Shown here: positions 1 through 64,000 of the stretch, one piece after another
Layout: every line of letters starts with the position of its first letter
Position numbering within the stretch: the stretch's first letter is position 1
DNA from: a virus
Strand: one strand, 5' to 3'
Length of the DNA stretch: 64,000 nucleotides
IMG/VR virus record: IMGVR_UViG_3300045988_174111
Span: 1 to 64,000 of that record
Translations under genes and position numbers: made by a program
The notes under the pieces: generated by a model
What the model was told of the DNA's origin: nothing
Databases searched by the model: none
Seen by the model: the letters and a program-made list of their open reading frames with translations, nothing else

Positions 1-365
1 AATGTCAAATCAAAAAAAACAATTAAAGTCAGAATAGATGAGTAGAAATACAAAAACTAAAATTTGAACACCTAAATAACGTTGTGGAATCAAAAAAGTT
101 TTTTCTCATTTACATTTCTCCTAACAGCATCGGCTGCGACAGCAGCCTCTCAGGGCGAAGTCCATCGAAGATGACGAAGCCTGTAAATTCCGAACGCAGT
201 GAGGTGTGTTTTCGACGTGAAAATGACTTCTTAAAATTTCCGTTCGGGACTCTAACTTGTATTTCTATTGAAACTTCTATTGTACTAATATATATTGATA
301 CACAAATTTTCGAGTCCGTGAGTCTTCCCTATTTTATGGGGATTCTTCTCCCACAAATTTTGTTT

Positions 366-557
366 TATAAAAAGGGGTTTGAGCGCAATAAAAACAGGGG
401 TCTAAGGGGTTATAAAAAGGGGTTTGAGCGCAATAAAAAGGGGTTTGAGCGCGTCGACAAATTTATAAACAGGCTTTTAAGCGCAGTTAATTTACAGTCT
501 TAATTCGAAGCCAAGCCTGTTTTTAAAGGGGTTGATATGACTTTACCCTGTTTATAA
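366..557. repeat. Iteron cluster, putative origin of replication upstream of the rep-like gene
   Basis: The 29-nt TATAAAAAGGGGTTTGAGCGCAATAAAAA is exact at 366-394 and 411-439. A third exact 18-nt core AAAAAGGGGTTTGAGCGC lies at 435-452. Degenerate copies at ~391-411, 467-484 and 524-536. Inverted TTATAAACAGG at 463-473 / 547-557. Confidence 0.75.
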
Positions 558-567
558 TTTTTCCCGT

Positions 568-575
568 TATATTTG
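568..575 (+). promoter_or_regulatory. Bacteroidota-type -7 box TATATTTG upstream of rep-like gene
   Basis: Exact TAnnTTTG match 25 nt upstream of the ATG at 600. No clean -33 TTTG. Confidence 0.4.
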
Positions 576-599
576 TGTGGAAATTAAACATTATACGAT

Positions 600-1412
600 A
601 TGAAAAGAAATAAAGGAATCATTCAATCGAACTTGGCGACCTTTGGCGTTTATAAGTTCACATCTTGGCAAATGAACTGTTTGGTTCATCTTGTCGAACA
701 GTTGCAACCTGCTATGTCCCGTGATGTTGACTGGCTGAACGCTGACTTGAAAGTTTTTCAAGAAACTCTTCCCCTGGATGAGAACGGTAATCTTCTCATT
801 CCTATACAAATGAATGAGATTGATAAACACCACCATGGCTCTATCGTTCTCAACGAAATAAAGAAGATGTTCAAACAAACGATTAAATACAACTTTACCA
901 ACGAACAGGGTAAATTGGTTCGGAGGGAGTGTTATCTTATCTCTACGATGGATATTGACGAGGATGACAACATCGTGTTGGGAATGCCTGTTACAAGTTT
1001 ACGTTGGCTTCTATATTATGGTAAGGGAATAGGAGGCACAATCTACGACAAGAAGTCTGTCGTCTCAATGAATGGCGTCTATGCCAAGCGTATTTTCATG
1101 ATGTTGAGCCGTTGGAAGGACAAACGTATCTTCTCAATGAAGATTTCCGAACTTATGGATGAACTCCAAACTCCGGAATATAGCGTTCAAGATTTTGAAC
1201 GGTTCGTTTTAAAGACCGCTTTTCGGGAAATGATTAACAACCTCAACTCGGTTCTACAGTTTAAATACTCCCTTTCCTATACAGGCACGAAAGTCGGAAA
1301 AGGAAAGCGAGGATTCGATACTGTCACGTTTAAAGTGTATGATAAACTTTCTGAGGCTCAAATGGAAGAATTCCTAACAGACTCATGGAGTAACAGAATA
1401 AATGCTATCTAA
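600..1412 (+). CDS. Rep_3/RepB-like iteron-binding replication initiator (putative)
   Basis: N-terminus IIQSNLATFGVYKFTSWQMNCLVHLVEQL and C-terminal half YAKRIFMMLSRW..ISELMDEL..FERFVLKTAFREMIN resemble plasmid Rep_3 initiators. Sits directly downstream of the iterons. Confidence 0.6.
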   Translation: MKRNKGIIQSNLATFGVYKFTSWQMNCLVHLVEQLQPAMSRDVDWLNADLKVFQETLPLDENGNLLIPIQMNEIDKHHHGSIVLNEIKKMFKQTIKYNFTNEQGKLVRRECYLISTMDIDEDDNIVLGMPVTSLRWLLYYGKGIGGTIYDKKSVVSMNGVYAKRIFMMLSRWKDKRIFSMKISELMDELQTPEYSVQDFERFVLKTAFREMINNLNSVLQFKYSLSYTGTKVGKGKRGFDTVTFKVYDKLSEAQMEEFLTDSWSNRINAI

Positions 1413-1947
1413 TATGGGCAAAGAAGAAACTTTAACCGTACTAAATCTTCAAGCAGAAAATGACCGTTTGACAAAACGAATATTTTTCCTTGAAAGAGAA
1501 AACCGAGAACTTAATAAGGAAATATCAGAATTTTCTGAAAGAGAAAAACAGCTTCTTCAAGAAATTAATTCATTAGAATTTGAACTTGAAGAAGCAAATA
1601 AGGGTAAACTTCCAAAAATTTCTTCACAGCCTTCAAAAACTGTTGAAGATTTTCTCTCCCCTAAAGTTAACACAGGAACTGGTCTTGACAGGTCTGGAAA
1701 AGGTTTAGAAGAGGAATGGGAAGACTTTATGTATGCTTATACAGATGAAATTTTCATTGATTCAGATAAGCCAGATGTCATCCTTTATAAGGATGAATCA
1801 GATAAATGCTACACAACTCCAACAGGTGGAACAAGACTTCCCTTCCCTATTTTAAAAGAAGACCTTGAGAGATATAATATACTGAAAGTTCGACCGCTTA
1901 CAGAGGAGGAATTGACCGAGGTATGTAAAGAATACAATTTGCTATGA
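1402..1947 (+). CDS. Hypothetical protein, N-terminal coiled coil
   Basis: ORF overlaps the rep stop by 11 nt. Heptad-like E/L/N-rich N-terminus (LQAENDRLTKRIFFLERENRELNKEISEFSEREKQLLQEINSLEFELEE). Confidence 0.6.
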   Translation: MLSNMGKEETLTVLNLQAENDRLTKRIFFLERENRELNKEISEFSEREKQLLQEINSLEFELEEANKGKLPKISSQPSKTVEDFLSPKVNTGTGLDRSGKGLEEEWEDFMYAYTDEIFIDSDKPDVILYKDESDKCYTTPTGGTRLPFPILKEDLERYNILKVRPLTEEELTEVCKEYNLL

Positions 1948-2378
1948 ACAAAAAAATTTTAGAAATCTTAGAAAAGGATTTTGAAGAACTGAACAAATCA
2001 GAGCTTCAAATTCTTAGGAATGAAACTAGAAAAATCCAAGGTATTCAGGGGCGAATCGAAAATGATTCATTACTTGATTCTTACCTGAATTTAAAGAGAA
2101 AGCATGTTACGAACCTGGAACAGGTTTTAGTGTCTCCTAAATTATCTGAAGTTGACTTTGGGCCATTTTTAGGCAAACAAACTGTTTTAAATAAAGTTGT
2201 TGTTCCTACATTTGAGTCGGTAAATAAGCCATTTAAGCGAAAATTTTACATTGATGGATATATTTATTTACCTGTATTGACTGTATCGTATTTAGAGGAT
2301 AAAACTGAAGTCATTTGTTTGTCACCCGAAGGGGAGTTTTGTAAAATAAATAATAAGGAACTCAATTTTGAAATATGA
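1944..2378 (+). CDS. Hypothetical protein
   Basis: ATGA start/stop overlap with the upstream ORF. Last gene of the short plus-strand operon. Confidence 0.55.
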   Translation: MNKKILEILEKDFEELNKSELQILRNETRKIQGIQGRIENDSLLDSYLNLKRKHVTNLEQVLVSPKLSEVDFGPFLGKQTVLNKVVVPTFESVNKPFKRKFYIDGYIYLPVLTVSYLEDKTEVICLSPEGEFCKINNKELNFEI

Positions 2379-2380
2379 AA

Positions 2381-2406
2381 AATGGCGGAGTAAATACCCC
2401 GCCATT
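2381..2406. terminator. Hairpin at convergence of plus and minus transcription units
   Basis: AATGGCGG (2381-2388) pairs with CCGCCATT (2399-2406), 10-nt loop. Lies 3 nt after the stop of 1944..2378. Confidence 0.55.
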
Positions 2407-2452
2407 CCCGTCAAACAACAAATCAAAGCATGAAAAACAAAATGTCCAAGGG

Positions 2453-2728
2453 TCACTTCCCTCTGACGACAGTAATATAACGGTCATACATGGCTTCCCA
2501 GTTCTTTTCGATGTATTTGCATTTCTGAGAAAAGGATTTTTCAAGTAGAATTCCAAGATTTTGAAATACTCCACTTTTAATGACAGGGTCTTTCATTTTT
2601 AGAAAAATTCCTTCATCGGTTACGAAACCTATTTCTTCACCCTTGTATAGAAGCTGGGCATAATCAGGAGTTGGCATTCCCGCACCTCCTTTTATCTTTG
2701 TTTTAACTATTTCTATTGGAGCTATCAT
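2453..2728 (-). CDS. Hypothetical protein
   Basis: 91-aa ORF. Its ATG overlaps (ATGA) the stop of the upstream open frame. Confidence 0.6.
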   Translation of the reverse strand: MIAPIEIVKTKIKGGAGMPTPDYAQLLYKGEEIGFVTDEGIFLKMKDPVIKSGVFQNLGILLEKSFSQKCKYIEKNWEAMYDRYITVVRGK

Positions 2729-3013
2729 AGTTTACCCTCCTTTTCTTTAAGTTTTAATCTAAATGGATGCATTTCCCACAGTATTTGAGCGTGTTCTTTT
2801 ACCCAATTAACCGCATATCTGTGGTCTTTCGGGTCTTTTATTCTCAAAAGAACGTTATTAGGAACACAGTATAGAAGTATCTCGGACGCACCGTAAACCG
2901 AAGCAATAGACTCTCCTTTAAAATAAATGGTTGAGGAAACCTGTTCCCCAGAAGCTCTTTGTAGCTTACTGAGCTTATTGTTTTTTCTTAGATGTAAATT
3001 TTATCTTATTCAT
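2725..3013 (-). pseudogene. Hypothetical ~95-aa gene interrupted by a 1-nt insertion in an A6 run (T6 on plus strand, 2981-2986)
   Basis: The ATG at 3013 gives MNKIKFTSKKKQ then a stop. An ATG-less frame stays open for ~85 codons down to a TGA overlapping the next ATG. Removing one A from the run joins the two frames. Confidence 0.6.
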
Positions 3014-3025
3014 AATTTCTTCGAA

Positions 3026-3331
3026 TTAATAGTTAGCTACTTTTTGTCTTGTATTGGCGATGAAATGTTTATTAGAGCCTTTCAACTTTATTTCGCCTAA
3101 ATTTTCCCAATCACCGTTTGACCAGAACTTAGTAATGCATGAGCCTACATATTTGTCAAGATTAGCCTTAATAAGTTTCTTTTCAGGAGCTATTGAGCTA
3201 AAAGTAAAGGTGTCTTTTGTTTCTGATAATTCGACCTCCTTCCATACATATTTACCATTTTCAAGAACTCGTCTTTCGTCAAAAACTGTATAGGTAACTG
3301 ACTCGCTGAAATAAACTGTAACTGTTTTCAT
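3026..3331 (-). CDS. Hypothetical protein
   Basis: 101-aa ORF 27 nt downstream of a consensus promoter. Confidence 0.65.
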   Translation of the reverse strand: MKTVTVYFSESVTYTVFDERRVLENGKYVWKEVELSETKDTFTFSSIAPEKKLIKANLDKYVGSCITKFWSNGDWENLGEIKLKGSNKHFIANTRQKVANY

Positions 3332-3357
3332 AACTTTCTTTCTTTTGATTGACGGTA

Positions 3358-3388
3358 CAAAGGTAGTGCATTGAAATGAATATCCAAA
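3358..3388 (-). promoter_or_regulatory. Bacteroidota sigma-A type promoter (TTTG-N19-TACCTTTG)
   Basis: Minus strand: -33 TTTG at 3385-3388, -7 TACCTTTG at 3358-3365, spacer exactly 19 nt. Confidence 0.7.
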
Positions 3389-3392
3389 GAAA

Positions 3393-3413
3393 AACCCCGA
3401 AAATTTCGGGGTT
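3393..3413 (-). terminator. Intrinsic terminator after 3435..4085
   Basis: AACCCCG/CGGGGTT stem with an A/T loop, followed on the minus strand by a T-run. Confidence 0.65.
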
Positions 3414-3434
3414 ATAAATATTTGATAAAATTTC

Positions 3435-4085
3435 TTAAGAAGAAACAGTGACAGTAATTTGATATTCTATCAATTTCGTTCCATCAGATTTTTTTAAAAT
3501 TAGATGCAAAATATCCCCATTTTTCATATTATTGAATCTTATAACATTATGGAGATAATCCCCATTATATTTGAATTGAGGAGCTTGATAAAAAAAGGCA
3601 TATCCATTATTTTCAGAATCAATATTATGATAATATTGAGTTTCATGAGCTTCAGAATTTCTCCAAAATTCAAGCTGAGGCCCATCTCCAACCACAAATT
3701 CTTTTTTAATTAATAAAATTGGGTTTACCCCCATGTTTATGTCTTTTTCACTGTCAAAATATCTTAGTTCGGCCATCATATTAATCGTTGGAGCTCCATT
3801 TAAAATAGAAAAGGAAGCTTGATTATCGGCTACAGTATTTCTTGAATTTAAGAATACGGCAGCACCGTAAAGAGTATTTTTGAGGTTACCCCAAACATTT
3901 ATACCCAATTCAAATAAAAATGGAACGCCTGTTTCCATTGCTTCTACCGAACGGGTGATTCCACCTCCGGACACGTTTAATGTCGTTTGTTTATCCTGAA
4001 AAGCAGTATTCACTGCTGCTGTCGTTGTTACAGTTCCACCACCAGTTCCTGAATCTGGTGTGGCAGTAATGAAATCTTTTTGCAT
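3435..4085 (-). CDS. Hypothetical protein, Gly/Thr-rich N-terminus
   Basis: 216-aa ORF with its own promoter and terminator. N-terminus PDSGTGGGTVTTTAAVN. No recognisable catalytic motif. Confidence 0.65.
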   Translation of the reverse strand: MQKDFITATPDSGTGGGTVTTTAAVNTAFQDKQTTLNVSGGGITRSVEAMETGVPFLFELGINVWGNLKNTLYGAAVFLNSRNTVADNQASFSILNGAPTINMMAELRYFDSEKDINMGVNPILLIKKEFVVGDGPQLEFWRNSEAHETQYYHNIDSENNGYAFFYQAPQFKYNGDYLHNVIRFNNMKNGDILHLILKKSDGTKLIEYQITVTVSS

Positions 4086-4116
4086 AATTCTTAAAATTTA
4101 ATATTAAACTTTTGAG

Positions 4117-4148
4117 CAAAAATATAAAAAGTGAGCGTTTTTTACAAA
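4117..4148 (-). promoter_or_regulatory. Bacteroidota-type promoter (TTTG-N20-TATTTTTG)
   Basis: -7 TATTTTTG at 4117-4124, -33 TTTG at 4145-4148, 32 nt upstream of the ATG at 4085. Confidence 0.55.
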
Positions 4149-4170
4149 TTAGATAAAACGCTCACTTTTT
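4126..4170 (-). terminator. Long hairpin terminator after 4176..5129
   Basis: AAAAAGTGAGCGTTTT (4126-4141) is the exact reverse complement of AAAACGCTCACTTTTT (4155-4170). GC core of 7 bp. Confidence 0.6.
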
Positions 4171-4175
4171 ATATT

Positions 4176-5129
4176 TTACAAAAGAACAGCCCAATTCTCT
4201 AAGAAGCCTTCGAGTTCGTGAACGGAAACGAGGCTGTAATAATTGATTTTCTTAGAAAGCTTTTCATGGATATAGGAGAGTGATTCAAGTGAGCTTCTAA
4301 ATCCAAAAATTGGCTTAGGAATTAAACATGACGCATCGATTGCCATACCGTTATGTTCGTACGAATAATTTACCAAGAAATATGTAGACCACGAATATTT
4401 CTTCATAATTAGATTATATTCTGGGTCTGGACATTTTGCGTCTGAATACAGGGTTTCCCCACTAAGGGGTGATATTGGTTGATAATGAACGATTGAGATG
4501 TCATAATCGCCAATTACAAATTGTGAACATAAAGATTTGAGATATTCAATTGGTTCCTTTTCAGAGGGAACATGAAATTCCTTCCTGTATAAGAAAGGCC
4601 GAATCTTAGTATCCTTTGGCTTGATTAAACAGGTAACTACACAGAAACCAGTCTTGAGTTCATTCGTGATTTTAGTCTGTGAAATCTGATATCCAGGGAT
4701 AGGGCAATCCGTAAATTCTCTGGTGTCTTCTTCACTGTCGGGGTTATTGATTTCCCCAATTGCACTGTAAATTTTCCCACCACTGACAAGTGCTGGAATC
4801 CAAGCTGTTCTGTTTTCGTTTTCATCGCTTATTCTAGCCCAAATCATTTTTTCCGGTTCAGGTTTTTTATTCTCAGGATATTTGTGAGGGCAATTTCTAC
4901 AGCCCTTGCCACAGGTTTCAGACGTTTCTTCGAAACAGAAATCAGGAAATTTCGAAGATTGAGATACCGCATGTAGAGGATGACCTGTAACCCCCATTAT
5001 GGTGAGGTGTGCTTTGAACAAATCAAACATTTTGTTTGCATCGATACTCATTGAAGCATCAACTTCTTGATAAAAACTTCTCACGACGTCATTTTCGTCA
5101 GAAAAAATAAATTTGTAAGTTACTTTCAT
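4176..5129 (-). CDS. Hypothetical protein with Cys cluster
   Basis: 317-aa ORF containing CFEETSETCGKGCRNCPHK, a possible metal site. Confidence 0.65.
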   Translation of the reverse strand: MKVTYKFIFSDENDVVRSFYQEVDASMSIDANKMFDLFKAHLTIMGVTGHPLHAVSQSSKFPDFCFEETSETCGKGCRNCPHKYPENKKPEPEKMIWARISDENENRTAWIPALVSGGKIYSAIGEINNPDSEEDTREFTDCPIPGYQISQTKITNELKTGFCVVTCLIKPKDTKIRPFLYRKEFHVPSEKEPIEYLKSLCSQFVIGDYDISIVHYQPISPLSGETLYSDAKCPDPEYNLIMKKYSWSTYFLVNYSYEHNGMAIDASCLIPKPIFGFRSSLESLSYIHEKLSKKINYYSLVSVHELEGFLENWAVLL

Positions 5130-5151
5130 AATTTTGTTATTTAAAGATTAA

Positions 5152-5508
5152 TTATTCAACGTCACTTTCGTAAGTTATTTGGTATATTTCCCCATCAATA
5201 TATTTATACGCTAAAGTTTCATTTTCTATCTGAATAATTTGACATTCTACAGAATTAAATGAAATTATTCGGATTGTCTTTTCGAACTTTTCAATATACA
5301 AAGTTGATTTATTATTTCCTGTTCCACTCCAATAAAGGTCAGCAGAATATTTACTTCCCATTTTGAATTGAAAGAAATGAAACCAAGACACAATATTCCA
5401 AAACAAATTAATTTGTCCAGAATCTTTGAAAAAGAAATATTGTTCCTTAAATATGATTCTATACCATAATTTCAGAAACCACGATAAATGGAACTTTTTA
5501 ATTAGCAT
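5152..5508 (-). CDS. Hypothetical protein
   Basis: ORF track gives 5152..5559. The start at Met18 (MLIKKF, ATG 5506-5508) limits the overlap with the upstream gene to 7 nt. Confidence 0.5.
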   Translation of the reverse strand: MLIKKFHLSWFLKLWYRIIFKEQYFFFKDSGQINLFWNIVSWFHFFQFKMGSKYSADLYWSGTGNNKSTLYIEKFEKTIRIISFNSVECQIIQIENETLAYKYIDGEIYQITYESDVE

Positions 5509-6104
5509 GACTTTGCTTTTTGATTTAATTCTGCGCGAATATTTTCTATCGTGTCGCATAAATTACTACTGTTTTTATTATTTTTCTCGTTCAGCTTACA
5601 ATAAACTTCATAAGCTTCCGGAAATTCATTTTTGAGTTTCTTTGGAGTGAAAGTTGTATTCTCCATGAGGCACGATAATCTACCCTTTATAGAAGCCTTT
5701 TCTGTTTCTAACTTTAGAAATTCTTCAATTTTAGAAACAGTATCTGCGTTTGAAATTGAAGCTACCCACTTAGAAACTTCATCGCTCCCTCCTTTATAAA
5801 ATTTCGTAGGGAAGGGAATTTTTCTTGAAAATTTCAAATAACACGAAATAGAAGAAATGACCTTCCCGTTTGGGAAAAATTGTTTTGGAAAATAATAAGA
5901 AGACAAGTACAGCGAATCCCCTGAATAGAAATAGTCGGGGTGGGCTTCAAAAGTCTTCAGGACATCTTCAGAAGTTTCGTCAAGTAATTGTTTTTCAACA
6001 AGTGAACTCAATTCGCTGACTACTTTTTCAATCTTTTTGCCGAATTGAACTTTTATAAGTTCATTCACAATTTCCTTTTTCTTTGTAATAGTTATTACTG
6101 CCAT
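5502..6104 (-). CDS. Hypothetical protein
   Basis: 200-aa ORF in the tandem minus-strand array. Confidence 0.6.
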   Translation of the reverse strand: MAVITITKKKEIVNELIKVQFGKKIEKVVSELSSLVEKQLLDETSEDVLKTFEAHPDYFYSGDSLYLSSYYFPKQFFPNGKVISSISCYLKFSRKIPFPTKFYKGGSDEVSKWVASISNADTVSKIEEFLKLETEKASIKGRLSCLMENTTFTPKKLKNEFPEAYEVYCKLNEKNNKNSSNLCDTIENIRAELNQKAKSC

Positions 6105-6119
6105 AATTTTTATTTTAGA

Positions 6120-6857
6120 TTATTTACTGTTTACACCATACCCAAATAAAGCAAAATCACATTTACAGGGGTCTAATGGGAAGACCTCCCGACATTTAGT
6201 TGTAAGGCTGAGAACTGTATCCATATTATCACCTTTGTCCGTTATGAGACCCAATTGACGGCCAATGTTGGAAACATGAGTATCAAGTGGAATTAGAAGC
6301 TGGGAGGTTGGAACGAAACTCCATATTCCTAAATCAACTGGGCTGTTTTTTCTTACCATCCAACGTAAAAACATATTTAGACGTTTACAGGCGGATTTTG
6401 AATCCTGGGGAATACCTTTCACTCCAGGGAACAATTTTATTAAAGCATCGAGATAATCTGTTCCTCCTACTGTTCGAATATAATTCTTTGACAGGGCTTC
6501 TTCCATATCTTCATTTTCATCATAAATTGTTTTAAGAGCCTTACATAGTTCGGCGAAGTCCTTCCATTTAAAGAAACGGTACATGGTTTCTTCAGAATCA
6601 ATGTATTTTCGCCAAATCATATTCTTGATATACATGTAAGGCGTATAAAACTCCATTTCAGAAAATAATTTTTCACATGTTGAAAGAATTGCCTTTCTGT
6701 TACCGTATGCAAGCCAAGCTGAAATGAACCCAACTATTTCTTGGGAACATTTGTATGAAAAGCGTCTTGGAAATTGAACAGGGTCGTCATTCACGAATTC
6801 TGACTTTTCATACTGTTCAGCAAGCTTTACTAATTGATTTTTCAATTTAATATCCAT
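6120..6857 (-). CDS. TIGR02757 / DUF2400 family protein
   Basis: Family-typical motifs: ISAWLAYGNRK, KRLNMFLRWMVRK, PLDTHV, CDFALFGYGV. Confidence 0.75.
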   Translation of the reverse strand: MDIKLKNQLVKLAEQYEKSEFVNDDPVQFPRRFSYKCSQEIVGFISAWLAYGNRKAILSTCEKLFSEMEFYTPYMYIKNMIWRKYIDSEETMYRFFKWKDFAELCKALKTIYDENEDMEEALSKNYIRTVGGTDYLDALIKLFPGVKGIPQDSKSACKRLNMFLRWMVRKNSPVDLGIWSFVPTSQLLIPLDTHVSNIGRQLGLITDKGDNMDTVLSLTTKCREVFPLDPCKCDFALFGYGVNSK

Positions 6858-6862
6858 CTGAT

Positions 6863-7303
6863 TTATTTTAAAATTTCCTTGATTCTTTCTTTTTTAATTA
6901 AACGTTTCATCAACTCTCCATCGGCAGAAAAAAGCGAAGATATTCGAAGAAGTTCTTCGTAAGTGGATACAGGCTTGTCTGTGTAAAGTTTTGTTTCCGT
7001 TATCCATTGAGGCTTCATAATCCAAACATCTCCTGTTCCTTCCTTTTCTACAATAGTGAGAACGGAATCATTCTTGATTTTATTGAAATTTTTAAATTGA
7101 GCAAGACGAAATGTGAATTTTATCCCATTACTGCCTATCAAGTAATTGCTTCGGGGATTTTCAATTTTTGAAATATTAATCAATTTTCCTTTAAACCAAC
7201 GATTGACAAAATCGATATGTAGGAAAATATTCAAGATTTGTGGCTTGTAAATGATACAAGCTGTTCCGTCTTCCCAAGGAAGTTGTGGTTTTTCCGTTTT
7301 CAT
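6863..7303 (-). CDS. Hypothetical protein
   Basis: Track ORF starts at 7354, but that extension covers the promoter -7 box. Start taken at MKTEKPQ (ATG 7301-7303). Confidence 0.6.
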   Translation of the reverse strand: MKTEKPQLPWEDGTACIIYKPQILNIFLHIDFVNRWFKGKLINISKIENPRSNYLIGSNGIKFTFRLAQFKNFNKIKNDSVLTIVEKEGTGDVWIMKPQWITETKLYTDKPVSTYEELLRISSLFSADGELMKRLIKKERIKEILK

Positions 7304-7324
7304 ACTAATTGATTTTTGATTGAG

Positions 7325-7355
7325 CAAATATACTGTGAAGTAAGCGAAATGCAAA
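7325..7355 (-). promoter_or_regulatory. Bacteroidota-type promoter (TTTG-N19-TATATTTG)
   Basis: -7 box at 7325-7332, -33 at 7352-7355. Confidence 0.7.
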
Positions 7356-7393
7356 GAAAAATTCTTTAAATTTCACGGAATAAAATAATAAAA

Positions 7394-7421
7394 GGGTGGC
7401 CTCTTTGTATAAAGGCCACCC
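7394..7421 (-). terminator. Intrinsic terminator after the HU gene
   Basis: GGGTGGCC/GGCCACCC stem, followed on the minus strand by a T-rich tract. Confidence 0.7.
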
Positions 7422-7449
7422 CAAAGAAAATTAGCATTCACCCTGTAAA

Positions 7450-7749
7450 TTATTTCTTTTTACCCTTTTTAGGAGCCGGAGCAGAAACTTCCTTAATCGT
7501 CTTCGAGGCTTTGAAGGCCAGCGTACGAGATTCCGGAACATTCATAGGTTTCTGAGTTAACGGGTTGATTCCGGTTTTTGCCGGATTGATTTTCTGCTTG
7601 AATTTACCGAACGGCAGGCTGATTTCATCACCTTCTTCAATACAAGTCTTAACAATGACCGGACTCAAAGCGTCAATAACTTTTTCGGTATCACGCTGGC
7701 TCATACCAGCTTCTTTAGCAACTGCGGCTACAAATTCTGATTTTCTCAT
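7450..7749 (-). CDS. hup: HU/IHF-family DNA-binding protein
   Basis: MRKSEFVAAVAKEAGMSQRDTEKVIDAL...FGKFKQKINPAKTGINPLTQKPMNVPESRTLAFKASK shows the typical HU fold signature including the beta-arm. Confidence 0.9.
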   Translation of the reverse strand: MRKSEFVAAVAKEAGMSQRDTEKVIDALSPVIVKTCIEEGDEISLPFGKFKQKINPAKTGINPLTQKPMNVPESRTLAFKASKTIKEVSAPAPKKGKKK

Positions 7750-7828
7750 GTTAGAAATTTTTAATTAAATGAAATTTATAATATGTATTAATAACGTCTT
7801 TTTCGTAGATAGGTTTAATTTCTTTCCC

Positions 7829-8371
7829 TTAAATTAAGGGAGTATTCCGTTTGTTAACAAAAACAGAAGACAATTTATCACTATTTGCTCCGCAAATTTC
7901 AAGAAAGCGAAATGCAAGATTTACGAGAAAAGCTCTGTCTTTATTTCGTTGATAGGCAGCTTTTTTCTTAATGACGGACATCACTTTTGCAATTTTTAAC
8001 CCGTTATTGAGAGTTAAATAATCATGGCTAAACTCTGATACAGCCCATACATTTACCAAAACGTTTCCCCATTTGAAAACGTATGGTTTATGTTTCCACG
8101 TAACTTTGTCCATTCTATATTCCGCACCATGAAGATAAGCTTCAACAGTGTTCTCTTTGTAGAAAGAATTCTTTTGTGAATCTGATAACATTCTAAAAAT
8201 TTCTTCCTGTTCTGGCGTACATTTTGCCTCTATATCAATGTCATGAGGCTCGTCGTTTTCCATCCCTAGTTCACTTAATGCTAAGGAACCTACGATTAAG
8301 AATTCAATTGAGTTTTTATCAAAGATTTTTTCTCGTAAATCCTTGATAGTTTGTTTAATGGATTCGTTCAT
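7829..8371 (-). CDS. Minimal nucleotidyltransferase-fold protein (putative)
   Basis: FLIVGSLALSELG...HDIDIE matches the G[SG]-x(9-13)-DxD NTase core. Confidence 0.45.
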   Translation of the reverse strand: MNESIKQTIKDLREKIFDKNSIEFLIVGSLALSELGMENDEPHDIDIEAKCTPEQEEIFRMLSDSQKNSFYKENTVEAYLHGAEYRMDKVTWKHKPYVFKWGNVLVNVWAVSEFSHDYLTLNNGLKIAKVMSVIKKKAAYQRNKDRAFLVNLAFRFLEICGANSDKLSSVFVNKRNTPLI

Positions 8372-8375
8372 ACAA

Positions 8376-8891
8376 TTAAAGTTTATTTGATTTAATAATG
8401 CGTTTTAATCTCTCGCTATACCCTCTCTTTTCGGCATATACTTTGTCTAAATAACGAAAATATTCTTCTTTCGACAAGTGTCTTGCAAATGTACTTTGCC
8501 AAATTGCATAATCAGCAATACATTCTTTCCAGGAATTAAAACGGGCATGGCCCATCATTGTTCCGACAGCTAAAGTGGGGCGACTTCCGGGGACTTTCAT
8601 CCCCAGACAGTTATGCCCTTCCTTAAAAAGTTTTGAAGTAAATCTTCCTGATTCTTCTATACATTGAGCCATCACTATATCAGGATGGTCAATTCGAAGT
8701 TGAAAGATGTAGTCATACACTTCATCAAAGATTTCTCCGTTGATGTCTTCCTGAATTTCGGCTTTTGGCTCTTCTGCCAAGACAGGTTCAGAAGAATCAC
8801 ATGATTTCATCAAAATTATTGCCAAAACAATTACCCCAATTATCAAAGATATTCTCAGGGAAACGTAATTTAGTTGAAAAGATTTTTTCAT
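8376..8891 (-). CDS. GH73 glucosaminidase-type peptidoglycan hydrolase (putative endolysin) with N-terminal hydrophobic anchor
   Basis: AQCIEESGRFTSKLFKEGHNCLGMK resembles the glucosaminidase motif AQxxxESGxG..NNxFGIK. N-terminus LIIGVIVLAIILMKSC is a signal-anchor or lipoprotein-like segment. Confidence 0.65.
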   Translation of the reverse strand: MKKSFQLNYVSLRISLIIGVIVLAIILMKSCDSSEPVLAEEPKAEIQEDINGEIFDEVYDYIFQLRIDHPDIVMAQCIEESGRFTSKLFKEGHNCLGMKVPGSRPTLAVGTMMGHARFNSWKECIADYAIWQSTFARHLSKEEYFRYLDKVYAEKRGYSERLKRIIKSNKL

Positions 8892-8892
8892 A

Positions 8893-9114
8893 TTAAAAGT
8901 CTATGATTGGTTTATTCTTGTATTTCTTAGGCAAATTCTTTGAAAATGTTTTACTTATCCATCGAAAATTGCAATTGAAACAAAAGCCTTGCGACTCAAG
9001 AAACGCTTTCAAACGGTCTTCAATCACGGCATCACACGTGTCAGACTCTTTAAGAACTGTCCTATAATTATTTGCAAATTCCTTGCTACATATAAAAACT
9101 ACTTTTTCTTCCAT
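8893..9114 (-). CDS. Hypothetical protein
   Basis: 73-aa ORF, tightly packed in the array. Confidence 0.5.
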   Translation of the reverse strand: MEEKVVFICSKEFANNYRTVLKESDTCDAVIEDRLKAFLESQGFCFNCNFRWISKTFSKNLPKKYKNKPIIDF

Positions 9115-9117
9115 GTT

Positions 9118-9609
9118 CTAATTATTAAGTTCATTTATCAATTCAGTTGGCTCAAAAATTGAAGGATATTCTTCCATTTGTTTGCTAACAGAAGAAGTGA
9201 AATCCAAATGATATGTTTCGTCAATGACACAGAATTGCTGAACTACTTCGCTCCAGCGAAGAACATTCTTAGGAATCCAAGTAGCTCCCAGTTCTTTGTT
9301 TATTACCCTCCAGGCCTTATCAGTGCAATGTGTCACAGCTGCAACCCTCAAGCCCCCGTCATAGAAAAACCGAACCAGTGCACTTTTGAATATATATCTA
9401 CGAATGTATGGTTTTTCGCTTACGACTGTTTCGTTTATTTCTTCCTCTTTTAGCCCTTCTAAGGAATTTTCAGTATATAGGTCTGATAAGTGTCCGCGAA
9501 GGGATACGTTCCCTCCCTCAAGAAACTCTATTGAGTCGTAGATTACTTGTTTGACAGTGCCGTCACTGAACGTAACGGTCACTGGCTTATTATTCTGATT
9601 GATTTCCAT
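9118..9609 (-). CDS. Hypothetical protein
   Basis: 163-aa ORF, tightly packed in the array. Confidence 0.6.
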   Translation of the reverse strand: MEINQNNKPVTVTFSDGTVKQVIYDSIEFLEGGNVSLRGHLSDLYTENSLEGLKEEEINETVVSEKPYIRRYIFKSALVRFFYDGGLRVAAVTHCTDKAWRVINKELGATWIPKNVLRWSEVVQQFCVIDETYHLDFTSSVSKQMEEYPSIFEPTELINELNN

Positions 9610-9616
9610 ATCGGGA

Positions 9617-9931
9617 TTATTTTGAAATGTACATACTATTCAGCGGAGACTCTATCATACGATACAGTACGAGCGTCCCTGTTTCAACGCATTTAATTAC
9701 AATATCCCACGCGAAACGGGGTGAACCATCGGCTGGCGATATGTTTGTAATTATTTCGTAATGATTTTCGCTCCCTACAAACCATTCACCTCTTTCAGTG
9801 AGGTCAATGATTGTTTGCATTTGCTGAAATGCCTTTCTTGTAGAAGTGATTGAAAACGCCACGTCAGCGATACCCCATGCTCCATTTATTTGTTGAGCGG
9901 TGATGATGTTGTAAACTGATTTCTGTCCCAT
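9617..9931 (-). CDS. Hypothetical protein
   Basis: Track ORF starts at 9985 but would include the promoter -7 box at 9961-9968. Start taken at MGQKS (ATG 9929-9931). Confidence 0.55.
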   Translation of the reverse strand: MGQKSVYNIITAQQINGAWGIADVAFSITSTRKAFQQMQTIIDLTERGEWFVGSENHYEIITNISPADGSPRFAWDIVIKCVETGTLVLYRMIESPLNSMYISK

Positions 9932-9960
9932 AACCAAATGATTTAAATTGTTTGACGGAA

Positions 9961-9991
9961 CAAATATAGTGGCATTATTTGACATTCCAAA
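9961..9991 (-). promoter_or_regulatory. Bacteroidota-type promoter (TTTG-N19-TATATTTG)
   Basis: -7 at 9961-9968, -33 at 9988-9991. The flank TTTGACGGAACAAATATAGTGG is identical to that of the promoter at 20010. Confidence 0.7.
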
Positions 9992-10030
9992 GAGTTTCCC
10001 GATAAATTCGTCAAAATTTTTCCAAACAGG

Positions 10031-10201
10031 CTACTGCGGTCGGCTTATACGGGTGATTTTATGCTTACGACGCTCGTACCGTTCATTCTCGACAAACGGC
10101 TTTCCTTCGAGTTGAGCCTCAACCTTTGCTTTCCAATAATCCCTTTCAGCCGTGATACGGTTGGTCAACCGTATCATCAGCATAACTCTGTTCACTTTCA
10201 T
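10031..10201 (-). CDS. Small hypothetical protein (56 aa), below the ORF-track cutoff
   Basis: ATGA overlap with the stop of 10198..10632. Translation MKVNRVMLMIRLTNRITAERDYWKAKVEAQLEGKPFVENERYERRKHKITRISRPQ. Confidence 0.4.
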   Translation of the reverse strand: MKVNRVMLMIRLTNRITAERDYWKAKVEAQLEGKPFVENERYERRKHKITRISRPQ

Positions 10202-10632
10202 AGGACTTCAATGATTTGTTCGATGTGAAACTTTCTGACCTTTCCCTCTTCCAAATCCTTCCCGGATAGGTGCTGACCTCGTCTTTCGTCTATCTTTATC
10301 ACACGATAGGCTCTCTTAGGAAGTACCATCCGTCCGACAACGTGTTTGTCAGGCATACCAAACTCTTCGAAGCGTACCTTAACAGTATCCCCGACCTTTA
10401 CCCTGTCACGCATTTCCTCGAAACTCTTGAAGTCGAACACAGGGGTTCTGGCTCCTGAATGGTTTAGGAACTTCGTCAACTCGTCACGGAGGTTTCTCAC
10501 CTCTCCCATGGACATCACCTGAAAGAACGATGCCGTCGTTCCGTCGGTGATTCCTACTTTCACGGTTCGCCCATACTTGTCAGGCTCTTCCGTCTGAATG
10601 ATTGGTTTCAATGTCTTCATTTTTATCTTCAT
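10198..10632 (-). CDS. Hypothetical protein
   Basis: 144-aa ORF in the GC-richer block. Confidence 0.6.
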   Translation of the reverse strand: MKIKMKTLKPIIQTEEPDKYGRTVKVGITDGTTASFFQVMSMGEVRNLRDELTKFLNHSGARTPVFDFKSFEEMRDRVKVGDTVKVRFEEFGMPDKHVVGRMVLPKRAYRVIKIDERRGQHLSGKDLEEGKVRKFHIEQIIEVL

Positions 10633-10819
10633 TTATAAACTGTTTCATAAACGGACAATCATCTCCACAGGGGTAAACCATACCATCACCTCCGGGGTCT
10701 TGCCACGTAGGTAAGGCACGCAAGTCGGCTGTGCAACACGTTTGACCATCTCCGAGGAGAGTAGTATTGAAATGCTCACAAGTTCTTCTGTGTGCTTCTA
10801 TTTCTTCTTTTGTCTTCAT
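10580..10819 (-). CDS. Hypothetical Cys-rich protein
   Basis: 79-aa ORF. The 53-nt overlap with the next gene is unusual for this genome. Confidence 0.45.
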   Translation of the reverse strand: MKTKEEIEAHRRTCEHFNTTLLGDGQTCCTADLRALPTWQDPGGDGMVYPCGDDCPFMKQFINEDKNEDIETNHSDGRA

Positions 10820-10958
10820 TGTAACATTCTTTTGAGCAGTAGTGTTTATTCCCTGATACTATCCAATCGTAACGTCGTATCTCGGCATTAGAGCCTCCTC
10901 GGGTGTGAATAACCGCACCACAGACATCACACGTATATTCGTACCATTTCGTCTTCAT
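10776..10958 (-). CDS. Small zinc-ribbon protein (putative)
   Basis: CDVCG...HYCSKEC gives a CxxC...CxxxC arrangement. Confidence 0.45.
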   Translation of the reverse strand: MKTKWYEYTCDVCGAVIHTRGGSNAEIRRYDWIVSGNKHYCSKECYNEDKRRNRSTQKNL

Positions 10959-10959
10959 C

Positions 10960-11169
10960 CTACCTTAGATTTTCTTCTGAAGTTTCAGCCGTGTAATAGC
11001 ATCCCTGCGGGAGTTTTCCATGCTCTCTGATATAGTTGTCTCGATGCTTTATGCAAAGGTCGCTACGACAAGCGCAGACCGACCCCTCGAAGCAACACGG
11101 GTAACAAGATGGGTTCTTCTGACCCAAGTGTATTTCGTACCCATCCTCTGTGGTGATTAGTTTGCTCAT
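10960..11169 (-). CDS. Small Cys-rich protein
   Basis: 69 aa with 8 Cys (CYPCCFEGSVCACRSDLC). Confidence 0.5.
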   Translation of the reverse strand: MSKLITTEDGYEIHLGQKNPSCYPCCFEGSVCACRSDLCIKHRDNYIREHGKLPQGCYYTAETSEENLR

Positions 11170-11184
11170 GATATATTGGATTAA

Positions 11185-11262
11185 TTATTCACGATGTCTA
11201 TATTCGAAATAACGTAGTGCTCCCAGTATCAGAAGCACTACGAATGTCAGGATTTCCTTCAT
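11185..11262 (-). CDS. Possible 25-aa hydrophobic micropeptide
   Basis: MKEILTFVVLLILGALRYFEYRHRE fills the gap between two genes. Speculative. Confidence 0.25.
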   Translation of the reverse strand: MKEILTFVVLLILGALRYFEYRHRE

Positions 11263-11271
11263 GACTGAGCC

Positions 11272-11940
11272 TTATTTAGTTCCCAGAGCCTTGTTAGCAC
11301 GCTCGATTTTACGCTTGAGGGAAGCGATACGGTGGCGGATAGCCTTGGCGTCTTCCTTTGACAGTTTAGCGAACTCCTCAGCATTAGCAACCAAAGCCTC
11401 TTTCTCAGCAAGTTCCTCAGAGTATTTAGTCAGACGAGTTTCAGCGTCACCGACACGGGGAGTAGACTTCTTTTCGCTCTCTACAGAGGCTTTCTTTTCA
11501 GCTTTCTGAGCCTTGTCAGTCTTTTCTTTATTTTCGGCTTTAGAAGCCCTTTTGAGCTCTTCTTCAGTTTTTACTGGCTGAGCTGGCTTGATGTACTTTT
11601 CAACATTTTTCTGTATTTCAGCCTGACGAGCACGCTCTTCACGTTCAGCCTTTTCTTCTTCACGATGGCGAGCTTCAATTTCAGCATCTTTTAGACCCAT
11701 GTAAATTGTGTAGAAGCGACCATAAGCATCAAAAAGTTCTTTCTTAGAATTTGCTTCGGTGTATTCGATAGGAGAGAACTTACTGTTCATTGCCTTGATA
11801 GCAGCACAGATGTCATTAATAGCAGCGACCATGTTAGGTTTGCTGATGTACTTGATAGCTTTCTTTTCATTAAGCATATCTTCATTTACTTTGAAAGAAG
11901 TTACATTCTCAGAAGCGGTGTTAATTACATTTGTTTTCAT
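11272..11940 (-). CDS. Hypothetical K/E/A-rich coiled-coil protein
   Basis: 222-aa ORF with a long charged helical C-terminal half. Has its own promoter. Confidence 0.65.
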   Translation of the reverse strand: MKTNVINTASENVTSFKVNEDMLNEKKAIKYISKPNMVAAINDICAAIKAMNSKFSPIEYTEANSKKELFDAYGRFYTIYMGLKDAEIEARHREEEKAEREERARQAEIQKNVEKYIKPAQPVKTEEELKRASKAENKEKTDKAQKAEKKASVESEKKSTPRVGDAETRLTKYSEELAEKEALVANAEEFAKLSKEDAKAIRHRIASLKRKIERANKALGTK

Positions 11941-11986
11941 GACTAAATTGTTTTAAAGATTTGACTTATTATTGATTTTGATGTTG

Positions 11987-12017
11987 CAAATGTAGTGGTT
12001 TCAATTGAATCAGCAAA
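11987..12017 (-). promoter_or_regulatory. Bacteroidota-type promoter (TTTG-N19-TACATTTG)
   Basis: -7 at 11987-11994, -33 at 12014-12017. Confidence 0.7.
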
Positions 12018-12046
12018 GAGTTTATCCGGAAATTCTTCAAATATTT

Positions 12047-12370
12047 TCAAGATTTTTCTGAAATCGTCTCTACACTCCACTTGAACCGCTCCGGATAAAA
12101 CTCGGCATTGTAACGAACCTCACGAAACGGATGCTTGTCAGCCAGTATCTTCAGGGTCTCTTCGAGGAACTTCTTGGGGATACCTATATGAGTATCATCG
12201 ATAGGAGTAACCACACGTTTCGGGAGCCACCTGTTAAAGAAGAATTCCTTCCCCTCACCGCATACAGGGTGTCCGGGGTTCTCAACTATCCAGAACGTCA
12301 CACGATACTGAACAGCCTTTTCGGTCTCACCGATTTTCTCAACTGTTAGTGTTCTCATCTCTGATTCCAT
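12047..12370 (-). CDS. Hypothetical protein
   Basis: 107-aa ORF. Confidence 0.55.
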   Translation of the reverse strand: MESEMRTLTVEKIGETEKAVQYRVTFWIVENPGHPVCGEGKEFFFNRWLPKRVVTPIDDTHIGIPKKFLEETLKILADKHPFREVRYNAEFYPERFKWSVETISEKS

Positions 12371-12593
12371 TTAAGAATACATATCCAACCTTGCTTGGCT
12401 TGTAAGCCATTTGAGCGTGTGGGCGTTCACCTATCCATCCACCGATAGTGGTAAGGACTTGCCAATCAGAACTCCACACGCTTCCGTCATTCATTTCTTT
12501 GAGTTTATTGTATATCTTAATACAGTCCTCAGCATTCTCTCTGTGCTCCTCTACCTGTAATTGCTCCTGGAGCCTGTCGTATATCTTTCCCAT
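12339..12593 (-). CDS. Hypothetical protein
   Basis: 84-aa ORF. Confidence 0.5.
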   Translation of the reverse strand: MGKIYDRLQEQLQVEEHRENAEDCIKIYNKLKEMNDGSVWSSDWQVLTTIGGWIGERPHAQMAYKPSKVGYVFLNGIRDENTNS

Positions 12594-12614
12594 ATTTCTT
12601 ATTGATTTGCACTG

Positions 12615-12812
12615 TTATCCCCATATCACATAGTTCAGGAAACGAACCACACCGTCCCACCACTCAAAGAATATCTTCATTCCCCACAGGAATAGGAAGA
12701 CGAACACGGCTATCCAAAACCGCTGCCACCATACCCTGTACTTCTTTACTAACTTCTTTCTTCCGAAGCGTCCCCAGAAGAACTCAAATACTGTCCAAAT
12801 TATTCTTTCCAT
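12615..12812 (-). CDS. Small membrane protein (putative)
   Basis: W/F-rich, with one clear hydrophobic helix (FWIAVFVFLFLWGMKIFF). Confidence 0.45.
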   Translation of the reverse strand: MERIIWTVFEFFWGRFGRKKLVKKYRVWWQRFWIAVFVFLFLWGMKIFFEWWDGVVRFLNYVIWG

Positions 12813-12817
12813 GATGA

Positions 12818-13105
12818 TTATAGTGTTATATTATTTTCAACGGCTGCAACAGCCAATATCCATGATTGCTTGTCACTGATGAACGCAACTTTCTTTCCGT
12901 AGGGGTTCATCGTCTTGTCGACTGTTTCGGCTATCTTAGCAGCGAAGCCGTCTGTCGCCTGTACTTTACTGATGAACTGCCCGAGAGCATTGAAAGCGAT
13001 GTCGAAATAGGAGTTGTTATTCCAGCGGTCAGTTCCCGCCATATCCTTGATTTCATTCGCTAACTTCTGAGCCTGTTTATACTGTTCTGAACCTTTCTGT
13101 AACAT
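12818..13105 (-). CDS. Hypothetical protein
   Basis: Track start 13141 overlaps the promoter -7 box. Start taken at MLQKGSEQ (ATG 13103-13105). Confidence 0.55.
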   Translation of the reverse strand: MLQKGSEQYKQAQKLANEIKDMAGTDRWNNNSYFDIAFNALGQFISKVQATDGFAAKIAETVDKTMNPYGKKVAFISDKQSWILAVAAVENNITL

Positions 13106-13138
13106 AGTTTGTTTCCTCCTTTGATTTAATTGACTGAG

Positions 13139-13169
13139 CAAATGTACTGGGTTCTATCGACATATCAAA
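13139..13169 (-). promoter_or_regulatory. Bacteroidota-type promoter (TTTG-N19-TACATTTG)
   Basis: -7 at 13139-13146, -33 at 13166-13169. Confidence 0.7.
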
Positions 13170-13172
13170 GAA

Positions 13173-13194
13173 ATCCCGGAAGAAATTCCGGGAT
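13173..13194 (-). terminator. Hairpin terminator ATCCCGGA-N6-TCCGGGAT
   Basis: 8-bp stem. The same stem sequence recurs at 15258-15279. Confidence 0.6.
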
Positions 13195-13205
13195 ATCCTC
13201 AAGAT

Positions 13206-13997
13206 TTATTTCTTTAACTGTTTGAGATGAGCTATGTAACGAGCATGAAGACATTGTATGTTATAGCCACCAGCCAAGATACAACTCGTTTTAAAGAGAT
13301 AACGACTTCCGGCTGTAATTACTACCCACTCGCCTACATAGTTGCCCTGCTGACCGTGAAAAGAGATAAGGTCGAACGATTGTATCTCATCCTTTATAGG
13401 AGCGAGTTTCTTTTCCACCTGACCCATGAGTTTAGCTGTGGCAGCAGCGATGATGAACTTTACCTCTGACTCACGCTTTGCTTCGAACTCCTCACGTGTC
13501 TTGCAGTAGAAGAACAGGTTCAGGATTCCTGACTTCTGAAGTTCCTCGTTCTTTTTGATTGACGGGTGGTTACGATAGGAGGTCGGTTTGGTTCTGTCCC
13601 ATACTATCTCATCCTCATGAGTGTACCCGCACAGGCTGTAATACTGACGACGAAGAGCCGTGTTCTCAACTGTCTGTATTGACTTCGGGTATCTTTCCTC
13701 ATTTTCTTCGAGACGTTTACGAGCGTCGGCTTTCTTTGCCTCATCAGGTAGTTCGCCCATACAGTTAGGAGTCGTGCCTTCAGCTATCATCGTGTAAAGA
13801 CGCTTGATACTTTCGTAGTCCTTAACTCTCAACTCATGATTGTGAATGTACCACTCTGATGACTTGTACAGGCTCAGAGCCTCTTGGTATGTATTCCAAC
13901 CCTGTTCCCAGAACTTTTCGATAGAGGCTCTTAACTCGTCGAGTGTTACTTGAGCCGTTGCTAATACTTCTTTCTGAATGTCTTGTACTGTTTTCAT
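13206..13997 (-). CDS. Hypothetical protein
   Basis: 263-aa ORF with its own promoter and terminator. Confidence 0.65.
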   Translation of the reverse strand: MKTVQDIQKEVLATAQVTLDELRASIEKFWEQGWNTYQEALSLYKSSEWYIHNHELRVKDYESIKRLYTMIAEGTTPNCMGELPDEAKKADARKRLEENEERYPKSIQTVENTALRRQYYSLCGYTHEDEIVWDRTKPTSYRNHPSIKKNEELQKSGILNLFFYCKTREEFEAKRESEVKFIIAAATAKLMGQVEKKLAPIKDEIQSFDLISFHGQQGNYVGEWVVITAGSRYLFKTSCILAGGYNIQCLHARYIAHLKQLKK

Positions 13998-14027
13998 GAC
14001 TTTTTGATGTTATTGATTTGACTGATA

Positions 14028-14057
14028 CAAATATAGTCATTCCGAATGACTCAGCAA
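14028..14057 (-). promoter_or_regulatory. Bacteroidota-type promoter, degenerate -33 (ATTG-N18-TATATTTG)
   Basis: -7 TATATTTG at 14028-14035, 31 nt upstream of the ATG at 13997. Confidence 0.5.
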
Positions 14058-14170
14058 TGAACCATCCGGAATTTTCTTGAAGATTTCTTCGATTGACCGA
14101 TTTTTAGTCGGTATAACCCATCCTGAAACCGTTTCCGCACCTTTCTTTAGGAACCTGTTCCATTTTCCCC
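14037..14170 (-). other. Out-of-frame (-1) continuation of the J-domain gene
   Basis: After ..IKAAG the -1 frame reads GKWNRFLKKGAETVSGWVIPTKNRSIEEIFKKIPDGSLLSHSE. This recreates a [LI]K..GG.WN...W.IP module also seen at the SNF2 N-terminus (VKKFAGAGWNPQNKEWYIP). The shift lies in GGGGAAAA (plus strand TTTTCCCC, 14163-14170). Confidence 0.55.
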
Positions 14171-14950
14171 TGCAGCCTTAATTGAGTCCTTTATGGGCTT
14201 TGTATCACCAAACACTGCATAGCTCTTTTCGCTGTATTGAATTATTTCGATGTCAGCTTCCTTGACAGGTTCAGATACAGTCGTTGACGGGGTAGAGGGT
14301 TCAGACTTAATTCGAGCCGTCTTGTGGATTTCCTGCCAGCCCTCTTCTCCGGCTACTTCTTCGAAGAGATAGAAGTTAACGTCGAAATAATCTGTCATTG
14401 CATCGCTGTCGTCGTAGTTATAGCTCATACAGTATTCGACAACGTCCTTCATTACAACTTCCGCCTCAGGAACGATTCTATTGTCAGTGTCATGATATCT
14501 GTATGAAGTTTGAACCCCGTACTTTCTTGAGCATTCATCTGTCTTTGAGATTCCAGCCGAAATCGGGCCACCCTTTAACTCAATACGAATCTCCGCACAC
14601 ATGGAAGCGAAGTGACAGCGAACTGAAAACTTCCATTGATTCCACTGTTCCTTACAGTATTCGCGAACGAGTCGGGCGATGTCCTTAGTATCCAGCTTTC
14701 CGTCGTATCTTGAACCTTCCCAACCGTATTGAGTGTAGAAGCGACGGCGAGATTCTGCCCCTGTCTTGTCAGCCGGACGCATTTCCTCAGGAAGTCTGTT
14801 CACCCATATCTTATACAGTTCATCGTACTCAGTGTTGATTTCTTTCATCACCTGTTCTGAGCCGCCTCTGTCGGGGTGATTGGCAATTGCTAAAGTTCTA
14901 TACTGGCTTTTCAAAGAAGCAAATGAATCAATGTTATTGAAGTATTTCAT
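14147..14950 (-). CDS. J-domain (DnaJ-like) protein, as encoded; C-terminus probably truncated by a frameshift
   Basis: J-domain signature LKSQYRTLAIANHPDRGGSEQVMKEINTEYDELYKIW with HPD. Start taken at MKYFNN (ATG 14948-14950), because the track extension to 15127 overlaps the upstream gene. Confidence 0.8.
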   Translation of the reverse strand: MKYFNNIDSFASLKSQYRTLAIANHPDRGGSEQVMKEINTEYDELYKIWVNRLPEEMRPADKTGAESRRRFYTQYGWEGSRYDGKLDTKDIARLVREYCKEQWNQWKFSVRCHFASMCAEIRIELKGGPISAGISKTDECSRKYGVQTSYRYHDTDNRIVPEAEVVMKDVVEYCMSYNYDDSDAMTDYFDVNFYLFEEVAGEEGWQEIHKTARIKSEPSTPSTTVSEPVKEADIEIIQYSEKSYAVFGDTKPIKDSIKAAGENGTGS

Positions 14951-14960
14951 GGCTATAAAT

Positions 14961-15182
14961 TTAGAAGTTATTGAATGCGCTTTGTTTGATTTCTTGATAA
15001 CAGTATTTTCTGGCTTCGTTGTATTTCTTGTCATCCTCGCTGTCAAGATTGTCATACGCCTGAGAATTATGAGAAAGAACTTTGACTTCGTTACCTTTGT
15101 AACAGGCTTCGATAATATAGTTTCCATACCCTTCGGTTTTCTTCATTACAAATTCAACTTTTCTAAATGAACCTCTTTTCAT
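14961..15182 (-). CDS. Hypothetical protein
   Basis: Track start 15224 lies in the promoter -7 box. Start taken at MKRGSFRK (ATG 15180-15182). Confidence 0.5.
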   Translation of the reverse strand: MKRGSFRKVEFVMKKTEGYGNYIIEACYKGNEVKVLSHNSQAYDNLDSEDDKKYNEARKYCYQEIKQSAFNNF

Positions 15183-15223
15183 GACTGTATAATTTAATTT
15201 GTTTGACTTTTTATTTAACACCA

Positions 15224-15231
15224 CAAAGGTA
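15224..15231 (-). promoter_or_regulatory. -7 box TACCTTTG (no clear -33)
   Basis: Exact TAnnTTTG in the same CACAAAGGTA context as the other promoters. Confidence 0.45.
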
Positions 15232-15257
15232 ATGCGATTATTTGAAATAAAAAAGAA

Positions 15258-15279
15258 ATCCCGGAAATATTTCCGGGAT
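15258..15279 (-). terminator. Hairpin terminator ATCCCGGA-N6-TCCGGGAT
   Basis: Same stem as 13173-13194. Lies 6 nt after the stop of 15285..15977. Confidence 0.6.
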
Positions 15280-15284
15280 ATTCA

Positions 15285-15977
15285 TTATTTTTTGGCCCAT
15301 TTTTCAAAAAGCTGATAATAACTACTACGAATAAACAGCATATCACCGCTTCCGTCTCCCCACCAATCGTGACGCTGAGTAATATATTGGCCAATTCCGT
15401 TGTTGGGGCAAAGCTTGTTATATATAGCATTGAACATTCCTGAAATTTTTTTACCTGAGAAATGCCCAGCCTTCTTAGCATCGTTTGTGCAATAGCCATA
15501 AGAATAATCTTCAACAACCTTACCATCCTCATCAAGAAAGTTCTCTTCAGTATCTCCCCAAAACCCTTCTTTAATTGTGTCTTTTAGAAGTTGTTTCTGT
15601 TCATCAGACAGGTCTTTAAGAATTTCTTCAACAGTAGGAAATTCATTTACCTTGTTTTCAGGCGTGATATTTGTCAGGTTACCATTCTTGTCCAGGAACT
15701 CAACCTTAATCTTTTCAGGCTCGCTTTTCCCCTTTTCCCATAACAGCTCGTCTTCACCACTACCACCGAAGAATGTAACCTTTGTCATCTCTTTACGTCT
15801 TTCCTTCAGTTCTTTAACCATTTCAGCACCCTTTTCATTAATAAATCTTTCATCTATCACCATGTAGTCCTCTTCTTCGTTACCGTTAAAAACTACAAAG
15901 TAATAAGCATTATCACATACCCAATTATGACGGATAGCTTTCTTTAACTCACTAAATATTTGACTCTTTGTTTTCAT
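15285..15977 (-). CDS. Hypothetical protein
   Basis: 230-aa ORF with its own promoter and terminator. Confidence 0.65.
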   Translation of the reverse strand: MKTKSQIFSELKKAIRHNWVCDNAYYFVVFNGNEEEDYMVIDERFINEKGAEMVKELKERRKEMTKVTFFGGSGEDELLWEKGKSEPEKIKVEFLDKNGNLTNITPENKVNEFPTVEEILKDLSDEQKQLLKDTIKEGFWGDTEENFLDEDGKVVEDYSYGYCTNDAKKAGHFSGKKISGMFNAIYNKLCPNNGIGQYITQRHDWWGDGSGDMLFIRSSYYQLFEKWAKK

Positions 15978-16008
15978 GGCTTATATTGTTTTATTGTTTT
16001 TGATAGAA

Positions 16009-16039
16009 CAAAGGTAGTGGATTCTGATGAATCATCAAA
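16009..16039 (-). promoter_or_regulatory. Bacteroidota-type promoter (TTTG-N19-TACCTTTG)
   Basis: -7 at 16009-16016, -33 at 16036-16039. Confidence 0.7.
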
Positions 16040-16982
16040 GAAATTATTCAACTTTCTTCAGATTTTTCTCAAGATTTTCGATTTACTCCTGTTCCATACC
16101 TATCCACAAAGTTAGGAGCTGAAGTTACAATCTGTAAGTTTGAACGTTCAAACAGGTTTCAATTTATTACGAACTTTTTCATATTTCATTTCAATCTGTT
16201 GCTGCTACTCCGGAGCATAGTTTCAAACTATAAGTCAGGAACGTTTCCATGACACGTCATCACCCGTCATCACACACGTAACATCATCACCCCACAGCAA
16301 GTTACACACGAAAACACACCCCATGACACACCTTGTTATTCCTGCACCGAATTTCCCGGAGTAGATGCAACCAAACGTCCGTGTCTTGGTGGAGAGGTTT
16401 TAGTGGCTGTTTTTAGTCGTTTACAGCGTCAGAACCGCCAGTCTCGTGATAACGGATAGTGAGGCATGTGAAATCGTCGCAAATGACAACCCTCGACGTC
16501 CTGGAGCTGAGGTAGGGAGAGTCATCGAGCACACGGGTGACGGGTTGAGTCGCGCAGGATTCCTGGCGCAGGAAGTGTTGCAGTCCGGATTCTAAAATAC
16601 CTCCACACATCATCACCCACTCCAACCCACCATTGTAACCCACACCCCAACCAACCCCCCACACTCCGTATATCACCACCCCTGTACCCATACCCCCTGA
16701 CCACGTACATGTACCTCTACATTATGTATTTCTAACCCATCAGTGATTATCACCCCTACTTTTATTTTTGACAGGTATAAATGAATCACTGAATTCGATA
16801 CATCTCATACCATACTCTATTAGGAGCTAACCATACTGGGGTACAGAATAATACCATGACTTTGGTAGACGTCCCTGTTCGAGACGTCTAGAGGGGTGTA
16901 ACAGGCCATCATCGTGACTCATCACACCCCTCAGCAGATTTACTAAGAAACAAAACCAAAATATCGAACCCCAAATCTAATT
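16040..16982. other. ORF-poor, compositionally aberrant island (candidate structured ncRNA or cis-acting site)
   Basis: No convincing ORF over ~940 nt. Two C/A-rich, nearly G-free plus-strand tracts (16248-16332, 16596-16705) flank a GC-rich core. Five exact CATCAC plus variants. 16-bp perfect palindrome at 16138-16153. Inverted repeat 16205-16213 / 16356-16364. Confidence 0.5.
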
Positions 16983-17192
16983 TTATCGAGTAAAGCTTCC
17001 TATCCCGCCAGTTCCGGACGCTCCTTCGTACTCACGTTTCAACGCTATAAGCGTAGCATCATTATGCCTTAATGTTTCAAGAATTTCTTTAGCATTTTCA
17101 TACTTCTCCTCCTTGAGGGCTTGCTGATACAATTTTCGAAGCTCTATCTGATACATTGACAGCACAGGCAATTGAACCTCAGTCAGCTTCAA
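16983..17192 (-). CDS. Hypothetical protein
   Basis: 69-aa helical ORF. Confidence 0.5.
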   Translation of the reverse strand: MKLTEVQLPVLSMYQIELRKLYQQALKEEKYENAKEILETLRHNDATLIALKREYEGASGTGGIGSFTR

Positions 17193-17194
17193 TG

Positions 17195-17521
17195 CTATGA
17201 TAAAATTTTATTGGCCAAACTGTCCGCTGCCCTTTTCAACGCTACGTAGAGCCATATCATACCTACTATGACGACAAGCGATAAGACGCCAAGCGCAATC
17301 AATAAATAAAACATTCCTTCCATAATAGCTTTATTTTGTTCAACAACCATTAAATTGAATTCTGTCTCTATTTCTGACAGGTACACCGTTGTTCCGTCGA
17401 CATTTACGGCCAACTCATTATTTTCATCCTCATCAGCAAACACTTCAATAATTTCGCCCGTGTTTATGTTACGTACCATGTCCCCAGCCTTAATTTCTTT
17501 TCCGTATAAATCTTTAAACAT
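17195..17521 (-). CDS. Hypothetical protein with C-terminal transmembrane helix
   Basis: GMFYLLIALGVLSLVVIVGMIWLYVAL is a hydrophobic segment. Confidence 0.55.
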   Translation of the reverse strand: MFKDLYGKEIKAGDMVRNINTGEIIEVFADEDENNELAVNVDGTTVYLSEIETEFNLMVVEQNKAIMEGMFYLLIALGVLSLVVIVGMIWLYVALKRAADSLANKILS

Positions 17522-17523
17522 AA

Positions 17524-17715
17524 TCAGCCCTCCTTAGTTATCGCTTTTGCTATTGCCATCAATGCTTCATCTTTTGTGTCAAACGAGTATTTAGGACACA
17601 GAATTTCGGCTCCAATATCCCAATATGGTATAAACAAAAACCAGTGTCTTTGGTCTACCCTGTATCTTCCATAATGTAAATCTGAGCCTCTATCTACAAT
17701 TCTGAATTTCTTCAT
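17524..17715 (-). CDS. Hypothetical protein
   Basis: 63-aa ORF, 2-nt spacing to its neighbour. Confidence 0.5.
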   Translation of the reverse strand: MKKFRIVDRGSDLHYGRYRVDQRHWFLFIPYWDIGAEILCPKYSFDTKDEALMAIAKAITKEG

Positions 17716-17718
17716 ATC

Positions 17719-17925
17719 TCAGTCTTTTACTTTTATGAAAACAACATCTTTTTTATCAAATCTTTTTTCAGCTAAACATTCACCATGAATTGATTTAGAT
17801 TGCTTCAATCCCAGAATACAATAATCCTCAAAATAACAATTTTCGCAACCTTTCATTTCTATACATTTTAGTTTAATCAATCCGCATTGGAATGTTTCCC
17901 CAACTTTAAATTCAGTCTTTGCCAT
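17719..17925 (-). CDS. Small Cys-rich protein
   Basis: 68-aa ORF (CIEMKGCENCYFEDYC). Confidence 0.5.
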   Translation of the reverse strand: MAKTEFKVGETFQCGLIKLKCIEMKGCENCYFEDYCILGLKQSKSIHGECLAEKRFDKKDVVFIKVKD

Positions 17926-17932
17926 TTGGTTG

Positions 17933-18277
17933 CTATTGAATTAAATACACTCGATTTACTTCCTTTCTCTTAATAACAGTCATTGACATTCTGTCCCCTG
18001 TTACACGAACGCCATTCTTAGCAATTTCCTTTACTGTGAAAACGGTTCCATAAACATTGTTCACTGTCTTAAACATGTCGCCAACCTTTAATTCATCAAG
18101 GCTGACTTCTTTATATTGTGAGCCGTCACCCATACACCACACTTGGTGGTTTTCACTATCGATTTTAATACAGTTCTTGCACGCGTGACATGCTGAACTC
18201 GCTATCTTACAGCTTCCATGAATATTGCAATCAGGCTGTAACAGGTTCCCATCGAACCAATAACTCATCTTTAACAT
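17933..18277 (-). CDS. Cys-rich protein immediately downstream of the sigma factor
   Basis: CNIHGSCKIASSACHACKNC...WC is a possible zinc site. C-terminal small beta-barrel-like segment. Confidence 0.55.
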   Translation of the reverse strand: MLKMSYWFDGNLLQPDCNIHGSCKIASSACHACKNCIKIDSENHQVWCMGDGSQYKEVSLDELKVGDMFKTVNNVYGTVFTVKEIAKNGVRVTGDRMSMTVIKRKEVNRVYLIQ

Positions 18278-18292
18278 ATAAAAACCTCCTAT

Positions 18293-18904
18293 TTATTTAA
18301 TATTTATATCCTTATAAGCGTTTAATTCTACCAATTCAAGCAAATCCTTTTTAGCCTTATGTAAGGCGTTTTTCACCTGTTGAATTGTGAGATTCATCTC
18401 GTCAGCAATTTCCTCGTAGCTAAACCCCTCAAAGAACCGCATTTGTATGACCCTTCGATACAGGAAAGGTATCTTTTTCAAGAGCCTCTTTACAAATTCT
18501 ATTCTTTGAGTATATGACAGCTCCTCCTCTGGGGTACGGCTGTCATCCATTATTTGTAACGTTGGGCGGTCGTTTTCAGAGTCATCAAAGCTATCGTCAA
18601 TACTCACGATATTTGTTCTCGATTGTCTTCTACAATAATCTATTGCACAGTTTCTGCCTATTCTTACCAGCCATGCACTGAGTTTATAATCTGGCTGAAA
18701 ATTCTTTAGCCTTTCAAAAGCCTTTTCAAAGGTTTCCATGACAATGTCTGAAGCCTGTTCACTGTCAGTGACGATTTCAGATATCTGAACAGTTAGGATG
18801 ACATTATATTTCTTGAATATCATAGAAAACGCTGATTGGTCGCCACACAATGCTCTTTGAACCAATCCGAAATCCTTTTCTCTGTGAGTAATTTTCTTGT
18901 CCAT
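18293..18904 (-). CDS. Sigma-70 family (ECF-type) RNA polymerase sigma factor
   Basis: Region 2: DIVMETFEKAFERLKNFQPDYKLSAWLVRIGRNCAIDYCRRQ. Region 4: YRRVIQMRFFEGFSYEEIADEMNLTIQQVKNALHKAKKDL. Confidence 0.85.
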   Translation of the reverse strand: MDKKITHREKDFGLVQRALCGDQSAFSMIFKKYNVILTVQISEIVTDSEQASDIVMETFEKAFERLKNFQPDYKLSAWLVRIGRNCAIDYCRRQSRTNIVSIDDSFDDSENDRPTLQIMDDSRTPEEELSYTQRIEFVKRLLKKIPFLYRRVIQMRFFEGFSYEEIADEMNLTIQQVKNALHKAKKDLLELVELNAYKDINIK

Positions 18905-18926
18905 ATTTTAGTATTTTGAATTTTGT

Positions 18927-19525
18927 TTAATCTTCTTCATCATCGCCAATAGTATCGAGCTGCTTATAATAAGTTTTATTCTTACATGCAGCCGCCATAG
19001 AGGAAATGGCCCAAATATCCTTAAGCGAAAGGTCAGATTTTTTACTTTTCTTTGTCAGCTCTTCAAATTCTTCGCATGTTTCTGAAGGATACAGTTTAAA
19101 TTTTTCTACATAAGCATGCTCGAACAGTTTTCTCATTCGTTTACGCTCTTCAAGAAAATTTTTCCTGTGCCAGTCCCACAGTTGACTGAACTCAATATAT
19201 TCAGCATGAGTAAACCAACATTTAATAAGATGCTTAGAACCTCTTTTCCAAAATGTAACTTCATTCATGTAACGTTCCGAAGTTCCATAGATAGACGTAT
19301 ATAGCTGAAGGAATAATTTACGAACTGAAGCCCGAACCTCAAATTCATAACAATGTTTTTCTTCTTCAAAAAGTTTTTCTTCATCTATTCCGTATTTTCA
19401 CATAAAGATTTTAAAAGGTTTTTGGCATTTTCAGCTTCTCCGGCCTCGCCTCTTTCAGAAAGGACTTTCAACTTTTGAAGCTTTAGCATTACGCATTCGG
19501 GAACTGAATTTTGTTTTAATTCCAT
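18927..19525 (-). pseudogene. DUF2786-like gene split by a missing base in an A-run (T4 on plus strand, 19395-19398)
   Basis: The 46-aa N-terminal ORF (19385..19525) ends ..NAKNLLKSLCENTE*. The -1 frame continues KYGIDEEKLFEEEKHCYEF... straight into 18927..19268. The joined sequence EAGEAENAKNLLKSLCEKYGID resembles the DUF2786 consensus. Confidence 0.6.
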
Positions 19526-19554
19526 GATTTACTGATTTAATTGTTTTTACACCG

Positions 19555-19585
19555 CAAATATAATAGGAAAGATTTACACTACAAA
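19555..19585 (-). promoter_or_regulatory. Bacteroidota-type promoter (TTTG-N19-TATATTTG)
   Basis: -7 at 19555-19562, -33 at 19582-19585, 30 nt upstream of the ATG at 19525. Confidence 0.7.
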
Positions 19586-19710
19586 GAAAAAATCAAAGAA
19601 TTTTAAAATAAAATGAGCCGAACTTCTCAGCCCAGCTCATCTTTATAGCAATAACTTTTAATTAAAATGGCAAATTACCTATTTAATAAACGTGGCAAAC
19701 GTTTTTTCGT

Positions 19711-19981
19711 TTAAATCCCACGGAAGAGCTGTCTTTCTACATTAAACCCCCTCTTAAAGGTTTTATTTTGTCTTCCGCAAATACAGTTATAAGTTTCACG
19801 AAACAAAAGTTCTTCGTTTTCATCAAAATTTTCAGGGTCAACTGTAAAAGCATTCCACCAAGCCCAAATATTTGAGCGATACTCAATTCCTATCTCTATT
19901 TTTAATGGCTGGGATTCTATTAATTTCGTATCTTAAACCCTTTTTCTCAGCAGCTTGTTTTAGTTCTTTTAAAGTTTTCAT
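19711..19981 (-). pseudogene. Hypothetical ~89-aa gene interrupted by an extra base in an A5 run (T5 on plus strand, 19888-19892)
   Basis: The ATG at 19981 gives MKTLKELKQAAEKKGLRYEINRIPAIKNRDRN*. The +1 frame continues ..IEIGIEYRSNIWAWWNAFTVDPENFDENEELLFRETYNCICGRQNKTFKRGFNVERQLFRGI* without an ATG. Confidence 0.55.
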
Positions 19982-20009
19982 CTTTCTGTTTGTTTTTTGT
20001 TTGACGGAA

Positions 20010-20040
20010 CAAATATAGTGGAAGTTCAAGAAAAATCAAA
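20010..20040 (-). promoter_or_regulatory. Bacteroidota-type promoter (TTTG-N19-TATATTTG)
   Basis: -7 at 20010-20017, -33 at 20037-20040, 29 nt upstream of the ATG at 19981. Confidence 0.7.
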
Positions 20041-20058
20041 GAATTATTCAAATTTTTC

Positions 20059-20090
20059 TTTGATGAAAATCAAAATTATCGTTATATATC
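20059..20090 (+). promoter_or_regulatory. Weak candidate plus-strand promoter for dps
   Basis: TTTG at 20059-20062, then 20 nt, then TATATATC (a degenerate -7 box). Confidence 0.25.
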
Positions 20091-20118
20091 TGTTCATTAA
20101 TTTCTAATTTTTTAAACA

Positions 20119-20604
20119 ATGATTAAAATTGGATTGAAAGAAGAAGAGTTGAATCAAAGCTCTAAGCTCCTGAATGGTTTACTTGCCGACCATTTTACAT
20201 TAATGTTGAAAGTATGGCAATTTCATTGGAATGTAGTTGGTACGGCCTTTGGCTCCTATCATGAAGCGATGAAAGGCCTGTACGAGTCTGAAATCGAAAG
20301 AGTTGATTCTATTGCGGAAAGAATTCGTTCTCTTGGAAAACGCCCGTTGGGTTCTATGGAAGCTATTTTACAGGCAAATCATATCCAAGAATTTAGAATG
20401 AACGAAGAGGTTCCGGAAGGAATTGACATGTGGGGAATTATCAGTAATGAATGGGCCCGCGTCATACAGTTTATCCGGGACATTCACAGTCAAATTCCGA
20501 AAAATGACCTCGCTACACTTAACTTCTTAGAGGACATGATTGACTCTATGGAAAAGGAGGCTTGGATGATACGCTCGTATAACAGTGTTCCGGGAATTGA
20601 CTAA
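20119..20604 (+). CDS. dps: Dps-family ferritin-like DNA-protection protein
   Basis: LLADHFTLMLKVWQFHWNVVGTAFGSYHEAMKGLYESEIERVDSIAERIRSLG matches the Dps ferroxidase-site pattern (HW.V.G..F...H...D..AER). Confidence 0.85.
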   Translation: MIKIGLKEEELNQSSKLLNGLLADHFTLMLKVWQFHWNVVGTAFGSYHEAMKGLYESEIERVDSIAERIRSLGKRPLGSMEAILQANHIQEFRMNEEVPEGIDMWGIISNEWARVIQFIRDIHSQIPKNDLATLNFLEDMIDSMEKEAWMIRSYNSVPGID

Positions 20605-20623
20605 AGTAAAATTCAAAATTTTA

Positions 20624-20642
20624 GGGAGGCTTGATGCCTCCC
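20624..20642. terminator. Bidirectional hairpin terminator between dps (+) and 20647..20988 (-)
   Basis: GGGAGGC-TTGAT-GCCTCCC followed by TTTTTT on the plus strand and an A/T-rich tract on the minus strand. Confidence 0.75.
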
Positions 20643-20646
20643 TTTT

Positions 20647-20988
20647 TTATTTGTGGTTACTTCGAATTTTTATGTATTTTATCCACGAATAACGCTTTCG
20701 GGTAGAAAGATAATCGCGATTCAAATCATTGTTGTATGCCTCTTCTTCAAAGCTGACATCGTGATAAGCACAGTTCTGCTTTCGATGGAAAAGTCGTATT
20801 AATAGATACTCTATTCCGTACCACAAATAGAACCCTATCCAAAGAGTCTCCTTCATTTGTTCCGTGTGAATAGACTCATGATTAATTACTCTAGGGGTAA
20901 CATAATCACTTTTCGTGAATAAAATCCCGAAAAAATTTAAAGTGGTGTATCTCCCAAAAGGGAACCATTTGTTAAAAATTATCTTCAT
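20647..20988 (-). CDS. Small HExxH-motif protein (putative zincin-like)
   Basis: VINHESIHTEQ contains HExxH, with later EEEAY. Hydrophobic aromatic core. Assignment is tentative. Confidence 0.4.
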   Translation of the reverse strand: MKIIFNKWFPFGRYTTLNFFGILFTKSDYVTPRVINHESIHTEQMKETLWIGFYLWYGIEYLLIRLFHRKQNCAYHDVSFEEEAYNNDLNRDYLSTRKRYSWIKYIKIRSNHK

Positions 20989-22460
20989 TTGTTTTCTCCT
21001 TTCTTTTTAGCTTCACGCCTAGCACGACGTCTTTCGCGTCTCGCTGCGGCTTCTGCTTCTAATTTGTTTACATTTACTTCACCCTCTTCTTTTTGTGCCT
21101 TATGACGAGCAATAGATTCACCTATCGCTCCCTTGATTCTCATTCCTTTCTTTTGTGGATAATGTTTATTAAGATTATAGTCAATTTCGAATTCACCTTT
21201 CGGTTCTTCTGGCTCATCTGACTCAGGTGTCAGAATAACCCCGTTCTCCTTTATCGAATCAACAAAATCATTATCAGGAGTAATTGGGTTGGCCTTATTA
21301 TCTTCCTGGGCTTTAGCTGCCTTAATCGCCTTTAACCTCATCAACATATTTTTACGAATATTTTCAGCAGTAGATTGAGCTTCGGGTTCTTTTTCATCGA
21401 TAATTTCCGCAATAGGTGTAAACTCTTTGACAAAATTATCTGAAGCCCTTTCAATCTGCCCCCAATCGTACTGTTTGATAAGTGCAGAAGGAAGCTGAAC
21501 CTGTTCGCCATCCATCAAGTTACCGTTAAAGCCATTAAACTTACTGTACCAACTAGAAGCCAACTGCCCGATAAGAACCGTTGGATTCAAGCCTACTTTC
21601 GCGGCTGTCAAGCCAATTACTAAGGCATTAATTGACATTTGCTTCATAACGCTCATGATATTTGTCTCTGCGTGAAGCGTTGCATTAATGTCAATGCGGC
21701 CGTCAACGGTCATCTTAATTTCGTTCCCCTTGACTTCTTTTCGAGCCTGTTCGATAATTCGTAGAATAAGGTTACAATAGTCGACATTACTACCCCCAGC
21801 AGCCTTATTCTTAATCTCAATTTCAACAAGCATTTGGTTCAATACCTCCAAACGGCCTGTTTCTGTTGCGATTCGGAAGTCTTTATTTTGAAGAACATAT
21901 TCTGCTCGGCGACGGGTAATGAGGTCTCTATTTTCAAGGTAGAATTTCTTCAATTCGTCTTCTGGAACCTTAATCCTGTATTCTTTAGCCATTACCTTAG
22001 ACACGTCGGAAATGGTGTAGAACTTCCCAAACAGTTCCATTATCGTTCCAGTATAGTCTACAATATTTCGAGGCTTCCTAGAACGTACTCCCATAGCTTT
22101 ATTAAGCTCTAAAACGGCACGTTGATAAGCACGGTCAAGTTGAAGATACTGAAGTCGTTTTGCGTTTACAGAACGCACGTCCGTAATGTCACCACCATAA
22201 GTCTTTACGACAGCCCCTGGATTGACAACTTGTTGGAAATCAATATCAAGTGTGCGCTCGTTTTCAGTTCCTTCATTCAGGATAATTTCGTAATATCTTT
22301 TAGGGGAAAGGTCTCGTTCTTCCTTTGCCCATTCCGCTGCTACGAACAAATCTTTTATCTCGTCGGAAGCTTCTAATATATAATCTGGAGCCGTTCGCAT
22401 TATGCGTTCGACATCCTCTTCAGTAATTACACGTTTTGGGACAGGTTTTTTCTTTTCCAC
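20985..22460 (-). CDS. Hypothetical protein with basic/acidic C-terminal tail
   Basis: 491-aa ORF. C-terminus EAEAAARRERRRARREAKKKGENK. Confidence 0.65.
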   Translation of the reverse strand: MEKKKPVPKRVITEEDVERIMRTAPDYILEASDEIKDLFVAAEWAKEERDLSPKRYYEIILNEGTENERTLDIDFQQVVNPGAVVKTYGGDITDVRSVNAKRLQYLQLDRAYQRAVLELNKAMGVRSRKPRNIVDYTGTIMELFGKFYTISDVSKVMAKEYRIKVPEDELKKFYLENRDLITRRRAEYVLQNKDFRIATETGRLEVLNQMLVEIEIKNKAAGGSNVDYCNLILRIIEQARKEVKGNEIKMTVDGRIDINATLHAETNIMSVMKQMSINALVIGLTAAKVGLNPTVLIGQLASSWYSKFNGFNGNLMDGEQVQLPSALIKQYDWGQIERASDNFVKEFTPIAEIIDEKEPEAQSTAENIRKNMLMRLKAIKAAKAQEDNKANPITPDNDFVDSIKENGVILTPESDEPEEPKGEFEIDYNLNKHYPQKKGMRIKGAIGESIARHKAQKEEGEVNVNKLEAEAAARRERRRARREAKKKGENK

Positions 22461-22478
22461 TTTTCTTTAAATAAAGAA

Positions 22479-22506
22479 GTGGCTGTCAACGACAGCCGAC
22501 AGCCAC
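22479..22506 (-). terminator. Hairpin terminator after 22522..22998
   Basis: GTGGCTGTC (22479-22487) pairs with GACAGCCAC (22498-22506). Confidence 0.6.
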
Positions 22507-22521
22507 TTTTGTTGAACATGA

Positions 22522-22998
22522 TTATTTCTTCTTAGAGGTCTGAGCCTTTGAAGTATCTGGTTTTGACTTCTGTTCAATCAGAACTACCCCCGTAAATTTA
22601 GTCTTATTCGCGGAAACAGTTTCAAATTCAGAAGCTTCCTCACCGCCTACCTCATTACCAACCTCAATCGCGGCCTCGGGGCTTTCAGCACGAACCAAAA
22701 TGAAGAAAGGAGTTTTGATAGTCTTTCCTTTGTCATTTGTATCCAAAAGTTCAATCTTAACTTTGTAGAACGGGTCTTCGATGTCGCACTCTTTGCTTTT
22801 TTCAACACGCTGTATCTTCGAAGGCTGAATCTTAGGAATTGAAAAGTCTTCACTTGGGAAAGTCTTTTTCATGAATTCTGTCACACGGGCTTCTGCTTCT
22901 GTATAACTTTCAACTTGGAAAAGCCACAGCTCTTTAACGGTCTTATATGTATTCTTAGGAGTAACCGTCAATCTTTTTGTTCTTACTTCAAAAAACAT
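22522..22998 (-). CDS. DUF4494-like protein (Bacteroidota-associated family)
   Basis: FFEVRTKRL...TVKELWLFQVESYTEAEARVTEFM and YKVKIELLD...FFILVRAESPEAAIE parallel the two-repeat DUF4494 pattern recalled from memory. Confidence 0.5.
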   Translation of the reverse strand: MFFEVRTKRLTVTPKNTYKTVKELWLFQVESYTEAEARVTEFMKKTFPSEDFSIPKIQPSKIQRVEKSKECDIEDPFYKVKIELLDTNDKGKTIKTPFFILVRAESPEAAIEVGNEVGGEEASEFETVSANKTKFTGVVLIEQKSKPDTSKAQTSKKK

Positions 22999-23013
22999 AA
23001 TTCAAAAATTTAA

Positions 23014-23235
23014 TTATAAATCGTCTTCTTCATTTTTATTTTTGGCAAATAAGGTAATATCTTGAATATCAACATACCACCATTCAGTTCGCGTTGCACA
23101 CTTAAATCTAGTAGGATACTCGGCTCTTCGTGGGTATGTGTCAAGAACTACGCATAAGGTATTTTCTTTGAACTGGTGGCCACTGTTATTATGGCGGATG
23201 CGTACAATGTCCCCTCTTCTGATTTGTTTTTGCAT
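23014..23235 (-). CDS. Hypothetical small protein
   Basis: 73-aa ORF between DUF4494-like and GroEL-like genes. Confidence 0.5.
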   Translation of the reverse strand: MQKQIRRGDIVRIRHNNSGHQFKENTLCVVLDTYPRRAEYPTRFKCATRTEWWYVDIQDITLFAKNKNEEDDL

Positions 23236-23240
23236 GGTAT

Positions 23241-24851
23241 TTATTTTTTAGTTTGTTCATCACTCGCAGACATAGCACATGAAGTGTTTAAGAATTGAAT
23301 TGCAACAGAAACTGAATTTTCGAGAGCAACCCTTGATACTTTTGCAGGGTCAATGATTCCGGCCTCCAACATATCTTCTACTACCCCACTTTCGAAATTA
23401 AAGCCAAAGCCAAATTGAAGTTTTTCAAGGTCGACTTCAAGCCTTGTTGCGTTGACACAGGCATTTTCGCAAAGCTGTCTGAACGGTGCCAATAGAGCCT
23501 CAACAACGATATTCCAGCCATTAATAAAATCATTGCTTTTACCCTCATTTTCTTTGCACTCTCGTAAAACTTTAGCTGCTCGGAATTGAATAGTTCCACC
23601 TCCTGGAACGTACCCTTCCTCAAGAGCTGCTCTCGTAGCTGCAACAGCATCATCAACACGGTCTTTTCGCTCCTTCATTTCTACTTCGCTGTCCGCTCCT
23701 ACATATATAACTGCAGCACCACCAGTCAGCTTCGAAATTCTTTCGCGATATTTTTCAACATCATACGGATTCGAATTCTCCTCAATTAAATGTTTAATTG
23801 ACTCAACCCTCACATTTATATCCGCATCGGTTCCAACGCCACCTACGAGAATCGTACGATTTGTTGAAACCACTGAACGTTCGCATTCGCCAAGCCAATC
23901 AGTTCCAAGATGTTCGACAGACCGCCCATATTCATCACCAACAACTTTTGCGCCTACTTTAACGGCCAAGTCTTCTATCATGTCTTTTTGAATCTGACCG
24001 TATCCCGGAGCCTTAACGAAACATGCTTTCAGGCCATTCTGCTGTTGAACGTTTGTAACTAAGAATTTGATAACGTCATTTGACGCATTAGGAGCCACAA
24101 TCAAAATGCTCCGTTTCGCCGAATAAACTGTTTGAATAATCGGGAAAATTTCTTGGGGGTAATTGATATTTTGGCCAAAAATAAGAATGTATGGCTTATC
24201 AAGAACAGATTCCATTCGTTCGGGGTCTGTTACAAAGTAGGGATTCACAAGCCCCTTTTCCCACTGAAACCCTGTGGTAACTTCTACGGTCGTTTCGTTT
24301 CCCTTGCTACTTTCTTCAACAGTAATGACACCGTCATTTCCAACCTTCCCAATAGCTTCCGAGATAATACAACCAATCTCGTCGTCCCCGTTTGCGCTTA
24401 TTGTGGCAATTTGGCGTATTCTTTCAAATTCGTTCTTATCAATTTCCGTTGAAACAGAACGAATAAAGTCGGCAGCATAATCTTTTGCGGCCTCAATACC
24501 TTCCTTAAAGAGCTGTGGATTCTTAACATTTGGAAGAACCCCCATTCCTTCCTTAATTAGAGCACGAGTCAAAATCGTTGCAGTCGTTGTACCATCACCA
24601 GCCTCATCACAAGTTTTAGCAGCAACAGTTTTGACAAGGGTTGCCCCCATACGTTTCATCGAATTGTCTGTGTCATAAGCACGAGCAACAGTTACACCGT
24701 CTTTCGTGATATGAGGTATCCCAAATCCACGGTCAATAATAACTGAATGACCCTTTGGCCCAAGCGTAGAAGCCACTGCGTCTGTCAATTCATCAATGCC
24801 TTGGAATAAAGCCATCTGAGCTTTTTCCTTGAAAAAAATTTGTACGTTCAT
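23241..24851 (-). CDS. groEL: GroEL-like (Cpn60) chaperonin
   Basis: LGPKGHSVIIDRGFG, AGDGTTTATILTRALIKEG, PGGGT. Start taken at MNVQIFFKEKAQ (ATG 24849-24851), because the track extension overlaps the terminator hairpin. Confidence 0.9.
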   Translation of the reverse strand: MNVQIFFKEKAQMALFQGIDELTDAVASTLGPKGHSVIIDRGFGIPHITKDGVTVARAYDTDNSMKRMGATLVKTVAAKTCDEAGDGTTTATILTRALIKEGMGVLPNVKNPQLFKEGIEAAKDYAADFIRSVSTEIDKNEFERIRQIATISANGDDEIGCIISEAIGKVGNDGVITVEESSKGNETTVEVTTGFQWEKGLVNPYFVTDPERMESVLDKPYILIFGQNINYPQEIFPIIQTVYSAKRSILIVAPNASNDVIKFLVTNVQQQNGLKACFVKAPGYGQIQKDMIEDLAVKVGAKVVGDEYGRSVEHLGTDWLGECERSVVSTNRTILVGGVGTDADINVRVESIKHLIEENSNPYDVEKYRERISKLTGGAAVIYVGADSEVEMKERKDRVDDAVAATRAALEEGYVPGGGTIQFRAAKVLRECKENEGKSNDFINGWNIVVEALLAPFRQLCENACVNATRLEVDLEKLQFGFGFNFESGVVEDMLEAGIIDPAKVSRVALENSVSVAIQFLNTSCAMSASDEQTKK

Positions 24852-24885
24852 CTTGTTTTCGTTTTTTAAATTGTTTTTATTAAAA

Positions 24886-24920
24886 CGCCCGAAAACCATA
24901 TCTGTTCTAATTTTCGGGCG
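24886..24920 (-). terminator. Hairpin terminator after the RNR gene
   Basis: CGCCCGAAAA (24886-24895) pairs with TTTTCGGGCG (24911-24920). A T-run follows on the minus strand. Confidence 0.6.
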
Positions 24921-24931
24921 AATTTTTATAA

Positions 24932-27900
24932 TTAATTTCCATTCGGATTTTTAGGAGACCACGTGCAACTTCCTCCTGCACAGGCCGTAGCAATTTCACT
25001 TCCAGCCTCCTTCAGTTTAGGCTCTTCCCATACGATATTGTCGTAGGATACGGGTTTCATTCGGCATATTGCCTGCCACTTGTGGAACGCATTCACATGC
25101 TTCAGACAGTATGAAGTCTTTTGCTTGTCCCCGTTCATATATTTATCCGCAAATGAATTGAATCGACGTATCCAGTCTTTTCTTGTCTCGGCACGTCTTT
25201 TCAGAAAATCAATTACACAATTGACATCGGAGAAGCAAACCCCGTCAATATCTACCAAGAAATGCCCGTCTTTAATGTTTTCAACAACGAATTCGGCTAT
25301 CTGCTTGTCAGATATATCTAAGAGCTGTGGAGCTAAACCCATAGCCGCGTTGCAAGCTTCCCACACATCTTTAAATACATCGTTTGCATCCACTATCAAA
25401 CCGCTCGAAAGAATAGCTCCAGCACCATACCGTTGAGCAAGCTCAGTTTCATCCAAAACCTCTGTGTATGGAGCCTGTGGATAATCTAAGTCGCCAAAAG
25501 AAGACAGCAAGCTGATTCCCCCAAACTGGCTTCGATGATTCCAAAGGAACTCTCTTACATCGTCCCATTCATCTGGCTTTACCGTGCAAGTATTTGACAC
25601 ATTCATTCTCAGAGTAGGGTTTTCCTTTGTAGAGGGGTGGTCAGGATTTGTTCCATATTCTATCCAGTTCTGTTTTGTCAACAAAACATAATTCAAGAAT
25701 TCAATTGCAGAAAGGTCTTTTCTTAATAAAGCCCCCTTCGGAAGTGTAACAGGGAAAGCAATTACTTTTTCTCGGTCTGGTGCCCATGCGCTTTTTTCTA
25801 CCATGTCAGGATTTACTTTTTCCCATTCCTGAATGGCCTGTTCAGTGTCAGCGGCTTGAATGTGGCGAATATAATGACGAGAGTGGCCTGGAGTTATCCC
25901 GGACAAAGTTCCTAAAAGTTGAGAACTGTTTCCTGAGGGCTTGACAACCGTACATCGAGCAGCCTCATTGATACCTATCATTCTGGCAACCTTCTTATTC
26001 GTTTCTACGACAATTTTTGCGCCACGTTTTTGAACATCGGGATTGAATAAGATATCAGGATTCTCGCAAAGCCCCGTGATTCCAACCCCTATCAAAGCGT
26101 CTCTTTCGGCTATCATCTTAGACCACTTTTCAAGAACTTTAAAATCTGTGTAGCCAGCCTGCAAGGTACAGATAACAGAAGCAGCTTCGCACACATCGTA
26201 GAAGTCTTGCTCGCTCTGAACTTTTCCCCCGTTGATTTCCGCTAAATTACAGAATCCCCATCCTGAATGCGTAACTCCATCTTCGTCTTTAATTTGAGGG
26301 AACATTCCCACCTCGCCACAATTATGAACTAAAACTCCAGTACAATTTTCATAATTTTCATCACCTTTTGTAATGATATAAAAATTATGATTATCTTCCA
26401 CAGTTAAATCATAAACAGGCTCTACACCACAAGCGACAACAGATTCAACCCTAACAGAAATTTCTATTGATTCCTTCTCAGGCTTGATATATTCCCTTTC
26501 GTCAACTTCTTCAATATAAGGTTGTCCAGAAAGAACTAAATTTCTTAAGTTTTCAATCTTTCCACCAAACCTATTCTTGGACAAATTTTTAGGAAAACGA
26601 CTGTCTAATTTATTGCAATTTGCACAAGAAATATATCCACCGTTCTCATGAACTTTCTTGGCAATTTCATATAACTCTTTATTTGTTAACCCCTTGTATC
26701 TTCCGTTCTTTTCAAGAGTTGTAGAAATTGACATATTATGAGAATATGCTTTCACATCTTTTCTTCTAAACATCGGGTTATTTTCACCTAATCTTTCAGA
26801 AGCTGATTTTTCTTGATGTTCCCCCCTTTCAAGCAAATGTAAGTTTTCAATAAAATCTCCTTTGCCATTTTCAATGTGGTCAATATCAAAAGGAACATCC
26901 CCATTAAAATATTCCCAAATCATTCGGTATTGACGCGCATACCCATTACTTCGAGAACAAATTGTCCGATATTTTTCTTTTATCGTAAAGAAAGGTTGAA
27001 GTTCTTTCCCAACACACTTACATGCTTCCAAATAAGTTCCATCTTTCAAAGCAAGTTTATGATTTGGGGTGCACTTAAATTTCGTTCCGTCCGAAAGTGT
27101 TACTTCAACAACTTCCTTATCACCTGTTTTAAATGCTATTGCCTTTTTAATTTCAGGTTTCCATCTTTTCGAATTGCGTCCAGCTTTGTCAACCCACTTT
27201 CCAGAATACACGGGAAATTCTTTTACATTTTCCGCCAATTCTTTTATAGAAACGGCATTCCTTCCATCAGCAACCGCCACAAGAGTTTCCCCCGTAAAAC
27301 AAGGATTATATACAAAGTCTGTCTTATCAATGAACACGAATCCAGGCTCCCCATACAATTTCGTGAATTCAAATATTGAATCAAATGTTTCCTTTGGGGT
27401 ATCCGGAAGAATAGCAGCGGAATTATTACTTCGGCAAAGTTCTGGCATCGTTGAAATCCAATTTCCTGTTTTACAGGAAGCCATTTCAGCATCATCAGCA
27501 TCAAAAATACTTATCATTGCTGAACGTCGAACTCCCCCTGTCACAACGCTATTTGCACAGACACAAATCAGATAATGCAATTCAAATGGACGTAATTTAC
27601 GGCCTTTAATTTTTGTTAGAATACTGTGAAGCTTTTCTATCGCCAATTTCAAAGGTTCCGGTCCAGGAGCCTTGAATCCCCCACGAATATACGCGCCTTT
27701 GGGGCGAATTTCTGAATAGTCAAATTCAATGTCGGCACCACCATAATAATACGCTGTCATCAGCTTCCCAACGGCCTTTGCCCAGCCTTCAATCGTATCA
27801 GGAATCACAAATTTTTCTGGCTGTTGAACATTGCTGAAGCCTTTAGGAATCGGGAGTTTGTCGGTGTGAACCCTCTGAACACTGTACCCAGTACCAGCCC

Positions 27901-28252
27901 CACAAAGAAGGAGATACATAATTTCCTCGAATACCTGAACTCTATCTATGTAAGTTGATGAACAATTATAGAATCTCGCATGCTTTTCTAACATTAATTC
28001 ACCACCGTACTGAAGTGCGCGTTGGGCTCCCAAAATTCGCTTGTCCAGATAGAAATTATATGCTTTTGTAAACAATGCTGAAAATTCAGGCTCATCCTCA
28101 GGTTTTATTTGCCCAGCATACCTTTTGAAGTGCATATCCATAACTCTGGCAACGGCATCCTCCCACTTCTCTTTCTCCCCATTGTGAGTTTGTGAATACT
28201 TACTCAAAAAGATATATTCACCAACAACTTTTCGACTGTCTTTTTCAATCAT
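24932..28252 (-). CDS. nrdJ: Ribonucleotide reductase catalytic subunit, probably class II (NrdJ-like), intein-containing
   Basis: After intein removal the extein carries the thiyl-radical loop YNP-CGEVGMF (NPCGE). Also GGVRRSA and a C-terminal Cys pair ACAGGSC. No ATP-cone and no NrdB nearby. Confidence 0.8.
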   Translation of the reverse strand: MIEKDSRKVVGEYIFLSKYSQTHNGEKEKWEDAVARVMDMHFKRYAGQIKPEDEPEFSALFTKAYNFYLDKRILGAQRALQYGGELMLEKHARFYNCSSTYIDRVQVFEEIMYLLLCGAGTGYSVQRVHTDKLPIPKGFSNVQQPEKFVIPDTIEGWAKAVGKLMTAYYYGGADIEFDYSEIRPKGAYIRGGFKAPGPEPLKLAIEKLHSILTKIKGRKLRPFELHYLICVCANSVVTGGVRRSAMISIFDADDAEMASCKTGNWISTMPELCRSNNSAAILPDTPKETFDSIFEFTKLYGEPGFVFIDKTDFVYNPCFTGETLVAVADGRNAVSIKELAENVKEFPVYSGKWVDKAGRNSKRWKPEIKKAIAFKTGDKEVVEVTLSDGTKFKCTPNHKLALKDGTYLEACKCVGKELQPFFTIKEKYRTICSRSNGYARQYRMIWEYFNGDVPFDIDHIENGKGDFIENLHLLERGEHQEKSASERLGENNPMFRRKDVKAYSHNMSISTTLEKNGRYKGLTNKELYEIAKKVHENGGYISCANCNKLDSRFPKNLSKNRFGGKIENLRNLVLSGQPYIEEVDEREYIKPEKESIEISVRVESVVACGVEPVYDLTVEDNHNFYIITKGDENYENCTGVLVHNCGEVGMFPQIKDEDGVTHSGWGFCNLAEINGGKVQSEQDFYDVCEAASVICTLQAGYTDFKVLEKWSKMIAERDALIGVGITGLCENPDILFNPDVQKRGAKIVVETNKKVARMIGINEAARCTVVKPSGNSSQLLGTLSGITPGHSRHYIRHIQAADTEQAIQEWEKVNPDMVEKSAWAPDREKVIAFPVTLPKGALLRKDLSAIEFLNYVLLTKQNWIEYGTNPDHPSTKENPTLRMNVSNTCTVKPDEWDDVREFLWNHRSQFGGISLLSSFGDLDYPQAPYTEVLDETELAQRYGAGAILSSGLIVDANDVFKDVWEACNAAMGLAPQLLDISDKQIAEFVVENIKDGHFLVDIDGVCFSDVNCVIDFLKRRAETRKDWIRRFNSFADKYMNGDKQKTSYCLKHVNAFHKWQAICRMKPVSYDNIVWEEPKLKEAGSEIATACAGGSCTWSPKNPNGN
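26321..27301 (-). mobile_element. Intein (327 aa) with HNH endonuclease domain, in the RNR NPCGE active-site loop
   Basis: Begins CFTGETLVAVADG, has block B TPNH, ends VLVHN followed by +1 Cys. HNH motif DIDHIENGKGDFIENLHLLERGEH. Confidence 0.9.
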
Positions 28253-28275
28253 TTCAATAATTTTTAAACGTTATC

Positions 28276-28662
28276 TTAATCTTCTTTCTTTTGCACAGAA
28301 ATTATACAACACGGCATAGAACCTGTCAATGATAATGCCAATGTCGCCGGATTCCCCAGTGCTGAATCTTTTGTACGACACTCTTTCACAATTTCCTCAA
28401 ACACGTTCTTTTCTACTTCCAAATATAAAGGCTGGGGTCTATACACTCCGCCTTCGGGATTCTTTTCAGAAATTTGAATTCGAACTTTTTCGGCCTGGAA
28501 ATGCGTTTCAAGAATTTCCTTTGTAGGAAGAATTCCTTCAAAAGCTTTAATCTTCTTACATGATAGCAGACAAATTTTTGTAATTTGTTTGCCCCTTTCG
28601 TAAACCTGATGAGGAACCATCAAGTACAAATTGATTGGAGTTTGTTTCTTTAAATTTTCCAT
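28276..28662 (-). CDS. Hypothetical protein
   Basis: Start taken at MENLKKQ (ATG 28660-28662). The track extension overlaps the helicase gene. Confidence 0.55.
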   Translation of the reverse strand: MENLKKQTPINLYLMVPHQVYERGKQITKICLLSCKKIKAFEGILPTKEILETHFQAEKVRIQISEKNPEGGVYRPQPLYLEVEKNVFEEIVKECRTKDSALGNPATLALSLTGSMPCCIISVQKKED

Positions 28663-28673
28663 AATTTGTGAAA

Positions 28674-31178
28674 TTAACAATATATTAAACTTTTTCTTGC
28701 CCGAGTAATTGCAACAAATTGTAAACATTTTTCAGCATACATTGCCAAATCAGTTTTTGCAAATTTACTCGGAAGAAGTTCAGGTTTCAAAAAGAATATT
28801 CGGTCAGCTTCCAACCCTTTACTCTTATGGATAGTCGACAGAGTGATACCCCTGTCAGCATTCTCTACAAATATATCGTAAATCCGCGAGCGAACGGTTT
28901 CCAAATCGCCAAAATATTCATAAAGGCTTAATAATACATTCACTTTTTCATCAAGTTTATCGTACGCCTCACACTTTAGTGGATTCTTAACCCCTTTGTT
29001 TGCAAGCTTAGTTTGCATGTTAACAAGAACTTGCTCAAGCCCCCATACATCATCGACACTGTCTATAAGAGATACCAATTCATCTCCGAATTCCTTCCCT
29101 AAAATTGTACATTTCTTTCCTTGGCGAATTAATCGAATGAAAGCTTCTACTAGAGGGGCATTGTTTCGACACAGGATAAAATCTCCTTCCTTTGCATCCC
29201 TATAATCTCCTATTTCGACTGAACCTTTAATTGCGTCAGGCGCAGCAACTATACCATCAGGAAAAACTTTACAGGCCTCTTCGACAATATCCTTCGCACA
29301 TCGATACGTCATCGACAAAGGAAGAGTAACCGTGTTTGGTGCGTTCTTAATCGCATTAAGAGTATCAAGGTTTGACCCCTGAAAACCATAAATCGCCTGT
29401 TTTTCGTCTCCAACTCCCACAAGTCGTCCTCTTGGAGTCTTCAGCATTTTTATTAATTGATATTGCAATGGAGATAAATCTTGAATTTCATCAACCATTA
29501 CGACATTATACTGTTTGAAATCCTCTTTATGAACGTATTGAGTCGAATAATATAGCATATCGGTGAAGTCCATAGGAAGTTTCCCTCCCCCACCTTTTAG
29601 GAAGTAATTATCGGCAATCCTTTTGTTAAGCATACGGAGCTCTATTGCTCTCTCAGCGAGCTCTTCGTCAGCGTCCTCACCGTACCTCTCCGCCAATGAC
29701 ATTATCGCCTCTATATCGTCTGGTACGAGGTTAAATCTCATGAGGTCGTAGAGCCTACATACTTTCATTATCATTCCCGGAATACGCTTAGGATGAACGC
29801 CCTTGAATTTCATTTTTTCCTTTGCCAAATTAAAGTTTTTTGAATCCGACAAAGAAAAATTCAGATTAAATGCTTTGCGCAGACTTGACAAAGCACAGGA
29901 ATGAAGCGTCGAAGCCTTTACAGTTTTAGGAAGACGCTGTCCTAGTTCTTCAGCAATTGACTTATTGAAAGCCAAAAAGATTGAGCTTTTTATAGGAGGA
30001 GTAATTTCTGCAAGTTTACACAAAGTAAACGTTTTCCCAGAATTATGAGTAATAGTAAAATCCCCTAATAGATATCTATTATCTCCATCAACAGTAAAAC
30101 CAAACCACGCCCCCTTTCCAATAGATTTTAAAGAAAATCCAGTGTGAAGCACATCTTTTATCTGTTTTCTCTTACTTGCCTTTTTTCGTGAAAGAACGTT
30201 AGGAATAATCTCTGTATGGCCCGAAATCCCTATTCTAAGATAATATGCTTCAAAATTTCTTGATTTAATTGTTGAACGTTTCCATTTATAAGACGGATAT
30301 AACCCTAATGAACGAACTAAGTAAATAATTCCCTTTCCTAAGGATTCCCACTTTGTTGAAATCGAAAAACAACAACCATCACTCTTCTTATATCCATCAC
30401 TGTCAAGAAGCCCAGCAAGAAGTCTTAGCCTGTTTTCTTTTGAATTAATCAAATAATTCTGAGGAATAAAAACATTTCCAGATTTATCAACACATTTTTT
30501 AAATTCTTCTCTAAAAATGTTTTTAGAACCACTCCCTACGAATCTTACTTGAACGCAATTTTCACTATCATCTTTTATTTTACATTCAATTCCTTCCGGA
30601 AGAGGATAAGATAAAAGATAATCAATAATATCTGAATCTTGCTTACATATACTAAAATGTGGGCTTCCTTTATGCTTTGTCCCTTCCGCAAGCCATAGTC
30701 CTAACAAATAGGGGTCAACTGGAAGTTCCTTTTCCTCAAATTCAACACCTGTTCTAACGAGTTTTAAATGCCCAATTTTCCCATTACTTTTTTGAAATTT
30801 TAAAATTTCTTTAATATGCTTGTCGACTATATCAGAAGTCTTTGCCGAATTATACAACCTCATTGAACGAGTAATATATTGGTCGTGAACAGTAAAAATA
30901 TGTTCATCATTACATACCCATTTTTCACCCTTTTTCGGAGAAACTTCATACAAATTAGAAATTCCGCTATCAATTTTCAAAACATTTCTTGGGCAAGAAT
31001 CTGGACCCATCAATACATCCCCAACACGAATTTCTTGGGACAATTTTGTTGAGCCATCAAACATTAAAACTTCAACATCTTTTCCAAGACATCCCGCAGT
31101 CGCACTCACGAAAATGTTTCTGTTTGTTTTCTGATATTCTTCAATTATTGCCTGTTTGTATTCGTCTAATTTTGCCAT
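28674..31178 (-). CDS. uvrD: UvrD/PcrA/Rep-family SF1 DNA helicase, intein-containing
   Basis: The extein restores Walker A VSATAG-SGKTFTL. Also VMVDEIQD, GDEKQAIYGFQGS and TIHKSKGLE motifs. Confidence 0.85.
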   Translation of the reverse strand: MAKLDEYKQAIIEEYQKTNRNIFVSATAGCLGKDVEVLMFDGSTKLSQEIRVGDVLMGPDSCPRNVLKIDSGISNLYEVSPKKGEKWVCNDEHIFTVHDQYITRSMRLYNSAKTSDIVDKHIKEILKFQKSNGKIGHLKLVRTGVEFEEKELPVDPYLLGLWLAEGTKHKGSPHFSICKQDSDIIDYLLSYPLPEGIECKIKDDSENCVQVRFVGSGSKNIFREEFKKCVDKSGNVFIPQNYLINSKENRLRLLAGLLDSDGYKKSDGCCFSISTKWESLGKGIIYLVRSLGLYPSYKWKRSTIKSRNFEAYYLRIGISGHTEIIPNVLSRKKASKRKQIKDVLHTGFSLKSIGKGAWFGFTVDGDNRYLLGDFTITHNSGKTFTLCKLAEITPPIKSSIFLAFNKSIAEELGQRLPKTVKASTLHSCALSSLRKAFNLNFSLSDSKNFNLAKEKMKFKGVHPKRIPGMIMKVCRLYDLMRFNLVPDDIEAIMSLAERYGEDADEELAERAIELRMLNKRIADNYFLKGGGGKLPMDFTDMLYYSTQYVHKEDFKQYNVVMVDEIQDLSPLQYQLIKMLKTPRGRLVGVGDEKQAIYGFQGSNLDTLNAIKNAPNTVTLPLSMTYRCAKDIVEEACKVFPDGIVAAPDAIKGSVEIGDYRDAKEGDFILCRNNAPLVEAFIRLIRQGKKCTILGKEFGDELVSLIDSVDDVWGLEQVLVNMQTKLANKGVKNPLKCEAYDKLDEKVNVLLSLYEYFGDLETVRSRIYDIFVENADRGITLSTIHKSKGLEADRIFFLKPELLPSKFAKTDLAMYAEKCLQFVAITRARKSLIYC
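30042..31091 (-). mobile_element. Intein (350 aa) with LAGLIDADG endonuclease, in the helicase Walker A motif
   Basis: Begins CLGKDVEVLMFDG and ends FTITHN followed by +1 Ser. LAGLIDADG blocks LLGLWLAEGT and LLAGLLDSDGY. Confidence 0.9.
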
Positions 31179-31181
31179 ATA

Positions 31182-31892
31182 TCAAATTTTTTCAATTTCA
31201 AAATCAACACTGAGCTGTCCGTTACGATACGCATCTAATAGAGCCGTTTGACTTAGAACATCAAGCAATTCTTTTTCATTTGCATAAAGACATTCTCCTA
31301 AAATCAAAATATCTCCCATTTCGTTCATTTCTTCATATTTATCTGTCTTCTCGATGAAAACAGCATCTGAACTTTCGTGATAAAACCAGCTAAACCCCTT
31401 CAGAGGGCTGTCCTGCTCAAAATTGTCCTGAGTCTTATAATTTGCCAGCTCATCCGCGCAAGCGTTTCCGAACTTAACAAAATTTTCCAAATCCTTTTCG
31501 TGGCCTCGTGTCCAGGATATCCCAAACAACATTTTTCGACGAATTTCAATCTCCCTGACAATTTCCTTCCATAATTCTGAATTTTTAACGCCTAAAAACC
31601 CATTCATTCTCCACTTAGACAGGAAACCGTCCTTAAAAGCATTGACTACAAATTGACTGTCCGAAATGATATGAACCTTTGTCCACACATTGGGGTCAAT
31701 CATTTGTATTGCAGCAAGAACAGCCTTCATTTCCATTCTTGCGACAGTAGTGTTCCAAAACCCCCGTCTTAGATGAACCTCCTTTTCACCTGTCACACAA
31801 TACACGCCAAATCCTCCACGCTTTAATGCGTCCTTGACGTTACAGCTTCCATCGGTGAATATTGTTATATCAATTCGTTTTTCTAAATTCAT
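31182..31892 (-). CDS. rnhA: RNase HI with C-terminal extension
   Basis: IFTDGSC, ARMEMKA, ISDSQFV, WTRGH, NACADELA (the DEDD catalytic set). Confidence 0.85.
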   Translation of the reverse strand: MNLEKRIDITIFTDGSCNVKDALKRGGFGVYCVTGEKEVHLRRGFWNTTVARMEMKAVLAAIQMIDPNVWTKVHIISDSQFVVNAFKDGFLSKWRMNGFLGVKNSELWKEIVREIEIRRKMLFGISWTRGHEKDLENFVKFGNACADELANYKTQDNFEQDSPLKGFSWFYHESSDAVFIEKTDKYEEMNEMGDILILGECLYANEKELLDVLSQTALLDAYRNGQLSVDFEIEKI

Positions 31893-31894
31893 AC

Positions 31895-32068
31895 TCAGTC
31901 AATTTTTCTTATTTTAAGACTATGAACAGTCAGCCAGCCTTGACTCACAAGAATATCCATAACTTCCTCTTCGGTAGCAGCAGTTACGACTGACACCACC
32001 TTTTTCACTTGCCCTTTACGTTCCTTAGTTCCAAAGAATTTTACTTTAAATTGAATTTTTTCTTCCAT
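31895..32068 (-). CDS. Small hypothetical protein (57 aa), below the ORF-track cutoff
   Basis: MEEKIQFKVKFFGTKERKGQVKKVVSVVTAATEEEVMDILVSQGWLTVHSLKIRKID. The stop lies 2 nt before the RNase H ATG. Confidence 0.45.
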   Translation of the reverse strand: MEEKIQFKVKFFGTKERKGQVKKVVSVVTAATEEEVMDILVSQGWLTVHSLKIRKID

Positions 32069-32123
32069 GATATACTGATTTTATTAAGTCAATAACTTAA
32101 CGATTTTTCGATATTTTTCGAAG

Positions 32124-34853
32124 CTATTTCTTTAAATGTTTTTGTAAAAATTTTCTTGCCAACAGCTCGTTTTCATTCAGCCCTTTATTCACGACCCCCG
32201 TAATAAGGCTTTTATCTTTAACGGTTTCCCTCATTTCTACATCTATTGTGTCGGGTGATAATAGGTAGGTGATATTTATACTATTCTTTTGCCCCATTCG
32301 TTCAAGACGACTGTTCGTTTGTTCCAAGTCCGTTGATTTGTCAGGCAACTCAATATAGAAGAGATTACTACAATTCTCCTGAAGACCGTCCGTACCTGTA
32401 CCAGCCGACTGAATGTTAGCGAAGAGCAAGCGATGTTTCTTCTCAGAAAACTCATTCACGATTTGTTGCTTCTTCTCTGATGAAACTCCACCCTGTATTA
32501 CAGGTGCTTTAAAGAACTTCGCCAGCTCCTGAAGCGGTTCACGGTGTACACCAAAGACCACCAACTGTTCGTCTTCATTCGCCTCTAACCAATCCTTGAT
32601 GTATGATTGTATGAACGGCAACTTCCCTTTCACCGACAGAGATTTCAGCGTATTAATCATCACAAGGTGTGGCGCGTTGACAGCATTGTTTGCTTTCTCA
32701 ATATCGATTTTTTCAAGATATGCTAATAAATCCGACTCGGCTCGCCTGTATTCTTTTAGATTCGTTATAGGGACATCAACTGTTTGCTCAACCAATGGTG
32801 GTAGCTCCTCAAGAACATCTCTTTTATTCCGTCGTATATAGCCACCCATCCGTAACAATTCATGAAGCTCCTCAAGGTTACTGAATCCGCTGTCGTCAAA
32901 TCCATAAACAGTTTGTTTTCCGTTGCAATATCTGAACTTGAATTCCAACGTATCACCAAAAATATCATCGAATCTTCTAATTATCTTGAAAGGCTGTATC
33001 AAGTCGGCTGGCTTATTCTGTGTCAGTGTACCTGTCAACCCCCACACATGCTGAATTCTCTTGGTTATCTTTTTAGCCATCTTTGTTCTCAAAGCCTTTT
33101 CAGACTTTAAGAAGTGTATTTCATCCAACGCACAAGACCCCCAATATTTCTTGAGTAGCTCCTTGAATTTTGCTGTGGGTTTTTCCATGTTACGTTCCCC
33201 GAGCACATCATAATTGATAACCACAACATCATTATTCCACACAGTTGGGTCAAACTTTCGCTTTCTTTCAATAACGCCTACTTTTCGGTCAGGCATCCAT
33301 TTTGCCCATTCCTTTTTCCAGTTATATTTCACAGATGCTGGGGTAACTATAAGAGCTGGAAACGCTGCCAATAATTCAATAAGAATAATTGTCTGGGCAG
33401 TATTATGAGTCACACAAAAATCATCACACAAATAAAGACCATCTTCATTCGACACCCTAATACACTGCATTTCTGCAAATCCCACAGGCTTAATTTCTAT
33501 AATTTTTCTCGTTGGAATATATTTTCGGGAAAAATTCAATCTATCGATTTTACGTTTCAGTTTAAATGGAATTATTTCTGGGGGGGGCATTATACTCAAC
33601 CTCCAAGAACGTTTGCATTCAATTATTTTCCCGTTCCTTTTGTATTTTCCAATCCGAACCCTTTCCCTACAAATTCCACCAAAACTTAAAACAAGCTGCT
33701 TGACATCTTCTTTTAATTGTTCTGAAGTCGAACTATAATTAATATGGCCACCCTTAGACACATAACCATCTGTATCCATTAACCCTCTAAGAATTTCAAG
33801 CCTTATTTCAGGAGTATTATACAAATAATCTTTTGGAATAAATTTATCATGAGAATGCGTTCCTAGCAGCCCATATTGCTTTAGCAGAAATTTCATAATG
33901 CTTCTTGAATTTTTGTTTTCAAGAACATTATCAATGTTTCCAATATGATAAGTAATATCATCGCTTGGCCTTTTATATATCATAGTTCCTTTTGGGAGAA
34001 TTAAATACTCAATAATTTCGTCGTCAATAGTTGTAAGCCCAACCCCATCAGAAATCCCCCCATCTCCTAATAAGCACCCTAATAAATAAGGGGAAATCGA
34101 AACATTTCTTTTAGAGTATTGGATTATACTTGTCATTGGAATTCGCCACCGATAAGATTTCTGACAAGAAGATAGATAAATATTTTCATTCATAATTTCC
34201 TTTAAAGAAAGTGTTTTAAAACCCTTTCCTCTTTTTACCCAATTATCCGTGGATACGTTCCATAAATGTTCTTCGCAACATCGAGTAAATGTTCCGTCTG
34301 AAAACTTAATTTGATACATCAATTTCCTACCTTGGGGGAATACTCCAATAACCTTTTGACTCTTTCCAGAAGGGCTTAAAATTTCATCACCGACCTTAAT
34401 ATCCCCCATGAATATAAACCCATCAGGCGTCAATATCTTTGTATCAAGAGGTTGCGCTTTTCCTAGCCCACAATCATCCCCATTGATACAGTTTCCATGA
34501 TTAATCATATAGGCAACCCCCTCGCACTGATAGGGACGAGGAATTCGCTTCATTCCTATCTCCTTACAGGCTTGCTCAACTTCATCGGCTGTTATCACCT
34601 CTTCGGGTTCCTCATAATCAATCACACGACGAGAGGGAACGTAGTTCATTCCCTCTTTGAATCCGTTCTCCTCAAGCCACTTCTTCAACGGATTCACCGT
34701 GACAAGGGAAAACGGTATGTACCACTCTTTATTTTGAGGATTCCAGCCTGCCCCAGCGAACTTCTTTACCGAAGTCACCAACGCAGGGTCGTAGGAAAAG
34801 CCAATGTACCACCAATCATGGTCTCTATACCAATATCTCATTTTCAAATTCAT
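32124..34853 (-). CDS. SNF2-family (SF2) helicase/translocase, intein-containing
   Basis: RPYQCEGV. The extein restores motif I DDCGLGK-TAQTI. Also DEIHFLK (DExH) and a helicase C-terminal domain (QSAGTGTDGLQ). Confidence 0.85.
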   Translation of the reverse strand: MNLKMRYWYRDHDWWYIGFSYDPALVTSVKKFAGAGWNPQNKEWYIPFSLVTVNPLKKWLEENGFKEGMNYVPSRRVIDYEEPEEVITADEVEQACKEIGMKRIPRPYQCEGVAYMINHGNCINGDDCGLGKAQPLDTKILTPDGFIFMGDIKVGDEILSPSGKSQKVIGVFPQGRKLMYQIKFSDGTFTRCCEEHLWNVSTDNWVKRGKGFKTLSLKEIMNENIYLSSCQKSYRWRIPMTSIIQYSKRNVSISPYLLGCLLGDGGISDGVGLTTIDDEIIEYLILPKGTMIYKRPSDDITYHIGNIDNVLENKNSRSIMKFLLKQYGLLGTHSHDKFIPKDYLYNTPEIRLEILRGLMDTDGYVSKGGHINYSSTSEQLKEDVKQLVLSFGGICRERVRIGKYKRNGKIIECKRSWRLSIMPPPEIIPFKLKRKIDRLNFSRKYIPTRKIIEIKPVGFAEMQCIRVSNEDGLYLCDDFCVTHNTAQTIILIELLAAFPALIVTPASVKYNWKKEWAKWMPDRKVGVIERKRKFDPTVWNNDVVVINYDVLGERNMEKPTAKFKELLKKYWGSCALDEIHFLKSEKALRTKMAKKITKRIQHVWGLTGTLTQNKPADLIQPFKIIRRFDDIFGDTLEFKFRYCNGKQTVYGFDDSGFSNLEELHELLRMGGYIRRNKRDVLEELPPLVEQTVDVPITNLKEYRRAESDLLAYLEKIDIEKANNAVNAPHLVMINTLKSLSVKGKLPFIQSYIKDWLEANEDEQLVVFGVHREPLQELAKFFKAPVIQGGVSSEKKQQIVNEFSEKKHRLLFANIQSAGTGTDGLQENCSNLFYIELPDKSTDLEQTNSRLERMGQKNSINITYLLSPDTIDVEMRETVKDKSLITGVVNKGLNENELLARKFLQKHLKK
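33402..34457 (-). mobile_element. Class 3-type intein (352 aa) with LAGLIDADG endonuclease, in SNF2 motif I
   Basis: Begins with Ala (AQPLDTKILTPDG) instead of Cys/Ser. Block B EEHLW (Trp), block F MQCIRV (Cys at the usual Asp position), and it ends VTHN followed by +1 Thr. LAGLIDADG blocks LLGCLLGDGG and ILRGLMDTDGY. Confidence 0.8.
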
Positions 34854-36765
34854 CTTTGGTAATTATTTTTATCCCCTTTTCCTTAGCTTTTTTCATCTTA
34901 GAGGAAGTGCTGTTGATATCTTTTACAATGAGTAAATTGCATTCTTTAGTGACACCGCTCAACACTTCATGCCCGTTCTCAATAAATTTATTTTCTAGTT
35001 CTTTGTCACGAAATCCTGTCATGCAAACAAATAACTTGTTTTTCGCAGAAGTTTTCTTTTCGGGGGTTTTCACGTAGGAAATCTTCGCTTCAAAATCATT
35101 GTGAAATTTTGCCAAACCGTCAATGAACGCTTTTGCAGTAACTTCACCCACCCCATATATCTGAACTAATTTCTTAACAGTAAGATTCTCAGCTGCCGAT
35201 TCATATAAATTCCTCTTGATTTTATCTTCCGTTTGTGAATCTAAATTATCAAGAATTAATTGACAAGTTTTTTCAGCAAGCTTTCCTTCAAAAACATTGT
35301 ACGCAGTCATGAGCCTTGCCAATGGAAGCCCTTCAGTGACAACTCTTTGAATTTCATTGTACACTTTAGAACCTTTCACATTTCCAAGATAATGCTGATA
35401 ATTTTCTTCCCAAGTTCTCACGTAATTAAAAACGCAAGACCACCCTGCATCGTACAGAGTTCTAATAGTCGGCTCTTCAAACCCCTCACAGCCAACTGTC
35501 TTGAAGAAATATACAAGATTGGAAATCTGTCTTTCCTTACAAATCAAATTCGGGCAAAACAAATTAACATGATTTTCATCCCATTTCATTGGGACCCCAC
35601 AAGACGGACAGAAAATCATATCATCCATCATTTGTTCGTATTCACCTTCATCGTAGCTAATTGTATCTAAATGCTTAGGAATGACATCTCCGGAACGGGT
35701 TATCTCTATCAATGCCCCTTTACAGATGTGATTATCTACTAAGTATGCCGCATTGTACGCTGTTGCTCTTGATACTGTTGCACCGTCCATTTCAACTGGC
35801 TCTATTAAAATAACAGGATTCAACGCCCCTGTCTTCCCTATGCCATATTCTATCCCCAAAACCTTGGTCTGGTACGTATCAACCCACTCCGGCCTCTTAT
35901 ACGCTATTGAATAGGCTGGGTTTCCGTTAGGAAGCCTTCCAAGACGATTTCTAACATCAAATTCATTTACTTCAATAACAATTCCATCAATCTTGTATTC
36001 ACCATTCAATTCTGGATATACCTCTTCATTGAACAGGGTTTCAATTTCTTCATTACTCAATTCCAACAATTCTGTAATAGGGAATAAAAAGTAATTTGCT
36101 TTATTTCCGCAAAGAGTGTCTAATTGAGTGTCCTTATTAAGCTTATCTTCAACACTCGTTCCGTACTGAACGAAATCAACCTTATTAATATAAATATTCT
36201 TATGTCCTTCCGGAGAATTGAATATCCCAGCAACCATGTTGCGAGCATTTTTATATGAAAAATCTTTCACGGATTCTTTAAGTTCCTGAAAGTTTTTCTT
36301 AGACATAATGGCTTCGCCCCATACGTATTCAAATCCAACAGAAAATTTTGGTTCCATTTTTTTAAAGTGAATGTCACTTCTTTGCCCTTCGTACCCGTCG
36401 CCACGTGTCCACACTTTACTGCCTTTGCTTACGAGCAAACTTATTCCGTCAAATTTAGGGGTAACGATAATTTCTTTGCAACCGCTTACTGCCATTTTTT
36501 CAAGCCATTTACGCAAATCTTTGACGACCTTAACTTTTTCCAAACTGAACATGGGCATAGGAAGCTTCTCCATTCTATCAGTGGCTTCTTCAACCACGCC
36601 CTTCTTAAAGAATTCATCATCGGGACTAAGCTTCCGCAGACTTTCTTCCATACTGTCATACTCTGAATCTGACACCTGAGGATTCCCCTCACGATAAGCC
36701 TTATTCAGTTCTTTCAGTTTTCTTCTGAGTTCATTGATTTTTTTAAGATTTGTTGCTTTTTTCAT
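34825..36765 (-). CDS. ligA: NAD-dependent DNA ligase
   Basis: Adenylation motif TPKFDGISL (KxDG). Zn finger CPSCG...CPNLIC. HhH region. C-terminal BRCT (LFVCMTGFRD...LLIVKD). Confidence 0.9.
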   Translation of the reverse strand: MKKATNLKKINELRRKLKELNKAYREGNPQVSDSEYDSMEESLRKLSPDDEFFKKGVVEEATDRMEKLPMPMFSLEKVKVVKDLRKWLEKMAVSGCKEIIVTPKFDGISLLVSKGSKVWTRGDGYEGQRSDIHFKKMEPKFSVGFEYVWGEAIMSKKNFQELKESVKDFSYKNARNMVAGIFNSPEGHKNIYINKVDFVQYGTSVEDKLNKDTQLDTLCGNKANYFLFPITELLELSNEEIETLFNEEVYPELNGEYKIDGIVIEVNEFDVRNRLGRLPNGNPAYSIAYKRPEWVDTYQTKVLGIEYGIGKTGALNPVILIEPVEMDGATVSRATAYNAAYLVDNHICKGALIEITRSGDVIPKHLDTISYDEGEYEQMMDDMIFCPSCGVPMKWDENHVNLFCPNLICKERQISNLVYFFKTVGCEGFEEPTIRTLYDAGWSCVFNYVRTWEENYQHYLGNVKGSKVYNEIQRVVTEGLPLARLMTAYNVFEGKLAEKTCQLILDNLDSQTEDKIKRNLYESAAENLTVKKLVQIYGVGEVTAKAFIDGLAKFHNDFEAKISYVKTPEKKTSAKNKLFVCMTGFRDKELENKFIENGHEVLSGVTKECNLLIVKDINSTSSKMKKAKEKGIKIITKDEFENEILV

Positions 36766-36776
36766 GATAAATTATT

Positions 36777-37019
36777 TTAGTTTTGTTCTTTCTTGCAATT
36801 AGTAATTACTGTCACAATTTTTCTACCAGTTTTAAATGTATGGACACTGTATAACAGGTTTTCTTCTTCTTCGTCCCATACCCAATACATAGATGATTGA
36901 TTGTTGTACTTCATCAAGTTTTTGCCTTGAGTTCTAGCCATACGAGCAGCCTCTCTTGCTGAAGTTGTTTCTACTGTATAAGTATCACCACCATTGAATT
37001 GAATATTGAACCGTTTCAT
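36777..37019 (-). CDS. Hypothetical protein
   Basis: 80-aa ORF 24 nt downstream of a consensus promoter. Confidence 0.55.
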   Translation of the reverse strand: MKRFNIQFNGGDTYTVETTSAREAARMARTQGKNLMKYNNQSSMYWVWDEEEENLLYSVHTFKTGRKIVTVITNCKKEQN

Positions 37020-37042
37020 AACCCTTGATTTTTATTACACCA

Positions 37043-37073
37043 CAAAAATAGTGGAATCTAATGATATTCCAAA
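37043..37073 (-). promoter_or_regulatory. Bacteroidota-type promoter (TTTG-N19-TATTTTTG)
   Basis: -7 at 37043-37050, -33 at 37070-37073. Confidence 0.7.
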
Positions 37074-37091
37074 GAGTTTCCCTGAAATTCT

Positions 37092-37322
37092 TCAATATTT
37101 TTCAAATTCTTCCGCGGTAAGGGTTAAACAGCCCACCCACGCATTGGTTTCACTTGCTGTATATGCTTCCATGCGTTCTATAATTTTACCACCTTTAGAC
37201 TTCACCCGTAACTTTGGATACTTCGTGAAGTCATAAGCAACTTCCTCAACTTCATCTACAAGAAATAGAGGCTGGTCTGTTTGTAATGCTTTATAAACTT
37301 CTTCCCTTGATAATCTTTTCAT
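37092..37322 (-). CDS. Hypothetical protein, third gene of the SAH/SAS operon
   Basis: 76-aa ORF with ATGA overlap with the upstream gene. Confidence 0.55.
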   Translation of the reverse strand: MKRLSREEVYKALQTDQPLFLVDEVEEVAYDFTKYPKLRVKSKGGKIIERMEAYTASETNAWVGCLTLTAEEFEKY

Positions 37323-38017
37323 AACTTAATATTTCTTATTTCCTTGTAATACTTTTCACTTTCCTCGATAAGAACTATTGCCTCACCACTTGTTTTTGGC
37401 AACACACGTATTCTTTCGTAAATTTCATGTCCGCGTCCAGGAGCTACTCCTGACCTCCTACATTTTTCAAACAGTTCTTCTCCCAACAAAGTTTTCGAAA
37501 TTTCGGGTTTTTCCTTTCCAAAAATCATTTGAGGGGTGTTCACCTGTATTTCACCAATAAGGCCATTGCTGAACTCTATATTCAAAATATGACCCGAATA
37601 TCCCGCAAAATTTTCAGGCGTTTGAACCTTATGTCTGACAACCTTGAATTCACCCTTTAACTCAAAAAGAATTTCATCCAATTTAGAAGCCTCTACGATA
37701 AAAGTGTTTCGAATTAAATCCTTTAGCTTTGAAACAGAAGTTCCTTCCAATGCAACCTTTCGTTGAACACTGTCAACCGATTTAAGATTAACAGGTGTTA
37801 CCCGTATTCCAAACCTATTTGCAAAATCATAGGAATTTTTCTGAAAATTGGTTATATTCGGAATCACTTTTGACTTGAAATAATTCTTAATCTCAGTAAC
37901 TTCATCAACTTTTTGAACCCCGTATCTTTGCCCAACACGGTGTTTACGACGGTTTTCAGGCGTGTCTTTATACACGCCTGAACGAGACTTCAAAATTTGT
38001 AATTCAATTAAGTTCAT
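37319..38017 (-). CDS. RelA/SpoT-family nucleotide pyrophosphokinase-like protein (small alarmone synthetase-like; possible toxSAS)
   Basis: Synthetase-domain motifs by eye: NLKSVDSVQRK (RxKxxxSxxxK-like), KDLIRNTFIV, AGYSGHILNIEF (GYxxxH), GEIQVNTPQM (EIQIRT-like), HEIYER. Confidence 0.55.
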   Translation of the reverse strand: MNLIELQILKSRSGVYKDTPENRRKHRVGQRYGVQKVDEVTEIKNYFKSKVIPNITNFQKNSYDFANRFGIRVTPVNLKSVDSVQRKVALEGTSVSKLKDLIRNTFIVEASKLDEILFELKGEFKVVRHKVQTPENFAGYSGHILNIEFSNGLIGEIQVNTPQMIFGKEKPEISKTLLGEELFEKCRRSGVAPGRGHEIYERIRVLPKTSGEAIVLIEESEKYYKEIRNIKL

Positions 38018-38426
38018 AGTTTAAAATTGAAAGCGCATTAGAGTATTTCTCAAGATTATACACTTTTCCTCTATTTGGGTCAGTATTGTCAGCAATATCA
38101 TACTTCTTAACATTAATTGCCAAACAGTTTTTACTATCCCTAATTTTTCTAACATAATCAAAATAAGGAACGCTTTTATCATGATTTAATAACTCCAATG
38201 CTTGAATGATACATTCATTATTTGTCACTTCCCGTTTTATATCCTCAACAGTATAATGAGTATCCTCAAGAACATCATGTAGCAACGCAACCACCTTTTC
38301 ATCATCTGTTGATGCTCTGTAAGACACTCTAACAGGGTGGAGGAAATACTGTACACCGCTCTTGTCAACTTGCCCCTCATGGGCTTTTTGAGCGAACTGT
38401 AATGCTTTATAAACTTCTTTTTTCAT
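38004..38426 (-). CDS. HD-domain small alarmone hydrolase (SpoT/Mesh1-like)
   Basis: ALQFAQKAHEGQVDKSGVQYFLHPVRV...VVALLHDVLEDT is the classic HD_4 (p)ppGpp-hydrolase signature. Confidence 0.75.
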   Translation of the reverse strand: MKKEVYKALQFAQKAHEGQVDKSGVQYFLHPVRVSYRASTDDEKVVALLHDVLEDTHYTVEDIKREVTNNECIIQALELLNHDKSVPYFDYVRKIRDSKNCLAINVKKYDIADNTDPNRGKVYNLEKYSNALSILNYELN

Positions 38427-38448
38427 ACACTTGTTTTATTTGACGCTA

Positions 38449-38479
38449 CAAATGTAGTCAAAGAAATTAGAAGAACAAA
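38449..38479 (-). promoter_or_regulatory. Bacteroidota-type promoter (TTTG-N19-TACATTTG)
   Basis: -7 at 38449-38456, -33 at 38476-38479, 23 nt upstream of the SAH ATG. Confidence 0.7.
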
Positions 38480-38489
38480 GAAATTTCAT

Positions 38490-38516
38490 GAATATTCGGC
38501 GGGATTCCGAATATTC
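38490..38516 (-). terminator. Hairpin terminator after 38528..39142
   Basis: GAATATTCGG (38490-38499) pairs with CCGAATATTC (38507-38516). Confidence 0.6.
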
Positions 38517-38527
38517 CTTTAAAATTT

Positions 38528-39142
38528 TTACTCTTCCATCATGTTATGGTATAGGTCAAGGCGAATTTTCGCATAAGCTGCTTCGACATTTGTAAATGCC
38601 CTTTGATTGTTTGCACCCTGTTCATTGTATATTTCGGATTCAATAACTTTTGCAACCTGCTCAACCCATTTTGGATTTGTATAAGAAGACAATTTTTTGC
38701 CATGGTAGGAAAAACAGTCGAATTTTGAATTTCGGTCTTCATGAAGATTTGTTAAAAGCTGCCGGATTTTCTTTGCTGTGGCTTCTTTGTCCGAAATATG
38801 ATTCTCTTCCCGAACCTTCTTAATTATCCGGCAAACCCTTTCAATTGCAAGGTCGAAAGCCATATTAGTAACAGTTTTAATTCGTAGCTGCGTTTCCGGA
38901 ACTAGGCTCTCGGATATAGCACTAAGCTGGATATTTTGATTCCTCGTTTCTGTCAGTAGTTCCTTGAAAGTTTCTCGCTGGGAATTCATGGTGTCGTTTA
39001 TCACCTTCATGAACCAACGAAAAAACGTTACCCACATCAATGCGGACAAAACTAAGAAAAATCCGGCTGTAATAGCCAACATACCAAAGTCTCCAATACT
39101 CTTACCAGTTTCCAGAGCTGGATTGATTACATCTGTATTCAT
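38528..39142 (-). CDS. Membrane-anchored hypothetical protein
   Basis: N-terminal transmembrane helix FGMLAITAGFFLVLSALMWVTFF. Confidence 0.6.
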   Translation of the reverse strand: MNTDVINPALETGKSIGDFGMLAITAGFFLVLSALMWVTFFRWFMKVINDTMNSQRETFKELLTETRNQNIQLSAISESLVPETQLRIKTVTNMAFDLAIERVCRIIKKVREENHISDKEATAKKIRQLLTNLHEDRNSKFDCFSYHGKKLSSYTNPKWVEQVAKVIESEIYNEQGANNQRAFTNVEAAYAKIRLDLYHNMMEE

Positions 39143-39174
39143 CTTTATAAAATTGTTAAAAGTTTATTATTATA

Positions 39175-39182
39175 CAAAGATA
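39175..39182 (-). promoter_or_regulatory. -7 box TATCTTTG (no clear -33)
   Basis: Exact TAnnTTTG 33 nt upstream of the ATG at 39142. Confidence 0.4.
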
Positions 39183-39201
39183 ATAAATAAAATTGAAACT
39201 T

Positions 39202-39534
39202 TTAACCTTTATTCAAATCAACTTTTGTTATCCAGATATAATTATCCGTTCCAAACTTGAAATTTTCCTTATGAACAGACTGAGTTCTTTCTAAGAGCCT
39301 CTGTTCCGTCATTCCGGCTGCAAAATTGTGACCTACATTTGAAACCAAAAATGTAATTTCCTGAGCGTCCTGAACTTCATTGTAGCGGCATTCTCGAGTT
39401 TTTAGCCTCACTGATGGAGCCAAATAAGCTTTGAATTCCCCCATAACTTCAAGAATCAAAATATTACAGTTACAATTCATCACAAGCCCCCGACATGCGT
39501 CAAGGAATTCTTTTTTAGAAAGATTATTTTCCAT
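39202..39534 (-). CDS. Hypothetical protein
   Basis: 110-aa ORF. Confidence 0.55.
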   Translation of the reverse strand: MENNLSKKEFLDACRGLVMNCNCNILILEVMGEFKAYLAPSVRLKTRECRYNEVQDAQEITFLVSNVGHNFAAGMTEQRLLERTQSVHKENFKFGTDNYIWITKVDLNKG

Positions 39535-39871
39535 ACCCTATTAATTTTTCAATTGCATTTCTTTTTCTTTGTTCTTTTTCGTCCGCAGAACCCCGTTTCA
39601 TATCCTTGTCAAAACGTTTTCTAAGAATTTCTTTTTTCTTATCATCCGGAAGTCCTTTAAATGTACTGACAGAAAATTCTGGAATCAAATTCTCAACTTC
39701 GACAAATTCCATAAGCCTTCCACATACAGGGCACACCCTTTCACTTTCATGAACCATTGTAGGAACAACCTTTTTCAATTTCTTGTCGTACTTCATTGTA
39801 AATTTCCCTGGAGGAATTTCTCTTCCCCTACTGGGGCAATCCGCCCCAGTACATTTCAACATATATATCAT
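39524..39871 (-). CDS. Zinc-ribbon protein (putative)
   Basis: CTGADC...CPVCG gives two CxxC-type pairs. Confidence 0.5.
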   Translation of the reverse strand: MIYMLKCTGADCPSRGREIPPGKFTMKYDKKLKKVVPTMVHESERVCPVCGRLMEFVEVENLIPEFSVSTFKGLPDDKKKEILRKRFDKDMKRGSADEKEQRKRNAIEKLIGYGK

Positions 39872-40365
39872 AGATAATGCCTCCTTCCATATTCAGCGAT
39901 TAATAAACTGTCAGTCAAGTTGTCATCGGCTTTCGTGCAGTTCTCCGTCCGACGTAAATCCTGTCGGGGGAACAACCGCTTCGCTGCAAGCACTGACATC
40001 ACTTTCTTGTCGGGGTTCGGCTTGATGCCCTCGTACATTTCTTTTTGCCACTTCTTAGGAGTCACCAGAACAATTCTCAAACCACACATGATGAACCCCA
40101 TGCGGAGCGCATAACATACTCCCCCGAAAGTGAACGTAGCACCCGCAGCGGAACGTGGTAGAGCGTGAACATCCTCTATCACGACAACCGTGTTATTGAT
40201 GTCACACTCCTCCGATATCTGAATAATCAATTCTGACAGTTCATGCAGGTCAAGTTCCTTCCCTACCTTTGGCATCGGATAGTGCTTGATACCTGTACTT
40301 TTCATCACCGTGATGAACCCCTGTTTTCCTGGGTCTACTCCGATAACTGTTTGCTTCTTTTCCAT
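39868..40365 (-). CDS. ruvC: RuvC-like Holliday-junction resolvase
   Basis: VIGVDPGKQG, VVVIEDV, DNLTDSLLIAEY. These are the RNase H-fold acidic residues in the phage RuvC pattern. Confidence 0.75.
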   Translation of the reverse strand: MEKKQTVIGVDPGKQGFITVMKSTGIKHYPMPKVGKELDLHELSELIIQISEECDINNTVVVIEDVHALPRSAAGATFTFGGVCYALRMGFIMCGLRIVLVTPKKWQKEMYEGIKPNPDKKVMSVLAAKRLFPRQDLRRTENCTKADDNLTDSLLIAEYGRRHYL

Positions 40366-40366
40366 A

Positions 40367-42367
40367 CTATTCTATATAACTGTAACCGTTTTCCTTCACA
40401 ACGGTGAGAGTGGTTACACCAGCACGAATATTCATGACGTGGCTGATTACATACACAGGATGATGAACATCGCTCATTGACTCAAGTAGAAGAGCCAAGC
40501 CCAACGGGTCTGTCCCCTCAAGAACCTCATCAATCATTAGGAAGTGAAGTCCTCCCCATTGGTTCGTTCCGTTAATCATTTCCTGAAATGCTTGTATCAA
40601 AGCCATTTCAATTCTTGCTCTCTCACCTCCGCTAAACGACCAGAATGATTTATATTCGCCCTCGCCATTGATGACCGATACAGTTATCTCCTCTTTGATT
40701 TTCCCTTTCGCATTACGTTTGAACCCGTCTATTGATAGGCGAAGTTCTGAACGCTGCTTCTGTAAGGACATATTCGCGAAGTTCTGAATTATCCGTAACT
40801 GCTCACAGGCGAGGCTCATCTTGAACTCCTTGAAACGCAATCCCCACTGTACCATGTCTGATACCTGTTTCTCGCACTCTCCGTATTCCTTGTTTGCCTT
40901 TTCGAGTTTCTTTTTCGTCAGGGCAACAAGACCTTCCAGTTCGGCTTCCTTGGTTTCCATTTCAGCCTGTTCAGCCTTTTCAAGATGTTCAACCAACTGT
41001 TCGCTCTCACTGTTACAACGTGATTGAATCCCTTCTTGATGCTTGATATCTTCTTGGTAGGAGGATATCATTTGGTTGCTTCGGGTTATCTCCCCACGGA
41101 TTTTTGTTATCTCCGCTTGAACCTCACGAATGGCTCTAACTGTACCCTGTTCCTGAACACGTATCTTCATGAACTTGTCGTCGTACTTCTTCACTCGTTC
41201 CTCGAATGAGTTAAGTTCTTCCAACGCTGTTTTCGCAAGGTTTTCCTGGGTCTCGGCTTCCTTCTTCTGGCTTTCAATTTTCTTCCGAGTAGTAGGAACA
41301 TCAACCGTTTCATCTGATGTCACGAACTCCGTTCCACACTTCGGACACTTTACAGTTCCTTTCAAGATAGCCGTGAGGCGGTTGGCTTCGGCAGTGTACT
41401 GTGAGGACAGTTCCTGTGCTGCTTTACGCTTCTTCCTCGCTGCCTCTACCTTTGTATCGGTCGAAGAACGTTCTTTCGTTAGAGAGTCATATTGAGCCTT
41501 ATAGTCAATCGCTTCTAATCCCTCTAACTTCTTAGAGGCTTCAGCGACTTTCTTCTGGTTGTCCTTGATACTCTGTTCAGCCAACTTGATAGCCGTCCGG
41601 GAATTCTCAATCTTCTTTTCCGCTCCGTCGTACTCCTGTATGACAGCGTCAATTCGTTCGTTTATACGCTCTATAAGCGATTGTCGTTCCTCCTCAAGAT
41701 TACGTTCTCGCTCCTCAGCCAACTGTGTCTCATAGACGCCCAATTCACCCTCTATCTTCTGAACCTTTCCCAAGGCAACAGCCTTCTTCTCTTCCAACGG
41801 CTTAATCTTCTCTTTGATTACGCTGTCAGAGTCGTCTAACTGTTCAGCCTTAATGAAGCGGTTTATCAACGACAGTTTGTCGGAGTTGGATGACGAAACG
41901 AATGACTTGAAATTCTCCTTGTTAAGGATATAAAAACTCTTCAGGTCTTCCGAGGATATACCTATCCAGTTCAAGATGTAAGCGTTTCCGTCATTGACGG
42001 TTGCTACCTGTACCGAACCCTCTTCCTCATTAATCATGAGTTCCAATGACGCTGAACCTTTCTGTCTCAGGGTTCTATGTATATTCAGCGTTTCTTTCCG
42101 TATCGGGCAGTAGATGTCAAGCCAGATGTCCGCCTCTTCTTCACCCCACAGGATTAAGTCCCTGTCAAGTGTTTGTTTCTTGAGCGAGTTAGCAAGGATT
42201 GCATACGCAATCCCTGCTTCCATCGTACTCTTCCCTGCTCCGTTCGTTTCCTTTGACTCTATCTCCGTCAGGTTCTTTCCCTTGATTAAGACAGGCTCAT
42301 TCACGAACTTATGTTTCAGTTCCTTGAATGACAGGAAATTCTTCAAACGCAAATAGGTGAGTTCCAT
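40367..42367 (-). CDS. sbcC: SbcC/Rad50-like SMC ATPase
   Basis: Walker A NGAGKST. Long coiled coil with CPKCG zinc hook. Signature FSGGERARIEMAL. Walker B LMIDEV. Confidence 0.85.
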   Translation of the reverse strand: MELTYLRLKNFLSFKELKHKFVNEPVLIKGKNLTEIESKETNGAGKSTMEAGIAYAILANSLKKQTLDRDLILWGEEEADIWLDIYCPIRKETLNIHRTLRQKGSASLELMINEEEGSVQVATVNDGNAYILNWIGISSEDLKSFYILNKENFKSFVSSSNSDKLSLINRFIKAEQLDDSDSVIKEKIKPLEEKKAVALGKVQKIEGELGVYETQLAEERERNLEEERQSLIERINERIDAVIQEYDGAEKKIENSRTAIKLAEQSIKDNQKKVAEASKKLEGLEAIDYKAQYDSLTKERSSTDTKVEAARKKRKAAQELSSQYTAEANRLTAILKGTVKCPKCGTEFVTSDETVDVPTTRKKIESQKKEAETQENLAKTALEELNSFEERVKKYDDKFMKIRVQEQGTVRAIREVQAEITKIRGEITRSNQMISSYQEDIKHQEGIQSRCNSESEQLVEHLEKAEQAEMETKEAELEGLVALTKKKLEKANKEYGECEKQVSDMVQWGLRFKEFKMSLACEQLRIIQNFANMSLQKQRSELRLSIDGFKRNAKGKIKEEITVSVINGEGEYKSFWSFSGGERARIEMALIQAFQEMINGTNQWGGLHFLMIDEVLEGTDPLGLALLLESMSDVHHPVYVISHVMNIRAGVTTLTVVKENGYSYIE

Positions 42368-42368
42368 A

Positions 42369-43331
42369 CTAAATTGTTTTCATGATTTGTTCTTCGATTT
42401 CTTCCGCAAGGTCAATGTCGCTTGAGATTATCTCACGAGCCTTTTCTTGACCCTGTGCCAGCGTCTTTCCTTTGTATTTAAAGAACGAGCCAGCCTTTTC
42501 AATGATTCCCCGTTCAACTCCTACGAGTAACAGTTCCGAAGCCTTATCAATTCCCTCACCGAAGCGAATGTCGAACTCGGCTTTCCTGAACGGAGGCGCA
42601 ACCTTATTCTTCTCAACTTTCACCTTGATGTGGTTAGCGGTTTCTTCGCCACGGTCTCCAACTGTACCCGACTTCGCAATGTCCAACACCTGCGAAGAGT
42701 AGAAGCCAAGAGCCTTTCCTCCTGGAGTAGTCTTCGGTGAACCGTACACCACGCCAATCTTGTCACGATACTGATTGATGAAGATTACCAACTGTTGGTT
42801 CAGTTTAATGTCACCAATCAATCCGGGAAGCCACGTAGCCATAAGCCGAGCCAGCACGCCCATCTTAGCATCACCCACATCGGCTTCCAAATAACATTTA
42901 GGGAACATTGCCGCCACCGAGTCCATCACGATTGCTCCGATTGCTTTCGACTTAACAGCCTCTCTCATGATTTCGAAACATTCTTCCGCAACTCCTGGTT
43001 GGCACAGAATAAACATCTCCGGAGATATGTTCACCCCCAGTGCTTCTACATAATCCATGTCAATTGCGTTCTCACGGTCTATGTAGAGAACCGCTTTGCC
43101 CGTCTGTTCCTGTATGTTCTTACAGGCTGTCAGAGCCAACGTAGTCTTTCCTGAAGACTCGTAGCCACGCAATTCAATGATACGACCCATCGCATAACCG
43201 CCACCAAGTGCCAAGTCGAGCGACAGGCTTCCTGACGATACGAACTCTACTCCTTGAGTATTGTTTCCCGCCACAACTTCTTTGCCGAACTTCTTTTGTA
43301 GGGAGTTCACCAAATCTTCTACTCCTGCCAT
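42369..43331 (-). CDS. recA: RecA recombinase
   Basis: SGSLSLDLALGGGYAMGRIIELRGYESSGKTTLAL, VMDSVAAM, NQYRDKIGVVYGSPKTTPGGKALGFY. Confidence 0.9.
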   Translation of the reverse strand: MAGVEDLVNSLQKKFGKEVVAGNNTQGVEFVSSGSLSLDLALGGGYAMGRIIELRGYESSGKTTLALTACKNIQEQTGKAVLYIDRENAIDMDYVEALGVNISPEMFILCQPGVAEECFEIMREAVKSKAIGAIVMDSVAAMFPKCYLEADVGDAKMGVLARLMATWLPGLIGDIKLNQQLVIFINQYRDKIGVVYGSPKTTPGGKALGFYSSQVLDIAKSGTVGDRGEETANHIKVKVEKNKVAPPFRKAEFDIRFGEGIDKASELLLVGVERGIIEKAGSFFKYKGKTLAQGQEKAREIISSDIDLAEEIEEQIMKTI

Positions 43332-44353
43332 TGCATTACTTCTTTTAATAGTTTATATCCTTCATCATATTCGTAGCCTTTTTCATCGCAAAATGCTTTG
43401 AACTTTTCGGCTATATCTGTTCCGGACAGTTCCTGAACCACTTCGGCTTCCTCAGCCTCCGTGACTTCAACGTCCGTGTACTTTGCTTTCACCGAGATAC
43501 CGTGTTCGGTGAAGACTTTTTTGTTGACAGCCTTAACAGCCTGTTGGTCTCCCACAAGCGTTATCCGAACGTTGATGCCATCTGTGTTCGTTTTAGCGAG
43601 TTTTAATATCTCTTCCTTTGAGGTCTTAAGGACATCAACTTTTATTTCCTTATACGGAACGAATTGAGCCTTTACGAACTCGAAGGACGTATCGCTGTAC
43701 AATACCGTAAATCCCTTCTCCTCATCTTCCCCGAAGTTATTCTGACGGGTACTCGGTAGGTGAAACACGTTGGCTCCTGGTTGCTGAGCGTCATGATAGT
43801 GTCCCAGCATGACCTTTCCGTACTTCGAGAACAGTTTCAACGGAATCTTGTTATTCACGACCTTCCCATCATTATTGATAGAACCCTGTACGGCTGTATG
43901 GCTGAACAGGATTGATATCTTACTCTTCGGAGTAGGTAGTTCAGCGAACTTCTCCAACCATACGTCTTGTGCGTAGAATGGTAAGAAGTGGCATTCAACC
44001 CCTTTCAGGTCTATACACGTAGGAACTTCAAAAAGATTGAAGCCTGGATGATATTTATATGATGTCAAAAAACTTTCGTCAGACTCATAATCAGTTTTAT
44101 CGTGATTCCCAGGAATACAAATCAAAGTAATTTCATTTTCATTGTACAATTCTATCATTTCCGTCAAACACGAAAGAAGTTCCTGTCTTTGACTTAATCT
44201 CGAATCAAATATATCCCCCAGCCATATCACAATGTCAACGCCTTTTTCTTTTGCCAAAGCTATTTCCTGCTCGGCAATATTCATAAGCTCAACTGCATTT
44301 GATTCTTGTAAATGCTTATCCGTACTTATTATTGCGATAGGTTCTTTTCCCAT
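43319..44353 (-). CDS. sbcD: SbcD/Mre11-like nuclease
   Basis: Calcineurin-like motifs STDKH, LGDIFD, GNHD, GHYH. Start taken at MGKEPIAII (ATG 44351-44353), because the track extension covers the upstream terminator hairpin. Confidence 0.8.
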   Translation of the reverse strand: MGKEPIAIISTDKHLQESNAVELMNIAEQEIALAKEKGVDIVIWLGDIFDSRLSQRQELLSCLTEMIELYNENEITLICIPGNHDKTDYESDESFLTSYKYHPGFNLFEVPTCIDLKGVECHFLPFYAQDVWLEKFAELPTPKSKISILFSHTAVQGSINNDGKVVNNKIPLKLFSKYGKVMLGHYHDAQQPGANVFHLPSTRQNNFGEDEEKGFTVLYSDTSFEFVKAQFVPYKEIKVDVLKTSKEEILKLAKTNTDGINVRITLVGDQQAVKAVNKKVFTEHGISVKAKYTDVEVTEAEEAEVVQELSGTDIAEKFKAFCDEKGYEYDEGYKLLKEVMQWQE

Positions 44354-44372
44354 AATCGACTTTTTAATTGAA

Positions 44373-44396
44373 AGCCCAGACACACGTGTCTGGGCT
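44373..44396 (-). terminator. Hairpin terminator after 44409..45821
   Basis: AGCCCAGACAC/GTGTCTGGGCT is a near-perfect 24-nt palindrome. Confidence 0.6.
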
Positions 44397-44408
44397 CATA
44401 TTCAATTA

Positions 44409-45821
44409 TTAATTTGCTTTTTTCTTGTTTCGCATTTCGCGAATACGTTCAATTGCACTTTTGCCTGAAGAGCTTCCCGCATCACTAGGGGGATTTACAC
44501 CCGCAGGAGCTTCTGGTTCAGGCTCTGGCTCTGGGTCTGGGTCATCATCCGTTGTTCCTTCGGCCTCTTCGTCGACACCATCCCATCCAGGAACGTGTTC
44601 AATATCATAGCCAAGGTCTTCATGTTTTAAAGCCAACTGGTAAGCTTCTTCAAGCTCTTCGCCCTCAAGTTCCAAAGCTTCATAGCCATCTCCATACTGA
44701 CGAATAAATTCTTCATTGACCACTTTCAATTTGTCTTCCGGAGTAGGTTCAGCAGCCTTTTTCTTTGTTACAGCCTTTTTCGCCGGAGTCTTGGCAGCTG
44801 GCATAGGTTTTCTAGCAGCTTGCGGTTCCGGAGCTTTTTCTTCTTCCTTGTTCGGGTCAAAAGGTAAATCATCATCCCCAGACGGTGAATCACCTGCTTT
44901 CTCTTCTACCATACCTTGAAGTTCTTCAACCATGTCGAGGAAATCATCCTGTGCGAAAATCTTGTAGGAGTTTGCATCATCAAAACGCTTCAGACCGTCA
45001 AGGGCGAGGTCAAAATCGCGTTTTGTGTACGAATTAACATACAGTTTTTGAAGACTGGGCAAACCTTCCAATTCTTCAAGAATTTTATCAGGTACAGCAT
45101 TTTTTTCAAAATAGTCATCCCAAGTCTGGCCCATTTTCAATGGCAACGACTTAATAGTTTCAACAGTCTTGTTATTGTCGTCTTTTCCGCGACTCCATTG
45201 AATAGGGAAGCCCGTTGTCGGGTCGGAAAACATATCAATCGCTGCAGTATCGTTTTGGGCACACAAATCAGCAGACTCCTTATTCAAGGCTTCCATCTGT
45301 TTTGGTTTCAGGCTGTCACGCCAAATCTTACCCTCAATCAGCGCATAATATACATATTCCAACTGGGGGCGAATTCCTGGAACCCAAGTTCCGTTTTTCC
45401 CACCCATACGATACCCCGTGATAGGATTCAGGAATCGAGCACGTTCATCTTTGTCCTGGATTTGTTCCGCCTGTTCATATACTCTCTTGATGTACTCTTC
45501 GATGATATCGAACGGATAACCGCCATGAAGCGTCGCAAGGAAAATTTTCTTATTAGCAATTTTCTTCCCAGTTACTTTTCCGTCCTTGTCCTTTTCATCG
45601 ACTTCGCATTTCAGCATAGCTGTCAGCATAGGAACATACGGACTATCTCCTGGCTCATGTGCCGGAAGAACACGCTTAATGGTGATACCGTCTTTCTGTT
45701 TCCAAAACTGAGCATAGTCCCCTTTTTGACCATAATAAGTGTCATACTGTTTAGTTTGCTGAACTGTGTCGCTTACTGTAGAAAGTGGCGCGGCTTTCCA
45801 TTTACTTCTGTCTAATGCCAT
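44409..45821 (-). CDS. Hypothetical protein with P/A/K-rich linker and acidic PE-repeat tail (possible ssDNA-binding role)
   Basis: 470-aa ORF. C-terminus DDDPDPEPEPEPEAPAG plus a basic end. Lies between the recombination genes and the replisome. The SSB idea rests on context only. Confidence 0.6.
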   Translation of the reverse strand: MALDRSKWKAAPLSTVSDTVQQTKQYDTYYGQKGDYAQFWKQKDGITIKRVLPAHEPGDSPYVPMLTAMLKCEVDEKDKDGKVTGKKIANKKIFLATLHGGYPFDIIEEYIKRVYEQAEQIQDKDERARFLNPITGYRMGGKNGTWVPGIRPQLEYVYYALIEGKIWRDSLKPKQMEALNKESADLCAQNDTAAIDMFSDPTTGFPIQWSRGKDDNNKTVETIKSLPLKMGQTWDDYFEKNAVPDKILEELEGLPSLQKLYVNSYTKRDFDLALDGLKRFDDANSYKIFAQDDFLDMVEELQGMVEEKAGDSPSGDDDLPFDPNKEEEKAPEPQAARKPMPAAKTPAKKAVTKKKAAEPTPEDKLKVVNEEFIRQYGDGYEALELEGEELEEAYQLALKHEDLGYDIEHVPGWDGVDEEAEGTTDDDPDPEPEPEPEAPAGVNPPSDAGSSSGKSAIERIREMRNKKKAN

Positions 45822-45845
45822 AAAATTAAAATTTAAAATTATAAA

Positions 45846-46172
45846 TTATTTTGTTGATTTTATTATCCTTGAAACACTTTCAAGGAATTCATTCTCATAA
45901 GTCTTAATAGATTCCATCAATTCAATGATGTCTTCAGCATCCTGACCAGCTATTTTATGAGCAATTAGCTGTAAGGCTCTCGGGAGCGAGCACCCATAAG
46001 CCATATCATCCATCTTTCCATTTGGGTGCCTAGTACTCTCAGATTTTTTAAGTTGATAGACATCATAACTTGACGCATGACTTTCAACGGGTTTTATGTA
46101 AAATTCTTCCGTTACTTTAATATAACCTTTAAATTCTTCCTCTGCACTCAAATAAGCTTGTTTCTTTGACAT
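45846..46172 (-). CDS. Hypothetical protein
   Basis: 108-aa ORF with a consensus promoter. Confidence 0.55.
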   Translation of the reverse strand: MSKKQAYLSAEEEFKGYIKVTEEFYIKPVESHASSYDVYQLKKSESTRHPNGKMDDMAYGCSLPRALQLIAHKIAGQDAEDIIELMESIKTYENEFLESVSRIIKSTK

Positions 46173-46208
46173 AATTTCGATTATTAAATTAGACTTAATT
46201 TTTACGCT

Positions 46209-46239
46209 ACAAAGGTATTGGAAAAATTCGAATTTACAA
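46209..46239 (-). promoter_or_regulatory. Bacteroidota-type promoter (TTTG-N19-TACCTTTG)
   Basis: -7 at 46209-46216, -33 at 46236-46239. Confidence 0.7.
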
Positions 46240-46262
46240 AGAAATCAACCGATTTTTCTTCA

Positions 46263-46793
46263 TTAAAATCCAACTTTCTTTATAAAGAAAGAATTCACAC
46301 TACCTTCGACAAGCTCATTCAGGAATTCAGTAGGAGTGACGGGCTTCAGCAGATTATTCAATTTCTTTGACTTGTCCTGAACCGCCCATTGAAGTGCATC
46401 TAATACACTGAAATTCTTTTGTGCCTCAATGTATTCTATACACAGTTCTTGATATTTCTCATCAAGCAAAAGAGCTTCATCCAAAGCCTTTTCAGAAAGT
46501 TTTATTTCTTCATCTTCAATTGTAAATTTGCCTCCATTTCGGTTCGCTTCTCTTCGCCATTCCTTTTTTGTTTGAGCCTCATACACATCCTTTTCTAATT
46601 TACATTCAGATACTTTCTTTTCGGCCTCGGCTCTAAGTAGCCCTACTTTATTAAGAAGGGCACTAACTGTAACCGCCTCTCCATATAAGTTACTGTAATC
46701 AATTGACGTCAGTCTATCAATGTCAACGCTATCTTCGAACCCATTAGTAACCAAAGTTACAGGGGTCTCGTTAAAATGTACCAATATATCCAT
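46263..46793 (-). CDS. Hypothetical protein
   Basis: 176-aa ORF downstream of dnaE. Confidence 0.6.
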   Translation of the reverse strand: MDILVHFNETPVTLVTNGFEDSVDIDRLTSIDYSNLYGEAVTVSALLNKVGLLRAEAEKKVSECKLEKDVYEAQTKKEWRREANRNGGKFTIEDEEIKLSEKALDEALLLDEKYQELCIEYIEAQKNFSVLDALQWAVQDKSKKLNNLLKPVTPTEFLNELVEGSVNSFFIKKVGF

Positions 46794-46815
46794 TGTTTTA
46801 TTCCTTTATTCGTAA

Positions 46816-49800
46816 TTATAACGTCAAAGTCACTATATTCGTTTCGAAATTCGCTCTTAAAATATTTGAATCCTTACGATTATCGTATGACAAACAACCA
46901 TTTATAATAATTAAGTTCGAGCGGCTTCCCTCTAAAAGAGATGCCAATTGCTCATATTCCTGTTGAAATATAATGACTTCTAAGAATTCGTAATTTGCCT
47001 CTAAAATCAATCTGCACATAGTGTCACCTTTCCGAGTCTTTTTAATTTCCATATCGGAAACATAACCCGACACAACGACATATCCATTGTTAGGGCGGGA
47101 ATCCGTATCATTACAGTCTTCTACATTCGCAAATTCATAGGCATCCGGGAATTCTGACTTGAATCTTTCAAAGATTTGTTGATAGTCAAAGAAGGCCAAT
47201 CCTGAAACTTGTTTTTGTAGCAAAGCCCACCACCAAGAATCATTTGCGTGTAAATCCGCTCCTGACAGTACAGGGTCGTCGTCTTTTACTTCTGCTTTAA
47301 CCCCTACTAAAAAGTCAACAAGCAAATCAATTCGCTTAGAAATATCAGTAATGCCTTCTAATTTGTCAAATGCCCCTGCCAAAATTAAATTTCGAATAAT
47401 TCTATTATTCACAGCAGAACCTTTCCATTTGTGCCTTGTAATAAAATCATTCAAAGACCAATACTGGCCATTTTCTTTGCGTTCCTTAATAATTTGAGTC
47501 GCGGCTTTTTCTGCGACTTGTTTTACCCCAGTAATTGACCAATATAACGCCTTTTCTTCGAAATTAATCACTACGTCAACATCGGAAACATTAATGTCAA
47601 CTGGGCGAACTGTGCAAACGCCTGTCTTATTTATTTCTGCAATGTATCTTGAGTAATCTGTGTCCAAAGCATATTTAAACGCAACTGACCAATACTCAAT
47701 AGGATAGTGAACCTTTATCCATTGTGAAATATAGCCTGTAATCGCATAGGCAGCAGCGTGGCTTCGGTTGAACAGGTACGTCGAAGCCTTATCAATAGCG
47801 TCCCACACCTTTTCAGAGTATTCCTGGGTGACGTTATAGTTGTCCCGATAGTAAGGGATAAACCGTTCTTTATACTGCTGGAGAGCCTCGTATTTCTTCT
47901 TTACCATCGCTTTACGAACATCATCGGCTTCCACCAATGACAGCCCACCCAACTCACGACAAAGTTGCATGATTTGTTCTTGGTAGCAATTATGGACAAT
48001 TATTCCTCCAACTGTGAAACTATGAATATTTTCGACAGAGATATCATAGACCACCCTCTCCTCATCGTGTACAACTTCCTTCACCCTCCCCCACATATAA
48101 TTCGTAGGAGATTTTCTTGAAATTTTCTTTTTAGAAAGCATTCGATACGGTAAACAATAAAACAAATCTTTCCAAGAAACTGTCAATTTATTCAATCGGG
48201 GGAAAATAGAAGAATGAATCTGATAAGACTGTAAAGCAAAATATATGTCCTCAAGAAGAGAATTATTGCACATCTTCAAAGTATCATTTTTCAGGCACCC
48301 ATCGCCCTCTAATACCCCAGCAATCATATCCAAAGAATAATTACTTGGCAACCTTTTTTCATAGCAATTCTTCAGATAAAGTCCATATTTTTTCAAAAGA
48401 CTATTAAATTTGTTTTCTTGATAATTTTTACTAAAAAATCCATTCGATTTTCCTGAAACAGCTTTAACAGTCACTCTGATAGATTTACCAACATTTCCAG
48501 ATTTTTTCACCTGTGAACGTTCTTTTATTGTAACCTCAAAATCAGAATCTAATTCAAGTAACAATTCCCTTAATCTATTTGCAATTTCAAGATTTGAAAC
48601 TGTAAAATATGGAGAAGAATGCGTCGAAGTTCCTTCCGCAATAAAATACCCAATTAACCAATGCTCAAGTTTTTCCCTCTCCGTCAAGGAGTCAATTCTT
48701 ACAGGCTTTTCAAACCAACATTTTAGTTCATCATTTTTAACAAGATTCTGAGCCTCCACCCATCCACGTTTTGTTAAAATTTTATGGTCTGGAGTACAAA
48801 CAAGTTCCCTCCCAAAGTTAGAACGGACTCTAACTGTTTTCTTAACTCCATTATTTTTTAATAACAAAACTTTCTGAAAAGACCCGTCTTCAGTTTTAAC
48901 CATATCCCCAGGAATAATATCCTGGATTTTCTTAATTCCATTAAGAGTCAAAACTTCAGAATTTTCCGCAATACAGAAAACCCCATAAGTGTTATTAAGA
49001 ATCGATTCCGTTCCAACGAAATATTCTATCTCTTTCTTTCCTTCTTTTCTGACCACAAACTCATTGTGGAAGTTGTTCTCCATTGCTCCCGGACGATACA
49101 AAGAAATCGCTGCAATAAGGTCTTCAATATTATCAGGTTTCATTTGCTTACAATACCCTGTCAGCCCAGAACTTCCGAAGTGAAAATTATCTTCATTCCA
49201 CCCATTCTTAAAGTATCGATATACCTCCTTGTCATCCAAAGGAATACTGAAAATATCCAAGTCCACACCTTCGTGTTCCTTAACTAAACGAACCATATCT
49301 TGGAATTTGTCAAACTGTTTCACTCCAAGAACGTCTTCCTTTAGGAAACCTGCAGCATCCATTTCACCGCCTTCCCATTCAGTCACATATTCATCACCGC
49401 TCTTTCGAATAGGAACCCACCTAAACATGTCATTTTCATCCGGGAATACCATCATTGCACAAGCATGTATTGACTGAGCTTTAGGCGCAGGCATAATAAG
49501 CATTACTTCATTGATAAGGTCTGGGTGGCTCTTAACAAAATTCTTCACTTTCGAATTGGCACATGCAATTTTGAATAAATCTTCAGGTTTTCTGTCTTTA
49601 ACATCAAAAGCCTTCATCATCTCATTCGTAGACTGGAAATCTAGCCCATAAACTCTGGCCATATCCTTAATCGCAGCTCTTAGCTGAAGAGCACTATATG
49701 TTCCGACTGAACAAACCTGATTCCACCCGTATCGTTCTTCCATGTATTTCTTGACACGAGGACGGTCTTCCCCAGGATAGTCACAGTCAATATCAGGAAG

Positions 49801-51282
49801 AGATACCTTAACACGACCTGCATTCAAGAAACGTTCAAAAAGTAGATTATACCTCATCGGGTCTAACTTCGTAATTCCAAGAAGATAGGAAACAAGACAG
49901 CCCCCAGCAGAACCACGGCTGATTCCAGTCATTATCCCATTTCTGTGACACCAATTAATAATATCCCACGTAATTAAGAAATAATCAATTGCATCACCCA
50001 ATTTGATAACCCCTACTTCTCGGTCTATTCGCTCCATAATAACCTCTTCACCCCAATCCTCAATGAGGTCTGGGTGACGGTCAAGCCCATCCGATATAAG
50101 AGACCAAAAGAGGTCTTCATTCGTTTCAAATTTCTTGGCTTCTTCTTTTGTCATTTTATAACGCGGTAAATGTCTTTTTTTAACGTCAATGACAAAAGTA
50201 ATAGATTCGGCAATACTTTCAAGAAATTCCAAACCTTCTGTGAACCTTGAATAGACATCCATAAGGCCTTCATCTGTGTCTGGAAACATCTGTGAAAGCT
50301 CTGTAAATAATTGGTCGTTTGATTTGAAATATTGATTATCACTTTCGTATGCCGTTGTCCCTCCAATACTATGTAGGCGAGGCCTTATACAACTGTATTC
50401 TTCATCCAAATACCAAGCATCAACCGACGGAACAGGTAGCAAATTTCTATCCATGAAGAACTTTTTCAAGTTCTTCAAATACCATTCGTCCCTACTGTTA
50501 TCAACATATTCACATGGGTCAAGCTGATAGATAGCAGCATCCAAATTTAAACTTGATAAAACATCATAATCTAAGGTTTTGGGGTCCAGAAACAAAATCA
50601 AATCATCATTATCTCTCGTAATTTGATTAAAATCTTGAAGGCCAATGTATTTTGGATTGTCACAGTTTATGAACTTATTTATCGTCAAAAGGTCTTTCCA
50701 CCCCTTATCATTTCTTGCATACACTTTTACTGTGAATCTAATATCTCTTGGCTGGTCATATACGGTGCATTCCATCCCAATTATACTTTTCAGGCCGTTC
50801 TTTTGACATTCTGCCTGAAACTTCAAAGAACCAGCTAGCGAATTCTTTTCACAAATCCCTAAAGTGTTAACTCCAAGAAATTTAGCTTTTTTACACCAAT
50901 CAGAATACGTCCCGGAACCAGACATCATCTCATATTGGCCATGAACCCCAAGAAATACTTTAGTTTCAAATTCTTGTTTTGCAGCTCCAATATACTTCAA
51001 TCGTGTCAACTTGACATCATTTTCTTGCCCTTTTGACAACATGTAATACACCCCTCCAAATCGGTAAGCATAGAAGTCACAGTTTGTCTCAACTGTTCCA
51101 TCTTCAGCCCCACGATTGGGGTCAGCAGGAATTCCAACAAAATTGAAACTGTCATCAAACATCGCTCCGTCAAAGGCTTCTTTATACAGCTCAAAAGTCT
51201 TGCCGCCAATTTCAACTATATAGTCGGATAATTGTGTATAATCAAGTAAATTTTTTTCAAGGTATTCTTTAAATCTTTTCAT
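46816..51282 (-). CDS. dnaE: DNA polymerase III alpha subunit (DnaE-type), intein-containing
   Basis: PHP domain (LGVHGQYEMMSGSG...), palm PDIDCDYPGEDR, ISRGSAGG. The extein restores TYGVF-CYQEQIMQL (the YQEQxM motif). Confidence 0.9.
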   Translation of the reverse strand: MKRFKEYLEKNLLDYTQLSDYIVEIGGKTFELYKEAFDGAMFDDSFNFVGIPADPNRGAEDGTVETNCDFYAYRFGGVYYMLSKGQENDVKLTRLKYIGAAKQEFETKVFLGVHGQYEMMSGSGTYSDWCKKAKFLGVNTLGICEKNSLAGSLKFQAECQKNGLKSIIGMECTVYDQPRDIRFTVKVYARNDKGWKDLLTINKFINCDNPKYIGLQDFNQITRDNDDLILFLDPKTLDYDVLSSLNLDAAIYQLDPCEYVDNSRDEWYLKNLKKFFMDRNLLPVPSVDAWYLDEEYSCIRPRLHSIGGTTAYESDNQYFKSNDQLFTELSQMFPDTDEGLMDVYSRFTEGLEFLESIAESITFVIDVKKRHLPRYKMTKEEAKKFETNEDLFWSLISDGLDRHPDLIEDWGEEVIMERIDREVGVIKLGDAIDYFLITWDIINWCHRNGIMTGISRGSAGGCLVSYLLGITKLDPMRYNLLFERFLNAGRVKVSLPDIDCDYPGEDRPRVKKYMEERYGWNQVCSVGTYSALQLRAAIKDMARVYGLDFQSTNEMMKAFDVKDRKPEDLFKIACANSKVKNFVKSHPDLINEVMLIMPAPKAQSIHACAMMVFPDENDMFRWVPIRKSGDEYVTEWEGGEMDAAGFLKEDVLGVKQFDKFQDMVRLVKEHEGVDLDIFSIPLDDKEVYRYFKNGWNEDNFHFGSSGLTGYCKQMKPDNIEDLIAAISLYRPGAMENNFHNEFVVRKEGKKEIEYFVGTESILNNTYGVFCIAENSEVLTLNGIKKIQDIIPGDMVKTEDGSFQKVLLLKNNGVKKTVRVRSNFGRELVCTPDHKILTKRGWVEAQNLVKNDELKCWFEKPVRIDSLTEREKLEHWLIGYFIAEGTSTHSSPYFTVSNLEIANRLRELLLELDSDFEVTIKERSQVKKSGNVGKSIRVTVKAVSGKSNGFFSKNYQENKFNSLLKKYGLYLKNCYEKRLPSNYSLDMIAGVLEGDGCLKNDTLKMCNNSLLEDIYFALQSYQIHSSIFPRLNKLTVSWKDLFYCLPYRMLSKKKISRKSPTNYMWGRVKEVVHDEERVVYDISVENIHSFTVGGIIVHNCYQEQIMQLCRELGGLSLVEADDVRKAMVKKKYEALQQYKERFIPYYRDNYNVTQEYSEKVWDAIDKASTYLFNRSHAAAYAITGYISQWIKVHYPIEYWSVAFKYALDTDYSRYIAEINKTGVCTVRPVDINVSDVDVVINFEEKALYWSITGVKQVAEKAATQIIKERKENGQYWSLNDFITRHKWKGSAVNNRIIRNLILAGAFDKLEGITDISKRIDLLVDFLVGVKAEVKDDDPVLSGADLHANDSWWWALLQKQVSGLAFFDYQQIFERFKSEFPDAYEFANVEDCNDTDSRPNNGYVVVSGYVSDMEIKKTRKGDTMCRLILEANYEFLEVIIFQQEYEQLASLLEGSRSNLIIINGCLSYDNRKDSNILRANFETNIVTLTL
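47989..48975 (-). mobile_element. Intein (329 aa) with LAGLIDADG endonuclease, in DnaE next to the YQEQ motif
   Basis: Begins CIAENSEVLTLNG, has block B TPDH, ends GGIIVHN followed by +1 Cys. LAGLIDADG blocks WLIGYFIAEGT and MIAGVLEGDGC. Confidence 0.9.
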
Positions 51283-51916
51283 GTCTTAATTCCTTTTTAA
51301 CAAGCTCAGTTATATTTTCACCATCTTTACATCCAAGTGAAAGAAAAGTTTGAGCAAACTTTTCACTTACATGTGAATTTATTTCGTAGGAATCAGAATG
51401 ATAATCACAAAAAATTATCTCAACTTCTTTCCCGCATGAAGCCGAAAGCCTAAAAATTGCCTGAGCTTCAATAGGAAATCTAAGAGAACCAAAAACAACA
51501 TCACACGCTGCTGATTCCTCGATTGTCATTTTAGACAAACGATTCGTAATATCATTGACAGTCCATCTTGCCCAAATATCTTCTCCAGCTATCTTCTTCA
51601 AATATTCGCCTGTATTTTGCAATATTTCACGGCCGGATACAAACGAAAAATCAGGAACTATTGAATTCCCAGAAGTTGGGAGCATAATGTTTTGTTTCAG
51701 TTCTTTCCATTTTGCATAAACCGTTCCATCTAACTGAATACCTCTGTCACGTCCTGTGAAAGTATTCATAAGCGTTTGACGAATTCCCTCGCTGAAATCC
51801 CCTATAATAATCGAACGATTTTCTGAATCGGCCTTTGCTCTTAAAAATTCTGCACGATAAGACTTCCCGGAGCCAATAACCCCAACAAGCCCATAAATCT
51901 TTCCTTTATGGTTCAT
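51269..51916 (-). CDS. P-loop kinase, dNMP-kinase-like (putative)
   Basis: Walker A GLVGVIGSGKSY at the N-terminus. Small size and nucleotide-metabolism context. Confidence 0.45.
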   Translation of the reverse strand: MNHKGKIYGLVGVIGSGKSYRAEFLRAKADSENRSIIIGDFSEGIRQTLMNTFTGRDRGIQLDGTVYAKWKELKQNIMLPTSGNSIVPDFSFVSGREILQNTGEYLKKIAGEDIWARWTVNDITNRLSKMTIEESAACDVVFGSLRFPIEAQAIFRLSASCGKEVEIIFCDYHSDSYEINSHVSEKFAQTFLSLGCKDGENITELVKKELRHEKI

Positions 51917-52445
51917 ACTGTAACATAAATTTTTGAATACTTGTAAAAAGTTCCCAGTCCTTTGAATACTTTTTCATCAGATTCTCACAGTTTTCAATAC
52001 ACTGTAATAATTTCTTAGACGAGTTCCCAAGGGCACATTCGTTTTTACAGAAAATCCACAAATCTAAATAATCACATGTCTTAAATAGGCGATACTGTAA
52101 ATCAGACATTAAAGACTTAATCTCAGAATCAGAATATGGTGCCAAAACTGTATCTCCATGACAAATCTCATATTCAATGATATCCCACGCGGAAGAAGTA
52201 TTTTCATTAAATTTCTTCACGCACGCATTAAGGTCGCCAGTAACACTTTCGACAAAATCATGAAGCAATACTTTGTCAAATACATTAATGTCGTAGGATA
52301 CGTCTTCTTCGGAAGCAAACCAACGAAATAACATACCTACTACGAGGCCATGCTCCAAGAGATTGTACCCCCTGTGGTGGGGGGTATTTGGCAATCTCTG
52401 GATATCTTTCATTCCTAAAAGGATGTCAATTTTTTTGTAATTCAT
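51906..52445 (-). CDS. HD-domain phosphohydrolase (5'-deoxynucleotidase-like)
   Basis: H...HD...D pattern: LLEHGLVVGML...VLLHDFVESVTGD. Confidence 0.55.
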   Translation of the reverse strand: MNYKKIDILLGMKDIQRLPNTPHHRGYNLLEHGLVVGMLFRWFASEEDVSYDINVFDKVLLHDFVESVTGDLNACVKKFNENTSSAWDIIEYEICHGDTVLAPYSDSEIKSLMSDLQYRLFKTCDYLDLWIFCKNECALGNSSKKLLQCIENCENLMKKYSKDWELFTSIQKFMLQYEP

Positions 52446-52465
52446 GCTATATTTATTTTAGTGAA

Positions 52466-53578
52466 CTATCCAATAAATAATTCATTCAACAACGGGTTTT
52501 TAAACTCGATAGGCTGTTTTGTCCAATAACGATAAATTATTTTACCCCAATCGGAAAATAAACCTTTAAAAAATCCAAGTTCTTCAAGTAAATCTTCCTT
52601 CTTTAAGCCTGCACGACACATCTCTTCAAATTGAGATAATTCCCCTATCCAGTAGTCGAACTCCTCTAATGTTTTAAACGTTGCATCGTATGTAAAGTTT
52701 ATTCCGGAAGAATATAAATTCGGGTCTCTTTTAGCTATTTCTTCGACCATAGGAATAAAATCCTTATAGACGTGAAGATTATCTACCTTATGGTAATATT
52801 TTCCGACAGGCACGCCCACTATTGCCGCAACATATTCCTGCATCAATGTAAAGTTAAATACATTCACTGCGCTAAACCCCCATATCAGGTCATTCGAACG
52901 CATATCAACATAACAGTTCATCTTCCCATCGACAACCATAAAATGAATTGAACGTGTGCAAGGAGTATCCTTTGTTTCCAAGATAGCTGCCTTTTCTGAA
53001 CCGCCTTCTTCATTTTGATAATGAGCATTAAAATTGTCAGAAATAGGGTCGTGAATCGTAATAACCGCTTCACGAGTGTCAATATCCTGTTTGAATTTTT
53101 CAATCACAAAGCGTAATTGGTCAGTAACATTTTGGTATGGAGCTGGCCGTTTCAACTTTGTTTGGCGACCGTTATCGTCTGCTTTTCCGTTCTTATACTG
53201 ACGTGGAAGGAGTTGTCCGGACAATGTTACCATCGACTCAAAATTATCGCCGTAACGACGTATTCGAGGCCCATACCCAGCTCTCATAAATTTACCATCA
53301 TCAGAAAAGTTCAACAAATTCTTTACATAGCTTGCAGGCATTTCCAAACTGTTATCTCCACGAGCAAGCCACAAACTTTCAATCCATCCTAATGTTTTGT
53401 TCCATTTACGTTCCGGAATACGAACGTAACGGTCAGTTGGATTTGAAATTTCAATCAAAACTGCCCCAGGAAATTCTCTACATTGAAAGCCTCTTCTTGT
53501 AACATCAATTCCTCTTTCAACTAGCCCCCGACTTAATAGGATGAGGGCACTACTTAAATTTTCTGCTTGAAAAAACAT
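52466..53578 (-). CDS. Thymidylate synthase (ThyA)-fold enzyme, candidate pyrimidine hydroxymethylase
   Basis: Catalytic Cys context TPCTRSIHFMVVDGKMNCYVDMRSNDLIWGFSAVNVFNF aligns by eye with ThyA PCH..QF.V...LSC.LYQRS.D..LG.PFNIASY. It is ~100 aa longer than canonical ThyA. Confidence 0.7.
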   Translation of the reverse strand: MFFQAENLSSALILLSRGLVERGIDVTRRGFQCREFPGAVLIEISNPTDRYVRIPERKWNKTLGWIESLWLARGDNSLEMPASYVKNLLNFSDDGKFMRAGYGPRIRRYGDNFESMVTLSGQLLPRQYKNGKADDNGRQTKLKRPAPYQNVTDQLRFVIEKFKQDIDTREAVITIHDPISDNFNAHYQNEEGGSEKAAILETKDTPCTRSIHFMVVDGKMNCYVDMRSNDLIWGFSAVNVFNFTLMQEYVAAIVGVPVGKYYHKVDNLHVYKDFIPMVEEIAKRDPNLYSSGINFTYDATFKTLEEFDYWIGELSQFEEMCRAGLKKEDLLEELGFFKGLFSDWGKIIYRYWTKQPIEFKNPLLNELFIG

Positions 53579-53591
53579 ATCTCTAAATTAT

Positions 53592-54635
53592 TTATTCAAC
53601 AATAAATTCTCCTGGCTTAGGAAGAACCGCATTCCATTTAGGAGGAAAGACAAAATTAATCTCCTTGGAGCTTTTTTCATACGTGTGTTTGATTCTTTCA
53701 TTGCGCCCTTTATTGAAGGAAGCACCAAGCCCCTTGGCAAACTTACTTGTCTCACAGAAACAGTTTTGCAAATTTGTTAAAGTCGGAACAGGTTCCCAAG
53801 GTAAGGGATTCCATTTCATACCGCTTTCTTTGCAAAATTTATTCATCAATTCTTCGAAATTTTCGTGAACCCATTTAATTACTCCCACATAATCATAACG
53901 TTTCCCGGACGCTCCTTCAAATGTCCACCCGATTCCTTTTAAAGACCCTGGACCAGTAATGACAAAATCATTTTCCGAAAAATTAAACAAAGGGGAATAA
54001 TTCAAGTCGATGCAATACTGTTGTGCAGTAAAGTCCCCGTATATTTTCATTTTTCGAAATACCCAATACAATTCTTCAAAAGACTTTGCCTCCAGAAAAT
54101 CATACAAATGACCATTCTGAAATATTTCATCTTCGAAGATACGAAAATGCGCCCGATGCTTACTCATCCCCGTGATATGCTTGTATTCGGGGTATTGATA
54201 AAAGAAGCAATTAACGATATACGCATTCCCATAAATTGTATCACCACTTTCAATTACTTCATCTAAGAACTTAGCAATATTTTCTAGCCCTACTTCGTAG
54301 GTAATATCACCAAATTCTTTTTCAAGCAAGTCCCAAGTTTCGTTTTTGTTGAAATGCTTAAAAAGCAATATGCGAAAGAACATATCTTCTGGCTCATACT
54401 GTTTTCCGTTGTAAATTACACGACTCAACAGGTATTGGCTCACACGGTCAAGGCATCTATAAACATTCGTAAACTTGAATCTCCGAAGTATTTCATCGTC
54501 TGTCCATGGTCCAACCTGTCCATTGTACTTCTTCCAGAAGATATTCATTCTTTCGCATATCCAATACAAAAACCAATTAAATGTTTCTAATGGGACTGGA
54601 ATAAACTCATTTTCCTTTCTTTTTCCCATTTTCAA
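53592..54635 (-). CDS. Helical protein, possibly related to 5-hmdU-kinase helical domain or aGPT-pyrophosphorylase families (DNA base hypermodification)
   Basis: Motif PWTDDEILRRFKFTNVYRCLDRVSQYL is recalled from 'DNA base hypermodification' proteins. This rests on context and memory only. Confidence 0.4.
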   Translation of the reverse strand: MKMGKRKENEFIPVPLETFNWFLYWICERMNIFWKKYNGQVGPWTDDEILRRFKFTNVYRCLDRVSQYLLSRVIYNGKQYEPEDMFFRILLFKHFNKNETWDLLEKEFGDITYEVGLENIAKFLDEVIESGDTIYGNAYIVNCFFYQYPEYKHITGMSKHRAHFRIFEDEIFQNGHLYDFLEAKSFEELYWVFRKMKIYGDFTAQQYCIDLNYSPLFNFSENDFVITGPGSLKGIGWTFEGASGKRYDYVGVIKWVHENFEELMNKFCKESGMKWNPLPWEPVPTLTNLQNCFCETSKFAKGLGASFNKGRNERIKHTYEKSSKEINFVFPPKWNAVLPKPGEFIVE

Positions 54636-55353
54636 ATGTTTTAAACGAATTTCTGTCTATATAATCTGATTTTTTACAAAAAGCAATAAATTCATCACAC
54701 AACTCAGAAAGTTCGAAAAATTTTAAAATGTGGACACCTAAATCCCACACTGGAGAATCATAGGGTTGGTCATGTAAAACCACATTCCCTCCGGCATCGT
54801 TCACTTCTTTTCTCTCTCTTTGAGCCTTTTCAAAATCGTGAAGGAAAGTACGGTGCTTTCTCCACATGCAATCCCCCTTTGGAGGCTCGCCAGAGCGATA
54901 TGTTATCCGAGCACAGTATTCATCCCACTGGTCATCACGATAATCGTAGCGAACGTGAAGAATGTTTGAAAAACCTGAACTCTCACACAAACTCAAAGGA
55001 CGCAATCTCCAAGAAACTGTCGTACCTGCCCCATCAATTAGAACTCCATGACCTGCCTTCGAAACTTCTTCTAGGAAGAAGGAAAGCCCCTCAGCCTTGC
55101 AAAGTCTTGAAGTCATGCTATCATACCCCTGCCAACGACGAACTCCCCCGTTCTCGTAAAACTTTCCCACAAAAACCATATTAAAGTCAGGTGAATAAAC
55201 CCCAACTTCCTTTTCCTTTCCGTCAAGAGTTTTGAACTTATACGGGAGAAGTTCCATCCCTAAGGATTCTAAAAATTCCAGGAAGAGGTAAACCCTTGTG
55301 GACTTACCACTTCCAGAAATTCCTTTTACTAAAACTATAGATTCACCGTCCAT
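54607..55353 (-). CDS. P-loop NTPase/kinase-like protein
   Basis: Walker A VLVKGISGSGKSTRV at the N-terminus. Overlaps the downstream helical-protein gene by 29 nt. Confidence 0.5.
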   Translation of the reverse strand: MDGESIVLVKGISGSGKSTRVYLFLEFLESLGMELLPYKFKTLDGKEKEVGVYSPDFNMVFVGKFYENGGVRRWQGYDSMTSRLCKAEGLSFFLEEVSKAGHGVLIDGAGTTVSWRLRPLSLCESSGFSNILHVRYDYRDDQWDEYCARITYRSGEPPKGDCMWRKHRTFLHDFEKAQRERKEVNDAGGNVVLHDQPYDSPVWDLGVHILKFFELSELCDEFIAFCKKSDYIDRNSFKTFENGKKKGK

Positions 55354-55356
55354 TTG

Positions 55357-56040
55357 TTATTTCTTTTTCGGCGTTTTCTTTGCAGGCGCAGATTGAGTAT
55401 CCTCAGCCAGTTCCAACGCTGTTGCGCGTTTCTTCACAGGCTTATCATCACCAAACTTAACCATACATTTTTCTTTTCCATCGCCGGACTGATATAAACG
55501 AACAACTTCGCCAACAGTGCTGGAACCTTTCAACGTTACTTTTGAGCCAACTTTCAGTCCTGGAACCTCTGTTGATTCTTCAAGATTCTGTCGTTTTGTT
55601 TCACGCGATTTTTCAGATTTTCCGGCCTTGGCACCCTCTCTCATTGATTTGTCTGACTTAGAAGGGGTCTTTCTTTCTTTCTGACGCTTGTCATATTCTT
55701 TTTCAGCAGCGGCAAGACGGGCTTCTTCTTCTTCGGTAAGCTTTTCTTCGGACTGATAATTCGAATTGCGTTTGTTCTGACGCTTCATAGCTGCTTCTGG
55801 TGAACCATCACCGTCTTCATCTTCAGACTCTTTTTCTTCCTCTTTCTTTACCGGAGCCTTCTTCGGAGCCTTTTTAGGAGCTTCCTTCTTTTCTTCCGCT
55901 TCACCGCCCATTTTTTCCAAAAATTCCTGAGCAATTTTTACTTCCAATTCGGTTGATTCCTCATTGTTAACAATTTCTTCCAACTGTTCTTTCGAAAATT
56001 TTCTGTACTTCATGCGAAGTGCTAATGCATTGTTTGCCAT
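55357..56040 (-). CDS. Highly charged K/E-rich protein with C-terminal small beta-barrel-like segment
   Basis: Low-complexity KKEAPKKAPKKAPVKKEEEKESEDEDGD. C-terminus LKVGSKVTLKGSSTVGEVVRLYQSGDGKEKCMVKF. Confidence 0.6.
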   Translation of the reverse strand: MANNALALRMKYRKFSKEQLEEIVNNEESTELEVKIAQEFLEKMGGEAEEKKEAPKKAPKKAPVKKEEEKESEDEDGDGSPEAAMKRQNKRNSNYQSEEKLTEEEEARLAAAEKEYDKRQKERKTPSKSDKSMREGAKAGKSEKSRETKRQNLEESTEVPGLKVGSKVTLKGSSTVGEVVRLYQSGDGKEKCMVKFGDDKPVKKRATALELAEDTQSAPAKKTPKKK

Positions 56041-56101
56041 AATCGTTTTTCTTTTTTGGTTAAAATTCTATTTTAGAAATAAATTATCACTTATCTCGGT
56101 A

Positions 56102-56109
56102 CAAATATA
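56102..56109 (-). promoter_or_regulatory. -7 box TATATTTG (no clear -33)
   Basis: Exact TAnnTTTG in the GGTACAAATATAAC context, 62 nt upstream of the ATG at 56040. Confidence 0.4.
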
Positions 56110-56156
56110 ACGTAAATAATTCGAATCCTAATGATTTTTCTCAATAAAAATCGAAA

Positions 56157-56606
56157 TTATTTTGTTCCAGTATGGCCAAATCCTCCAGTTCCTCTTTCTG
56201 TATCAGTAAGTTCTTCGACTGAAGAAACTTCGACAACTTCCTCGACTTTTGCATAGGGGGCAAAGACAATTTGGGCAATTCTGTCACCATTCTCAATAGT
56301 TTGTGGTTCTGTCGACAGGTTAATCAACGGAACACCTACTTCCCCACGATAGTCAGCGTCAATGGTTCCAGGAGCATTGATTACGGTCAGACCCTGTTTA
56401 ACAGCGCAACCGCTGCGAGGTCTCACCTGACCCTCGTACCCCTGTTCGATTTCCATATACAAACCAGTAGGGATGATTTTACGCTCCATCGGAGCCAATG
56501 TGATTGAACCCTCGGGAAGATAGGCACGCAAGTCCATACCCGAACTGTCTGGAGTTTTGTACTCCGGCAGAGCATTTGTGCTCTTGTTTACGATTCTTAA
56601 TTTCAT
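56157..56606 (-). CDS. dut: dUTPase (trimeric Dut)
   Basis: SSGMDLRA, RPRSGCAVKQGL, GTIDADYRGEV, GDRIAQIVF, RGTGGFGHTG (the five Dut motifs). Confidence 0.92.
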   Translation of the reverse strand: MKLRIVNKSTNALPEYKTPDSSGMDLRAYLPEGSITLAPMERKIIPTGLYMEIEQGYEGQVRPRSGCAVKQGLTVINAPGTIDADYRGEVGVPLINLSTEPQTIENGDRIAQIVFAPYAKVEEVVEVSSVEELTDTERGTGGFGHTGTK

Positions 56607-56629
56607 ACTTTAAATGATTAAAATGAATG

Positions 56630-57121
56630 TTACAACCAATCAAAATTGTTTATAATTGTGATGTCATTATATTTAACGAGAAAATCACCTTTCGAGCCTC
56701 GAATTTTGACTTCCTCCTTAGCAGGATTGTTGCTTACGACCTCCATTATCGTCCCTTTGTACAGGACTTTGGTGTCCCTGTAAAGGATATACCAACGGTC
56801 ATAATTTCCCTGAACTCTTCTCTGTTCTTCGTCTTTGTACTGAAACGCTGGAAGACCTTTCTTTCCCCAGAAATTCTTTTCGACGAACTCCGCCACATTA
56901 TATCCAGGAGTGAATATGCTGTCGACGTTGAATTTCACACTCAACTCAATAATCTTCAACCGCTTCTTCTTAGCAATATCCGCTGCGACTGACGCATACG
57001 TTCCATTACGGTATATAGAGGAACGTAATTTGTGAGTCAGATACTCTAATTGAAGCCGTGTCAAAAACTGTCTGTGGCGCAGTCCTTTGTCCTCACAGGT
57101 TTCTTCTCTTACTTTGTCCAT
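56630..57121 (-). CDS. Hypothetical protein
   Basis: 163-aa ORF between primase and dUTPase. Confidence 0.6.
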   Translation of the reverse strand: MDKVREETCEDKGLRHRQFLTRLQLEYLTHKLRSSIYRNGTYASVAADIAKKKRLKIIELSVKFNVDSIFTPGYNVAEFVEKNFWGKKGLPAFQYKDEEQRRVQGNYDRWYILYRDTKVLYKGTIMEVVSNNPAKEEVKIRGSKGDFLVKYNDITIINNFDWL

Positions 57122-57127
57122 AATTGC

Positions 57128-58180
57128 TCAAATTTTTATTTCCACTTTATTATAAAAGAAGCTAATTGGGTCGACCGCACCCCTCAAAACTTCTTCGAGA
57201 TATTCCAAATCAATGTTTCCAGGGTCTATTCCTGGCTTCCTAATCGCTGTCACGTACACACGGTCAAACAGTTCCTTCATCTTTAATGCCGACTCTTTGC
57301 TCTCGTTTATAGTTCCAAAATCGTACAGAAGTATGACGTTCTTGATACCTTTCTTGAGCATCATGTTAATCTGTCCTTGACCGATATTATTCCCGAACGT
57401 GAAGCAACACTTAATGTCGTCAAGATGTTGAAGTCCTAAGAGGTTGTCGATATTCACTTTGTCAAAGATGCCCTCAACGATTATGACCGTTTCAGTCTTC
57501 CCCTCTATCAACTCATCGCAACCCCCTAACAGGTCTTGAAAGTTGTTCTCGGAGTTCCTGTAACGTAACACCAAGTCAGCCTCGTGACGCTTGTATGCCT
57601 CAAGATTTTCTTTGTGCCATTCCTTTGAATACCTACTTCTAGCCCACCATGCTACGCACACGCCATCGACTTTCATCTTAAAAATAATGAAATTCTTTAA
57701 TTTTGGCTCTAAGGGGGTATCAGTGTAGGAAGGCTCAAATTCCTCATAATGTTCTTTTTTAAATCCGCGACTGTCCAAATAGGGGTCGTCAACCAACGGC
57801 TTAATTCTTAATGGGAGAACAACAGGCTTTAATTCCTGCTTTGCTTCAGATTCATCAGAATCCATCCATTTTGAATGTTCAACCTGAAGCTCGCCAATTT
57901 TGGGGCAGTCCTCTAATTCATTTAATTTAACTGAATAAGAACGTTTCGTAAGGTCGAGCCTTCCGAGTTTCTTTAAAAATTCAAAAACAGAAACTTTTCT
58001 TGGGCATTTCCAACAGTGGAACGTCGCCCTTCCGTCTTGATTAAATATCACCCCCCATTTTCCCATTTTACCACAAAAGGGGCATGGCATATCCTTATTC
58101 GTCAGCCACCCTTGAGCTCCAAAAGGGGATAAATTAAATTCTGAAATTATACGTTCCTTATCGTACCTCATGTCTATCAA
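57128..58180 (-). CDS. dnaG: DNA primase (zinc-finger + TOPRIM)
   Basis: Zn ribbon CPFCG...CWKCPRK. TOPRIM VIIVEGIFDKV and ILLYDFG. Confidence 0.75.
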   Translation of the reverse strand: MIDMRYDKERIISEFNLSPFGAQGWLTNKDMPCPFCGKMGKWGVIFNQDGRATFHCWKCPRKVSVFEFLKKLGRLDLTKRSYSVKLNELEDCPKIGELQVEHSKWMDSDESEAKQELKPVVLPLRIKPLVDDPYLDSRGFKKEHYEEFEPSYTDTPLEPKLKNFIIFKMKVDGVCVAWWARSRYSKEWHKENLEAYKRHEADLVLRYRNSENNFQDLLGGCDELIEGKTETVIIVEGIFDKVNIDNLLGLQHLDDIKCCFTFGNNIGQGQINMMLKKGIKNVILLYDFGTINESKESALKMKELFDRVYVTAIRKPGIDPGNIDLEYLEEVLRGAVDPISFFYNKVEIKI

Positions 58181-59782
58181 TTATGAAATTGCCCTTTTTT
58201 GTAAATACTCCTTCAGGGACTGTCTTTCGCTGCGCTTATTTAACGTCTCTTTTGGCTGTCTAACGGAAGAATCACTTTCCCCTGATACTTTTGTACCAAA
58301 CACTCCTGGGGATATCTCAACTCGTTCCTTTTTCTCGCCAACAGCCGAATCACCATTTCCTTTTCTAGAACGCCTGCTTTCCAATTTATCGAGTGCAGAC
58401 ATATCTAAGACTTGCTCAACAGTTGTTGAACGGGGTATGTCGTAGAAAAATCCATTCTCATAATTTGTAGGGATTCTAATTATAATTCCATTATTTCGGT
58501 AATTACGCAATTTATCACAATAAATACGGGCGATATTTTCCTTCCCTTCTTCTATTGTAATATTCCCAGTAAATACAAAGGAAAAAGGCTTAATAAGTGT
58601 TCTATCGCCTTCTGTATTTTGACGAGTAATTACGCGAGTAGGGTCATTCCACACTTCAAGCGGTACGTCCCCAGTCTGTGTTGCAGTTATAACTGCACAA
58701 TCGTATTTCTTTGCGATATCCTTTAATCTCTGAGCGCATTTTTGCAACCGATACTTAATAAAATTCGGGTCAAAATCAATCTTCTTATTTTCACCAGTCA
58801 ATAACAAATCGATTGAATCGACAGTAATTAAATCCGGATAATATCCATACTCTTTTTTATAATCTTCTATAGCCTGAACCAAATCCGCCACAGTCATGTC
58901 CATCATTTCTTCAGACGCATATACATCAATATCACTGTTAACCGTTGCGGCTCTCTTTATTAATGCCGAAATCCTTTGGCGTGTCTCATCTGTGACTTCG
59001 CCTTTCATTATTTTCGAATAAGTGGTATTCGCCAACATTTGGTCAAATTTGACAACCGCTTCATCTAGACCACCCTCCAACTGAAAATGTAAACAGTGAT
59101 TATGCGCAATTGATGTGTTGTACCATGCAAAATACTTCAGAGCTGTTGATTTACCTACTCCGGAACGCATAATTAACAAAACGGTATCCTGACGTGGGAT
59201 TCCCCCATCAGTAAGTTCGTCGATTGTTGTTATACCTGTTGGCATTTTTGCTCTACGAATCTCATCTTCAGCCTTTAATTGTGCGCTTCCAATATTACGA
59301 TAAAAATCTCGATATACGCGAACAAACTTCCCCCGAAACTTGTCCAAGGAAAAAGAATTTATTTCAGACATTCGCTTTTCCAATAAAAGCATAGCTTCCT
59401 CTGGACGCCCTTCATTATACATGTCAGAAATTTCATGCTGAGTTGCAACAAATGTTTGTCTACGAATGAAAGTCTCTAACTGTCGAACCATTGGTTCAAA
59501 ATCAGGAATCTTCAACGCTTTAACTTCAGAAATCTTTTTAGAAACATCTTCATTATTTGGGAAGGTCATTTCAACCATTCCAAATGTAGCAAGACTTCCA
59601 GACTTCTTTAAGGTATCCGAAAGAACTTTTAACATCGCTTTACAGCCTCCTAATTCACGGGGGAAATTACTTAAATCGAGATTATCAACAACCAATTCCG
59701 CAAACTGTTTGTTCGAAAACGCCAATCTAAGCATTTCTTCAACAAAACTTGGACTCAATACTGCGTCAACTTTCTTTGCCAT
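58181..59782 (-). CDS. dnaB: DnaB-like replicative helicase
   Basis: Walker A LLIMRSGVGKSTAL. Walker B LITVDSIDLL. RecA-like C-terminal domain. Adjacent to the primase gene. Confidence 0.8.
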   Translation of the reverse strand: MAKKVDAVLSPSFVEEMLRLAFSNKQFAELVVDNLDLSNFPRELGGCKAMLKVLSDTLKKSGSLATFGMVEMTFPNNEDVSKKISEVKALKIPDFEPMVRQLETFIRRQTFVATQHEISDMYNEGRPEEAMLLLEKRMSEINSFSLDKFRGKFVRVYRDFYRNIGSAQLKAEDEIRRAKMPTGITTIDELTDGGIPRQDTVLLIMRSGVGKSTALKYFAWYNTSIAHNHCLHFQLEGGLDEAVVKFDQMLANTTYSKIMKGEVTDETRQRISALIKRAATVNSDIDVYASEEMMDMTVADLVQAIEDYKKEYGYYPDLITVDSIDLLLTGENKKIDFDPNFIKYRLQKCAQRLKDIAKKYDCAVITATQTGDVPLEVWNDPTRVITRQNTEGDRTLIKPFSFVFTGNITIEEGKENIARIYCDKLRNYRNNGIIIRIPTNYENGFFYDIPRSTTVEQVLDMSALDKLESRRSRKGNGDSAVGEKKERVEISPGVFGTKVSGESDSSVRQPKETLNKRSERQSLKEYLQKRAIS

Positions 59783-59784
59783 AA

Positions 59785-61884
59785 TTATACTGCATCAACT
59801 TTAATCATTAAGGTGCTTTCTCTTAATCTATTAATTGCCATAAAAGAAGAGGAAACCGTATCATCATGCCCACTAATACTTTCGAGAGTTCCCTTGTCAC
59901 TTCTAAATGCAATAGAATTAAATTCTCCAAACATTTGGTCTATTTTTTGAGAAGTGTCCGGATGATAAGGGCATTTAATAGCTCCTCTCTCAAATAACGC
60001 TGCAAGTGACGCCCATCCAGTTCTCAAGTCCTTTTTATTTCCCGAAGTAGTAGTGAACGGAGTAATATTTCTAATGCCCATTTGAACGCACATGTCCGCC
60101 AAAATATTTTGAAACCCATTGTTCTCAACGACAATTTCATTTGGCTTAAATGTTTGATTCAGCAAATTTATCTTCTGAATTTGTTCATTATGAGACAGCC
60201 CCTTTTCTCGGAAAATATACAAAAGATAATAATTTCCTTGGATGTCTTTCCCCCAAACCGTGTAACAGGTATAATCGGCACCAACGTTACCAGATACGGC
60301 AAAGTCACAACCAATAACAACTCTTTGAAGCTTAATAGGAAAAGACTCTATATTCTCAACGAGCCTGACATTTTCCATACCGATTGTGCTTCTCTTTAGT
60401 ATCTCCCAAGGGAAAATCGTACTGTCGTCAGATATAGGTACAACCAAATATTCTCGAGAAAATACGAGAGTCCCAAGAGATGCTTTTTCTTCCATAAGTT
60501 TCTTCCATGTAAAACGGTCTGGAGCTAATAGACGCCCGTCCGGGAAAATTGCTGGGTATTCAAAAACTTTGAATTTGGGGTCTTTTTTAAGTTCCGCGTA
60601 TAAGTCCTCTTGCTGATATGGGGTTCCATCTACAATATTGTATCCATACGGCTCAACGATAGGGGTGATTGCTCCTTTAAACAGGTCTCTAAGTTTTTCT
60701 CTTTGTTCCAAGGAATAAATACTACTTTCGTCCGGCAAGTCATCACTCACTGCCGCCCCAACATGAAGCCCTCGAATAAACCCGTCCTTTCCGCGCAAAT
60801 GAAGCTTCGTTCCATTTTCGCATTCTATACTAGTTGCGGCCAAAGAAGCCTTTCCAGTAGGATTCAACTTTGCTGCTAAAGCCTCGTTTACTCGAATTTC
60901 CTCAACAACTTTGTCAATGTGCTGTTTACCCAGCTTCTCCGTGTTGGTGATAATACAGGTTTCCTGACGATTCTTATTATCGGGAATGTCAGGTCTCATA
61001 AACGTTGGTCGTCTATAACTGTACAACCTCCACAATGGAAATGCCATGCAAAACTCATAAGAGTTGTGAACAACGGTTCCGTCTTCCAACTGGAATATAT
61101 GGTCTCCGTCGCACATAAAACCATAATAGGATTCTTCCCCTATGGGTTCAACACGTATATTCCCTCTTTCGAAGACAGGCTTATCGTAGGAAAAAACCCT
61201 ATACCCCTGGAATCTTCTTTGTTTCTTCACAGGATACTTCAAGAATTGCCCCATCTCAATTTCAACATATTTTTTCTTCTTTGTATCCCACAGGCATAAA
61301 ATGTGCGCTCGATTTACAGCATAAGGCATTCCATTTTCCTGTTCGACTCTGAACATCTGTGAACGCCCAATATGACGTGTCAAAACTTTTCTCGGGGTAA
61401 AATCAACGCCCATCACCTCCATTCCTGGATAAATGTCCTCAACATTTTTCACCGAAAAATCTGACATTAAAATTCTTGTCCCCCTCGCAAAACATTTTCC
61501 GTGGGAACGGGCAGCAAGATAAGCACTATTCGGATAGAGCTGTACCATGTTTCCCCACTCAAGATTTCTCCACCCCTGACGGAAGTTCGGAAGCATTGTC
61601 GTCTTGAAATAATTATAGGACTGAATTTTTAAAGTTTCATCCATAGACTCTTCTAATTGGTCTATATAATCAAGACGTTCTGTTTCTAAAGTTGAATTTA
61701 ACGTCAGTACATTATTTGTTTGGATAAAAATTTCTGATAAAAGGGAATCAATATCGCCTGAATATCCGTTAACTAGCTGATTTATTGCAACTGGCGGCAA
61801 AGACTCTATCACATTAAATGCGGTAGAAAAAACTGTATCAAGCTGCTTATATGACAATTTTGAATCTTCATTAAAATGTATCAT
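59785..61884 (-). CDS. terL: Terminase large subunit, mini-intein-containing
   Basis: The extein restores Walker A AARSHGK-SYEF. Nuclease-domain motifs VIGCDFAVSG..ADYT, IVVENNG, GHDDTVSS. Start taken at MIHFNED (ATG 61882-61884), 1 nt after the upstream stop. Confidence 0.8.
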   Translation of the reverse strand: MIHFNEDSKLSYKQLDTVFSTAFNVIESLPPVAINQLVNGYSGDIDSLLSEIFIQTNNVLTLNSTLETERLDYIDQLEESMDETLKIQSYNYFKTTMLPNFRQGWRNLEWGNMVQLYPNSAYLAARSHGKCFARGTRILMSDFSVKNVEDIYPGMEVMGVDFTPRKVLTRHIGRSQMFRVEQENGMPYAVNRAHILCLWDTKKKKYVEIEMGQFLKYPVKKQRRFQGYRVFSYDKPVFERGNIRVEPIGEESYYGFMCDGDHIFQLEDGTVVHNSYEFCMAFPLWRLYSYRRPTFMRPDIPDNKNRQETCIITNTEKLGKQHIDKVVEEIRVNEALAAKLNPTGKASLAATSIECENGTKLHLRGKDGFIRGLHVGAAVSDDLPDESSIYSLEQREKLRDLFKGAITPIVEPYGYNIVDGTPYQQEDLYAELKKDPKFKVFEYPAIFPDGRLLAPDRFTWKKLMEEKASLGTLVFSREYLVVPISDDSTIFPWEILKRSTIGMENVRLVENIESFPIKLQRVVIGCDFAVSGNVGADYTCYTVWGKDIQGNYYLLYIFREKGLSHNEQIQKINLLNQTFKPNEIVVENNGFQNILADMCVQMGIRNITPFTTTSGNKKDLRTGWASLAALFERGAIKCPYHPDTSQKIDQMFGEFNSIAFRSDKGTLESISGHDDTVSSSFMAINRLRESTLMIKVDAV
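61063..61494 (-). mobile_element. Mini-intein (144 aa, no endonuclease domain) in the terminase Walker A motif
   Basis: Begins CFARGTRILMSDF and ends DGTVVHN followed by +1 Ser. The Hint-domain-only length leaves no room for a homing endonuclease. Confidence 0.85.
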
Positions 61885-61885
61885 A

Positions 61886-62560
61886 TCACACCAACTGAAA
61901 TCCTTCTCTGAATCTTGATTCTTTTTTCGTTGACGCCACAGGGGTAGAAACTCCAACCCCTCGGAACTTCTCTATGTATTTTAACATAAGAAGGGCATTC
62001 GCTCTTGTATCATTCAACGCCCTATGAGCGTCAACAAGTTCGACCCCTTCAAGTCGGCAACAGGTTCCAAGCTTATAATTTTCCTGCTCAACTGCCCTAT
62101 ACCATGATAATTTCATAGTGTCCTCTACGAACTTCACATATTCCCATAAAGAATCTCCATAAAATTCAAACAAGCCTTCAAAAAAGGGTATATCAAACAG
62201 TTGAAAATTATGCCCGCATAAAATTGAACCAATTCGCGGATTTTTATATTTAACCAAAAAGGACTTTACTTTTTGGTAAACTTCTTTCGCGTTTTGGCCA
62301 TTTTCCTTCAAATTTGAAACTGAAAGGCCATGAACTTTCTCAGCTTCAGGATTATATTCAAGTCCGTCTTTGTAAGGCTGAATAATTGCATCGTACTCAT
62401 CAACAATTTTCAAGGCATTCAAATCAATCACAACTAATGCAATTTCACATAATGCAACATCGAAAAAAGCCTTCTTTTCTGGCTTTCCTTTAGAAGCCTT
62501 GCTTGGAAGCCCACCTGTTTCGGTATCTGCAACTATCATATAATTAGCAGTCGTTTTCAT
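61886..62560 (-). CDS. DnaQ-like DEDDh 3'-5' exonuclease
   Basis: ExoI VADTETGG, ExoII GHNFQLFDIPFF, ExoIII HRALNDTRA. Confidence 0.85.
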   Translation of the reverse strand: MKTTANYMIVADTETGGLPSKASKGKPEKKAFFDVALCEIALVVIDLNALKIVDEYDAIIQPYKDGLEYNPEAEKVHGLSVSNLKENGQNAKEVYQKVKSFLVKYKNPRIGSILCGHNFQLFDIPFFEGLFEFYGDSLWEYVKFVEDTMKLSWYRAVEQENYKLGTCCRLEGVELVDAHRALNDTRANALLMLKYIEKFRGVGVSTPVASTKKESRFREGFQLV

Positions 62561-62577
62561 ATAAAAATTATTTTATT

Positions 62578-62832
62578 TTAATCAATTAAATCTTTCAAAG
62601 CCTGTAAGTCCTCGTCCCTTTCATCAATATTTGAATAGACTAAGACTAAATTAATAACGGGATTTTTATCCCCTTTCAGCCCTAATGGGAAATCATTTAA
62701 TACGATAGTTGGTTCTCCTTCATCGGTTAAATCACCCCTGAACTGTATAATATAATTTTTCCTAATTATTTGTTTGCTTTTATCGCGAAATTCGAATAAA
62801 AGCTTTCTTTTAGGTTCTTCCATAACTAACAC
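62578..62832 (-). CDS. Hypothetical protein
   Basis: 84-aa ORF. Confidence 0.5.
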   Translation of the reverse strand: MLVMEEPKRKLLFEFRDKSKQIIRKNYIIQFRGDLTDEGEPTIVLNDFPLGLKGDKNPVINLVLVYSNIDERDEDLQALKDLID

Positions 62833-63224
62833 GTTTTTCGTTTTCCAAATTCATATTTTTGGTGACATTCTTCACAAGTCAATTCAATGTTACTCTTCTC
62901 AAGCCTTAACTCCGGATGAGCACCCTTAGACTTAATGTGACTAAAGTAAATTGGTTTAAGCGGTTCTAAGAGACGTTTCCCACAATGCGTACAAATGTGA
63001 GGACGCTCCGCCCATATTTCCTTAAAGAGAGCCAATTCACCCGTTGCGCGTCGCATTTTAGGTTTCTTTGCTTTACTTTTTTCAGCCCGAACTTCAGCCC
63101 TAGACATCCCTTCGTGAAGCCTCCTGTAATTACAGTCATCGCAAAGGCATTTTGTTCGATTTACAATAAACCTATATTTTCCACACTTCTTACATATTTG
63201 ATATCTTTCAATCGTCTTTGTCAT
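62826..63224 (-). CDS. Zinc-finger / HNH-like (NinG-like) nuclease (putative)
   Basis: CKKCG...CDDC, CTHCG, FSHIKSKGAHPELRLEKSNIELTCEECH. Confidence 0.4.
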   Translation of the reverse strand: MTKTIERYQICKKCGKYRFIVNRTKCLCDDCNYRRLHEGMSRAEVRAEKSKAKKPKMRRATGELALFKEIWAERPHICTHCGKRLLEPLKPIYFSHIKSKGAHPELRLEKSNIELTCEECHQKYEFGKRKTC

Positions 63225-63867
63225 AGTTATTTGTACGCATTACTTTCCTTATTGTAACGTTCGACCCACTTAATTGTTTAGCCTCTTCTGGGCTTTTTTC
63301 GGCTAGCAAAATATTTTTTAATAAAGTTTTCCCGTCTTTACACCTCGAAAACAATATTTCGCAATCCTTTTTAAAAGGACATGAAAAACATATTTCATCA
63401 TCAGGATGATAGGAATCCTCTCCGAACTTTGCTATACAAAAATTTGGACCTGAAATTCTTGACATTCGTAGCTTTTCTTTCCTAAAAACTTCTTCTGAAA
63501 TAGGTGTGTAACTTTGGGAAATTACAGGGTTCCTAAACCCATTCTCTTTTGCCCAATCCCTTGAATGCCATTTTGCTTCATCAGAATAATCATTCCAACG
63601 TCTCCAAGCTTCTTTTCCCATAAACCAACTTGGCATTGGTTTTTGCTTATGGCCTTGTTCTGAAAATACATAGAATTGGAAAACCAAAAAATTCCAAATA
63701 AAATCTGCTCCTGCCGTTGACGGTAAACTTTGTAAAAAAGAAACAACCGCAGAACGATGTAACGGTTTATCCATCTTCAAAGTTCTGGGCTGTTTCTTTA
63801 CTTTCATTTGCAGATATTCGTATATTCTTAGAACTATTTTTAAAGTTTCATTGTGTGAATATAGCAT
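63208..63867 (-). CDS. Hypothetical protein
   Basis: 219-aa ORF. The start lies 10 nt after the upstream stop. Confidence 0.55.
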   Translation of the reverse strand: MLYSHNETLKIVLRIYEYLQMKVKKQPRTLKMDKPLHRSAVVSFLQSLPSTAGADFIWNFLVFQFYVFSEQGHKQKPMPSWFMGKEAWRRWNDYSDEAKWHSRDWAKENGFRNPVISQSYTPISEEVFRKEKLRMSRISGPNFCIAKFGEDSYHPDDEICFSCPFKKDCEILFSRCKDGKTLLKNILLAEKSPEEAKQLSGSNVTIRKVMRTNNYDKDD

Positions 63868-63877
63868 ACTTCAAATT

Positions 63878-64000
63878 CTATTCCCAATCAATAATTACGT
63901 TAACAGACTCCTGCATAGGGTGAGTCACAGGTTTATAACGTCTTCCTGTGGGGTCAGCTGGGTCTGGCTCGCAAACTAAATTGTATTGCTCTTTAGCCTT
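63878..64000 (-). CDS. 3' end of a gene truncated by the window edge
   Basis: Open minus-strand frame from the window edge, ..KAKEQYNLVCEPDPADPTGRRYKPVTHPMQESVNVIIDWE*, with TAG at 63878-63880. Confidence 0.5.
   Translation of the reverse strand, partial: KAKEQYNLVCEPDPADPTGRRYKPVTHPMQESVNVIIDWE

Follow-up and report, generated by a model that had tools for sequence, protein, structure and literature searches.

An island behind the sigma-factor operon

The window analysed here is a 64,000-nucleotide stretch of phage DNA, and positions 16040–16982 form an island within it that contains no listed open reading frame of at least 100 aa. A sequence-only reading of the window had described this island as lacking a credible gene, which held on inspection, and all of the literal sequence features that it had reported were recovered. 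GC content rises to 0.48–0.58 in the island, against ∼0.38 in the whole window. Upstream, in the sense of the minus strand, lies an operon that begins with a sigma-factor gene (18293–18904) and ends with a gene for a 69-aa protein (16983–17192), whose stop codon (16983–16985) abuts the non-coding element and whose end carries a CTCGATA(A/G) motif kept in all homologues. The element spans from this stop codon to the neighbourhood of the promoter of the next unit, a Bacteroidetes sigma-A-type promoter (TTTG-N19-TACCTTTG, 16009–16039) set in an 80-nt block that is 84–90% identical among relatives. This promoter had been noted earlier and is present, with the correction that it lies on the minus strand and serves the gene at 15977–15285; its type matches that of 13 others on the same strand.

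No promoter belonging to the element itself was found, and a search for intrinsic terminators (a GC-rich hairpin followed by a U run) identified no such site in 15800–17300, where hairpin P2, described below, is followed by ACCAAAGUCAUGG; a Rho-independent terminator was rejected on this ground. Because neither its own promoter nor an intrinsic terminator was found, the element is most likely covered by transcription reading through from the operon upstream. At other operon boundaries in the window, short spacers suffice. An SD-like GAGG array was ∼2.4-fold enriched in two lineages, the window copy not being enriched.

Comparison with more than 60 related contigs resolved the island into two parts, a lineage-specific insert (16078–16315) and a conserved element of ∼0.6 kb (∼16316–16935), for which 53 distinct full-length homologues and additional partial copies were obtained, with synteny kept. 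Invariant blocks of up to 26 nt are found in the element, whereas the flanking genes are just 72–83% identical; because of this conservation, the earlier suggestion of a decayed GC-rich insertion was excluded. Islands of an analogous kind are located behind the sigma gene, in the same position, in relatives whose sigma factor is ∼40% identical, and the order of G-rich then C-rich sequence is repeated in them on the minus strand. The haplotype blocks are mosaic, with identity of the left and right parts correlating weakly across homologues (r = 0.28); the left module is present in tandem copies in several genomes, and many contigs break inside the element, at differing points. A scan of a genome collection gave zero homologues confirmed by nhmmer, the matches resembling chance, and a search for relatives with the 230-aa downstream protein as query returned nothing. 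The element is real and is kept in a 108-kb lineage of Bacteroidales phages of the human gut, uncultured and recorded in many gut metagenomes of humans; few stretches around the sigma-factor operon of this lineage are better conserved. The functions discussed below are proposals drawn from sequence. To our knowledge, gut Bacteroidales phages are abundant and almost nothing is known of their gene regulation.

Rfam 15 covariance models, applied at the gathering threshold to the whole window, gave no match. At E-values up to 10 no family was retrieved, 15800–17200 yielding just chance snoRNA-like matches (E of 0.075 or higher), and six homologous loci returned nothing at E up to 1; a known RNA family, for which a search had been suggested, was therefore matched neither in the window nor in these loci. 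ARAGORN detected neither tRNA nor tmRNA genes over the window. A protein-coding element was rejected, as there was no 3-periodicity and the synonymous fraction was 0.16–0.40 in all six frames; indels are not multiples of three, open reading frames are broken by 1-nt indels in subsets of genomes, and the stop-free stretches seen on both strands in several frames are driven by composition. A retron or diversity-generating retroelement was likewise rejected, with no reverse-transcriptase domain in ten neighbouring ORFs.

An origin or a genome terminus had also been proposed for the island, and neither proposal was borne out. GC skew stays negative throughout 2–64 kb and does not switch at 16.5 kb, the island is GC-rich and the CATCAC copies are not a conserved array, and a replication origin was rejected on these criteria. 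For a packaging site or terminus, TerL is 43 kb away with no terminase gene nearby, and the element varies in position within 107–114-kb contigs, at no constant distance from contig ends. The genes next to the element include no identified recombinase or initiator.

The insert (16078–16315, ∼240 nt) defines a long version of the locus and is present in just four of the genomes compared (the window, L051, L085 and L089), which share one orientation, with no inversion seen. The hexamer CATCAC does occur at 16258, 16268, 16285, 16611 and 16920, five copies against 0.56 expected from its density in the window, and both the 11-mer CATCATCACCC and the 9-mer TCATCACAC recur as stated earlier; three of the five hexamers lie inside the four-genome insert, and a conserved CATCAC array was not supported. 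The perfect 16-bp palindrome GTTTGAACGTTCAAAC (16138–16153) is genuine and is inside the insert, as is a further palindrome, ATAGTTTCAAACTAT (16217–16231). The complementarity of CTACTCCGG (16205–16213) to CCGGAGTAG was also confirmed, the arms extending to 16 nt (88% complementary), but the left arm belongs to the insert. The first C/A-rich tract (16248–16332), G-poor as reported with 8 G in 85 nt, was assigned to the insert too. An inverted, diverged copy of the left end of the element occupies 16197–16313 in the insert and retains GCTGTGGGGTGAyNATGTTA and CCGGAGTAG. Palindromes are modestly enriched in the window copy (6 versus 1.8 in shuffles) and were of average density in L013, the sole relative tested.

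Architecture of the element on the minus strand

Conserved hairpins are located in the right-hand third, read on the minus strand. A small 4-bp hairpin of the UCGA-UAU-UCGA type (helix 1, 16956–16966), with compensatory change at two pairs, lies in the spacer that follows the stop codon. Hairpin P1 (16890–16933) has 18–19 bp, a 7-nt loop and four invariant G·U pairs, owing to which it is complete on the minus strand only. It is directly abutted by hairpin P2 (16867–16889), in which 9 bp (GGACGUCUC/GGGACGUCC, including a U·G pair) enclose a 5-nt loop; the 7-bp stem-loop previously described at 16868–16890 exists and is a part of P2. All P2 cells (100%) are paired, and the closing pair shows a compensatory change from G-C to A-U. 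In helix P3 (helix 4, 16740–16792), 16785–16792 pairs with 16740–16747; 99.7% of its cells are paired, with one-sided variation at four pairs and two G·U pairs in relatives where the window has C-G and A-U. The 3' arm of P3 belongs to the GGUGAUAAUCAC motif, and the motif GGUGAUA(A/G)U is also present in L127 and L123.

P1, P2 and P3 pair fully on the minus strand only, relying on invariant G·U pairs. Over all hairpins, 99.6% of cells are paired on this strand, compared with 31–52% in slid controls, and ∼20% of the cells are G·U pairs, where the plus strand would have A·C mismatches. Positions with only G·U are invariant, and one-sided changes go from G·U to G-C or A-U. The folding energy of P1 and P2 together is −44 kcal/mol on the minus strand (z −7.4) versus −27 kcal/mol on the plus strand (z −4.2), and the column-shuffle z of 16833–16951 is −9.35 versus −5.1. 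Compensatory change was observed at four pairs, a number reached in 0 of 500 shuffles; 22 of the 39 helix pairs never vary, so that covariation support for the hairpins is thin. Folding energy of the whole element is unexceptional on both strands (z −0.74 and −0.94), whole-element alifold of both strands was not discriminating, and mutual information with APC correction was swamped by the mosaic haplotype blocks and was uninformative. Support for the structured non-coding RNA that had been suggested for the island is limited to the right-hand third; in the GC-rich core z is about 0 or positive.

A hypervariable tract (16596–16712) follows the hairpins, its sense (minus) strand G/U-rich and almost free of C and its plus strand C/A-rich. 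The near absence of G from 16596–16705 on the plus strand was verified (5 G in 110 nt, with 57 C and 32 A), and the 100-nt window with the fewest G of the whole 64 kb (3 G) starts at 16589–16593. Across homologues the tract measures 100–150 nt, its length shifting by gain or loss of 11–22-nt modules, and variants differ via indels rather than A-specific substitutions. The boundaries are kept, with …UAUAUAG…UAUAUGG at the 5' side and GGGUAUUU(A/C)GA at the 3' side. Per 78 nt, the sense strand holds 1–6 C and 32–43 G in the tract, then 23–29 C, 12–18 G and 14–19 YC dimers in the zone that follows; this composition dipole was checked in five lineages (the window, L013, L006, L127 and L123), all of which show it. 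An energy of −70 to −90 kcal/mol is obtained when the tract is folded with the C-rich zone, but random tracts matched in composition do equally well (mean z −0.57), and specific pairing between the two was rejected. The folding data for the tract are compatible with selection on composition alone. The G-quadruplex potential formerly attributed to the G-rich strand is not a conserved property: a strict motif (G3+ N1-7 G3+ N1-7 G3+ N1-7 G3+) is present in one of 50 distinct homologous tracts and a conserved G-quadruplex element was rejected, although 23 of the 50 match if loops may reach 12 nt, and the window copy needs long loops to match. Assemblies are broken by the tract, which could be used to mark strains.

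The remainder of the element is a zone of ∼280 nt (16316–16595) that is C-rich, G-poor and unstructured in the minus sense and carries the invariant blocks TTTCCCGGAGTAGATGCAAC (16352–16371), TCCGTGTCTTGGTGGAGAGG (16378–16397), TCTCGTGATAACGGATAGTGAGGCAT (16442–16467) and AGTGTTGCAGTCCGGATTC (16574–16592). Inverted copies of a module, CCGGA-N-TGCAAC, are found in the first and last of these (16355–16371 and 16577–16589). Structure in the core was sought by column shuffles, averaged pair probabilities and per-segment z-scores, all with negative outcome; segments of the zone are equalled in folding by their shuffles (z −1.3 to +1.1), and the GC-rich core with local hairpins previously described at 16380–16600 is as unstructured as shuffled sequence. 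Assessed by the composition of the rut site of a Rho-dependent terminator (some 80 nt or more that are unstructured, have more C than G and abound in YC dimers), the zone has C over G, is YC-rich in five lineages and is unstructured. A search of the 64-kb window for targets of the invariant blocks found none, with 7 shared 11-mers versus ∼19 expected by chance. The resulting architecture, of hairpins leading to a tract fixed in composition but hypervariable in sequence and then to invariant unstructured sequence, is unusual.

Readings of the element at the operon boundary

The reading that we favour, tentatively and well short of conviction, is that the element is an RNA-level operon-boundary module controlling termination or insulation, probably via Rho. 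According to this proposal ∼16316–16935 would be a non-coding module acting mainly as minus-strand RNA. In its composition and its lack of structure, the C-rich zone is what would be expected where Rho loads (a rut site), and such a predicted site would stop transcription of the sigma operon before the next promoter. The G/U tract, which pairs promiscuously with the C-rich zone, could mask it, and masking together with the invariant blocks, as candidate protein-recognition sites, could render termination conditional. The part of P1 and P2 would be to set or shield an RNA end, or to act on RNA polymerase. Against this proposal, invariant blocks of 20–26 nt go beyond what a plain rut site requires, the other boundaries of the window are served by short spacers, covariation in the hairpins is thin and the whole-element folding energy is ordinary. 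Moreover, GCTGTGGGGTGA…, CCGGAGTAG, CCGGA-N-TGCAAC and AATTTCCCGG/GCATCTAC persist in inverted or flipped copies, which argues for recognition of double-stranded DNA and not of RNA. If termination control is the true function, the element would open a first way into how these phages time their transcription and how they use Rho. It is improbable, in our estimate, that the element represents a new class of phage regulatory RNA, in which a composition-selected G/U tract masks the C-rich zone to give a switchable super-rut by which host Rho is captured or released (a decoy or conditional terminator) or an R-loop primer at a lytic origin.

Two other readings are unlikely. One is a region of protein-binding sites on double-stranded DNA, which might regulate the adjacent promoter from upstream, serve recombination or inversion, or be a platform for a replication initiator, with the right-part hairpins a separate 3'-UTR feature. 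M1 (GCTGTGGGGTGAyNATGTTA) and M2 (TTCCCGGAGTAG) survive both in the inverted diverged copy (window, L051, L085 and L089) and in a tandem diverged copy (L050), the intervening sequence being unalignable, and to this extent recognition of the left part as DNA, in line with the earlier idea of a protein-binding array, may still hold. The inverted copies of CCGGA-N-TGCAAC, two half-motifs in flipped relative orientation in L123, the unstructured nature of the zone as RNA, its position 15–65 nt from the −33 box in the short version and the modest palindrome enrichment point the same way. Origins and operator arrays are usually AT-rich, and the element is GC-rich; perfect invariance over 26 nt exceeds the typical need of a binding site, the palindrome density of L013 is average, no recombinase or initiator gene adjoins and the four long-version genomes share one orientation. 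The other of these readings, also one that we doubt, is a stable minus-strand phage RNA of ∼0.6–0.9 kb, freed from the operon transcript and acting in trans to sequester, as a sponge or decoy, a protein or RNA of host or phage; P1 and P2 would protect its 5' end, and binding or pairing would take place at the invariant blocks, which are unstructured. A GC-rich island within an AT-rich genome, minus-strand hairpins, long single-stranded invariant blocks, a GGUGAU motif recurrent on the sense strand and tandem left-module copies, which would raise dosage, are consistent with such an RNA; the lack of complementary targets in the window and of an Rfam family even at E-values up to 10 are not, and modules kept in inverted orientation misfit a function of single-stranded RNA.

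An R-loop origin of lytic replication or primer site, at which G-rich RNA over a C-rich template would form a persistent hybrid that primes or opens the DNA, is improbable. It would draw on the extreme excess of G over C in the non-template strand over 100–150 nt, kept as composition and not as sequence in all sub-lineages, on the location of the element downstream of a replication-gene module, and on local instability (the hypervariable tract, duplications and contig breaks within the element), but hypervariability explains the contig breaks equally well. The uniform skew, the want of an AT-rich unwinding element, the non-conserved strict G-quadruplex motif and a single DnaA-box-like 9-mer, itself in the lineage-specific insert, all speak against it. 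Were an R-loop origin or a decoy RNA true, the mechanism would be new.

We give very little credence to a solitary mimic of a CRISPR repeat (an RNA anti-CRISPR) at 16335–16371, a 37-nt imperfect hairpin. This block resembles CRISPR direct repeats starting GTTGCATCTAC (ending GTAGATGCAAC on the other strand), its plus-strand hairpin consists of a 12-nt arm, a 3-bp stem, an A/U-rich loop and a 12-nt arm, and an IMG/VR array (L209, repeat GTTGCATCTACCCCTCAAAATGAGGCCGCTTACACC) has the same 11-nt end with a stem-loop at the same offset; 9 of the 11 identical bases were forced by the search pattern, and that array, the only one recovered, has a TnpB-like or type V protein as its neighbour, in surroundings that are GC-rich and unrelated. 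Direct repeats of type VI-B have 36 nt, with 5'-GUUG and CAAC-3' ends and a U-rich loop (bioRxiv 10.1101/092577), hallmarks with which the plus-strand block agrees only in part, being 37 nt with a GUUA start, a CAAC end and the loop AAUUUCC. The block is single-copy, without spacers or a cas gene, and would account for 37 of ∼620 nt; a type VI-B repeat-spacer array with cas13b was rejected, there being no repeat family of that period and no such matches among neighbouring genes. Equally little is to be said for a decayed gene or a passive recombination linker without function of its own. The mosaic haplotype blocks with their weak left/right correlation, the stop-free stretches in several frames and one plus-strand frame with a slightly raised synonymous fraction (0.40) could be so explained, but invariant blocks persist against 25–30% divergence, the architecture is kept in sub-lineages with a sigma factor just 40% identical, and G·U-specific hairpins are conserved.

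Comparison with known systems

Likeness to CRISPR direct repeats and RNA anti-CRISPRs is confined to one 37-nt imperfect hairpin with an end matching a real repeat; the single copy, the missing spacers and cas gene and the partial agreement of the defining ends set it apart. As in the R-loop primer regions of ColE1 RNA II, T4 oriF/oriG and mitochondrial CSB II, a G-rich transcript would follow folded RNA and lie over a C-rich template, but the element differs from these regions in having neither a skew switch nor an unwinding element. Like GOLLD and ROOL, which are large non-coding RNAs associated with phages, it is GC-rich, several hundred nucleotides long and phage-borne; those RNAs have extensive covarying secondary structure, whereas only about one-third of this element is structured and it matches no Rfam family.

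The put RNAs of HK022 are cis-acting antiterminators composed of two adjacent stem-loops, and P1 and P2 would similarly be directly abutting stem-loops in a nascent transcript. This comparison is one of architecture only, P1 being far longer (18–19 bp) than the put stems and without an Rfam match. In lambda nutR-tR1, boxA and the boxB hairpin are followed by rutA and rutB of a Rho-dependent terminator. The element has no sequence similarity to nutR-tR1, is 3–4 times longer, separates its hairpins from its C-rich zone by a hypervariable C-free G/U tract, carries invariant blocks of 20–26 nt and is followed by a unit with its own promoter. By analogy, the two may nevertheless be alike in plan, since both are non-coding and located at the end of an early unit, with hairpins followed by an unstructured C-rich, G-poor stretch, and in both conditional read-through would be allowed.

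Genomic position and relatives of the island

The window is phage DNA, with nearly all marker genes on the minus strand. The encoded proteins include a PolIII-alpha-like polymerase (1488 aa, 46816-51282), a DnaB-like helicase, an NAD-dependent ligase, ribonucleotide reductase (24932-28252), ThyX, an SbcC-like protein, a full-length GroEL-type chaperonin (23241-24899, PHROG E = 1.6e-144), the phage's own sigma factor (18293-18904) and TerL, whose best relatives (36% identity) were the Bacteroides thetaiotaomicron phages DAC19, DAC20, DAC22 and SJC03. The Bacteroidetes promoter pattern TTTG-N19-20-TAnnTTTG gave 14 minus-strand matches within 3358-53772 (for example 3388-3358, 9991-9961, 12017-11987, 13169-13139, 16039-16009, 19585-19555, 20040-20010 and 37073-37043) against one on the plus strand, and an extended -7 region, CCACTAyNTTTG, was common to many of the 14. 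These matches point to a Bacteroidota host and appear to delimit the phage transcription units. The gene-free island (~16040-16982) was bordered upstream by the stop codon (16983) of a 69-aa gene, the final member of a run of small genes after the sigma-factor gene, and downstream by the minus-strand promoter at 16039-16009, predicted to drive the gene at 15977-15285; the island therefore sits between transcription units. Informative family matches and a reverse transcriptase were sought in the neighbouring proteins and neither was found.

The sequence-only reading of the island was confirmed on recomputation: no credible ORF lay inside, the two C/A tracts were G-poor (8 G in 85 nt at 16248-16332; 5 G in 110 nt at 16596-16705), CATCAC occurred in all five copies reported against 0.56 expected from the window density, and the repeated 11-mer and 9-mer, the 16-bp palindrome, the complementary pair CTACTCCGG/CCGGAGTAG and the stem-loop at 16868-16890 were all present. 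Island GC rose to 0.48-0.58 against ~0.38 for the window overall, and the lowest-G 100-nt window of the whole 64 kb began at 16589-16593.

The isolate-phage collection yielded a single, partial match, and exact-motif scans of IMG/VR and metagenome contigs recovered many human-gut contigs, several of 107-114 kb; by nhmmer profile search the copies numbered 55 full-length (53 distinct), plus partial ones. The window copy was the most divergent (~70-74% identity), and the conserved unit, here termed the element, corresponded to window positions ~16316-16935. Positions 16078-16315 were missing in most relatives, being common only to the window and contigs L051, L085 and L089. Among the confirmed features, the palindrome and three CATCAC copies out of five fall in this lineage-specific insert, as does the whole of the first C/A tract, which is a diverged, inverted copy of the left end of the element itself.

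More distant relatives, with sigma proteins ~40% identical, were fetched via the sigma factor. The profile matched contigs L127-L130 over the second tract and the beginning of the C-rich zone that follows it (E = 2e-17), and L122-L126, L131 and L134 weakly, over the tract only. Two sub-lineages, those of L127 and L123, were read in detail; in each the equivalent position, a few small genes after the sigma gene, was taken by a gene-free island (470-780 nt). Both shared a GGUGAUA(A/G)U motif and the boundary motif GGGU(G)UAUUUAGA, with at most one C per 100 nt of tract on the sense strand (minus, that of the flanking genes) and a C-rich stretch thereafter. Because it is seen again in both, this sense-strand dipole, G-rich and then C-rich, is the most deeply conserved property of the element. 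Taken together, the sequence comparisons show an element that is conserved, lineage-specific and placed at an apparent operon boundary.

The 80-nt block surrounding the promoter (15999-16078; 7927-8004 in the related contig L013, for example) was 84-90% identical among relatives, above the adjacent genes, and weaker copies occurred elsewhere in related genomes, such as contig L001 (3488-3567). The two genes directly downstream of this promoter (14147-15977), encoding a 326-aa protein (LPD29, weak DnaJ match) and a 230-aa protein without known function, were missing from L001-type relatives, in which a different gene follows the promoter block; the element thus lies at the border of an accessory region that varies between genomes.

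Coding potential and composition

Three-base periodicity of column variability was sought in the homologue alignment and was absent, the synonymous share of single-base codon differences was 0.16-0.40 over the six frames, and indel lengths were often 1, 11 or 22 nt. On these alignment measures the conserved element is shown to be non-coding. Stop-free stretches on both strands were rejected as genes, being composition-driven, shifting frame between genomes and truncated in subsets. The top synonymous fraction (0.40) belonged to a 49-aa GTG-start frame on the plus strand (16446-16595, VITDSEACEIV…VLQSGF) with a similar reading in many relatives; in the L001, L013, L014, L017 and L051 types the frame is cut short by the loss of one nucleotide, and it was judged probably non-coding.

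On the sense strand the second C/A tract (16596-16712) contained 42-45% G, ~30% U and 4-8% C. Its rate of change far exceeded that of the flanking sequence, mean pairwise identity being 0.58 in the tract and 0.85-0.88 in the flanks; tract identity could drop to 0.52-0.79 between genomes whose flanks were at least 97.5% identical. Turnover consisted of short G-rich modules gained and lost, while composition and two boundary motifs stayed constant. The G-quadruplex potential proposed for this strand was not supported as a conserved feature, a strict motif occurring in 1 of 50 distinct tracts and in 23 when loops of up to 12 nt were allowed. GAGG was ~2.4-fold above dinucleotide shuffles in two lineages and not enriched in the window copy. 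These alignments show a middle part that appears constrained in composition only.

The ~280-nt zone following the tract (16316-16595) was C-rich and G-poor: in the window, each 78 nt carried 20-29 C and 15-18 G, and YC dimers numbered as many as 19. Its segments were no more stable than shuffles (z -1.3 to +1.1). Nowhere else in the element were invariant blocks as long, the largest here reaching 26 nt and being identical in 53 of 53 sequences; complementary or identical partners of these blocks were sought elsewhere in the window and none was found. Folding tract and zone together gave a very stable structure (-70 to -90 kcal/mol), yet random tracts of matched composition did equally well (mean z -0.57); any G/U-rich sequence would therefore pair with the zone. 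The last part of the element is thereby shown, at the level of sequence, as C-rich, partly invariant and probably unstructured.

Helices of the minus strand

The GC-rich core had been described as containing local hairpins, a claim that failed on column-shuffled alignment folding, in which 16297-16608 gave no structure signal on either strand (z ~0, maximum +1.96). By the same method 16720-16951 gave a strong signal, stronger on the minus strand, and 16833-16951 reached z -9.35 on the minus versus -5.1 on the plus strand. Three minus-strand helices were modelled: P1 (16933-16890, 18-19 bp), P2 directly adjoining it (16889-16867, 9 bp) and P3 (16792-16785 with 16747-16740). Across 49 distinct sequences 99.6% of helix cells were standard pairs, versus 31-52% with partners slid by 1-3 columns; two-sided changes occurred in four pairs, matched by none of 500 shuffles, and 22 of the 39 pairs never varied. 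G·U pairs made up about one-fifth of helix cells, including invariant ones in P1 (four), P2 (one) and P3 (two); their plus-strand equivalents are A·C mismatches, and changes at these positions always yielded G-C or A-U, as in P3, where the window has C-G and A-U versus U·G and G·U in 47-48 other sequences. P1 and P2 together gave -44 kcal/mol on the minus strand (z -7.4) versus -27 kcal/mol on the plus (z -4.2). Folding energy of the whole element was ordinary on both strands.

The models thus show sense-strand-specific hairpins in the first third of the element (sense strand), and we conclude that this right-hand third is probably recognised in single-stranded form with minus polarity, the simplest candidate being an RNA transcribed in the direction of the flanking genes. 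Searches for Rfam families, tRNA, tmRNA, intron models and riboswitches gave no match, nor was an intrinsic terminator pattern found in the island region.

Duplicated modules and candidate functions

The left 180-260 nt of the element was found in tandem copies in several assemblies (L078 12662-13257; L093 11015-11322; L031 1-294; L044 12945-13351; L050 1-430), the junction being a short repeat, which in L078 reads AACAGTCAT. The copies were identical or nearly so, and at contig ends, in all of these except L050, where the copy was strongly diverged; many contigs end within the element. The diverged tandem copy and the inverted copies of the window type retained the modules GCTGTGGGGTGAyNATGTTA and TTCCCGGAGT, with unalignable sequence between them. 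Each end of the left part bore CCGGA-N-TGCAAC, the two copies in inverted orientation, and in the distant relative L123 the relative order of AATTTCCCGG and GCATCTAC was flipped. Such persistence would fit double-stranded DNA recognition better than RNA, and these orientation data are the main ground for caution over a model set at the RNA level alone. In L001 (IMGVR_UViG_3300045988_076153) the contig opens with a perfect palindrome spanning positions 1-6866, in which 3433 bases are followed by their own reverse complement; this inverted duplication of the element is most likely an artefact of assembly.

Overall this is a real, conserved and undescribed element, whose mechanism appears open to inference in part only. 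The unstructured C-rich zone has the composition by which a Rho-loading site is defined. As no promoter was found within the element, transcription would enter it from the sigma operon by read-through. The putative Rho-loading zone would halt that transcription ahead of the next promoter; the G/U tract could mask this zone, and the invariant blocks, potentially sites of protein recognition, could make termination conditional. We advance this operon-boundary model tentatively, with more doubt than confidence. The structured non-coding RNA suggested earlier gained from the minus-strand helices of the right-hand third but lost from 16297-16608 and the Rfam scan; that such an RNA is processed and acts in trans seems unlikely. 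A protein-binding, regulatory or recombination region acting as DNA, with which the module orientations agree, is unlikely to the same degree.

An R-loop origin is rather improbable, GC skew being uniformly negative over 2-64 kb with no switch at the island. Gene orientation and GC skew both flip sign near 2-3.4 kb (window 1-3435), with plus-strand genes at 600-2378, short ORFs only at 2375-3435 and all genes on the minus strand beyond 3435; a skew-defined origin or terminus, if any, would more likely lie there than at the island. Mimicry of a CRISPR repeat is very hard to credit: the likeness was confined to a single 37-nt hairpin, the search pattern itself dictated 9 of the 11 identical bases, and the matching array adjoins a TnpB-like protein. 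That array, in the unrelated viral contig L209 (IMGVR_UViG_3300017987_000527, 2561-5010), has the repeat GTTGCATCTACCCCTCAAAATGAGGCCGCTTACACC and spacers of ~30 nt and lies beside a 533-aa TnpB-like/type V protein. The reading as a decayed gene, or as a passive linker between recombining segments, is just as far-fetched, set beside the invariant blocks and paired helices.

In kind, we class the element with the non-coding control elements or ncRNAs of phages. In phage lambda, nutR-tR1 closes an early unit with hairpins followed by rut sites. Although it has no sequence relationship to the element and no counterpart of the hypervariable tract and invariant blocks, nutR-tR1 would be the nearest functional analogy, the element likewise presenting hairpins and then a rut-like zone.

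Follow-up and report, generated by a model that had tools for sequence, protein, structure and literature searches.

A probable mobile class 3 intein with a LAGLIDADG endonuclease in the Walker A motif of an SNF2 helicase from a gut phage

How could a phage obtain a working helicase from a gene whose Walker A motif is interrupted by 352 codons? The question is raised by an ORF on the minus strand of the 64,000-nt window, by which we mean the whole stretch of viral DNA analysed here. The ORF bears the features of the SNF2 family: a SNF2 ATPase domain with a Walker A GxGKT motif (Pfam SNF2-rel_dom, PF00176, 2.6e-21) and a helicase C-terminal domain (Helicase_C, PF00271, 2.4e-5). The interruption falls between Lys132 and the Thr of the Walker A motif (GLGK/T, the slash marking the junction). 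Judging from its sequence, we consider it very likely to be a mobile, bifunctional class 3 intein, recognizable by Ala1 and a Trp-Cys-Thr (WCT) triplet.

The limits of the insertion can be read from alleles that lack it. Intein-free alleles with exteins 76-96% identical, such as protein cluster P0113 (1428 sequences), run ungapped through GLGK-TAQT, so that the insertion measures exactly 352 codons, and the interval 33402-34457 proposed in a first-pass annotation of this DNA is correct to the base. Conceptual splicing yields a product of 557 aa with GLGK-T restored, and intein-free orthologues are 552-554 aa long. The GC content of the intein is 0.344, against 0.455 and 0.407 for the exteins. 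Plus-strand ORFs overlapping the intein (e.g. 33405..33689) were dismissed as mechanical only, and tRNA and Rfam scans of the 64,000-nt window found nothing. The gene and its parts are laid out as follows.

32124..34853, minus strand: SNF2-family helicase gene, a single intein-bearing ORF of 909 codons plus stop
34458..34853, minus strand: N-extein, aa 1-132, up to the Walker A Lys (...GDDCGLGK); intein-free alleles join it directly to the C-extein
33402..34457, minus strand: intein, 352 aa, aa 133-484 of the ORF, K/AQPLDTKILTPDG ... FCVTHN/TAQTI, placed by HINT and LAGLIDADG evidence
32124..33401, minus strand: C-extein, TAQTIILIELL... to the stop codon, placed by the ORF translation and intein-free alleles
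34419..34457, minus strand: block A, AQPLDTKILTPDG; residue 1 is Ala (34455..34457), without an N-terminal nucleophile
34254..34295, minus strand: block B, GTFTRCCEEHLWNV, containing EEHLW with Cys61 (B:7), His64 (B:10) and Trp66 (B:12); HLW at 34260..34268
34059..34091, minus strand: first LAGLIDADG motif, PYLLGCLLGDG (Asp132), aligning with YLLGLWIGDG of PI-SceI
33834..33845, minus strand: endonuclease block D, KFIP (Lys205), aligning with K-N-I-P of PI-SceI
33765..33794, minus strand: second LAGLIDADG motif, ILRGLMDTDG (Asp228, Asp230), aligning with LAGLIDSDG of PI-SceI; Pfam LAGLIDADG_3 (PF14528), 5.8e-11
33426..33473, minus strand: block F, EMQCIRVSNEDGLYLC, containing MQCIRV with Cys332 (F:4; 33462..33464), the proposed first nucleophile; Tyr342 is the conserved block F aromatic
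33399..33410, minus strand: end of block G plus Thr+1; VTHN at 33402..33410, with Thr350 (G:5), His351 and Asn352, then Thr+1

Within the intein, a LAGLIDADG homing endonuclease domain (about residues 106-300) interrupts a HINT splicing domain (about residues 1-105 and 301-352). An AF2 model (pLDDT 93.3, pTM 0.91) has this same two-part architecture; in Foldseek it ranks highest against PI-SceI, TliVMA and PI-PfuI, all full-length inteins with an endonuclease, and its HINT part matches MchDnaB-1, Msm DnaB-1 and gp41-1. The endonuclease displays the membership features of the PI-SceI-like LAGLIDADG group, namely two motifs with acidic residues and a block D Lys, all of them intact, in agreement with an earlier description of the domain as full-length. 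Conservation follows the same residues: G127, G131 and G133 of the first motif are invariant in the alignment and D132 nearly so, K205, F206 and P208 of block D are invariant in alignment A2, and L226, D228 and G231 of the second motif are invariant, as is Y342 of block F.

The splicing domain carries the features that define class 3 (Tori et al. 2010): a HINT domain with blocks A, B, F and G, no Cys, Ser or Thr at position 1, Trp at B:12, Cys at F:4, Thr at G:5 followed by His-Asn, and Thr+1. Every residue quoted in the first-pass annotation (Ala1, EEHLW, MQCIRV, VTHN and Thr+1) is present, and the VYDLTV that it set against MQCIRV is indeed read at the equivalent block F position of the RNR intein in the same window. 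It had further proposed an alignment with curated class 3 inteins; the references used for it were the solved DnaB-1 inteins of Msm and Mch, in place of the Deinococcus radiodurans Snf2 intein. In phmmer and family-profile alignments, His64, Trp66, Cys332 and Thr350 fall onto His65, Trp67, Cys124 and Thr143 of MchDnaB-1 (6rix), with HLW opposite H65-Q-W67, CI(R)V opposite C124 and THN opposite T143-H-N145, and Cys332 also aligns with Cys118 of Msm DnaB-1 (6bs8); the formal profile alignment places the W/C/T residues at B:12, F:4 and G:5. In class 3 inteins, the catalytic set comprises Cys124-His65-Thr143 together with Trp67 (Beyer 2020, PMC7664689).

The match to class 3 claimed earlier is also borne out by conservation. 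Among 87 full-length metagenomic homologues (30-47% identity), the block F Cys and the block G Thr are found in every sequence (87/87 each), as is the block B His (87/87), while the block B Trp and the His-Asn pair are each found in 86/87; position 1 is Ala in 79 and Ser in four of the 87, and the +1 residue is Thr in 76 and Ser in eight of the 86 homologues for which it was retrieved. The same signature holds in the best 80 bacterial genome loci, with Cys at F:4 in 80/80. One position of block F counts against the assignment: usually His in the intein family, it is Gly in the phage intein, although the His at the equivalent position is dispensable in the MP-Be DnaB intein (PMC2807308). The residue alignment, the lack of a position-1 nucleophile, Thr+1 and a helicase P-loop site like that of Tori 2010 (PMC2807308) together support placing the intein in class 3 by its signature; the definition of the class and its precedents in SNF2 proteins and P-loops are found in PMC2807308, PMC5222942 and PMC5050341.

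Signs of recent horizontal movement, or homing, come from comparing the intein with its host gene. The intein is polymorphic for presence: most close relatives lack it, and at this one site it is present in eight protein clusters and in the IMG/VR locus L001. Between the loci L058 and L059, dS is 0.03 for the intein and 1.6 for the exteins, and it is this disagreement in silent-site divergence that suggests recent homing. The low GC content of the intein relative to its exteins and the low dN/dS of its endonuclease domain (0.04-0.21) are further indirect signs. Silent changes just downstream of the insertion site are also common to the intein-bearing alleles, in which the flank reads ACTGCCCAGACAAT...; the intein-free site reads, for example, ...GATTGTGGGTTGGGTAAG/ACAGCCCAGACGATTATT... 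Two sets of apparent insertions were set aside. Larger ones in the IMG/VR loci L009, L016, L019, L020 and L022 proved to be an intein-free SNF2 gene joined to a separate downstream UvrD intein, and 797-aa GIY-YIG/NUMOD3 "alleles" (P0106-P0111) reflect an upstream endonuclease ORF fused to the N-terminus by gene calling.

Whether the signature residues are used as in class 3 has to be weighed against a class 2-like route, in which Thr+1 would directly attack the Lys132-Ala1 bond and Cys332 would be merely supporting or structural. Ala1 also occurs in class 2 (KlbA) inteins, and for signature-bearing inteins either class 2 or class 3 splicing is possible in principle until Cys F:4 is mutated, an absolute requirement for this Cys and a thiol-labile block F branched intermediate being what separates class 3 from class 2 (Tori & Perler 2016, PMC5222942). 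Class 2 inteins, however, pair Ala1 with an attacking Cys+1, have Asp at F:4 and lack the WCT triplet (PMC2807308; Cys+1 and Asp also in PMC7664689), whereas the phage intein has Thr+1, Cys at F:4 and the triplet, and Cys F:4 is invariant among the 87 homologues while position 1 varies (A, S, P, E, V, G). We regard the class 2-like route as distinctly improbable. Class 1 splicing relies on Cys or Ser at position 1, where this intein has Ala; the other four inteins of the window all begin with Cys. It counts against reading the class 3 route from the signature that WCT and Ala1 grafted onto gp41-1 (6riz) gave no splicing (PMC7664689). Class 3 splicing, with Cys332 as the first nucleophile, is the most likely mechanism predicted from the sequence.

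An intein with this signature could also be decaying or splicing-dead, leaving the SNF2 gene effectively inactivated in the phage. There is precedent for decay in an Arthrobacter class 3-like intein, documented as a pseudogene (PMC3196547), and some relatives show decay, such as that of Parabacteroides phage PF672P1 with its degenerate second LAGLIDADG motif. Here, by contrast, the 909-codon frame is unbroken and the catalytic residues of both domains are all intact. The dN/dS estimates show purifying selection on all domains: in the intein they are about 0.1 per domain (HINT-N, endonuclease and HINT-C), mostly 0.05-0.15 in informative pairs with a maximum of 0.28, and range from 0.04 to 0.21 for the endonuclease domain, while the exteins of intein-bearing alleles give 0.03-0.10. 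One intein-bearing protein cluster moreover comprises 227 sequences, and 22 contigs of up to 109 kb were found to carry it. Decay is therefore very unlikely, and scarcely credible is the proposal that the insert is no intein at all, being instead an in-frame free-standing homing-endonuclease gene or a permanently kept helicase domain. LAGLIDADG genes do exist as free-standing or intron-encoded ORFs, and in relatives a GIY-YIG endonuclease ORF adjoins SNF2 and is fused to it in some gene calls; yet the endonuclease here sits inside a HINT domain that is complete, having all four blocks (A, B, F and G) and closing in His-Asn ahead of a Thr, and, from the established role of the motif, a Walker A GxGK/T split by 352 residues could not function. 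The intein is real and probably active.

For a class 3 intein at this site, the following course of events can be proposed. Translation would produce a 909-aa precursor, presumably inactive because its P-loop is split. Cys332 (F:4), positioned by His64 and Trp66, would attack the Lys132-Ala1 peptide bond to form a branched thioester, and the N-extein would then be transferred onto the side chain of Thr+1 (33399..33401), which opens the C-extein and is also the Thr of the Walker A motif. Cyclization of Asn352, assisted by His351, would release the intein, and an O-to-N shift would restore GLGK-T in an active 557-aa helicase. During co-infection, the endonuclease would cut the GLGK/T-coding site of intein-free alleles, and repair would copy the intein into them.

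A regulatory addition to this scheme is conceivable at block B, where B:7, usually Thr or Ser, is Cys in the phage intein. By analogy with the Cys48-Cys118 redox trap demonstrated for the class 3 Msm DnaB-1 intein (PMC6195587), a reversible disulfide between Cys332 and the Cys60-Cys61 pair might act as a redox switch that blocks splicing under oxidizing conditions, an idea that we rate as improbable. If true, it would tie SNF2 activity and phage replication to the redox state of the anaerobic gut host. Of the 87 homologues, 56 have Cys at B:7 and 26 have Ser; that Ser is often found at this position in the intein family speaks against such a switch.

Among known inteins, Msm and MchDnaB-1 (class 3; 6bs8, 6rix and 6riy) resemble the phage intein in that Ala1, His-x-Trp, Cys F:4 and Thr-His-Asn align residue for residue, and they occupy a helicase P-loop site directly before the Ser/Thr that serves as +1 nucleophile. 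Their HINT domains are about 28-33% identical to that of the phage intein. They differ in being endonuclease-free mini-inteins (about 140 aa) in a bacterial DnaB host (Mycobacterium smegmatis and M. chimaera), whereas the phage intein has 352 aa, a full LAGLIDADG domain, a phage SNF2 host and Cys at B:7. The DnaB intein of mycobacteriophage Bethlehem (MP-Be), the founding member of class 3 (Tori et al. 2010, PMC2807308), shares the phage helicase host, the lack of an N-terminal nucleophile, WCT, Thr+1 and an endonuclease domain; compared by its published description, it differs in Pro1, its DnaB host protein and a different host phylum. Its endonuclease was suggested to be active by toxicity in E. 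coli that persisted until a spontaneous I224S change in the endonuclease motif (PMC2807308). The first-pass annotation had held that class 3 would be extended by a member from a Bacteroidota phage that still has its full LAGLIDADG endonuclease, which is overstated: the MP-Be DnaB endonuclease domain has been known since 2010 (PMC2807308), and relatives occur in 859 GenBank phage records, with the same signature in phages BS-TP3 and PF672P1.

The Deinococcus radiodurans Snf2 intein (Brace et al. 2010, as relayed in PMC2807308 and PMC5222942) is likewise class 3 and SNF2-hosted according to those accounts, and differs in its cellular host and distant relationship. It is absent from the best 80 genome loci and from the matches to the SNF2 intein of Deinococcus rufus; relatives of the phage intein in other Deinococcus species (L077 and L118) and in Hymenobacter (L065 and L067) show 34-37% identity to it (tblastn), the same DDMGLGK/T site and the same signature. 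In an NJ tree that is star-like and has no bootstrap, a deep clade of their own separates the phage SNF2 inteins from bacterial SNF2-site inteins. The closest full-length relatives outside the phage SNF2 alleles are metagenomic and bacterial PhoH inteins (AQPLD...THN/T; 38-47% identity), which have both the LAGLIDADG domain and the A1/W/C/T signature in common with it and often sit at a Walker A GK/T; they differ in host protein and in a second target site, MRGR/T, which dominates bacterial genomes with 55 of the best 80 loci. Among PDB sequences, the N-terminal HINT half is matched best by the cyanophage-like gp41-1 (6qaz; E 1e-9 for the single sequence, 4e-18 for the family profile), which shares EEHL and Thr-His-Asn but belongs to class 1, having Cys1, with Phe at B:12 and with Asp at F:4. 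PI-SceI and VMA-type inteins share the two-domain architecture (Foldseek E 1e-17, TM about 0.6-0.7), and their LAGLIDADG motifs and K-x-I-P align; PI-SceI is nevertheless class 1 (Cys1), about 16% identical and 454 rather than 352 aa long, and has an extra DNA-recognition region that the phage intein lacks.

The intein is one more member of a kind that is very large and has been described before. Beyond the 859 phage records, of which three were inspected and all have the signature (including Bacteroides phage BS-TP3 and Parabacteroides phage PF672P1, with A1/W/C/T), relatives occur in at least 600 bacterial genomes, and bacterial SNF2 genes carry the same signature at the same site. A first search with the intein as query reached a maximum identity of 45%, which is not to be read as rarity because near-identical SNF2 alleles surfaced once the extein was used as query. 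A megablast search of 50,697 phage records brought up nothing for the gene, so that the phage itself is not in the GenBank phage set. The best cultured-phage extein matches are to Tenacibaculum and Cellulophaga phages (38-41%), related contigs derive from human gut metagenomes, and a Bacteroidota host is suggested.

Knowledge of intein mechanisms and distribution is unchanged by this intein, and its value lies mainly in annotation. In the few GenBank records viewed, relatives are poorly annotated as "terminase large subunit", as "hypothetical protein" or as split "helicase 1"/"helicase 2"; the 909-aa ORF is predicted to combine an ordinary SNF2 helicase of 557 aa with an element that removes itself. 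As a well-bounded, natural, full-length intein with a class 3 signature and matched intein-free alleles, it would be convenient for splicing and homing assays.

One uninterrupted ORF of 909 codons on the minus strand (32124..34853) contains the coordinates of the SNF2 intein and encodes an SNF2-related ATPase domain and a helicase C-terminal domain (Pfam). The SNF2 match is stretched across residues 108-701 because a foreign segment lies inside it, itself matching LAGLIDADG_3 and, weakly, Hom_end_hint (Pfam). Translation places the junctions at ...NGDDCGLGK↓AQPLDTKILTPDG ... DDFCVTHN↓TAQTIILIELL... (arrows mark junctions throughout), and the Walker A motif GLGK-T is regained once the insert is taken out. 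With the conceptual splice product as query, more than 700 SNF2 homologues were found, the best 120 being 76-96% identical and located on contigs of ~100-110 kb, at least one with a human gut metagenome label. Most of these 120 are 552-554 aa long with an ungapped GLGK-T(A/G/M)QT, and an intein-free example with ungapped GLGK-T is P0113, a cluster of 1428 sequences. A 352-residue insert, 83-95% identical, occupies the identical position in eight clusters of 904-909 aa (P0125, P0126, P0132, P0133 with 227 members, P0134, P0136, P0137 and P0185). Since empty-site alleles exist, both boundaries are fixed to the codon, and the first-pass annotation's intein at 33402-34457 is borne out. Among IMG/VR loci with a (nearly) full-length homologue match, 1/48 (L001) carries the insert, a ~63% identical copy at the identical site in a more divergent phage.

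Five inteins lie in the 64-kb window, all on the minus strand; the SNF2 intein alone lacks Cys1:

26321..27301, minus: class II RNR intein, 327 aa, HNH-like insert, C1...HN↓C
30042..31091, minus: UvrD-like helicase intein, 350 aa, LAGLIDADG, in Walker A AG↓SGKT
33402..34457, minus: SNF2 intein, residues 133-484, 352 aa, mapped exactly from translation
47989..48975, minus: DNA polymerase III alpha intein, 329 aa, LAGLIDADG, TYGVF↓CYQEQ
61063..61494, minus: large terminase intein, 144-aa mini-intein in Walker A SHGK↓S

Up to three inteins (plus 14 introns) were described in one genome of the crAss-like Zeta group, a group whose intron and intein density was termed unprecedented (Yutin et al. 2021). 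The SNF2 and UvrD inteins come and go independently: four related loci (L052-L055) have the former and an intein-free UvrD of 484 aa, and L059 and the window (28674..31178) have both, with a UvrD of 834 aa. In some close relatives (L058:264-713) the DNA ligase and SNF2 genes are separated by a GIY-YIG/NUMOD3 homing-endonuclease ORF, which several gene calls join in frame to the N-terminus of SNF2 (P0106-P0111, 797 aa); the window is without this ORF, and its SNF2 start is overlapped by the ligase ORF. For a phage of ~107 kb the gene repertoire is unusual, including a Cpn60/GroEL-type chaperonin (23241..24899), a DnaE-type DNA polymerase III alpha subunit (46816..51282) and a B12-dependent class II RNR (24932..28252). 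Scans of the 64-kb window found no tRNA genes or Rfam families.

In a phmmer search against all PDB chains, the N-terminal HINT half aligns with gp41-1, the class 3 intein Msm DnaB-1 (6bs8) and MchDnaB-1 (6rix, 6riy). A family profile built from 18 members aligns HLW on His65-Gln-Trp67 of MchDnaB-1, Q-C-I-R-V on V-R-C124-V-E-V and V-T-H-N on P-T143-H-N145; the class 3 catalytic set is Cys124-His65-Thr143 plus Trp67 (Beyer et al. 2020, PMC7664689). Both alignments agree with the earlier placement of the Trp, Cys and Thr residues at class 3 positions, and the formal block alignment, set beforehand as a possible refutation, does not move them elsewhere. Class 3 was defined by the lack of an N-terminal nucleophile, by Trp B:12, Cys F:4 and Thr G:5 (WCT) and by Ser/Thr at +1, in putative helicases including SNF2, with P-loop insertions in most (Tori et al. 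2010, PMC2807308). All of these sequence features are present in the SNF2 intein, supporting the class 3 interpretation as a signature-based assignment. A confident AlphaFold2 model (pLDDT 93.3, pTM 0.91; 53-sequence alignment) resembles the full-length endonuclease-bearing inteins PI-SceI, TliVMA and PI-PfuI, and its predicted HINT part resembles MchDnaB-1, Msm DnaB-1 and gp41-1.

Because position 1 is Ala, the standard class 1 acyl shift is impossible. The SNF2 intein very probably splices by the class 3 route: Cys332 would attack the Lys132-Ala1 bond, the N-extein would be handed to Thr+1, Asn352 would cyclise and an O-to-N shift would follow. A class 2-like direct attack is told apart from class 3 only by mutating Cys F:4 (Tori & Perler 2016, PMC5222942), and grafting Ala1 and WCT onto gp41-1 was not enough for splicing (Beyer et al. 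2020, PMC7664689). A class 2 intein, however, would be expected to have Cys+1 and Asp F:4, whereas the SNF2 intein has Thr+1 and Cys F:4, the latter conserved more strictly across the family than position 1; the class 3 route is the best supported. Counts over 87 sequences (the query and 86 full-length homologues at 30-47% identity) are as follows:

Ala1: 79/87 (Ser in 4)
Block B His: 87/87
Trp B:12: 86/87
Cys F:4: 87/87
Thr G:5: 87/87
His-Asn: 86/87
+1 residue, among the 86 retrieved homologues: Thr 76, Ser 8

Bacterial genomes hold at least 600 loci of the family, and the 80 best of them show a matching pattern. Across six alleles of the SNF2 intein (Nei-Gojobori), most informative pairs have a dN/dS of 0.05-0.15, and no pair with dS above 0.1 goes beyond 0.28; each of the three parts (N-terminal HINT, endonuclease, C-terminal HINT) follows this on its own. 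For the exteins of alleles with the intein the values are 0.03-0.10. With dN/dS low in intein parts and exteins alike, splicing residues, endonuclease and helicase are all under purifying selection, which speaks against a dead element.

The two LAGLIDADG motifs, PYLLGCLLGDG and ILRGLMDTDG, line up with their PI-SceI counterparts, as does a K-F-I-P block, and all three are invariant or nearly so across the family. Recent homing is suggested by four lines of evidence: polymorphism for presence or absence at one single site; intein/extein discordance, with an almost identical intein (dS 0.03) against an extein dS of 1.6 between L058 and L059, a similar discordance in L052 and L057, and a window allele that is mosaic relative to L058 (dS 0.99 in HINT-N, 0.10-0.17 elsewhere); a GC content of 0.344 in the intein (33402..34457) versus 0.455 in the N-extein and 0.407 in the C-extein; and silent differences immediately downstream of the insertion site, common to intein-bearing alleles of different backgrounds (ACTGCCCAGACAAT... 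versus ACAGCCCAGACGAT...), consistent with co-conversion or target immunity. The neighbouring UvrD intein region is likewise AT-rich (GC ~0.33).

The SNF2 intein belongs to a known, very large kind. By tblastn against GenBank phages, relatives occur in 859 records (832 near full length), including Mycobacterium, Salmonella, Vibrio and Klebsiella phages. The protein gp36 of Bacteroides phage BS-TP3 has PGMGK↓AQPLY...EEHIW...CVCIKV...VTHN↓T plus the two LAGLIDADG motifs, Parabacteroides phage PF672P1 has GGGK↓ALIIS...EDHLW...CRCIKV...VTHN↓T, and the SF2 helicase of Salmonella phage vB_SalM_SA002 (MN445183.1 217442..220032) has an insert of matching type. Public annotations miss the Salmonella and BS-TP3 inteins: the Salmonella phage helicase is entered as a pair of genes, 'RAD2/SF2 helicase 1' and '2', flanking the intein start, and gp36 as 'terminase large subunit' with a note citing a DnaB structural match. 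An endonuclease domain was already present in the founding class 3 intein (PMC2807308); mycobacteriophage class 3 inteins with LAGLIDADG domains have been assayed, and the Lys↓Thr P-loop site is termed "classic" (PMC5050341). Given these 859 records and the endonuclease-bearing founder, the first-pass suggestion that a Bacteroidota-phage example with a full LAGLIDADG endonuclease extends class 3 was overstated. A Bacteroidota host is itself plausible but unproven; the extein's best cultured-phage matches are Tenacibaculum and Cellulophaga phages (38-41%) and a Bacteroides phage (31%), and megablast of the SNF2 gene (32124..34853) against GenBank phages gave no match.

Phage SNF2 alleles aside, the nearest relatives are PhoH inteins from metagenomes that sit at Walker A sites (up to 47% identity). 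In bacterial SNF2 genes (Deinococcus, Hymenobacter (Bacteroidota), Nitrosomonas and others), relatives of 34-42% identity occupy the same ...GLGK↓T site. The commonest bacterial home of the family is the PhoH site ...PLA(F/Y)MRGR↓TLND..., not the P-loop; it accounts for 55 of the 80 best loci (L060-L139) across Actinomycetota, Acidobacteriota, Deinococcota and others, with the HLW/Cys/THN signature in all and Ser1 in some. An unbootstrapped NJ tree is star-like, with the phage SNF2 inteins as a separate deep clade. Against the family profile, gp41-1, a class 1 intein, matches about as well as bona fide class 3 DnaB inteins do, and ~5-12% of family members combine Ser1 with an intact WCT; both features, though not specific to the window, touch the debate on a possible origin of class 3 from class 1.

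What the first reader, a model, noticed from the sequence alone, without database searches (positions are those of the whole stretch)
37092..38479. Overlapping alarmone-hydrolase / RelA-SpoT-like synthetase gene pair with toxSAS toxin-antitoxin architecture
One consensus promoter (38449-38479) drives three overlapping genes:
- A 140-aa HD-domain protein with the classic (p)ppGpp-hydrolase signature (HEGQ..K.G..Y..HP...LLHDVLEDT).
- After a 14-nt overlap, a 232-aa protein with RelA/SpoT synthetase-like motifs (KSVDSVQRK, GYSGH, GEIQVNT, HEIYER).
- After an ATGA overlap, a 76-aa ORF.

Established knowledge: toxSAS toxins (FaRel/PhRel/CapRel-type) make toxic alarmones or pyrophosphorylate tRNA. 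They are neutralised by adjacent antitoxins, including SAH-type hydrolases, and phage-borne examples mediate exclusion. Inference: this may be a phage or episome addiction or superinfection-exclusion module, or a device to rewire host stringent signalling or degrade immune signalling nucleotides. The synthetase-like protein is divergent (Asn replaces Arg in two motifs), so its substrate may be non-canonical.
Basis: partly seen in the sequence, partly recalled or inferred. Interest (0 to 1): 0.75.

Follow-up and report, generated by a model that had tools for sequence, protein, structure and literature searches.

The report
Phage (p)ppApp toxin with two antidotes
An uncultured gut phage carries a three-gene cassette for an ATP-consuming (p)ppApp-making toxin, a protein that probably blocks it and an enzyme that probably destroys its product; the system is known, but here the toxin carries a previously undescribed 33-residue N-terminal tag that related phages also attach to three other toxin types.

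Summary
The three overlapping ORFs and the promoter are real.

- **Toxin (232 aa).** It is not a FaRel/PhRel/CapRel toxSAS. It is a Tas1/Apk-type (p)ppApp synthetase: PDB 6OX6_A, sequence E 4e-22, fold TM 0.85.
- **HD protein.** It is closest to Aph1, the (p)ppApp-specific hydrolase (7SMG, E 3e-24). It keeps 5 of 6 specificity-signature residues exactly, including D24 and R119.
- **76-aa ORF.** Its model's top hit among 350,542 PDB chains is Tis1, the Tas1 immunity protein.

The locus is therefore the known "toxin plus binding immunity plus hydrolase immunity" system of Apk2 prophages.

New points:
- The toxin has neither MuF nor PAAR. It has a 33-aa N-terminal module under purifying selection.
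- More than 100 proteins of related about 100-kb gut phages share this module. Most are encoded beside the portal gene.
- Elsewhere the module is fused to Zeta toxin, Papain-fold glutamine deamidase and an ART-like domain.
- The cassette sits in a variable toxin island between a 204-aa gene and DNA ligase, a slot that is empty in 16 close relatives.

I infer, without direct evidence, that the module delivers or packages these toxins into virions.

The parts
38449..38479 (-). Bacteroidota-type promoter (TTTG, 19 nt, TAcaTTTG) about 22 nt upstream of the HD start codon. It drives the three-gene cassette.
   Evidence: Sequence read. The motif class is enriched: 13 found against 1.9 expected, all on the minus strand. 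A similar motif precedes each neighbouring gene unit in the junction alignment.
38004..38426 (-). Aph1-like (p)ppApp 3'-pyrophosphohydrolase, 140 aa, HD domain. Enzymatic immunity protein.
   Evidence: 7SMG '(p)ppApp hydrolase': E 3.3e-24, 44% identity over 124 aligned residues. Rel/SpoT hydrolase domains reach only about 1e-10 and match only the N-terminal half. Signature mapping: D24 to D21, R96 to K94, D116 to D116, R119 to R119, K133 to K127, Y134 to Y128. The HD dyad is H50-D51. phrog_990 matches at 4e-32.
37319..38017 (-). Apk/Tas1-like (p)ppApp synthetase toxin, 232 aa. Its start overlaps the HD stop by 14 nt.
   Evidence: Tas1 6OX6_A: phmmer E 3.9e-22. Foldseek E 8.4e-13, TM 0.85, RMSD 2.2 A over 190 columns. 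27 of 29 family-conserved residues are kept.
37919..38017 (-). N-terminal module (aa 1-33, MNLIELQILKSRSGVYKDTPENRRKHRVGQRYG), the constant region shared with other phage toxins and with proteins encoded next to the portal gene.
   Evidence: Shared at 64-86% identity with more than 100 proteins. All 18 residues invariant across 110 proteins are kept. Against the same-type paralog there are 12 synonymous and 9 non-synonymous codon changes, only 3 of the latter within K10-G33. pLDDT is about 40 in the AF2 model.
37322..37906 (-). Tas1-like catalytic domain (aa 38-232) with syn motifs K79/K87, D100-R103-T105, G139-Y140-G142, E156-Q158-N160 and H197-Y200-E201.
   Evidence: pLDDT 85-97. Fold match to Tas1. 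Motif conservation.
37092..37322 (-). Tis1-like small immunity protein, 76 aa. Its start overlaps the toxin stop (ATGA).
   Evidence: AF2 pLDDT 84.7. Foldseek top PDB hit is 6OX6_B (Tis1): TM 0.61/0.61, RMSD 2.3 A, prob 1.00; the next hit has TM 0.36. Ten clusters are conserved at 68-89% identity. Analogous 82- and 88-aa ORFs follow Apk genes in L086, L113 and L069.
37043..37073 (-). Next Bacteroidota-type promoter, for the 80-aa gene. It marks the downstream edge of the cassette.
   Evidence: This region aligns with the 'empty-site' loci, so homology to cassette-free relatives resumes at the 76-aa stop codon.
38528..39142 (-). Conserved 204-aa gene (phrog_19698), the upstream anchor of the variable slot.
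34825..37019 (-). 80-aa gene (36777-37019) and NAD-dependent DNA ligase (34825-36765), the downstream anchors of the slot.

Best explanation
The locus is a self-contained, promoter-equipped accessory cassette of an uncultured human-gut phage of about 107 kb. The host is probably Bacteroidota. The cassette encodes a (p)ppApp toxin with two immunity proteins.

**Biochemical mechanism** (inferred from characterized homologs; nothing was assayed here).
- The 232-aa protein uses ATP as pyrophosphate donor to pyrophosphorylate the 3'-OH of ATP or ADP. This makes pppApp or ppApp and drains the adenylate pool.
- The 76-aa Tis1-like protein binds the toxin and occludes its active site.
- The 140-aa Aph1-like HD enzyme hydrolyses (p)ppApp back to ATP or ADP.
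- Overlapping stop and start codons couple translation, so the toxin is never made without its antidotes.

**Biological role** (a further inference with lower confidence, about 0.4).
- The toxin's 33-aa N-terminal module is the constant 'delivery' part of a phage polymorphic-toxin family, playing the role that MuF plays in Apk2 and PAAR in Tas1.
- It probably tethers cargo to the virion head or portal, so that the toxin is injected into the next cell.
- The immunity proteins would protect the producing cell and would switch the injected toxin off once the genome is expressed.
For: **Identity of the three proteins.**
- Toxin against Tas1: sequence E 3.9e-22; fold TM 0.85; 27 of 29 family-conserved residues kept.
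- HD against Aph1: E 3.3e-24, with 5 of 6 signature residues identical and 1 conservative. Both residues shown experimentally to set specificity (D24, R119) are present.
- 76-aa model against Tis1: top PDB hit.
- The same three-protein logic was demonstrated experimentally for Apk2/BcTis1/Aph1 and Apk2/IapK/Aph1 (PMC10083569 and PMC12226406).
- All three genes are under purifying selection.
- The cassette is present or absent as a unit: present in the window, L001 and L005/L006, absent from 16 close relatives.
- The toxin-then-Tis1-like pair with an ATGA overlap recurs in L086 and L113. L069 has the same toxin-then-small-ORF order but with a 67-nt gap. The HD gene lies either upstream or downstream.

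**Delivery inference.**
- The N-module is conserved at protein level.
- It is fused to Zeta_toxin (92 and 110 bits) and to Gln_amidase/Papain fold toxin 1 (42-59 bits). One protein has an ART-like C-terminus, judged by eye.
- Small ORFs follow these toxin genes.
- Most N-module genes lie two genes upstream of the portal, in a block that also holds the head maturation protease and the MCP.
- The literature shows Apk1-like domains are routinely attached to delivery domains, and this module is not among those listed.
Against: - No biochemical activity was or can be measured here.
- Pfam RelA_SpoT is below threshold.
- The Tis1 fold match has a weak E-value (0.03) and 17% identity. It rests on a 10-sequence alignment, and two of the five AF2 models were poor.
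- The 76-aa protein has no detectable sequence similarity to any PDB chain or to the pneumococcal 69-aa ORF at the IapK position.
- Aph1 R96 is replaced by K94.
- For delivery, there is no virion proteomics and no structural or sequence precedent for the module.
- The window's toxin gene lies in the replication/repair region, not the head block.
- The HD gene persists in relatives that lack Apk (L080, L084), so it may have a role beyond cognate immunity.
Confidence: 0.8

Rival explanations
1. It is a toxSAS toxin-antitoxin module in the sense of Jimmy et al. 2020 (FaRel/ATfaRel-like). It would serve plasmid-like addiction, abortive infection or superinfection exclusion inside the cell that carries it. 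The SAH would be a type-IV-like antitoxin and the small ORF a type-II antitoxin.
For: - The architecture is similar: an RSH toxin beside an alarmone hydrolase.
- FaRel also makes (pp)pApp, and its antitoxin is an SAH that degrades it.
- The cassette is accessory and mobile.
Against: - The toxin is far closer to Tas1 than to any toxSAS structure (CapRel TM 0.41-0.42).
- The hydrolase is Aph1-type, (p)ppApp-specific by signature, not the promiscuous ATfaRel type.
- It sits in a large phage that encodes its own replication machinery, where addiction makes little sense.
- A conserved N-terminal module shared with three other toxin classes is a polymorphic-toxin feature, not a TA feature.
Confidence: 0.1
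2. The enzyme pair acts only inside the infected cell as a regulated (p)ppApp circuit for host takeover. It would transiently shut down purine synthesis and ATP-dependent processes or reprogramme transcription. There would be no packaging, and the N-module would be a regulatory, localisation or recombination handle.
For: - The cassette lies among early/middle replication and repair genes and has a host-type promoter.
- Synthetase and hydrolase are co-expressed.
- Iyer et al. 2017 proposed alarmone-like shut-down by phage RelA/SpoT domains.
Against: - Co-translation of a stoichiometric active-site blocker with the toxin argues for silencing in the producer cell rather than regulated use.
- The same N-module carries Zeta toxin and a glutamine deamidase with their own small downstream ORFs. 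That pattern fits weapons with immunity rather than metabolic regulators.
- Most N-module genes are in the head block.
Confidence: 0.25
3. The 232-aa protein is a tRNA 3'-CCA pyrophosphokinase (CapRel/PhRel2/FaRel2-like) or a (p)ppGpp synthetase, and the HD protein is a (p)ppGpp hydrolase. Together they would rewire the host stringent response.
For: - It has an RSH synthetase fold.
- HD_4 and spoT_relA profile hits cover the N-terminal half of the HD protein.
- An exported SAS that makes both alarmones is the fourth-ranked structural hit.
Against: - Tas1 is the best sequence and fold match by orders of magnitude.
- Syn2 (RNT) and syn4 (EIQVNT) follow Tas1 and not the RSH consensus.
- The partner hydrolase carries the Aph1 signature, including D24 and R119. 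Mutating these broadens Aph1 to (p)ppGpp.
- Characterized Apk2 domains make (p)ppApp exclusively.
Confidence: 0.05
4. The HD hydrolase is primarily a stand-alone protective or counter-defence factor. It would detoxify (p)ppApp made by T6SS Tas1-like effectors, host toxSAS systems or toxins injected by competing phages. Its linkage to the synthetase here would be secondary. This does not exclude the main explanation.
For: - Homologs of the HD protein occur in 371 phage records, while the synthetase occurs in only one.
- The HD gene is retained next to the ligase in relatives whose slot holds a Zeta toxin or no second toxin (L079-L081, L084).
- It also occurs in a Bacteroides MAG contig next to a truncated N-module stub.
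- Hydrolase immunity proteins are interchangeable between systems.
Against: - In the window and in L001 the HD gene is translationally coupled to the toxin and shares its promoter.
- In the window's immediate clade the HD gene is gained and lost together with the toxin.
Confidence: 0.2

Closest known systems
Apk2-Tis1/IapK-Aph1 three-gene systems of temperate phages (Bacteroides caccae BACCAC_01148-01146; S. pneumoniae SPNA45-type prophages; Mannheimia and Pasteurella prophages). Sources: PMC10083569, PMC12226406.
   Same: - A Tas1-like (p)ppApp synthetase domain.
- A small non-enzymatic immunity protein immediately downstream of the toxin.
- An Aph1-family HD hydrolase of about 140 aa.
- All phage-encoded.
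- The pneumococcal phage V22 locus (portal, MuF toxin of 527 aa, 69-aa ORF, 137-aa HD) was inspected.
   Different: - There is no MuF domain. The toxin is 232 aa with a 33-aa N-module instead.
- The gene order is hydrolase, toxin, Tis1-like rather than toxin, Tis1, hydrolase.
- The locus lies between repair genes and the DNA ligase, not beside the portal.
- The phage is about 107 kb with its own polymerase, RNR and GroEL.
- The N-module is almost absent from species-representative bacterial genomes (1 hit), whereas MuF toxins are described as specific to temperate phages.
- The toxin domain is closer to Tas1 (E 4e-22) than to pneumococcal Apk2 (BLASTP E 0.002).
Tas1 (Apk1)-Tis1, the type VI secretion effector-immunity pair of Pseudomonas aeruginosa PA14 (PDB 6OX6).
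   Same: It is the best sequence and structure match for both the toxin domain (TM 0.85, 32% identity) and the small protein (TM 0.61; both chains are 76 residues). Syn2 RNT and syn4 EIQVN are shared.
   Different: - There is no PAAR domain and no T6SS context.
- It is phage-borne.
- It has an additional hydrolase immunity protein.
- Tis1-like similarity is detectable only at fold level (17% identity).
toxSAS toxin-antitoxin modules (FaRel-ATfaRel, PhRel, CapRel; PMC7229694, PMC11782079).
   Same: - An RSH-fold toxin with an adjacent neutraliser.
- FaRel makes (pp)pApp and is neutralised by an SAH-type hydrolase.
- Some members are phage-borne.
   Different: - It is structurally much further away (CapRel TM 0.41-0.42).
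- It is three-component.
- It carries a constant N-terminal module shared with unrelated toxins.
- It has no toxSAS-type antitoxin domains.
MuF polymorphic toxins and phage polyvalent proteins (Jamet 2017, PMC5576092; Iyer 2017, PMC5512222); T4 Alt as the prototype of a packaged, injected enzyme.
   Same: - A constant N-terminal part is joined to interchangeable toxin domains (RelA_SpoT, ART, peptidase/deamidase, Zeta-like kinase).
- Small immunity ORFs lie downstream.
- The genes are associated with the portal and head gene block.
   Different: - The constant part is a 33-aa peptide with no similarity to MuF, portal, DdrB-ParB or any Pfam, PHROG or PDB entry.
- The toxins are single-domain proteins, not polyvalent giants.
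- A second toxin island lies outside the structural module.

Membership tests
Apk / Tas1-like (p)ppApp synthetases (RSH synthetase fold) | RelA/SpoT-type synthetase (Pol-beta NTase) fold | tested here: met
   Foldseek returned 41 PDB hits at E <= 1e-3, all RSH synthetase domains. Tas1 was first, with TM 0.85.
Apk / Tas1-like (p)ppApp synthetases (RSH synthetase fold) | Closer to Tas1/Apk than to (p)ppGpp synthetases or tRNA-modifying toxSAS | tested here: met
   The phmmer search against PDB found only Tas1 (E 3.9e-22) and no other RSH. Foldseek E was 8e-13 for Tas1 against 6e-6 or worse for the rest. The domain family has 603 representative clusters.
Apk / Tas1-like (p)ppApp synthetases (RSH synthetase fold) | Conserved syn1-syn5 catalytic and substrate motifs in their Apk-type variants (syn2 R-x-T, syn4 E-I-Q-V-N) | tested here: met
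   27 of 29 positions conserved in at least 85% of 144 homologs are retained, including K79, K87, D100, R103, T105, Y140, E156, Q158, N160, H197 and Y200. In syn3, Tas1 has G-V-N and the window has G-H-I with N146 two residues later, a minor deviation.
Apk / Tas1-like (p)ppApp synthetases (RSH synthetase fold) | Synthesises (p)ppApp from ATP and is toxic when expressed alone | not testable with these tools
   Needs expression and HPLC or LC-MS.
Pfam RelA_SpoT (PF04607) | Score at or above the gathering threshold (27 bits) | tested here: not met
   The window protein scores 13.8 bits, E 0.07. Relatives score 18.6 and 25.9 bits. The Pfam model under-detects this branch.
Apk1 subfamily (T6SS effectors) | N-terminal PAAR/Rhs delivery domain | tested here: not met
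   No Pfam hit. The N-terminus is the 33-aa module.
Apk2 subfamily (MuF polymorphic toxins) | N-terminal MuF (Phage_Mu_F/SPP1 gp7) domain, with the gene next to the portal | tested here: not met
   There is no MuF domain. The phrog_7625 'head morphogenesis' hit covers only profile positions 308-491, which is the toxin part. The gene lies between a 204-aa gene and the DNA ligase.
Aph1 family ((p)ppApp-specific hydrolases) | HD-domain fold with the catalytic H...HD...D residues | tested here: met
   H30, H50-D51, D55 and D110 align to Aph1 H33, H53-D54, D58 and D110. HD_4 scores 27.8 bits against a cut-off of 27.2.
Aph1 family ((p)ppApp-specific hydrolases) | Molecular signature D24, R96, D116, R119, K133, Y134 (PMC10083569) | tested here: met
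   D21, D116, R119, K127 and Y128 are identical. R96 is replaced by K94, a conservative change.
Aph1 family ((p)ppApp-specific hydrolases) | Compact single-domain protein of about 143 aa lacking the extra C-terminal helices of (p)ppGpp SAHs | tested here: met
   The protein is 140 aa and aligns end to end with the 149-residue 7SMG chain. This was judged by length and alignment only; no structure was predicted.
Aph1 family ((p)ppApp-specific hydrolases) | Hydrolyses (p)ppApp but not (p)ppGpp | not testable with these tools
   Needs an enzyme assay.
Tis1-like structural immunity proteins | Tis1 fold | tested here: met
   The top PDB hit is 6OX6_B: TM 0.61/0.61, RMSD 2.3 A over 60 columns, prob 1.00, E 0.03. 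The runner-up has TM 0.36. The model has pLDDT 84.7.
Tis1-like structural immunity proteins | Detectable sequence homology to Tis1, BcTis1 or IapK | tested here: not met
   There is no PDB sequence hit at E <= 10. There is no similarity to the pneumococcal 69-aa ORF. BcTis1 itself was not available for comparison.
Tis1-like structural immunity proteins | Encoded immediately downstream of the toxin and co-inherited with it | tested here: met
   ATGA overlap in the window, L001, L086 and L113. L069 has the same toxin-then-small-ORF order but with a gap and no overlap.
Tis1-like structural immunity proteins | Binds the toxin and blocks the acceptor site | not testable with these tools
   No multimer prediction or binding assay was available.
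toxSAS TA modules (FaRel, FaRel2, PhRel, PhRel2, CapRel) | Toxin belongs to one of the toxSAS SAS subfamilies | tested here: not met
   CapRel structures rank 6th or lower, with TM 0.41-0.42. No phylogeny with FaRel or PhRel sequences was run.
Phage polymorphic toxins (as a kind) | A constant N-terminal region joined to alternative C-terminal toxin domains, each with cognate downstream immunity ORFs, in hypervariable loci | tested here: met
   The N-module is joined to Apk, Zeta_toxin, Gln_amidase and an ART-like domain. Small ORFs follow. The slot is empty in 16 loci and filled in at least four different ways. That the small ORFs act as immunity proteins is inferred.

The most novel reading that the evidence does not exclude
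The 33-aa N-terminal peptide (consensus L-x-E-x4-KSRSGVYxDTxENRRxHRVGQxYG) is a previously undescribed virion-packaging and ejection tag. It would define a new family of phage-injected polymorphic toxins in large, probably non-temperate Bacteroidota phages of the human gut.

- Cargoes include a (p)ppApp synthetase, a Zeta toxin, a glutamine deamidase and an ART-like domain.
- The toxins would be injected with the DNA to paralyse the new host or to sabotage competing phages.
- The linked and orphan immunity genes would protect the producer cell and cells already infected by kin.
- In that case the HD and Tis1-like genes would be weapons-control elements in phage-phage warfare rather than a TA module.
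Probability: 0.35. Interest if true: 0.8.

Novelty: new variant of a known kind. Interest (0 to 1): 0.62.

Why it matters
The biochemical system (Apk toxin, Tis1-type blocker, Aph1 hydrolase) was described in 2019-2025. For MuF toxins the open question is what phage-borne (p)ppApp toxins are for, and whether they are packaged and injected (PMC10083569 discussion).

This locus shows the same toxin recruited by a different, very short constant module. Unrelated toxin classes share that module, in large gut phages that carry their own replication machinery. It therefore gives:
- an independent second system in which to test virion delivery;
- a 33-residue candidate tag that could be tested by reporter fusions;
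- evidence that toxin/immunity cassette swapping, including orphan hydrolase immunity, occurs inside abundant human-gut Bacteroidota phages.

It also shows that Pfam RelA_SpoT misses this branch, so such toxins are under-annotated in viromes.

Tried and rejected
**Searches that found nothing.**
- Megablast of the locus against 50,697 annotated phages: no match.
- tblastn of the P0072-type protein and of the bare N-module against the same set: no match.
- Pfam and PHROG scans of P0072-type proteins: nothing.
- PDB sequence searches with the 76-aa ORF, the N-module profile and P0072: nothing meaningful.
- Direct comparison of the 76-aa ORF with the pneumococcal 69-aa ORF at the IapK position: no similarity.

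**Ideas dropped.**
- I first suspected a crAss-like phage because of the BACON and Rep3_N genes and the roughly 100-kb contigs. The portal is closest to Chryseobacterium and B. thetaiotaomicron DAC myovirus-type phages, and more distantly to SPO1-like phages, so I dropped that idea.
- A sigma-70 promoter reading was rejected: the scan was not enriched and the site was not listed. The Bacteroidota motif fits better.
- A recent DNA-level copy of the N-module was rejected because differences from the paralog are mostly synonymous.

**Technical failures.**
- My last large protein search, with an N-module profile, returned only 38-77-aa stubs and added little. An earlier attempt failed on the length limit.
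- A `mafft --keeplength` mapping clipped the ends and was redone on extracted domains.
- One Pfam scan exceeded the residue limit and was repeated on 90 sequences.
- The Tas1 Nature paper is not held. Tas1 residue roles are therefore taken from alignments and later papers, not from that source.

**Not tested.**
- Whether the phage is temperate (no integrase search was run).
- No phylogeny with FaRel or PhRel sequences.
- No complex prediction.


Full report
**1. Observation**

The minus strand of 37092-38479 holds three overlapping ORFs, exactly as described:
- 140 aa at 38004-38426.
- 232 aa at 37319-38017, overlapping the first by 14 nt.
- 76 aa at 37092-37322, with an ATGA overlap.

They are genuine genes. 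A copy 66-80% identical, in a separate metagenomic contig (L001), keeps the same order and the same kind of overlaps. Pairwise dN/dS is 0.09, 0.09 and 0.12 (dS is saturated). The 76-aa protein has ten database clusters at 68-89% identity with 39 invariant columns.

From my own knowledge this is the Bacteroidota -33/-7 consensus. The pattern TTTG-N19-21-TAnnTTTG occurs 13 times in the window against 1.9 +/- 1.3 in shuffles, always on the coding strand. One of these sites (37043-37073) lies in front of the next gene. A sigma-70 scan was not enriched.

**2. What the three proteins are**

*Profile libraries.* These are only weakly informative.
- HD_4 scores 27.8 bits against a cut-off of 27.2.
- RelA_SpoT scores 13.8 bits against 27.
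- NCBIfam finds only the N-terminal half of the HD protein in spoT_relA models.

*The 232-aa protein.*
- Residues 66-228 match Tas1 (6OX6_A) at E 3.9e-22. No other RSH protein is found by sequence.
- The AlphaFold model (pLDDT 85-97 for residues 38-232) superposes on the Tas1 toxin domain with TM 0.85 and RMSD 2.2 A over 190 columns (E 8e-13).
- Rel, SAS1, RelP, CapRel and an exported SAS follow at TM 0.4-0.57.
- An exhaustive search finds 603 representative clusters with this domain.
- The window protein keeps 27 of the 29 positions that are at least 85% conserved across 144 of these homologs. The 27 include syn1 K79/K87, syn2 D100-R103-T105, syn3 G139-Y140-G142, syn4 E156-Q158-N160 and syn5 H197-Y200-E201.
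Tas1 has RNT and EIQVNS, and N160 is present in 88% of the family.

*The HD protein.*
- It matches 7SMG, deposited as '(p)ppApp hydrolase' (Aph1 of Bacteroides caccae), at E 3.3e-24 over its whole length, with 44% identity. Rel/SpoT hydrolase domains reach about 1e-10 and only over the first 65-85 residues.
- The published Aph1 specificity signature is D24, R96, D116, R119, K133, Y134 (PMC10083569). It maps to D21, K94, D116, R119, K127, Y128.
- D24 and R119, whose mutation lets Aph1 hydrolyse (p)ppGpp, are both present.

*The 76-aa protein.*
- It has no sequence match in the PDB.
- Its model (pLDDT 84.7, pTM 0.75) returns Tis1, the Tas1 immunity protein (6OX6_B, also 76 residues), as the top hit among 350,542 chains: TM 0.61/0.61, RMSD 2.3 A, prob 1.00, E 0.03. 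The next hit has TM 0.36.
- Small ORFs of 82 and 88 aa follow Apk-like genes in two other phage lineages. They share the pattern LFLVDE..E[VI]A...K.KG.K..E...[LI]T.EE[FY]E.[YF].

**3. Relation to known systems**

This is the three-protein logic shown experimentally for Apk2/BcTis1/Aph1 in a B. caccae prophage and for Apk2/IapK/Aph1 in pneumococcal, Mannheimia and Pasteurella prophages (PMC10083569, PMC12226406):
- a (p)ppApp synthetase toxin;
- a binding immunity protein that occludes the acceptor site;
- a hydrolase immunity protein that regenerates ATP or ADP.

I inspected a pneumococcal example, phage V22: portal, 527-aa MuF toxin, 69-aa ORF, 137-aa HD protein.

**4. Genomic setting**

*The phage.*
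- The window is almost uniformly transcribed on one strand, at about 37% GC.
- It encodes a DNA polymerase, RNR, GroEL, helicases, a ligase, SbcCD-like proteins and a terminase.
- It matches no annotated phage by megablast.
- The toxin protein is 100% identical, and flanking proteins 92-99% identical, to those of the 107.8-kb IMG/VR contig UViG_3300045988_070094.
- The portal of this phage group is closest to Chryseobacterium phage MA9V-3 and B. thetaiotaomicron DAC phages, at 33-34% identity.
- BACON-domain genes, the promoter type and a single hit in an 'uncultured Bacteroides sp.' MAG point to a Bacteroidota host.

*The cassette is accessory.*
- In 16 close relatives (204-aa neighbour 87-89% identical) the 204-aa gene is followed after about 140 bp by the 80-aa gene and the ligase.
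- The trio is present only in the window's near-identical genomes and in L001.
- Homology to the empty sites resumes at the stop codon of the 76-aa gene, and the cassette brings its own promoter copy.

**5.

*What it is.*
- Residues 1-33 (MNLIELQILKSRSGVYKDTPENRRKHRVGQRYG) are modelled with low confidence (pLDDT about 40).
- They are shared at 64-86% identity with more than 100 proteins of 200-405 aa, many from contigs of about 100-110 kb, whose remaining sequence is unrelated.
- Eighteen positions are invariant across 110 such proteins, and all are kept here.
- Against the paralog type found in the same genome, the module's DNA is only 70% identical. There are 12 synonymous and 9 non-synonymous codon differences, only 3 of the latter within K10-G33. 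The peptide, not the DNA, is being conserved.

*Where the other copies sit.* Most N-module genes lie two genes upstream of the portal, in a block that also holds the head maturation protease (phrog_1028, E 5e-40) and the MCP.

*What else it is fused to.* A survey of 70 viral loci shows the same module joined to:
- Zeta_toxin (PF06414; 92 and 110 bits against a cut-off of 22);
- Papain fold toxin 1 / glutamine deamidase (PF15644; 42-59 bits against 24; also 6 of 110 proteins);
- a second, diverged Apk (242 aa);
- a 724-aa protein whose C-terminus shows an R...S-x-S...E-x-E pattern typical of ADP-ribosyltransferases. This was judged by eye only, with no Pfam hit.

*The slot is a toxin island.*
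- A sister clade carries [N-module-deamidase + 78-aa ORF].
- This is followed by [N-module-Apk + 82-aa Tis1-like ORF], or [N-module-Zeta], or nothing.
- An Aph1-like HD gene then follows in every case, and then the ligase.
- L121 has N-module-Zeta alone.
- The toxin-then-Tis1-like pair with an ATGA overlap is invariant within this phage group, while the HD gene may lie before or after it.
- The HD gene persists where Apk is absent, as orphan immunity genes do in polymorphic-toxin loci.

*Precedent.* The module has no match in Pfam, PHROGs, PDB sequences or 50,697 annotated phages. It is not among the delivery domains catalogued on Apk1 homologs, which are Sec, LXG, XopAD, MuF, DUF4157 and PAAR (PMC12691689). 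None of the top 147 Apk-domain representatives carries it.

**6. Mechanism**

*Shown.* Homology, fold, motif retention, gene coupling, the cassette's presence or absence as a unit, and modular fusion of the N-module.

*Inferred from characterized homologs.*
- The toxin converts ATP, with ATP or ADP as acceptor, to (p)ppApp and depletes adenylates.
- The 76-aa protein blocks the active site.
- The HD enzyme reverses the product.

*Inferred from architecture and synteny only (about 0.35-0.4).*
- The N-module tethers cargo to the head or portal for co-injection, as proposed for MuF toxins and known for T4 Alt.
- The immunity genes would protect the producing cell and silence the injected toxin after early gene expression.
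- The orphan HD would protect against toxins from related phages.

*Alternatives.* These are a purely intracellular takeover circuit, a TA-like exclusion module, or the HD acting mainly as a general (p)ppApp detoxifier. They are scored among the rival explanations.

**7. Novelty and verdict**

- The enzyme trio is a member of a known kind. A 204-aa gut-virome homolog is even auto-labelled 'Tas1' in UniProt, and the exact protein is present there without a name.
- The new elements are the short constant module replacing MuF or PAAR, its use with four toxin classes, the second toxin island outside the head block, the hydrolase-first order, and the setting in large gut phages with their own replication machinery.
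- I rate this a new variant of a known kind, with moderate-to-high interest. It gives a second, compact system for testing whether phage (p)ppApp toxins are injected weapons.

Noticed in passing
window 3358-46240, minus strand (13 sites: 3358, 4117, 7325, 9961, 11987, 13139, 16009, 19555, 20010, 28760, 37043, 38449, 46210): There are 13 exact matches to the Bacteroidota-type promoter TTTG-N19-21-TAnnTTTG, against about 2 expected. Many share an extended consensus (TTTGnAnnnTCAnnnGAAnCCACTAnnTTTG). This looks like a phage-specific early or middle promoter class read by host RNA polymerase.
   Followed up: partly
window 46816-51282 (-), 24932-28252 (-), 28674-31178 (-): The 1488-aa DNA polymerase, the 1106-aa ribonucleotide reductase and the 834-aa helicase each match their PHROG family over only part of their length. 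They also show stray hits to terminase, RNR and helicase profiles, which suggests intein or homing-endonuclease insertions. A related genome has an intein-like 669-aa gene next to the portal.
   Followed up: no
window 23241-24899 (-): The phage encodes a GroEL-like chaperonin of 552 aa (phrog_5725, E 1.6e-144).
   Followed up: no
L079-L081, L084 (sister-clade loci, HD gene just upstream of the ligase): The Aph1-like HD gene is retained where the neighbouring toxin is a Zeta toxin or where there is no second toxin at all. It behaves like an orphan immunity gene.
   Followed up: partly
L140 3561-4530 (CAUEFX010000003.1, uncultured Bacteroides sp. MAG): This is the only N-module hit in 185,579 species-representative genomes. 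It holds an HD gene closely resembling the window's, then a 60-aa truncated N-module stub, then an 87-aa ORF resembling the small ORF downstream of the deamidase toxins. It looks like a degenerate toxin/immunity remnant. Whether the contig is a prophage or a mis-binned phage was not resolved.
   Followed up: partly
N-terminus of all N-module proteins (window 38003-38017; alignment A2): L3 (at least 90%) and E5 (invariant) form an L-x-E motif at residues 3-5. This resembles the (L/I)-x-E cleavage sites of T4-type prohead proteases (from my own knowledge). The phage group encodes a head maturation protease. Possible processing was not tested.
   Followed up: no
L075 1921-5175: Two adjacent N-module-like genes. 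One is a degenerate 341-aa copy (MNLSEFNILKSWSEDGHYADNPRNRKRG...). The other is a 724-aa protein with an ART-like C-terminus (YRR...SFGSYA...FEQEFL) and no obvious downstream immunity ORF.
   Followed up: no
L069 4890-6298 (MT835636.1, human faecal phage scaffold): A different gut phage carries a free-standing 204-aa Apk-like gene, an 88-aa Tis1-like ORF and a 157-aa Aph1-like HD gene, in the canonical order and without MuF or the N-module. A 204-aa gut-virome protein of similar identity to the window toxin is labelled 'Tas1' in UniProt/BFVD (A0A8S5TA31); whether it is this gene was not checked.
   Followed up: partly
window 10001-14000 and 40001-44000: Two segments have markedly higher GC (0.43-0.46) than the rest of the window (0.34-0.40). 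The second covers the SbcC-like gene and its neighbours.
   Followed up: no
(annotated phage collection): Homologs of the HD protein occur in 371 phage records, including 126 Pseudomonas phages (for example Pakpunavirus) and pneumococcal prophages, while the synthetase occurs in one. Stand-alone Aph-like hydrolases in lytic phages are widespread, and the literature treats their substrate as unresolved.
   Followed up: no
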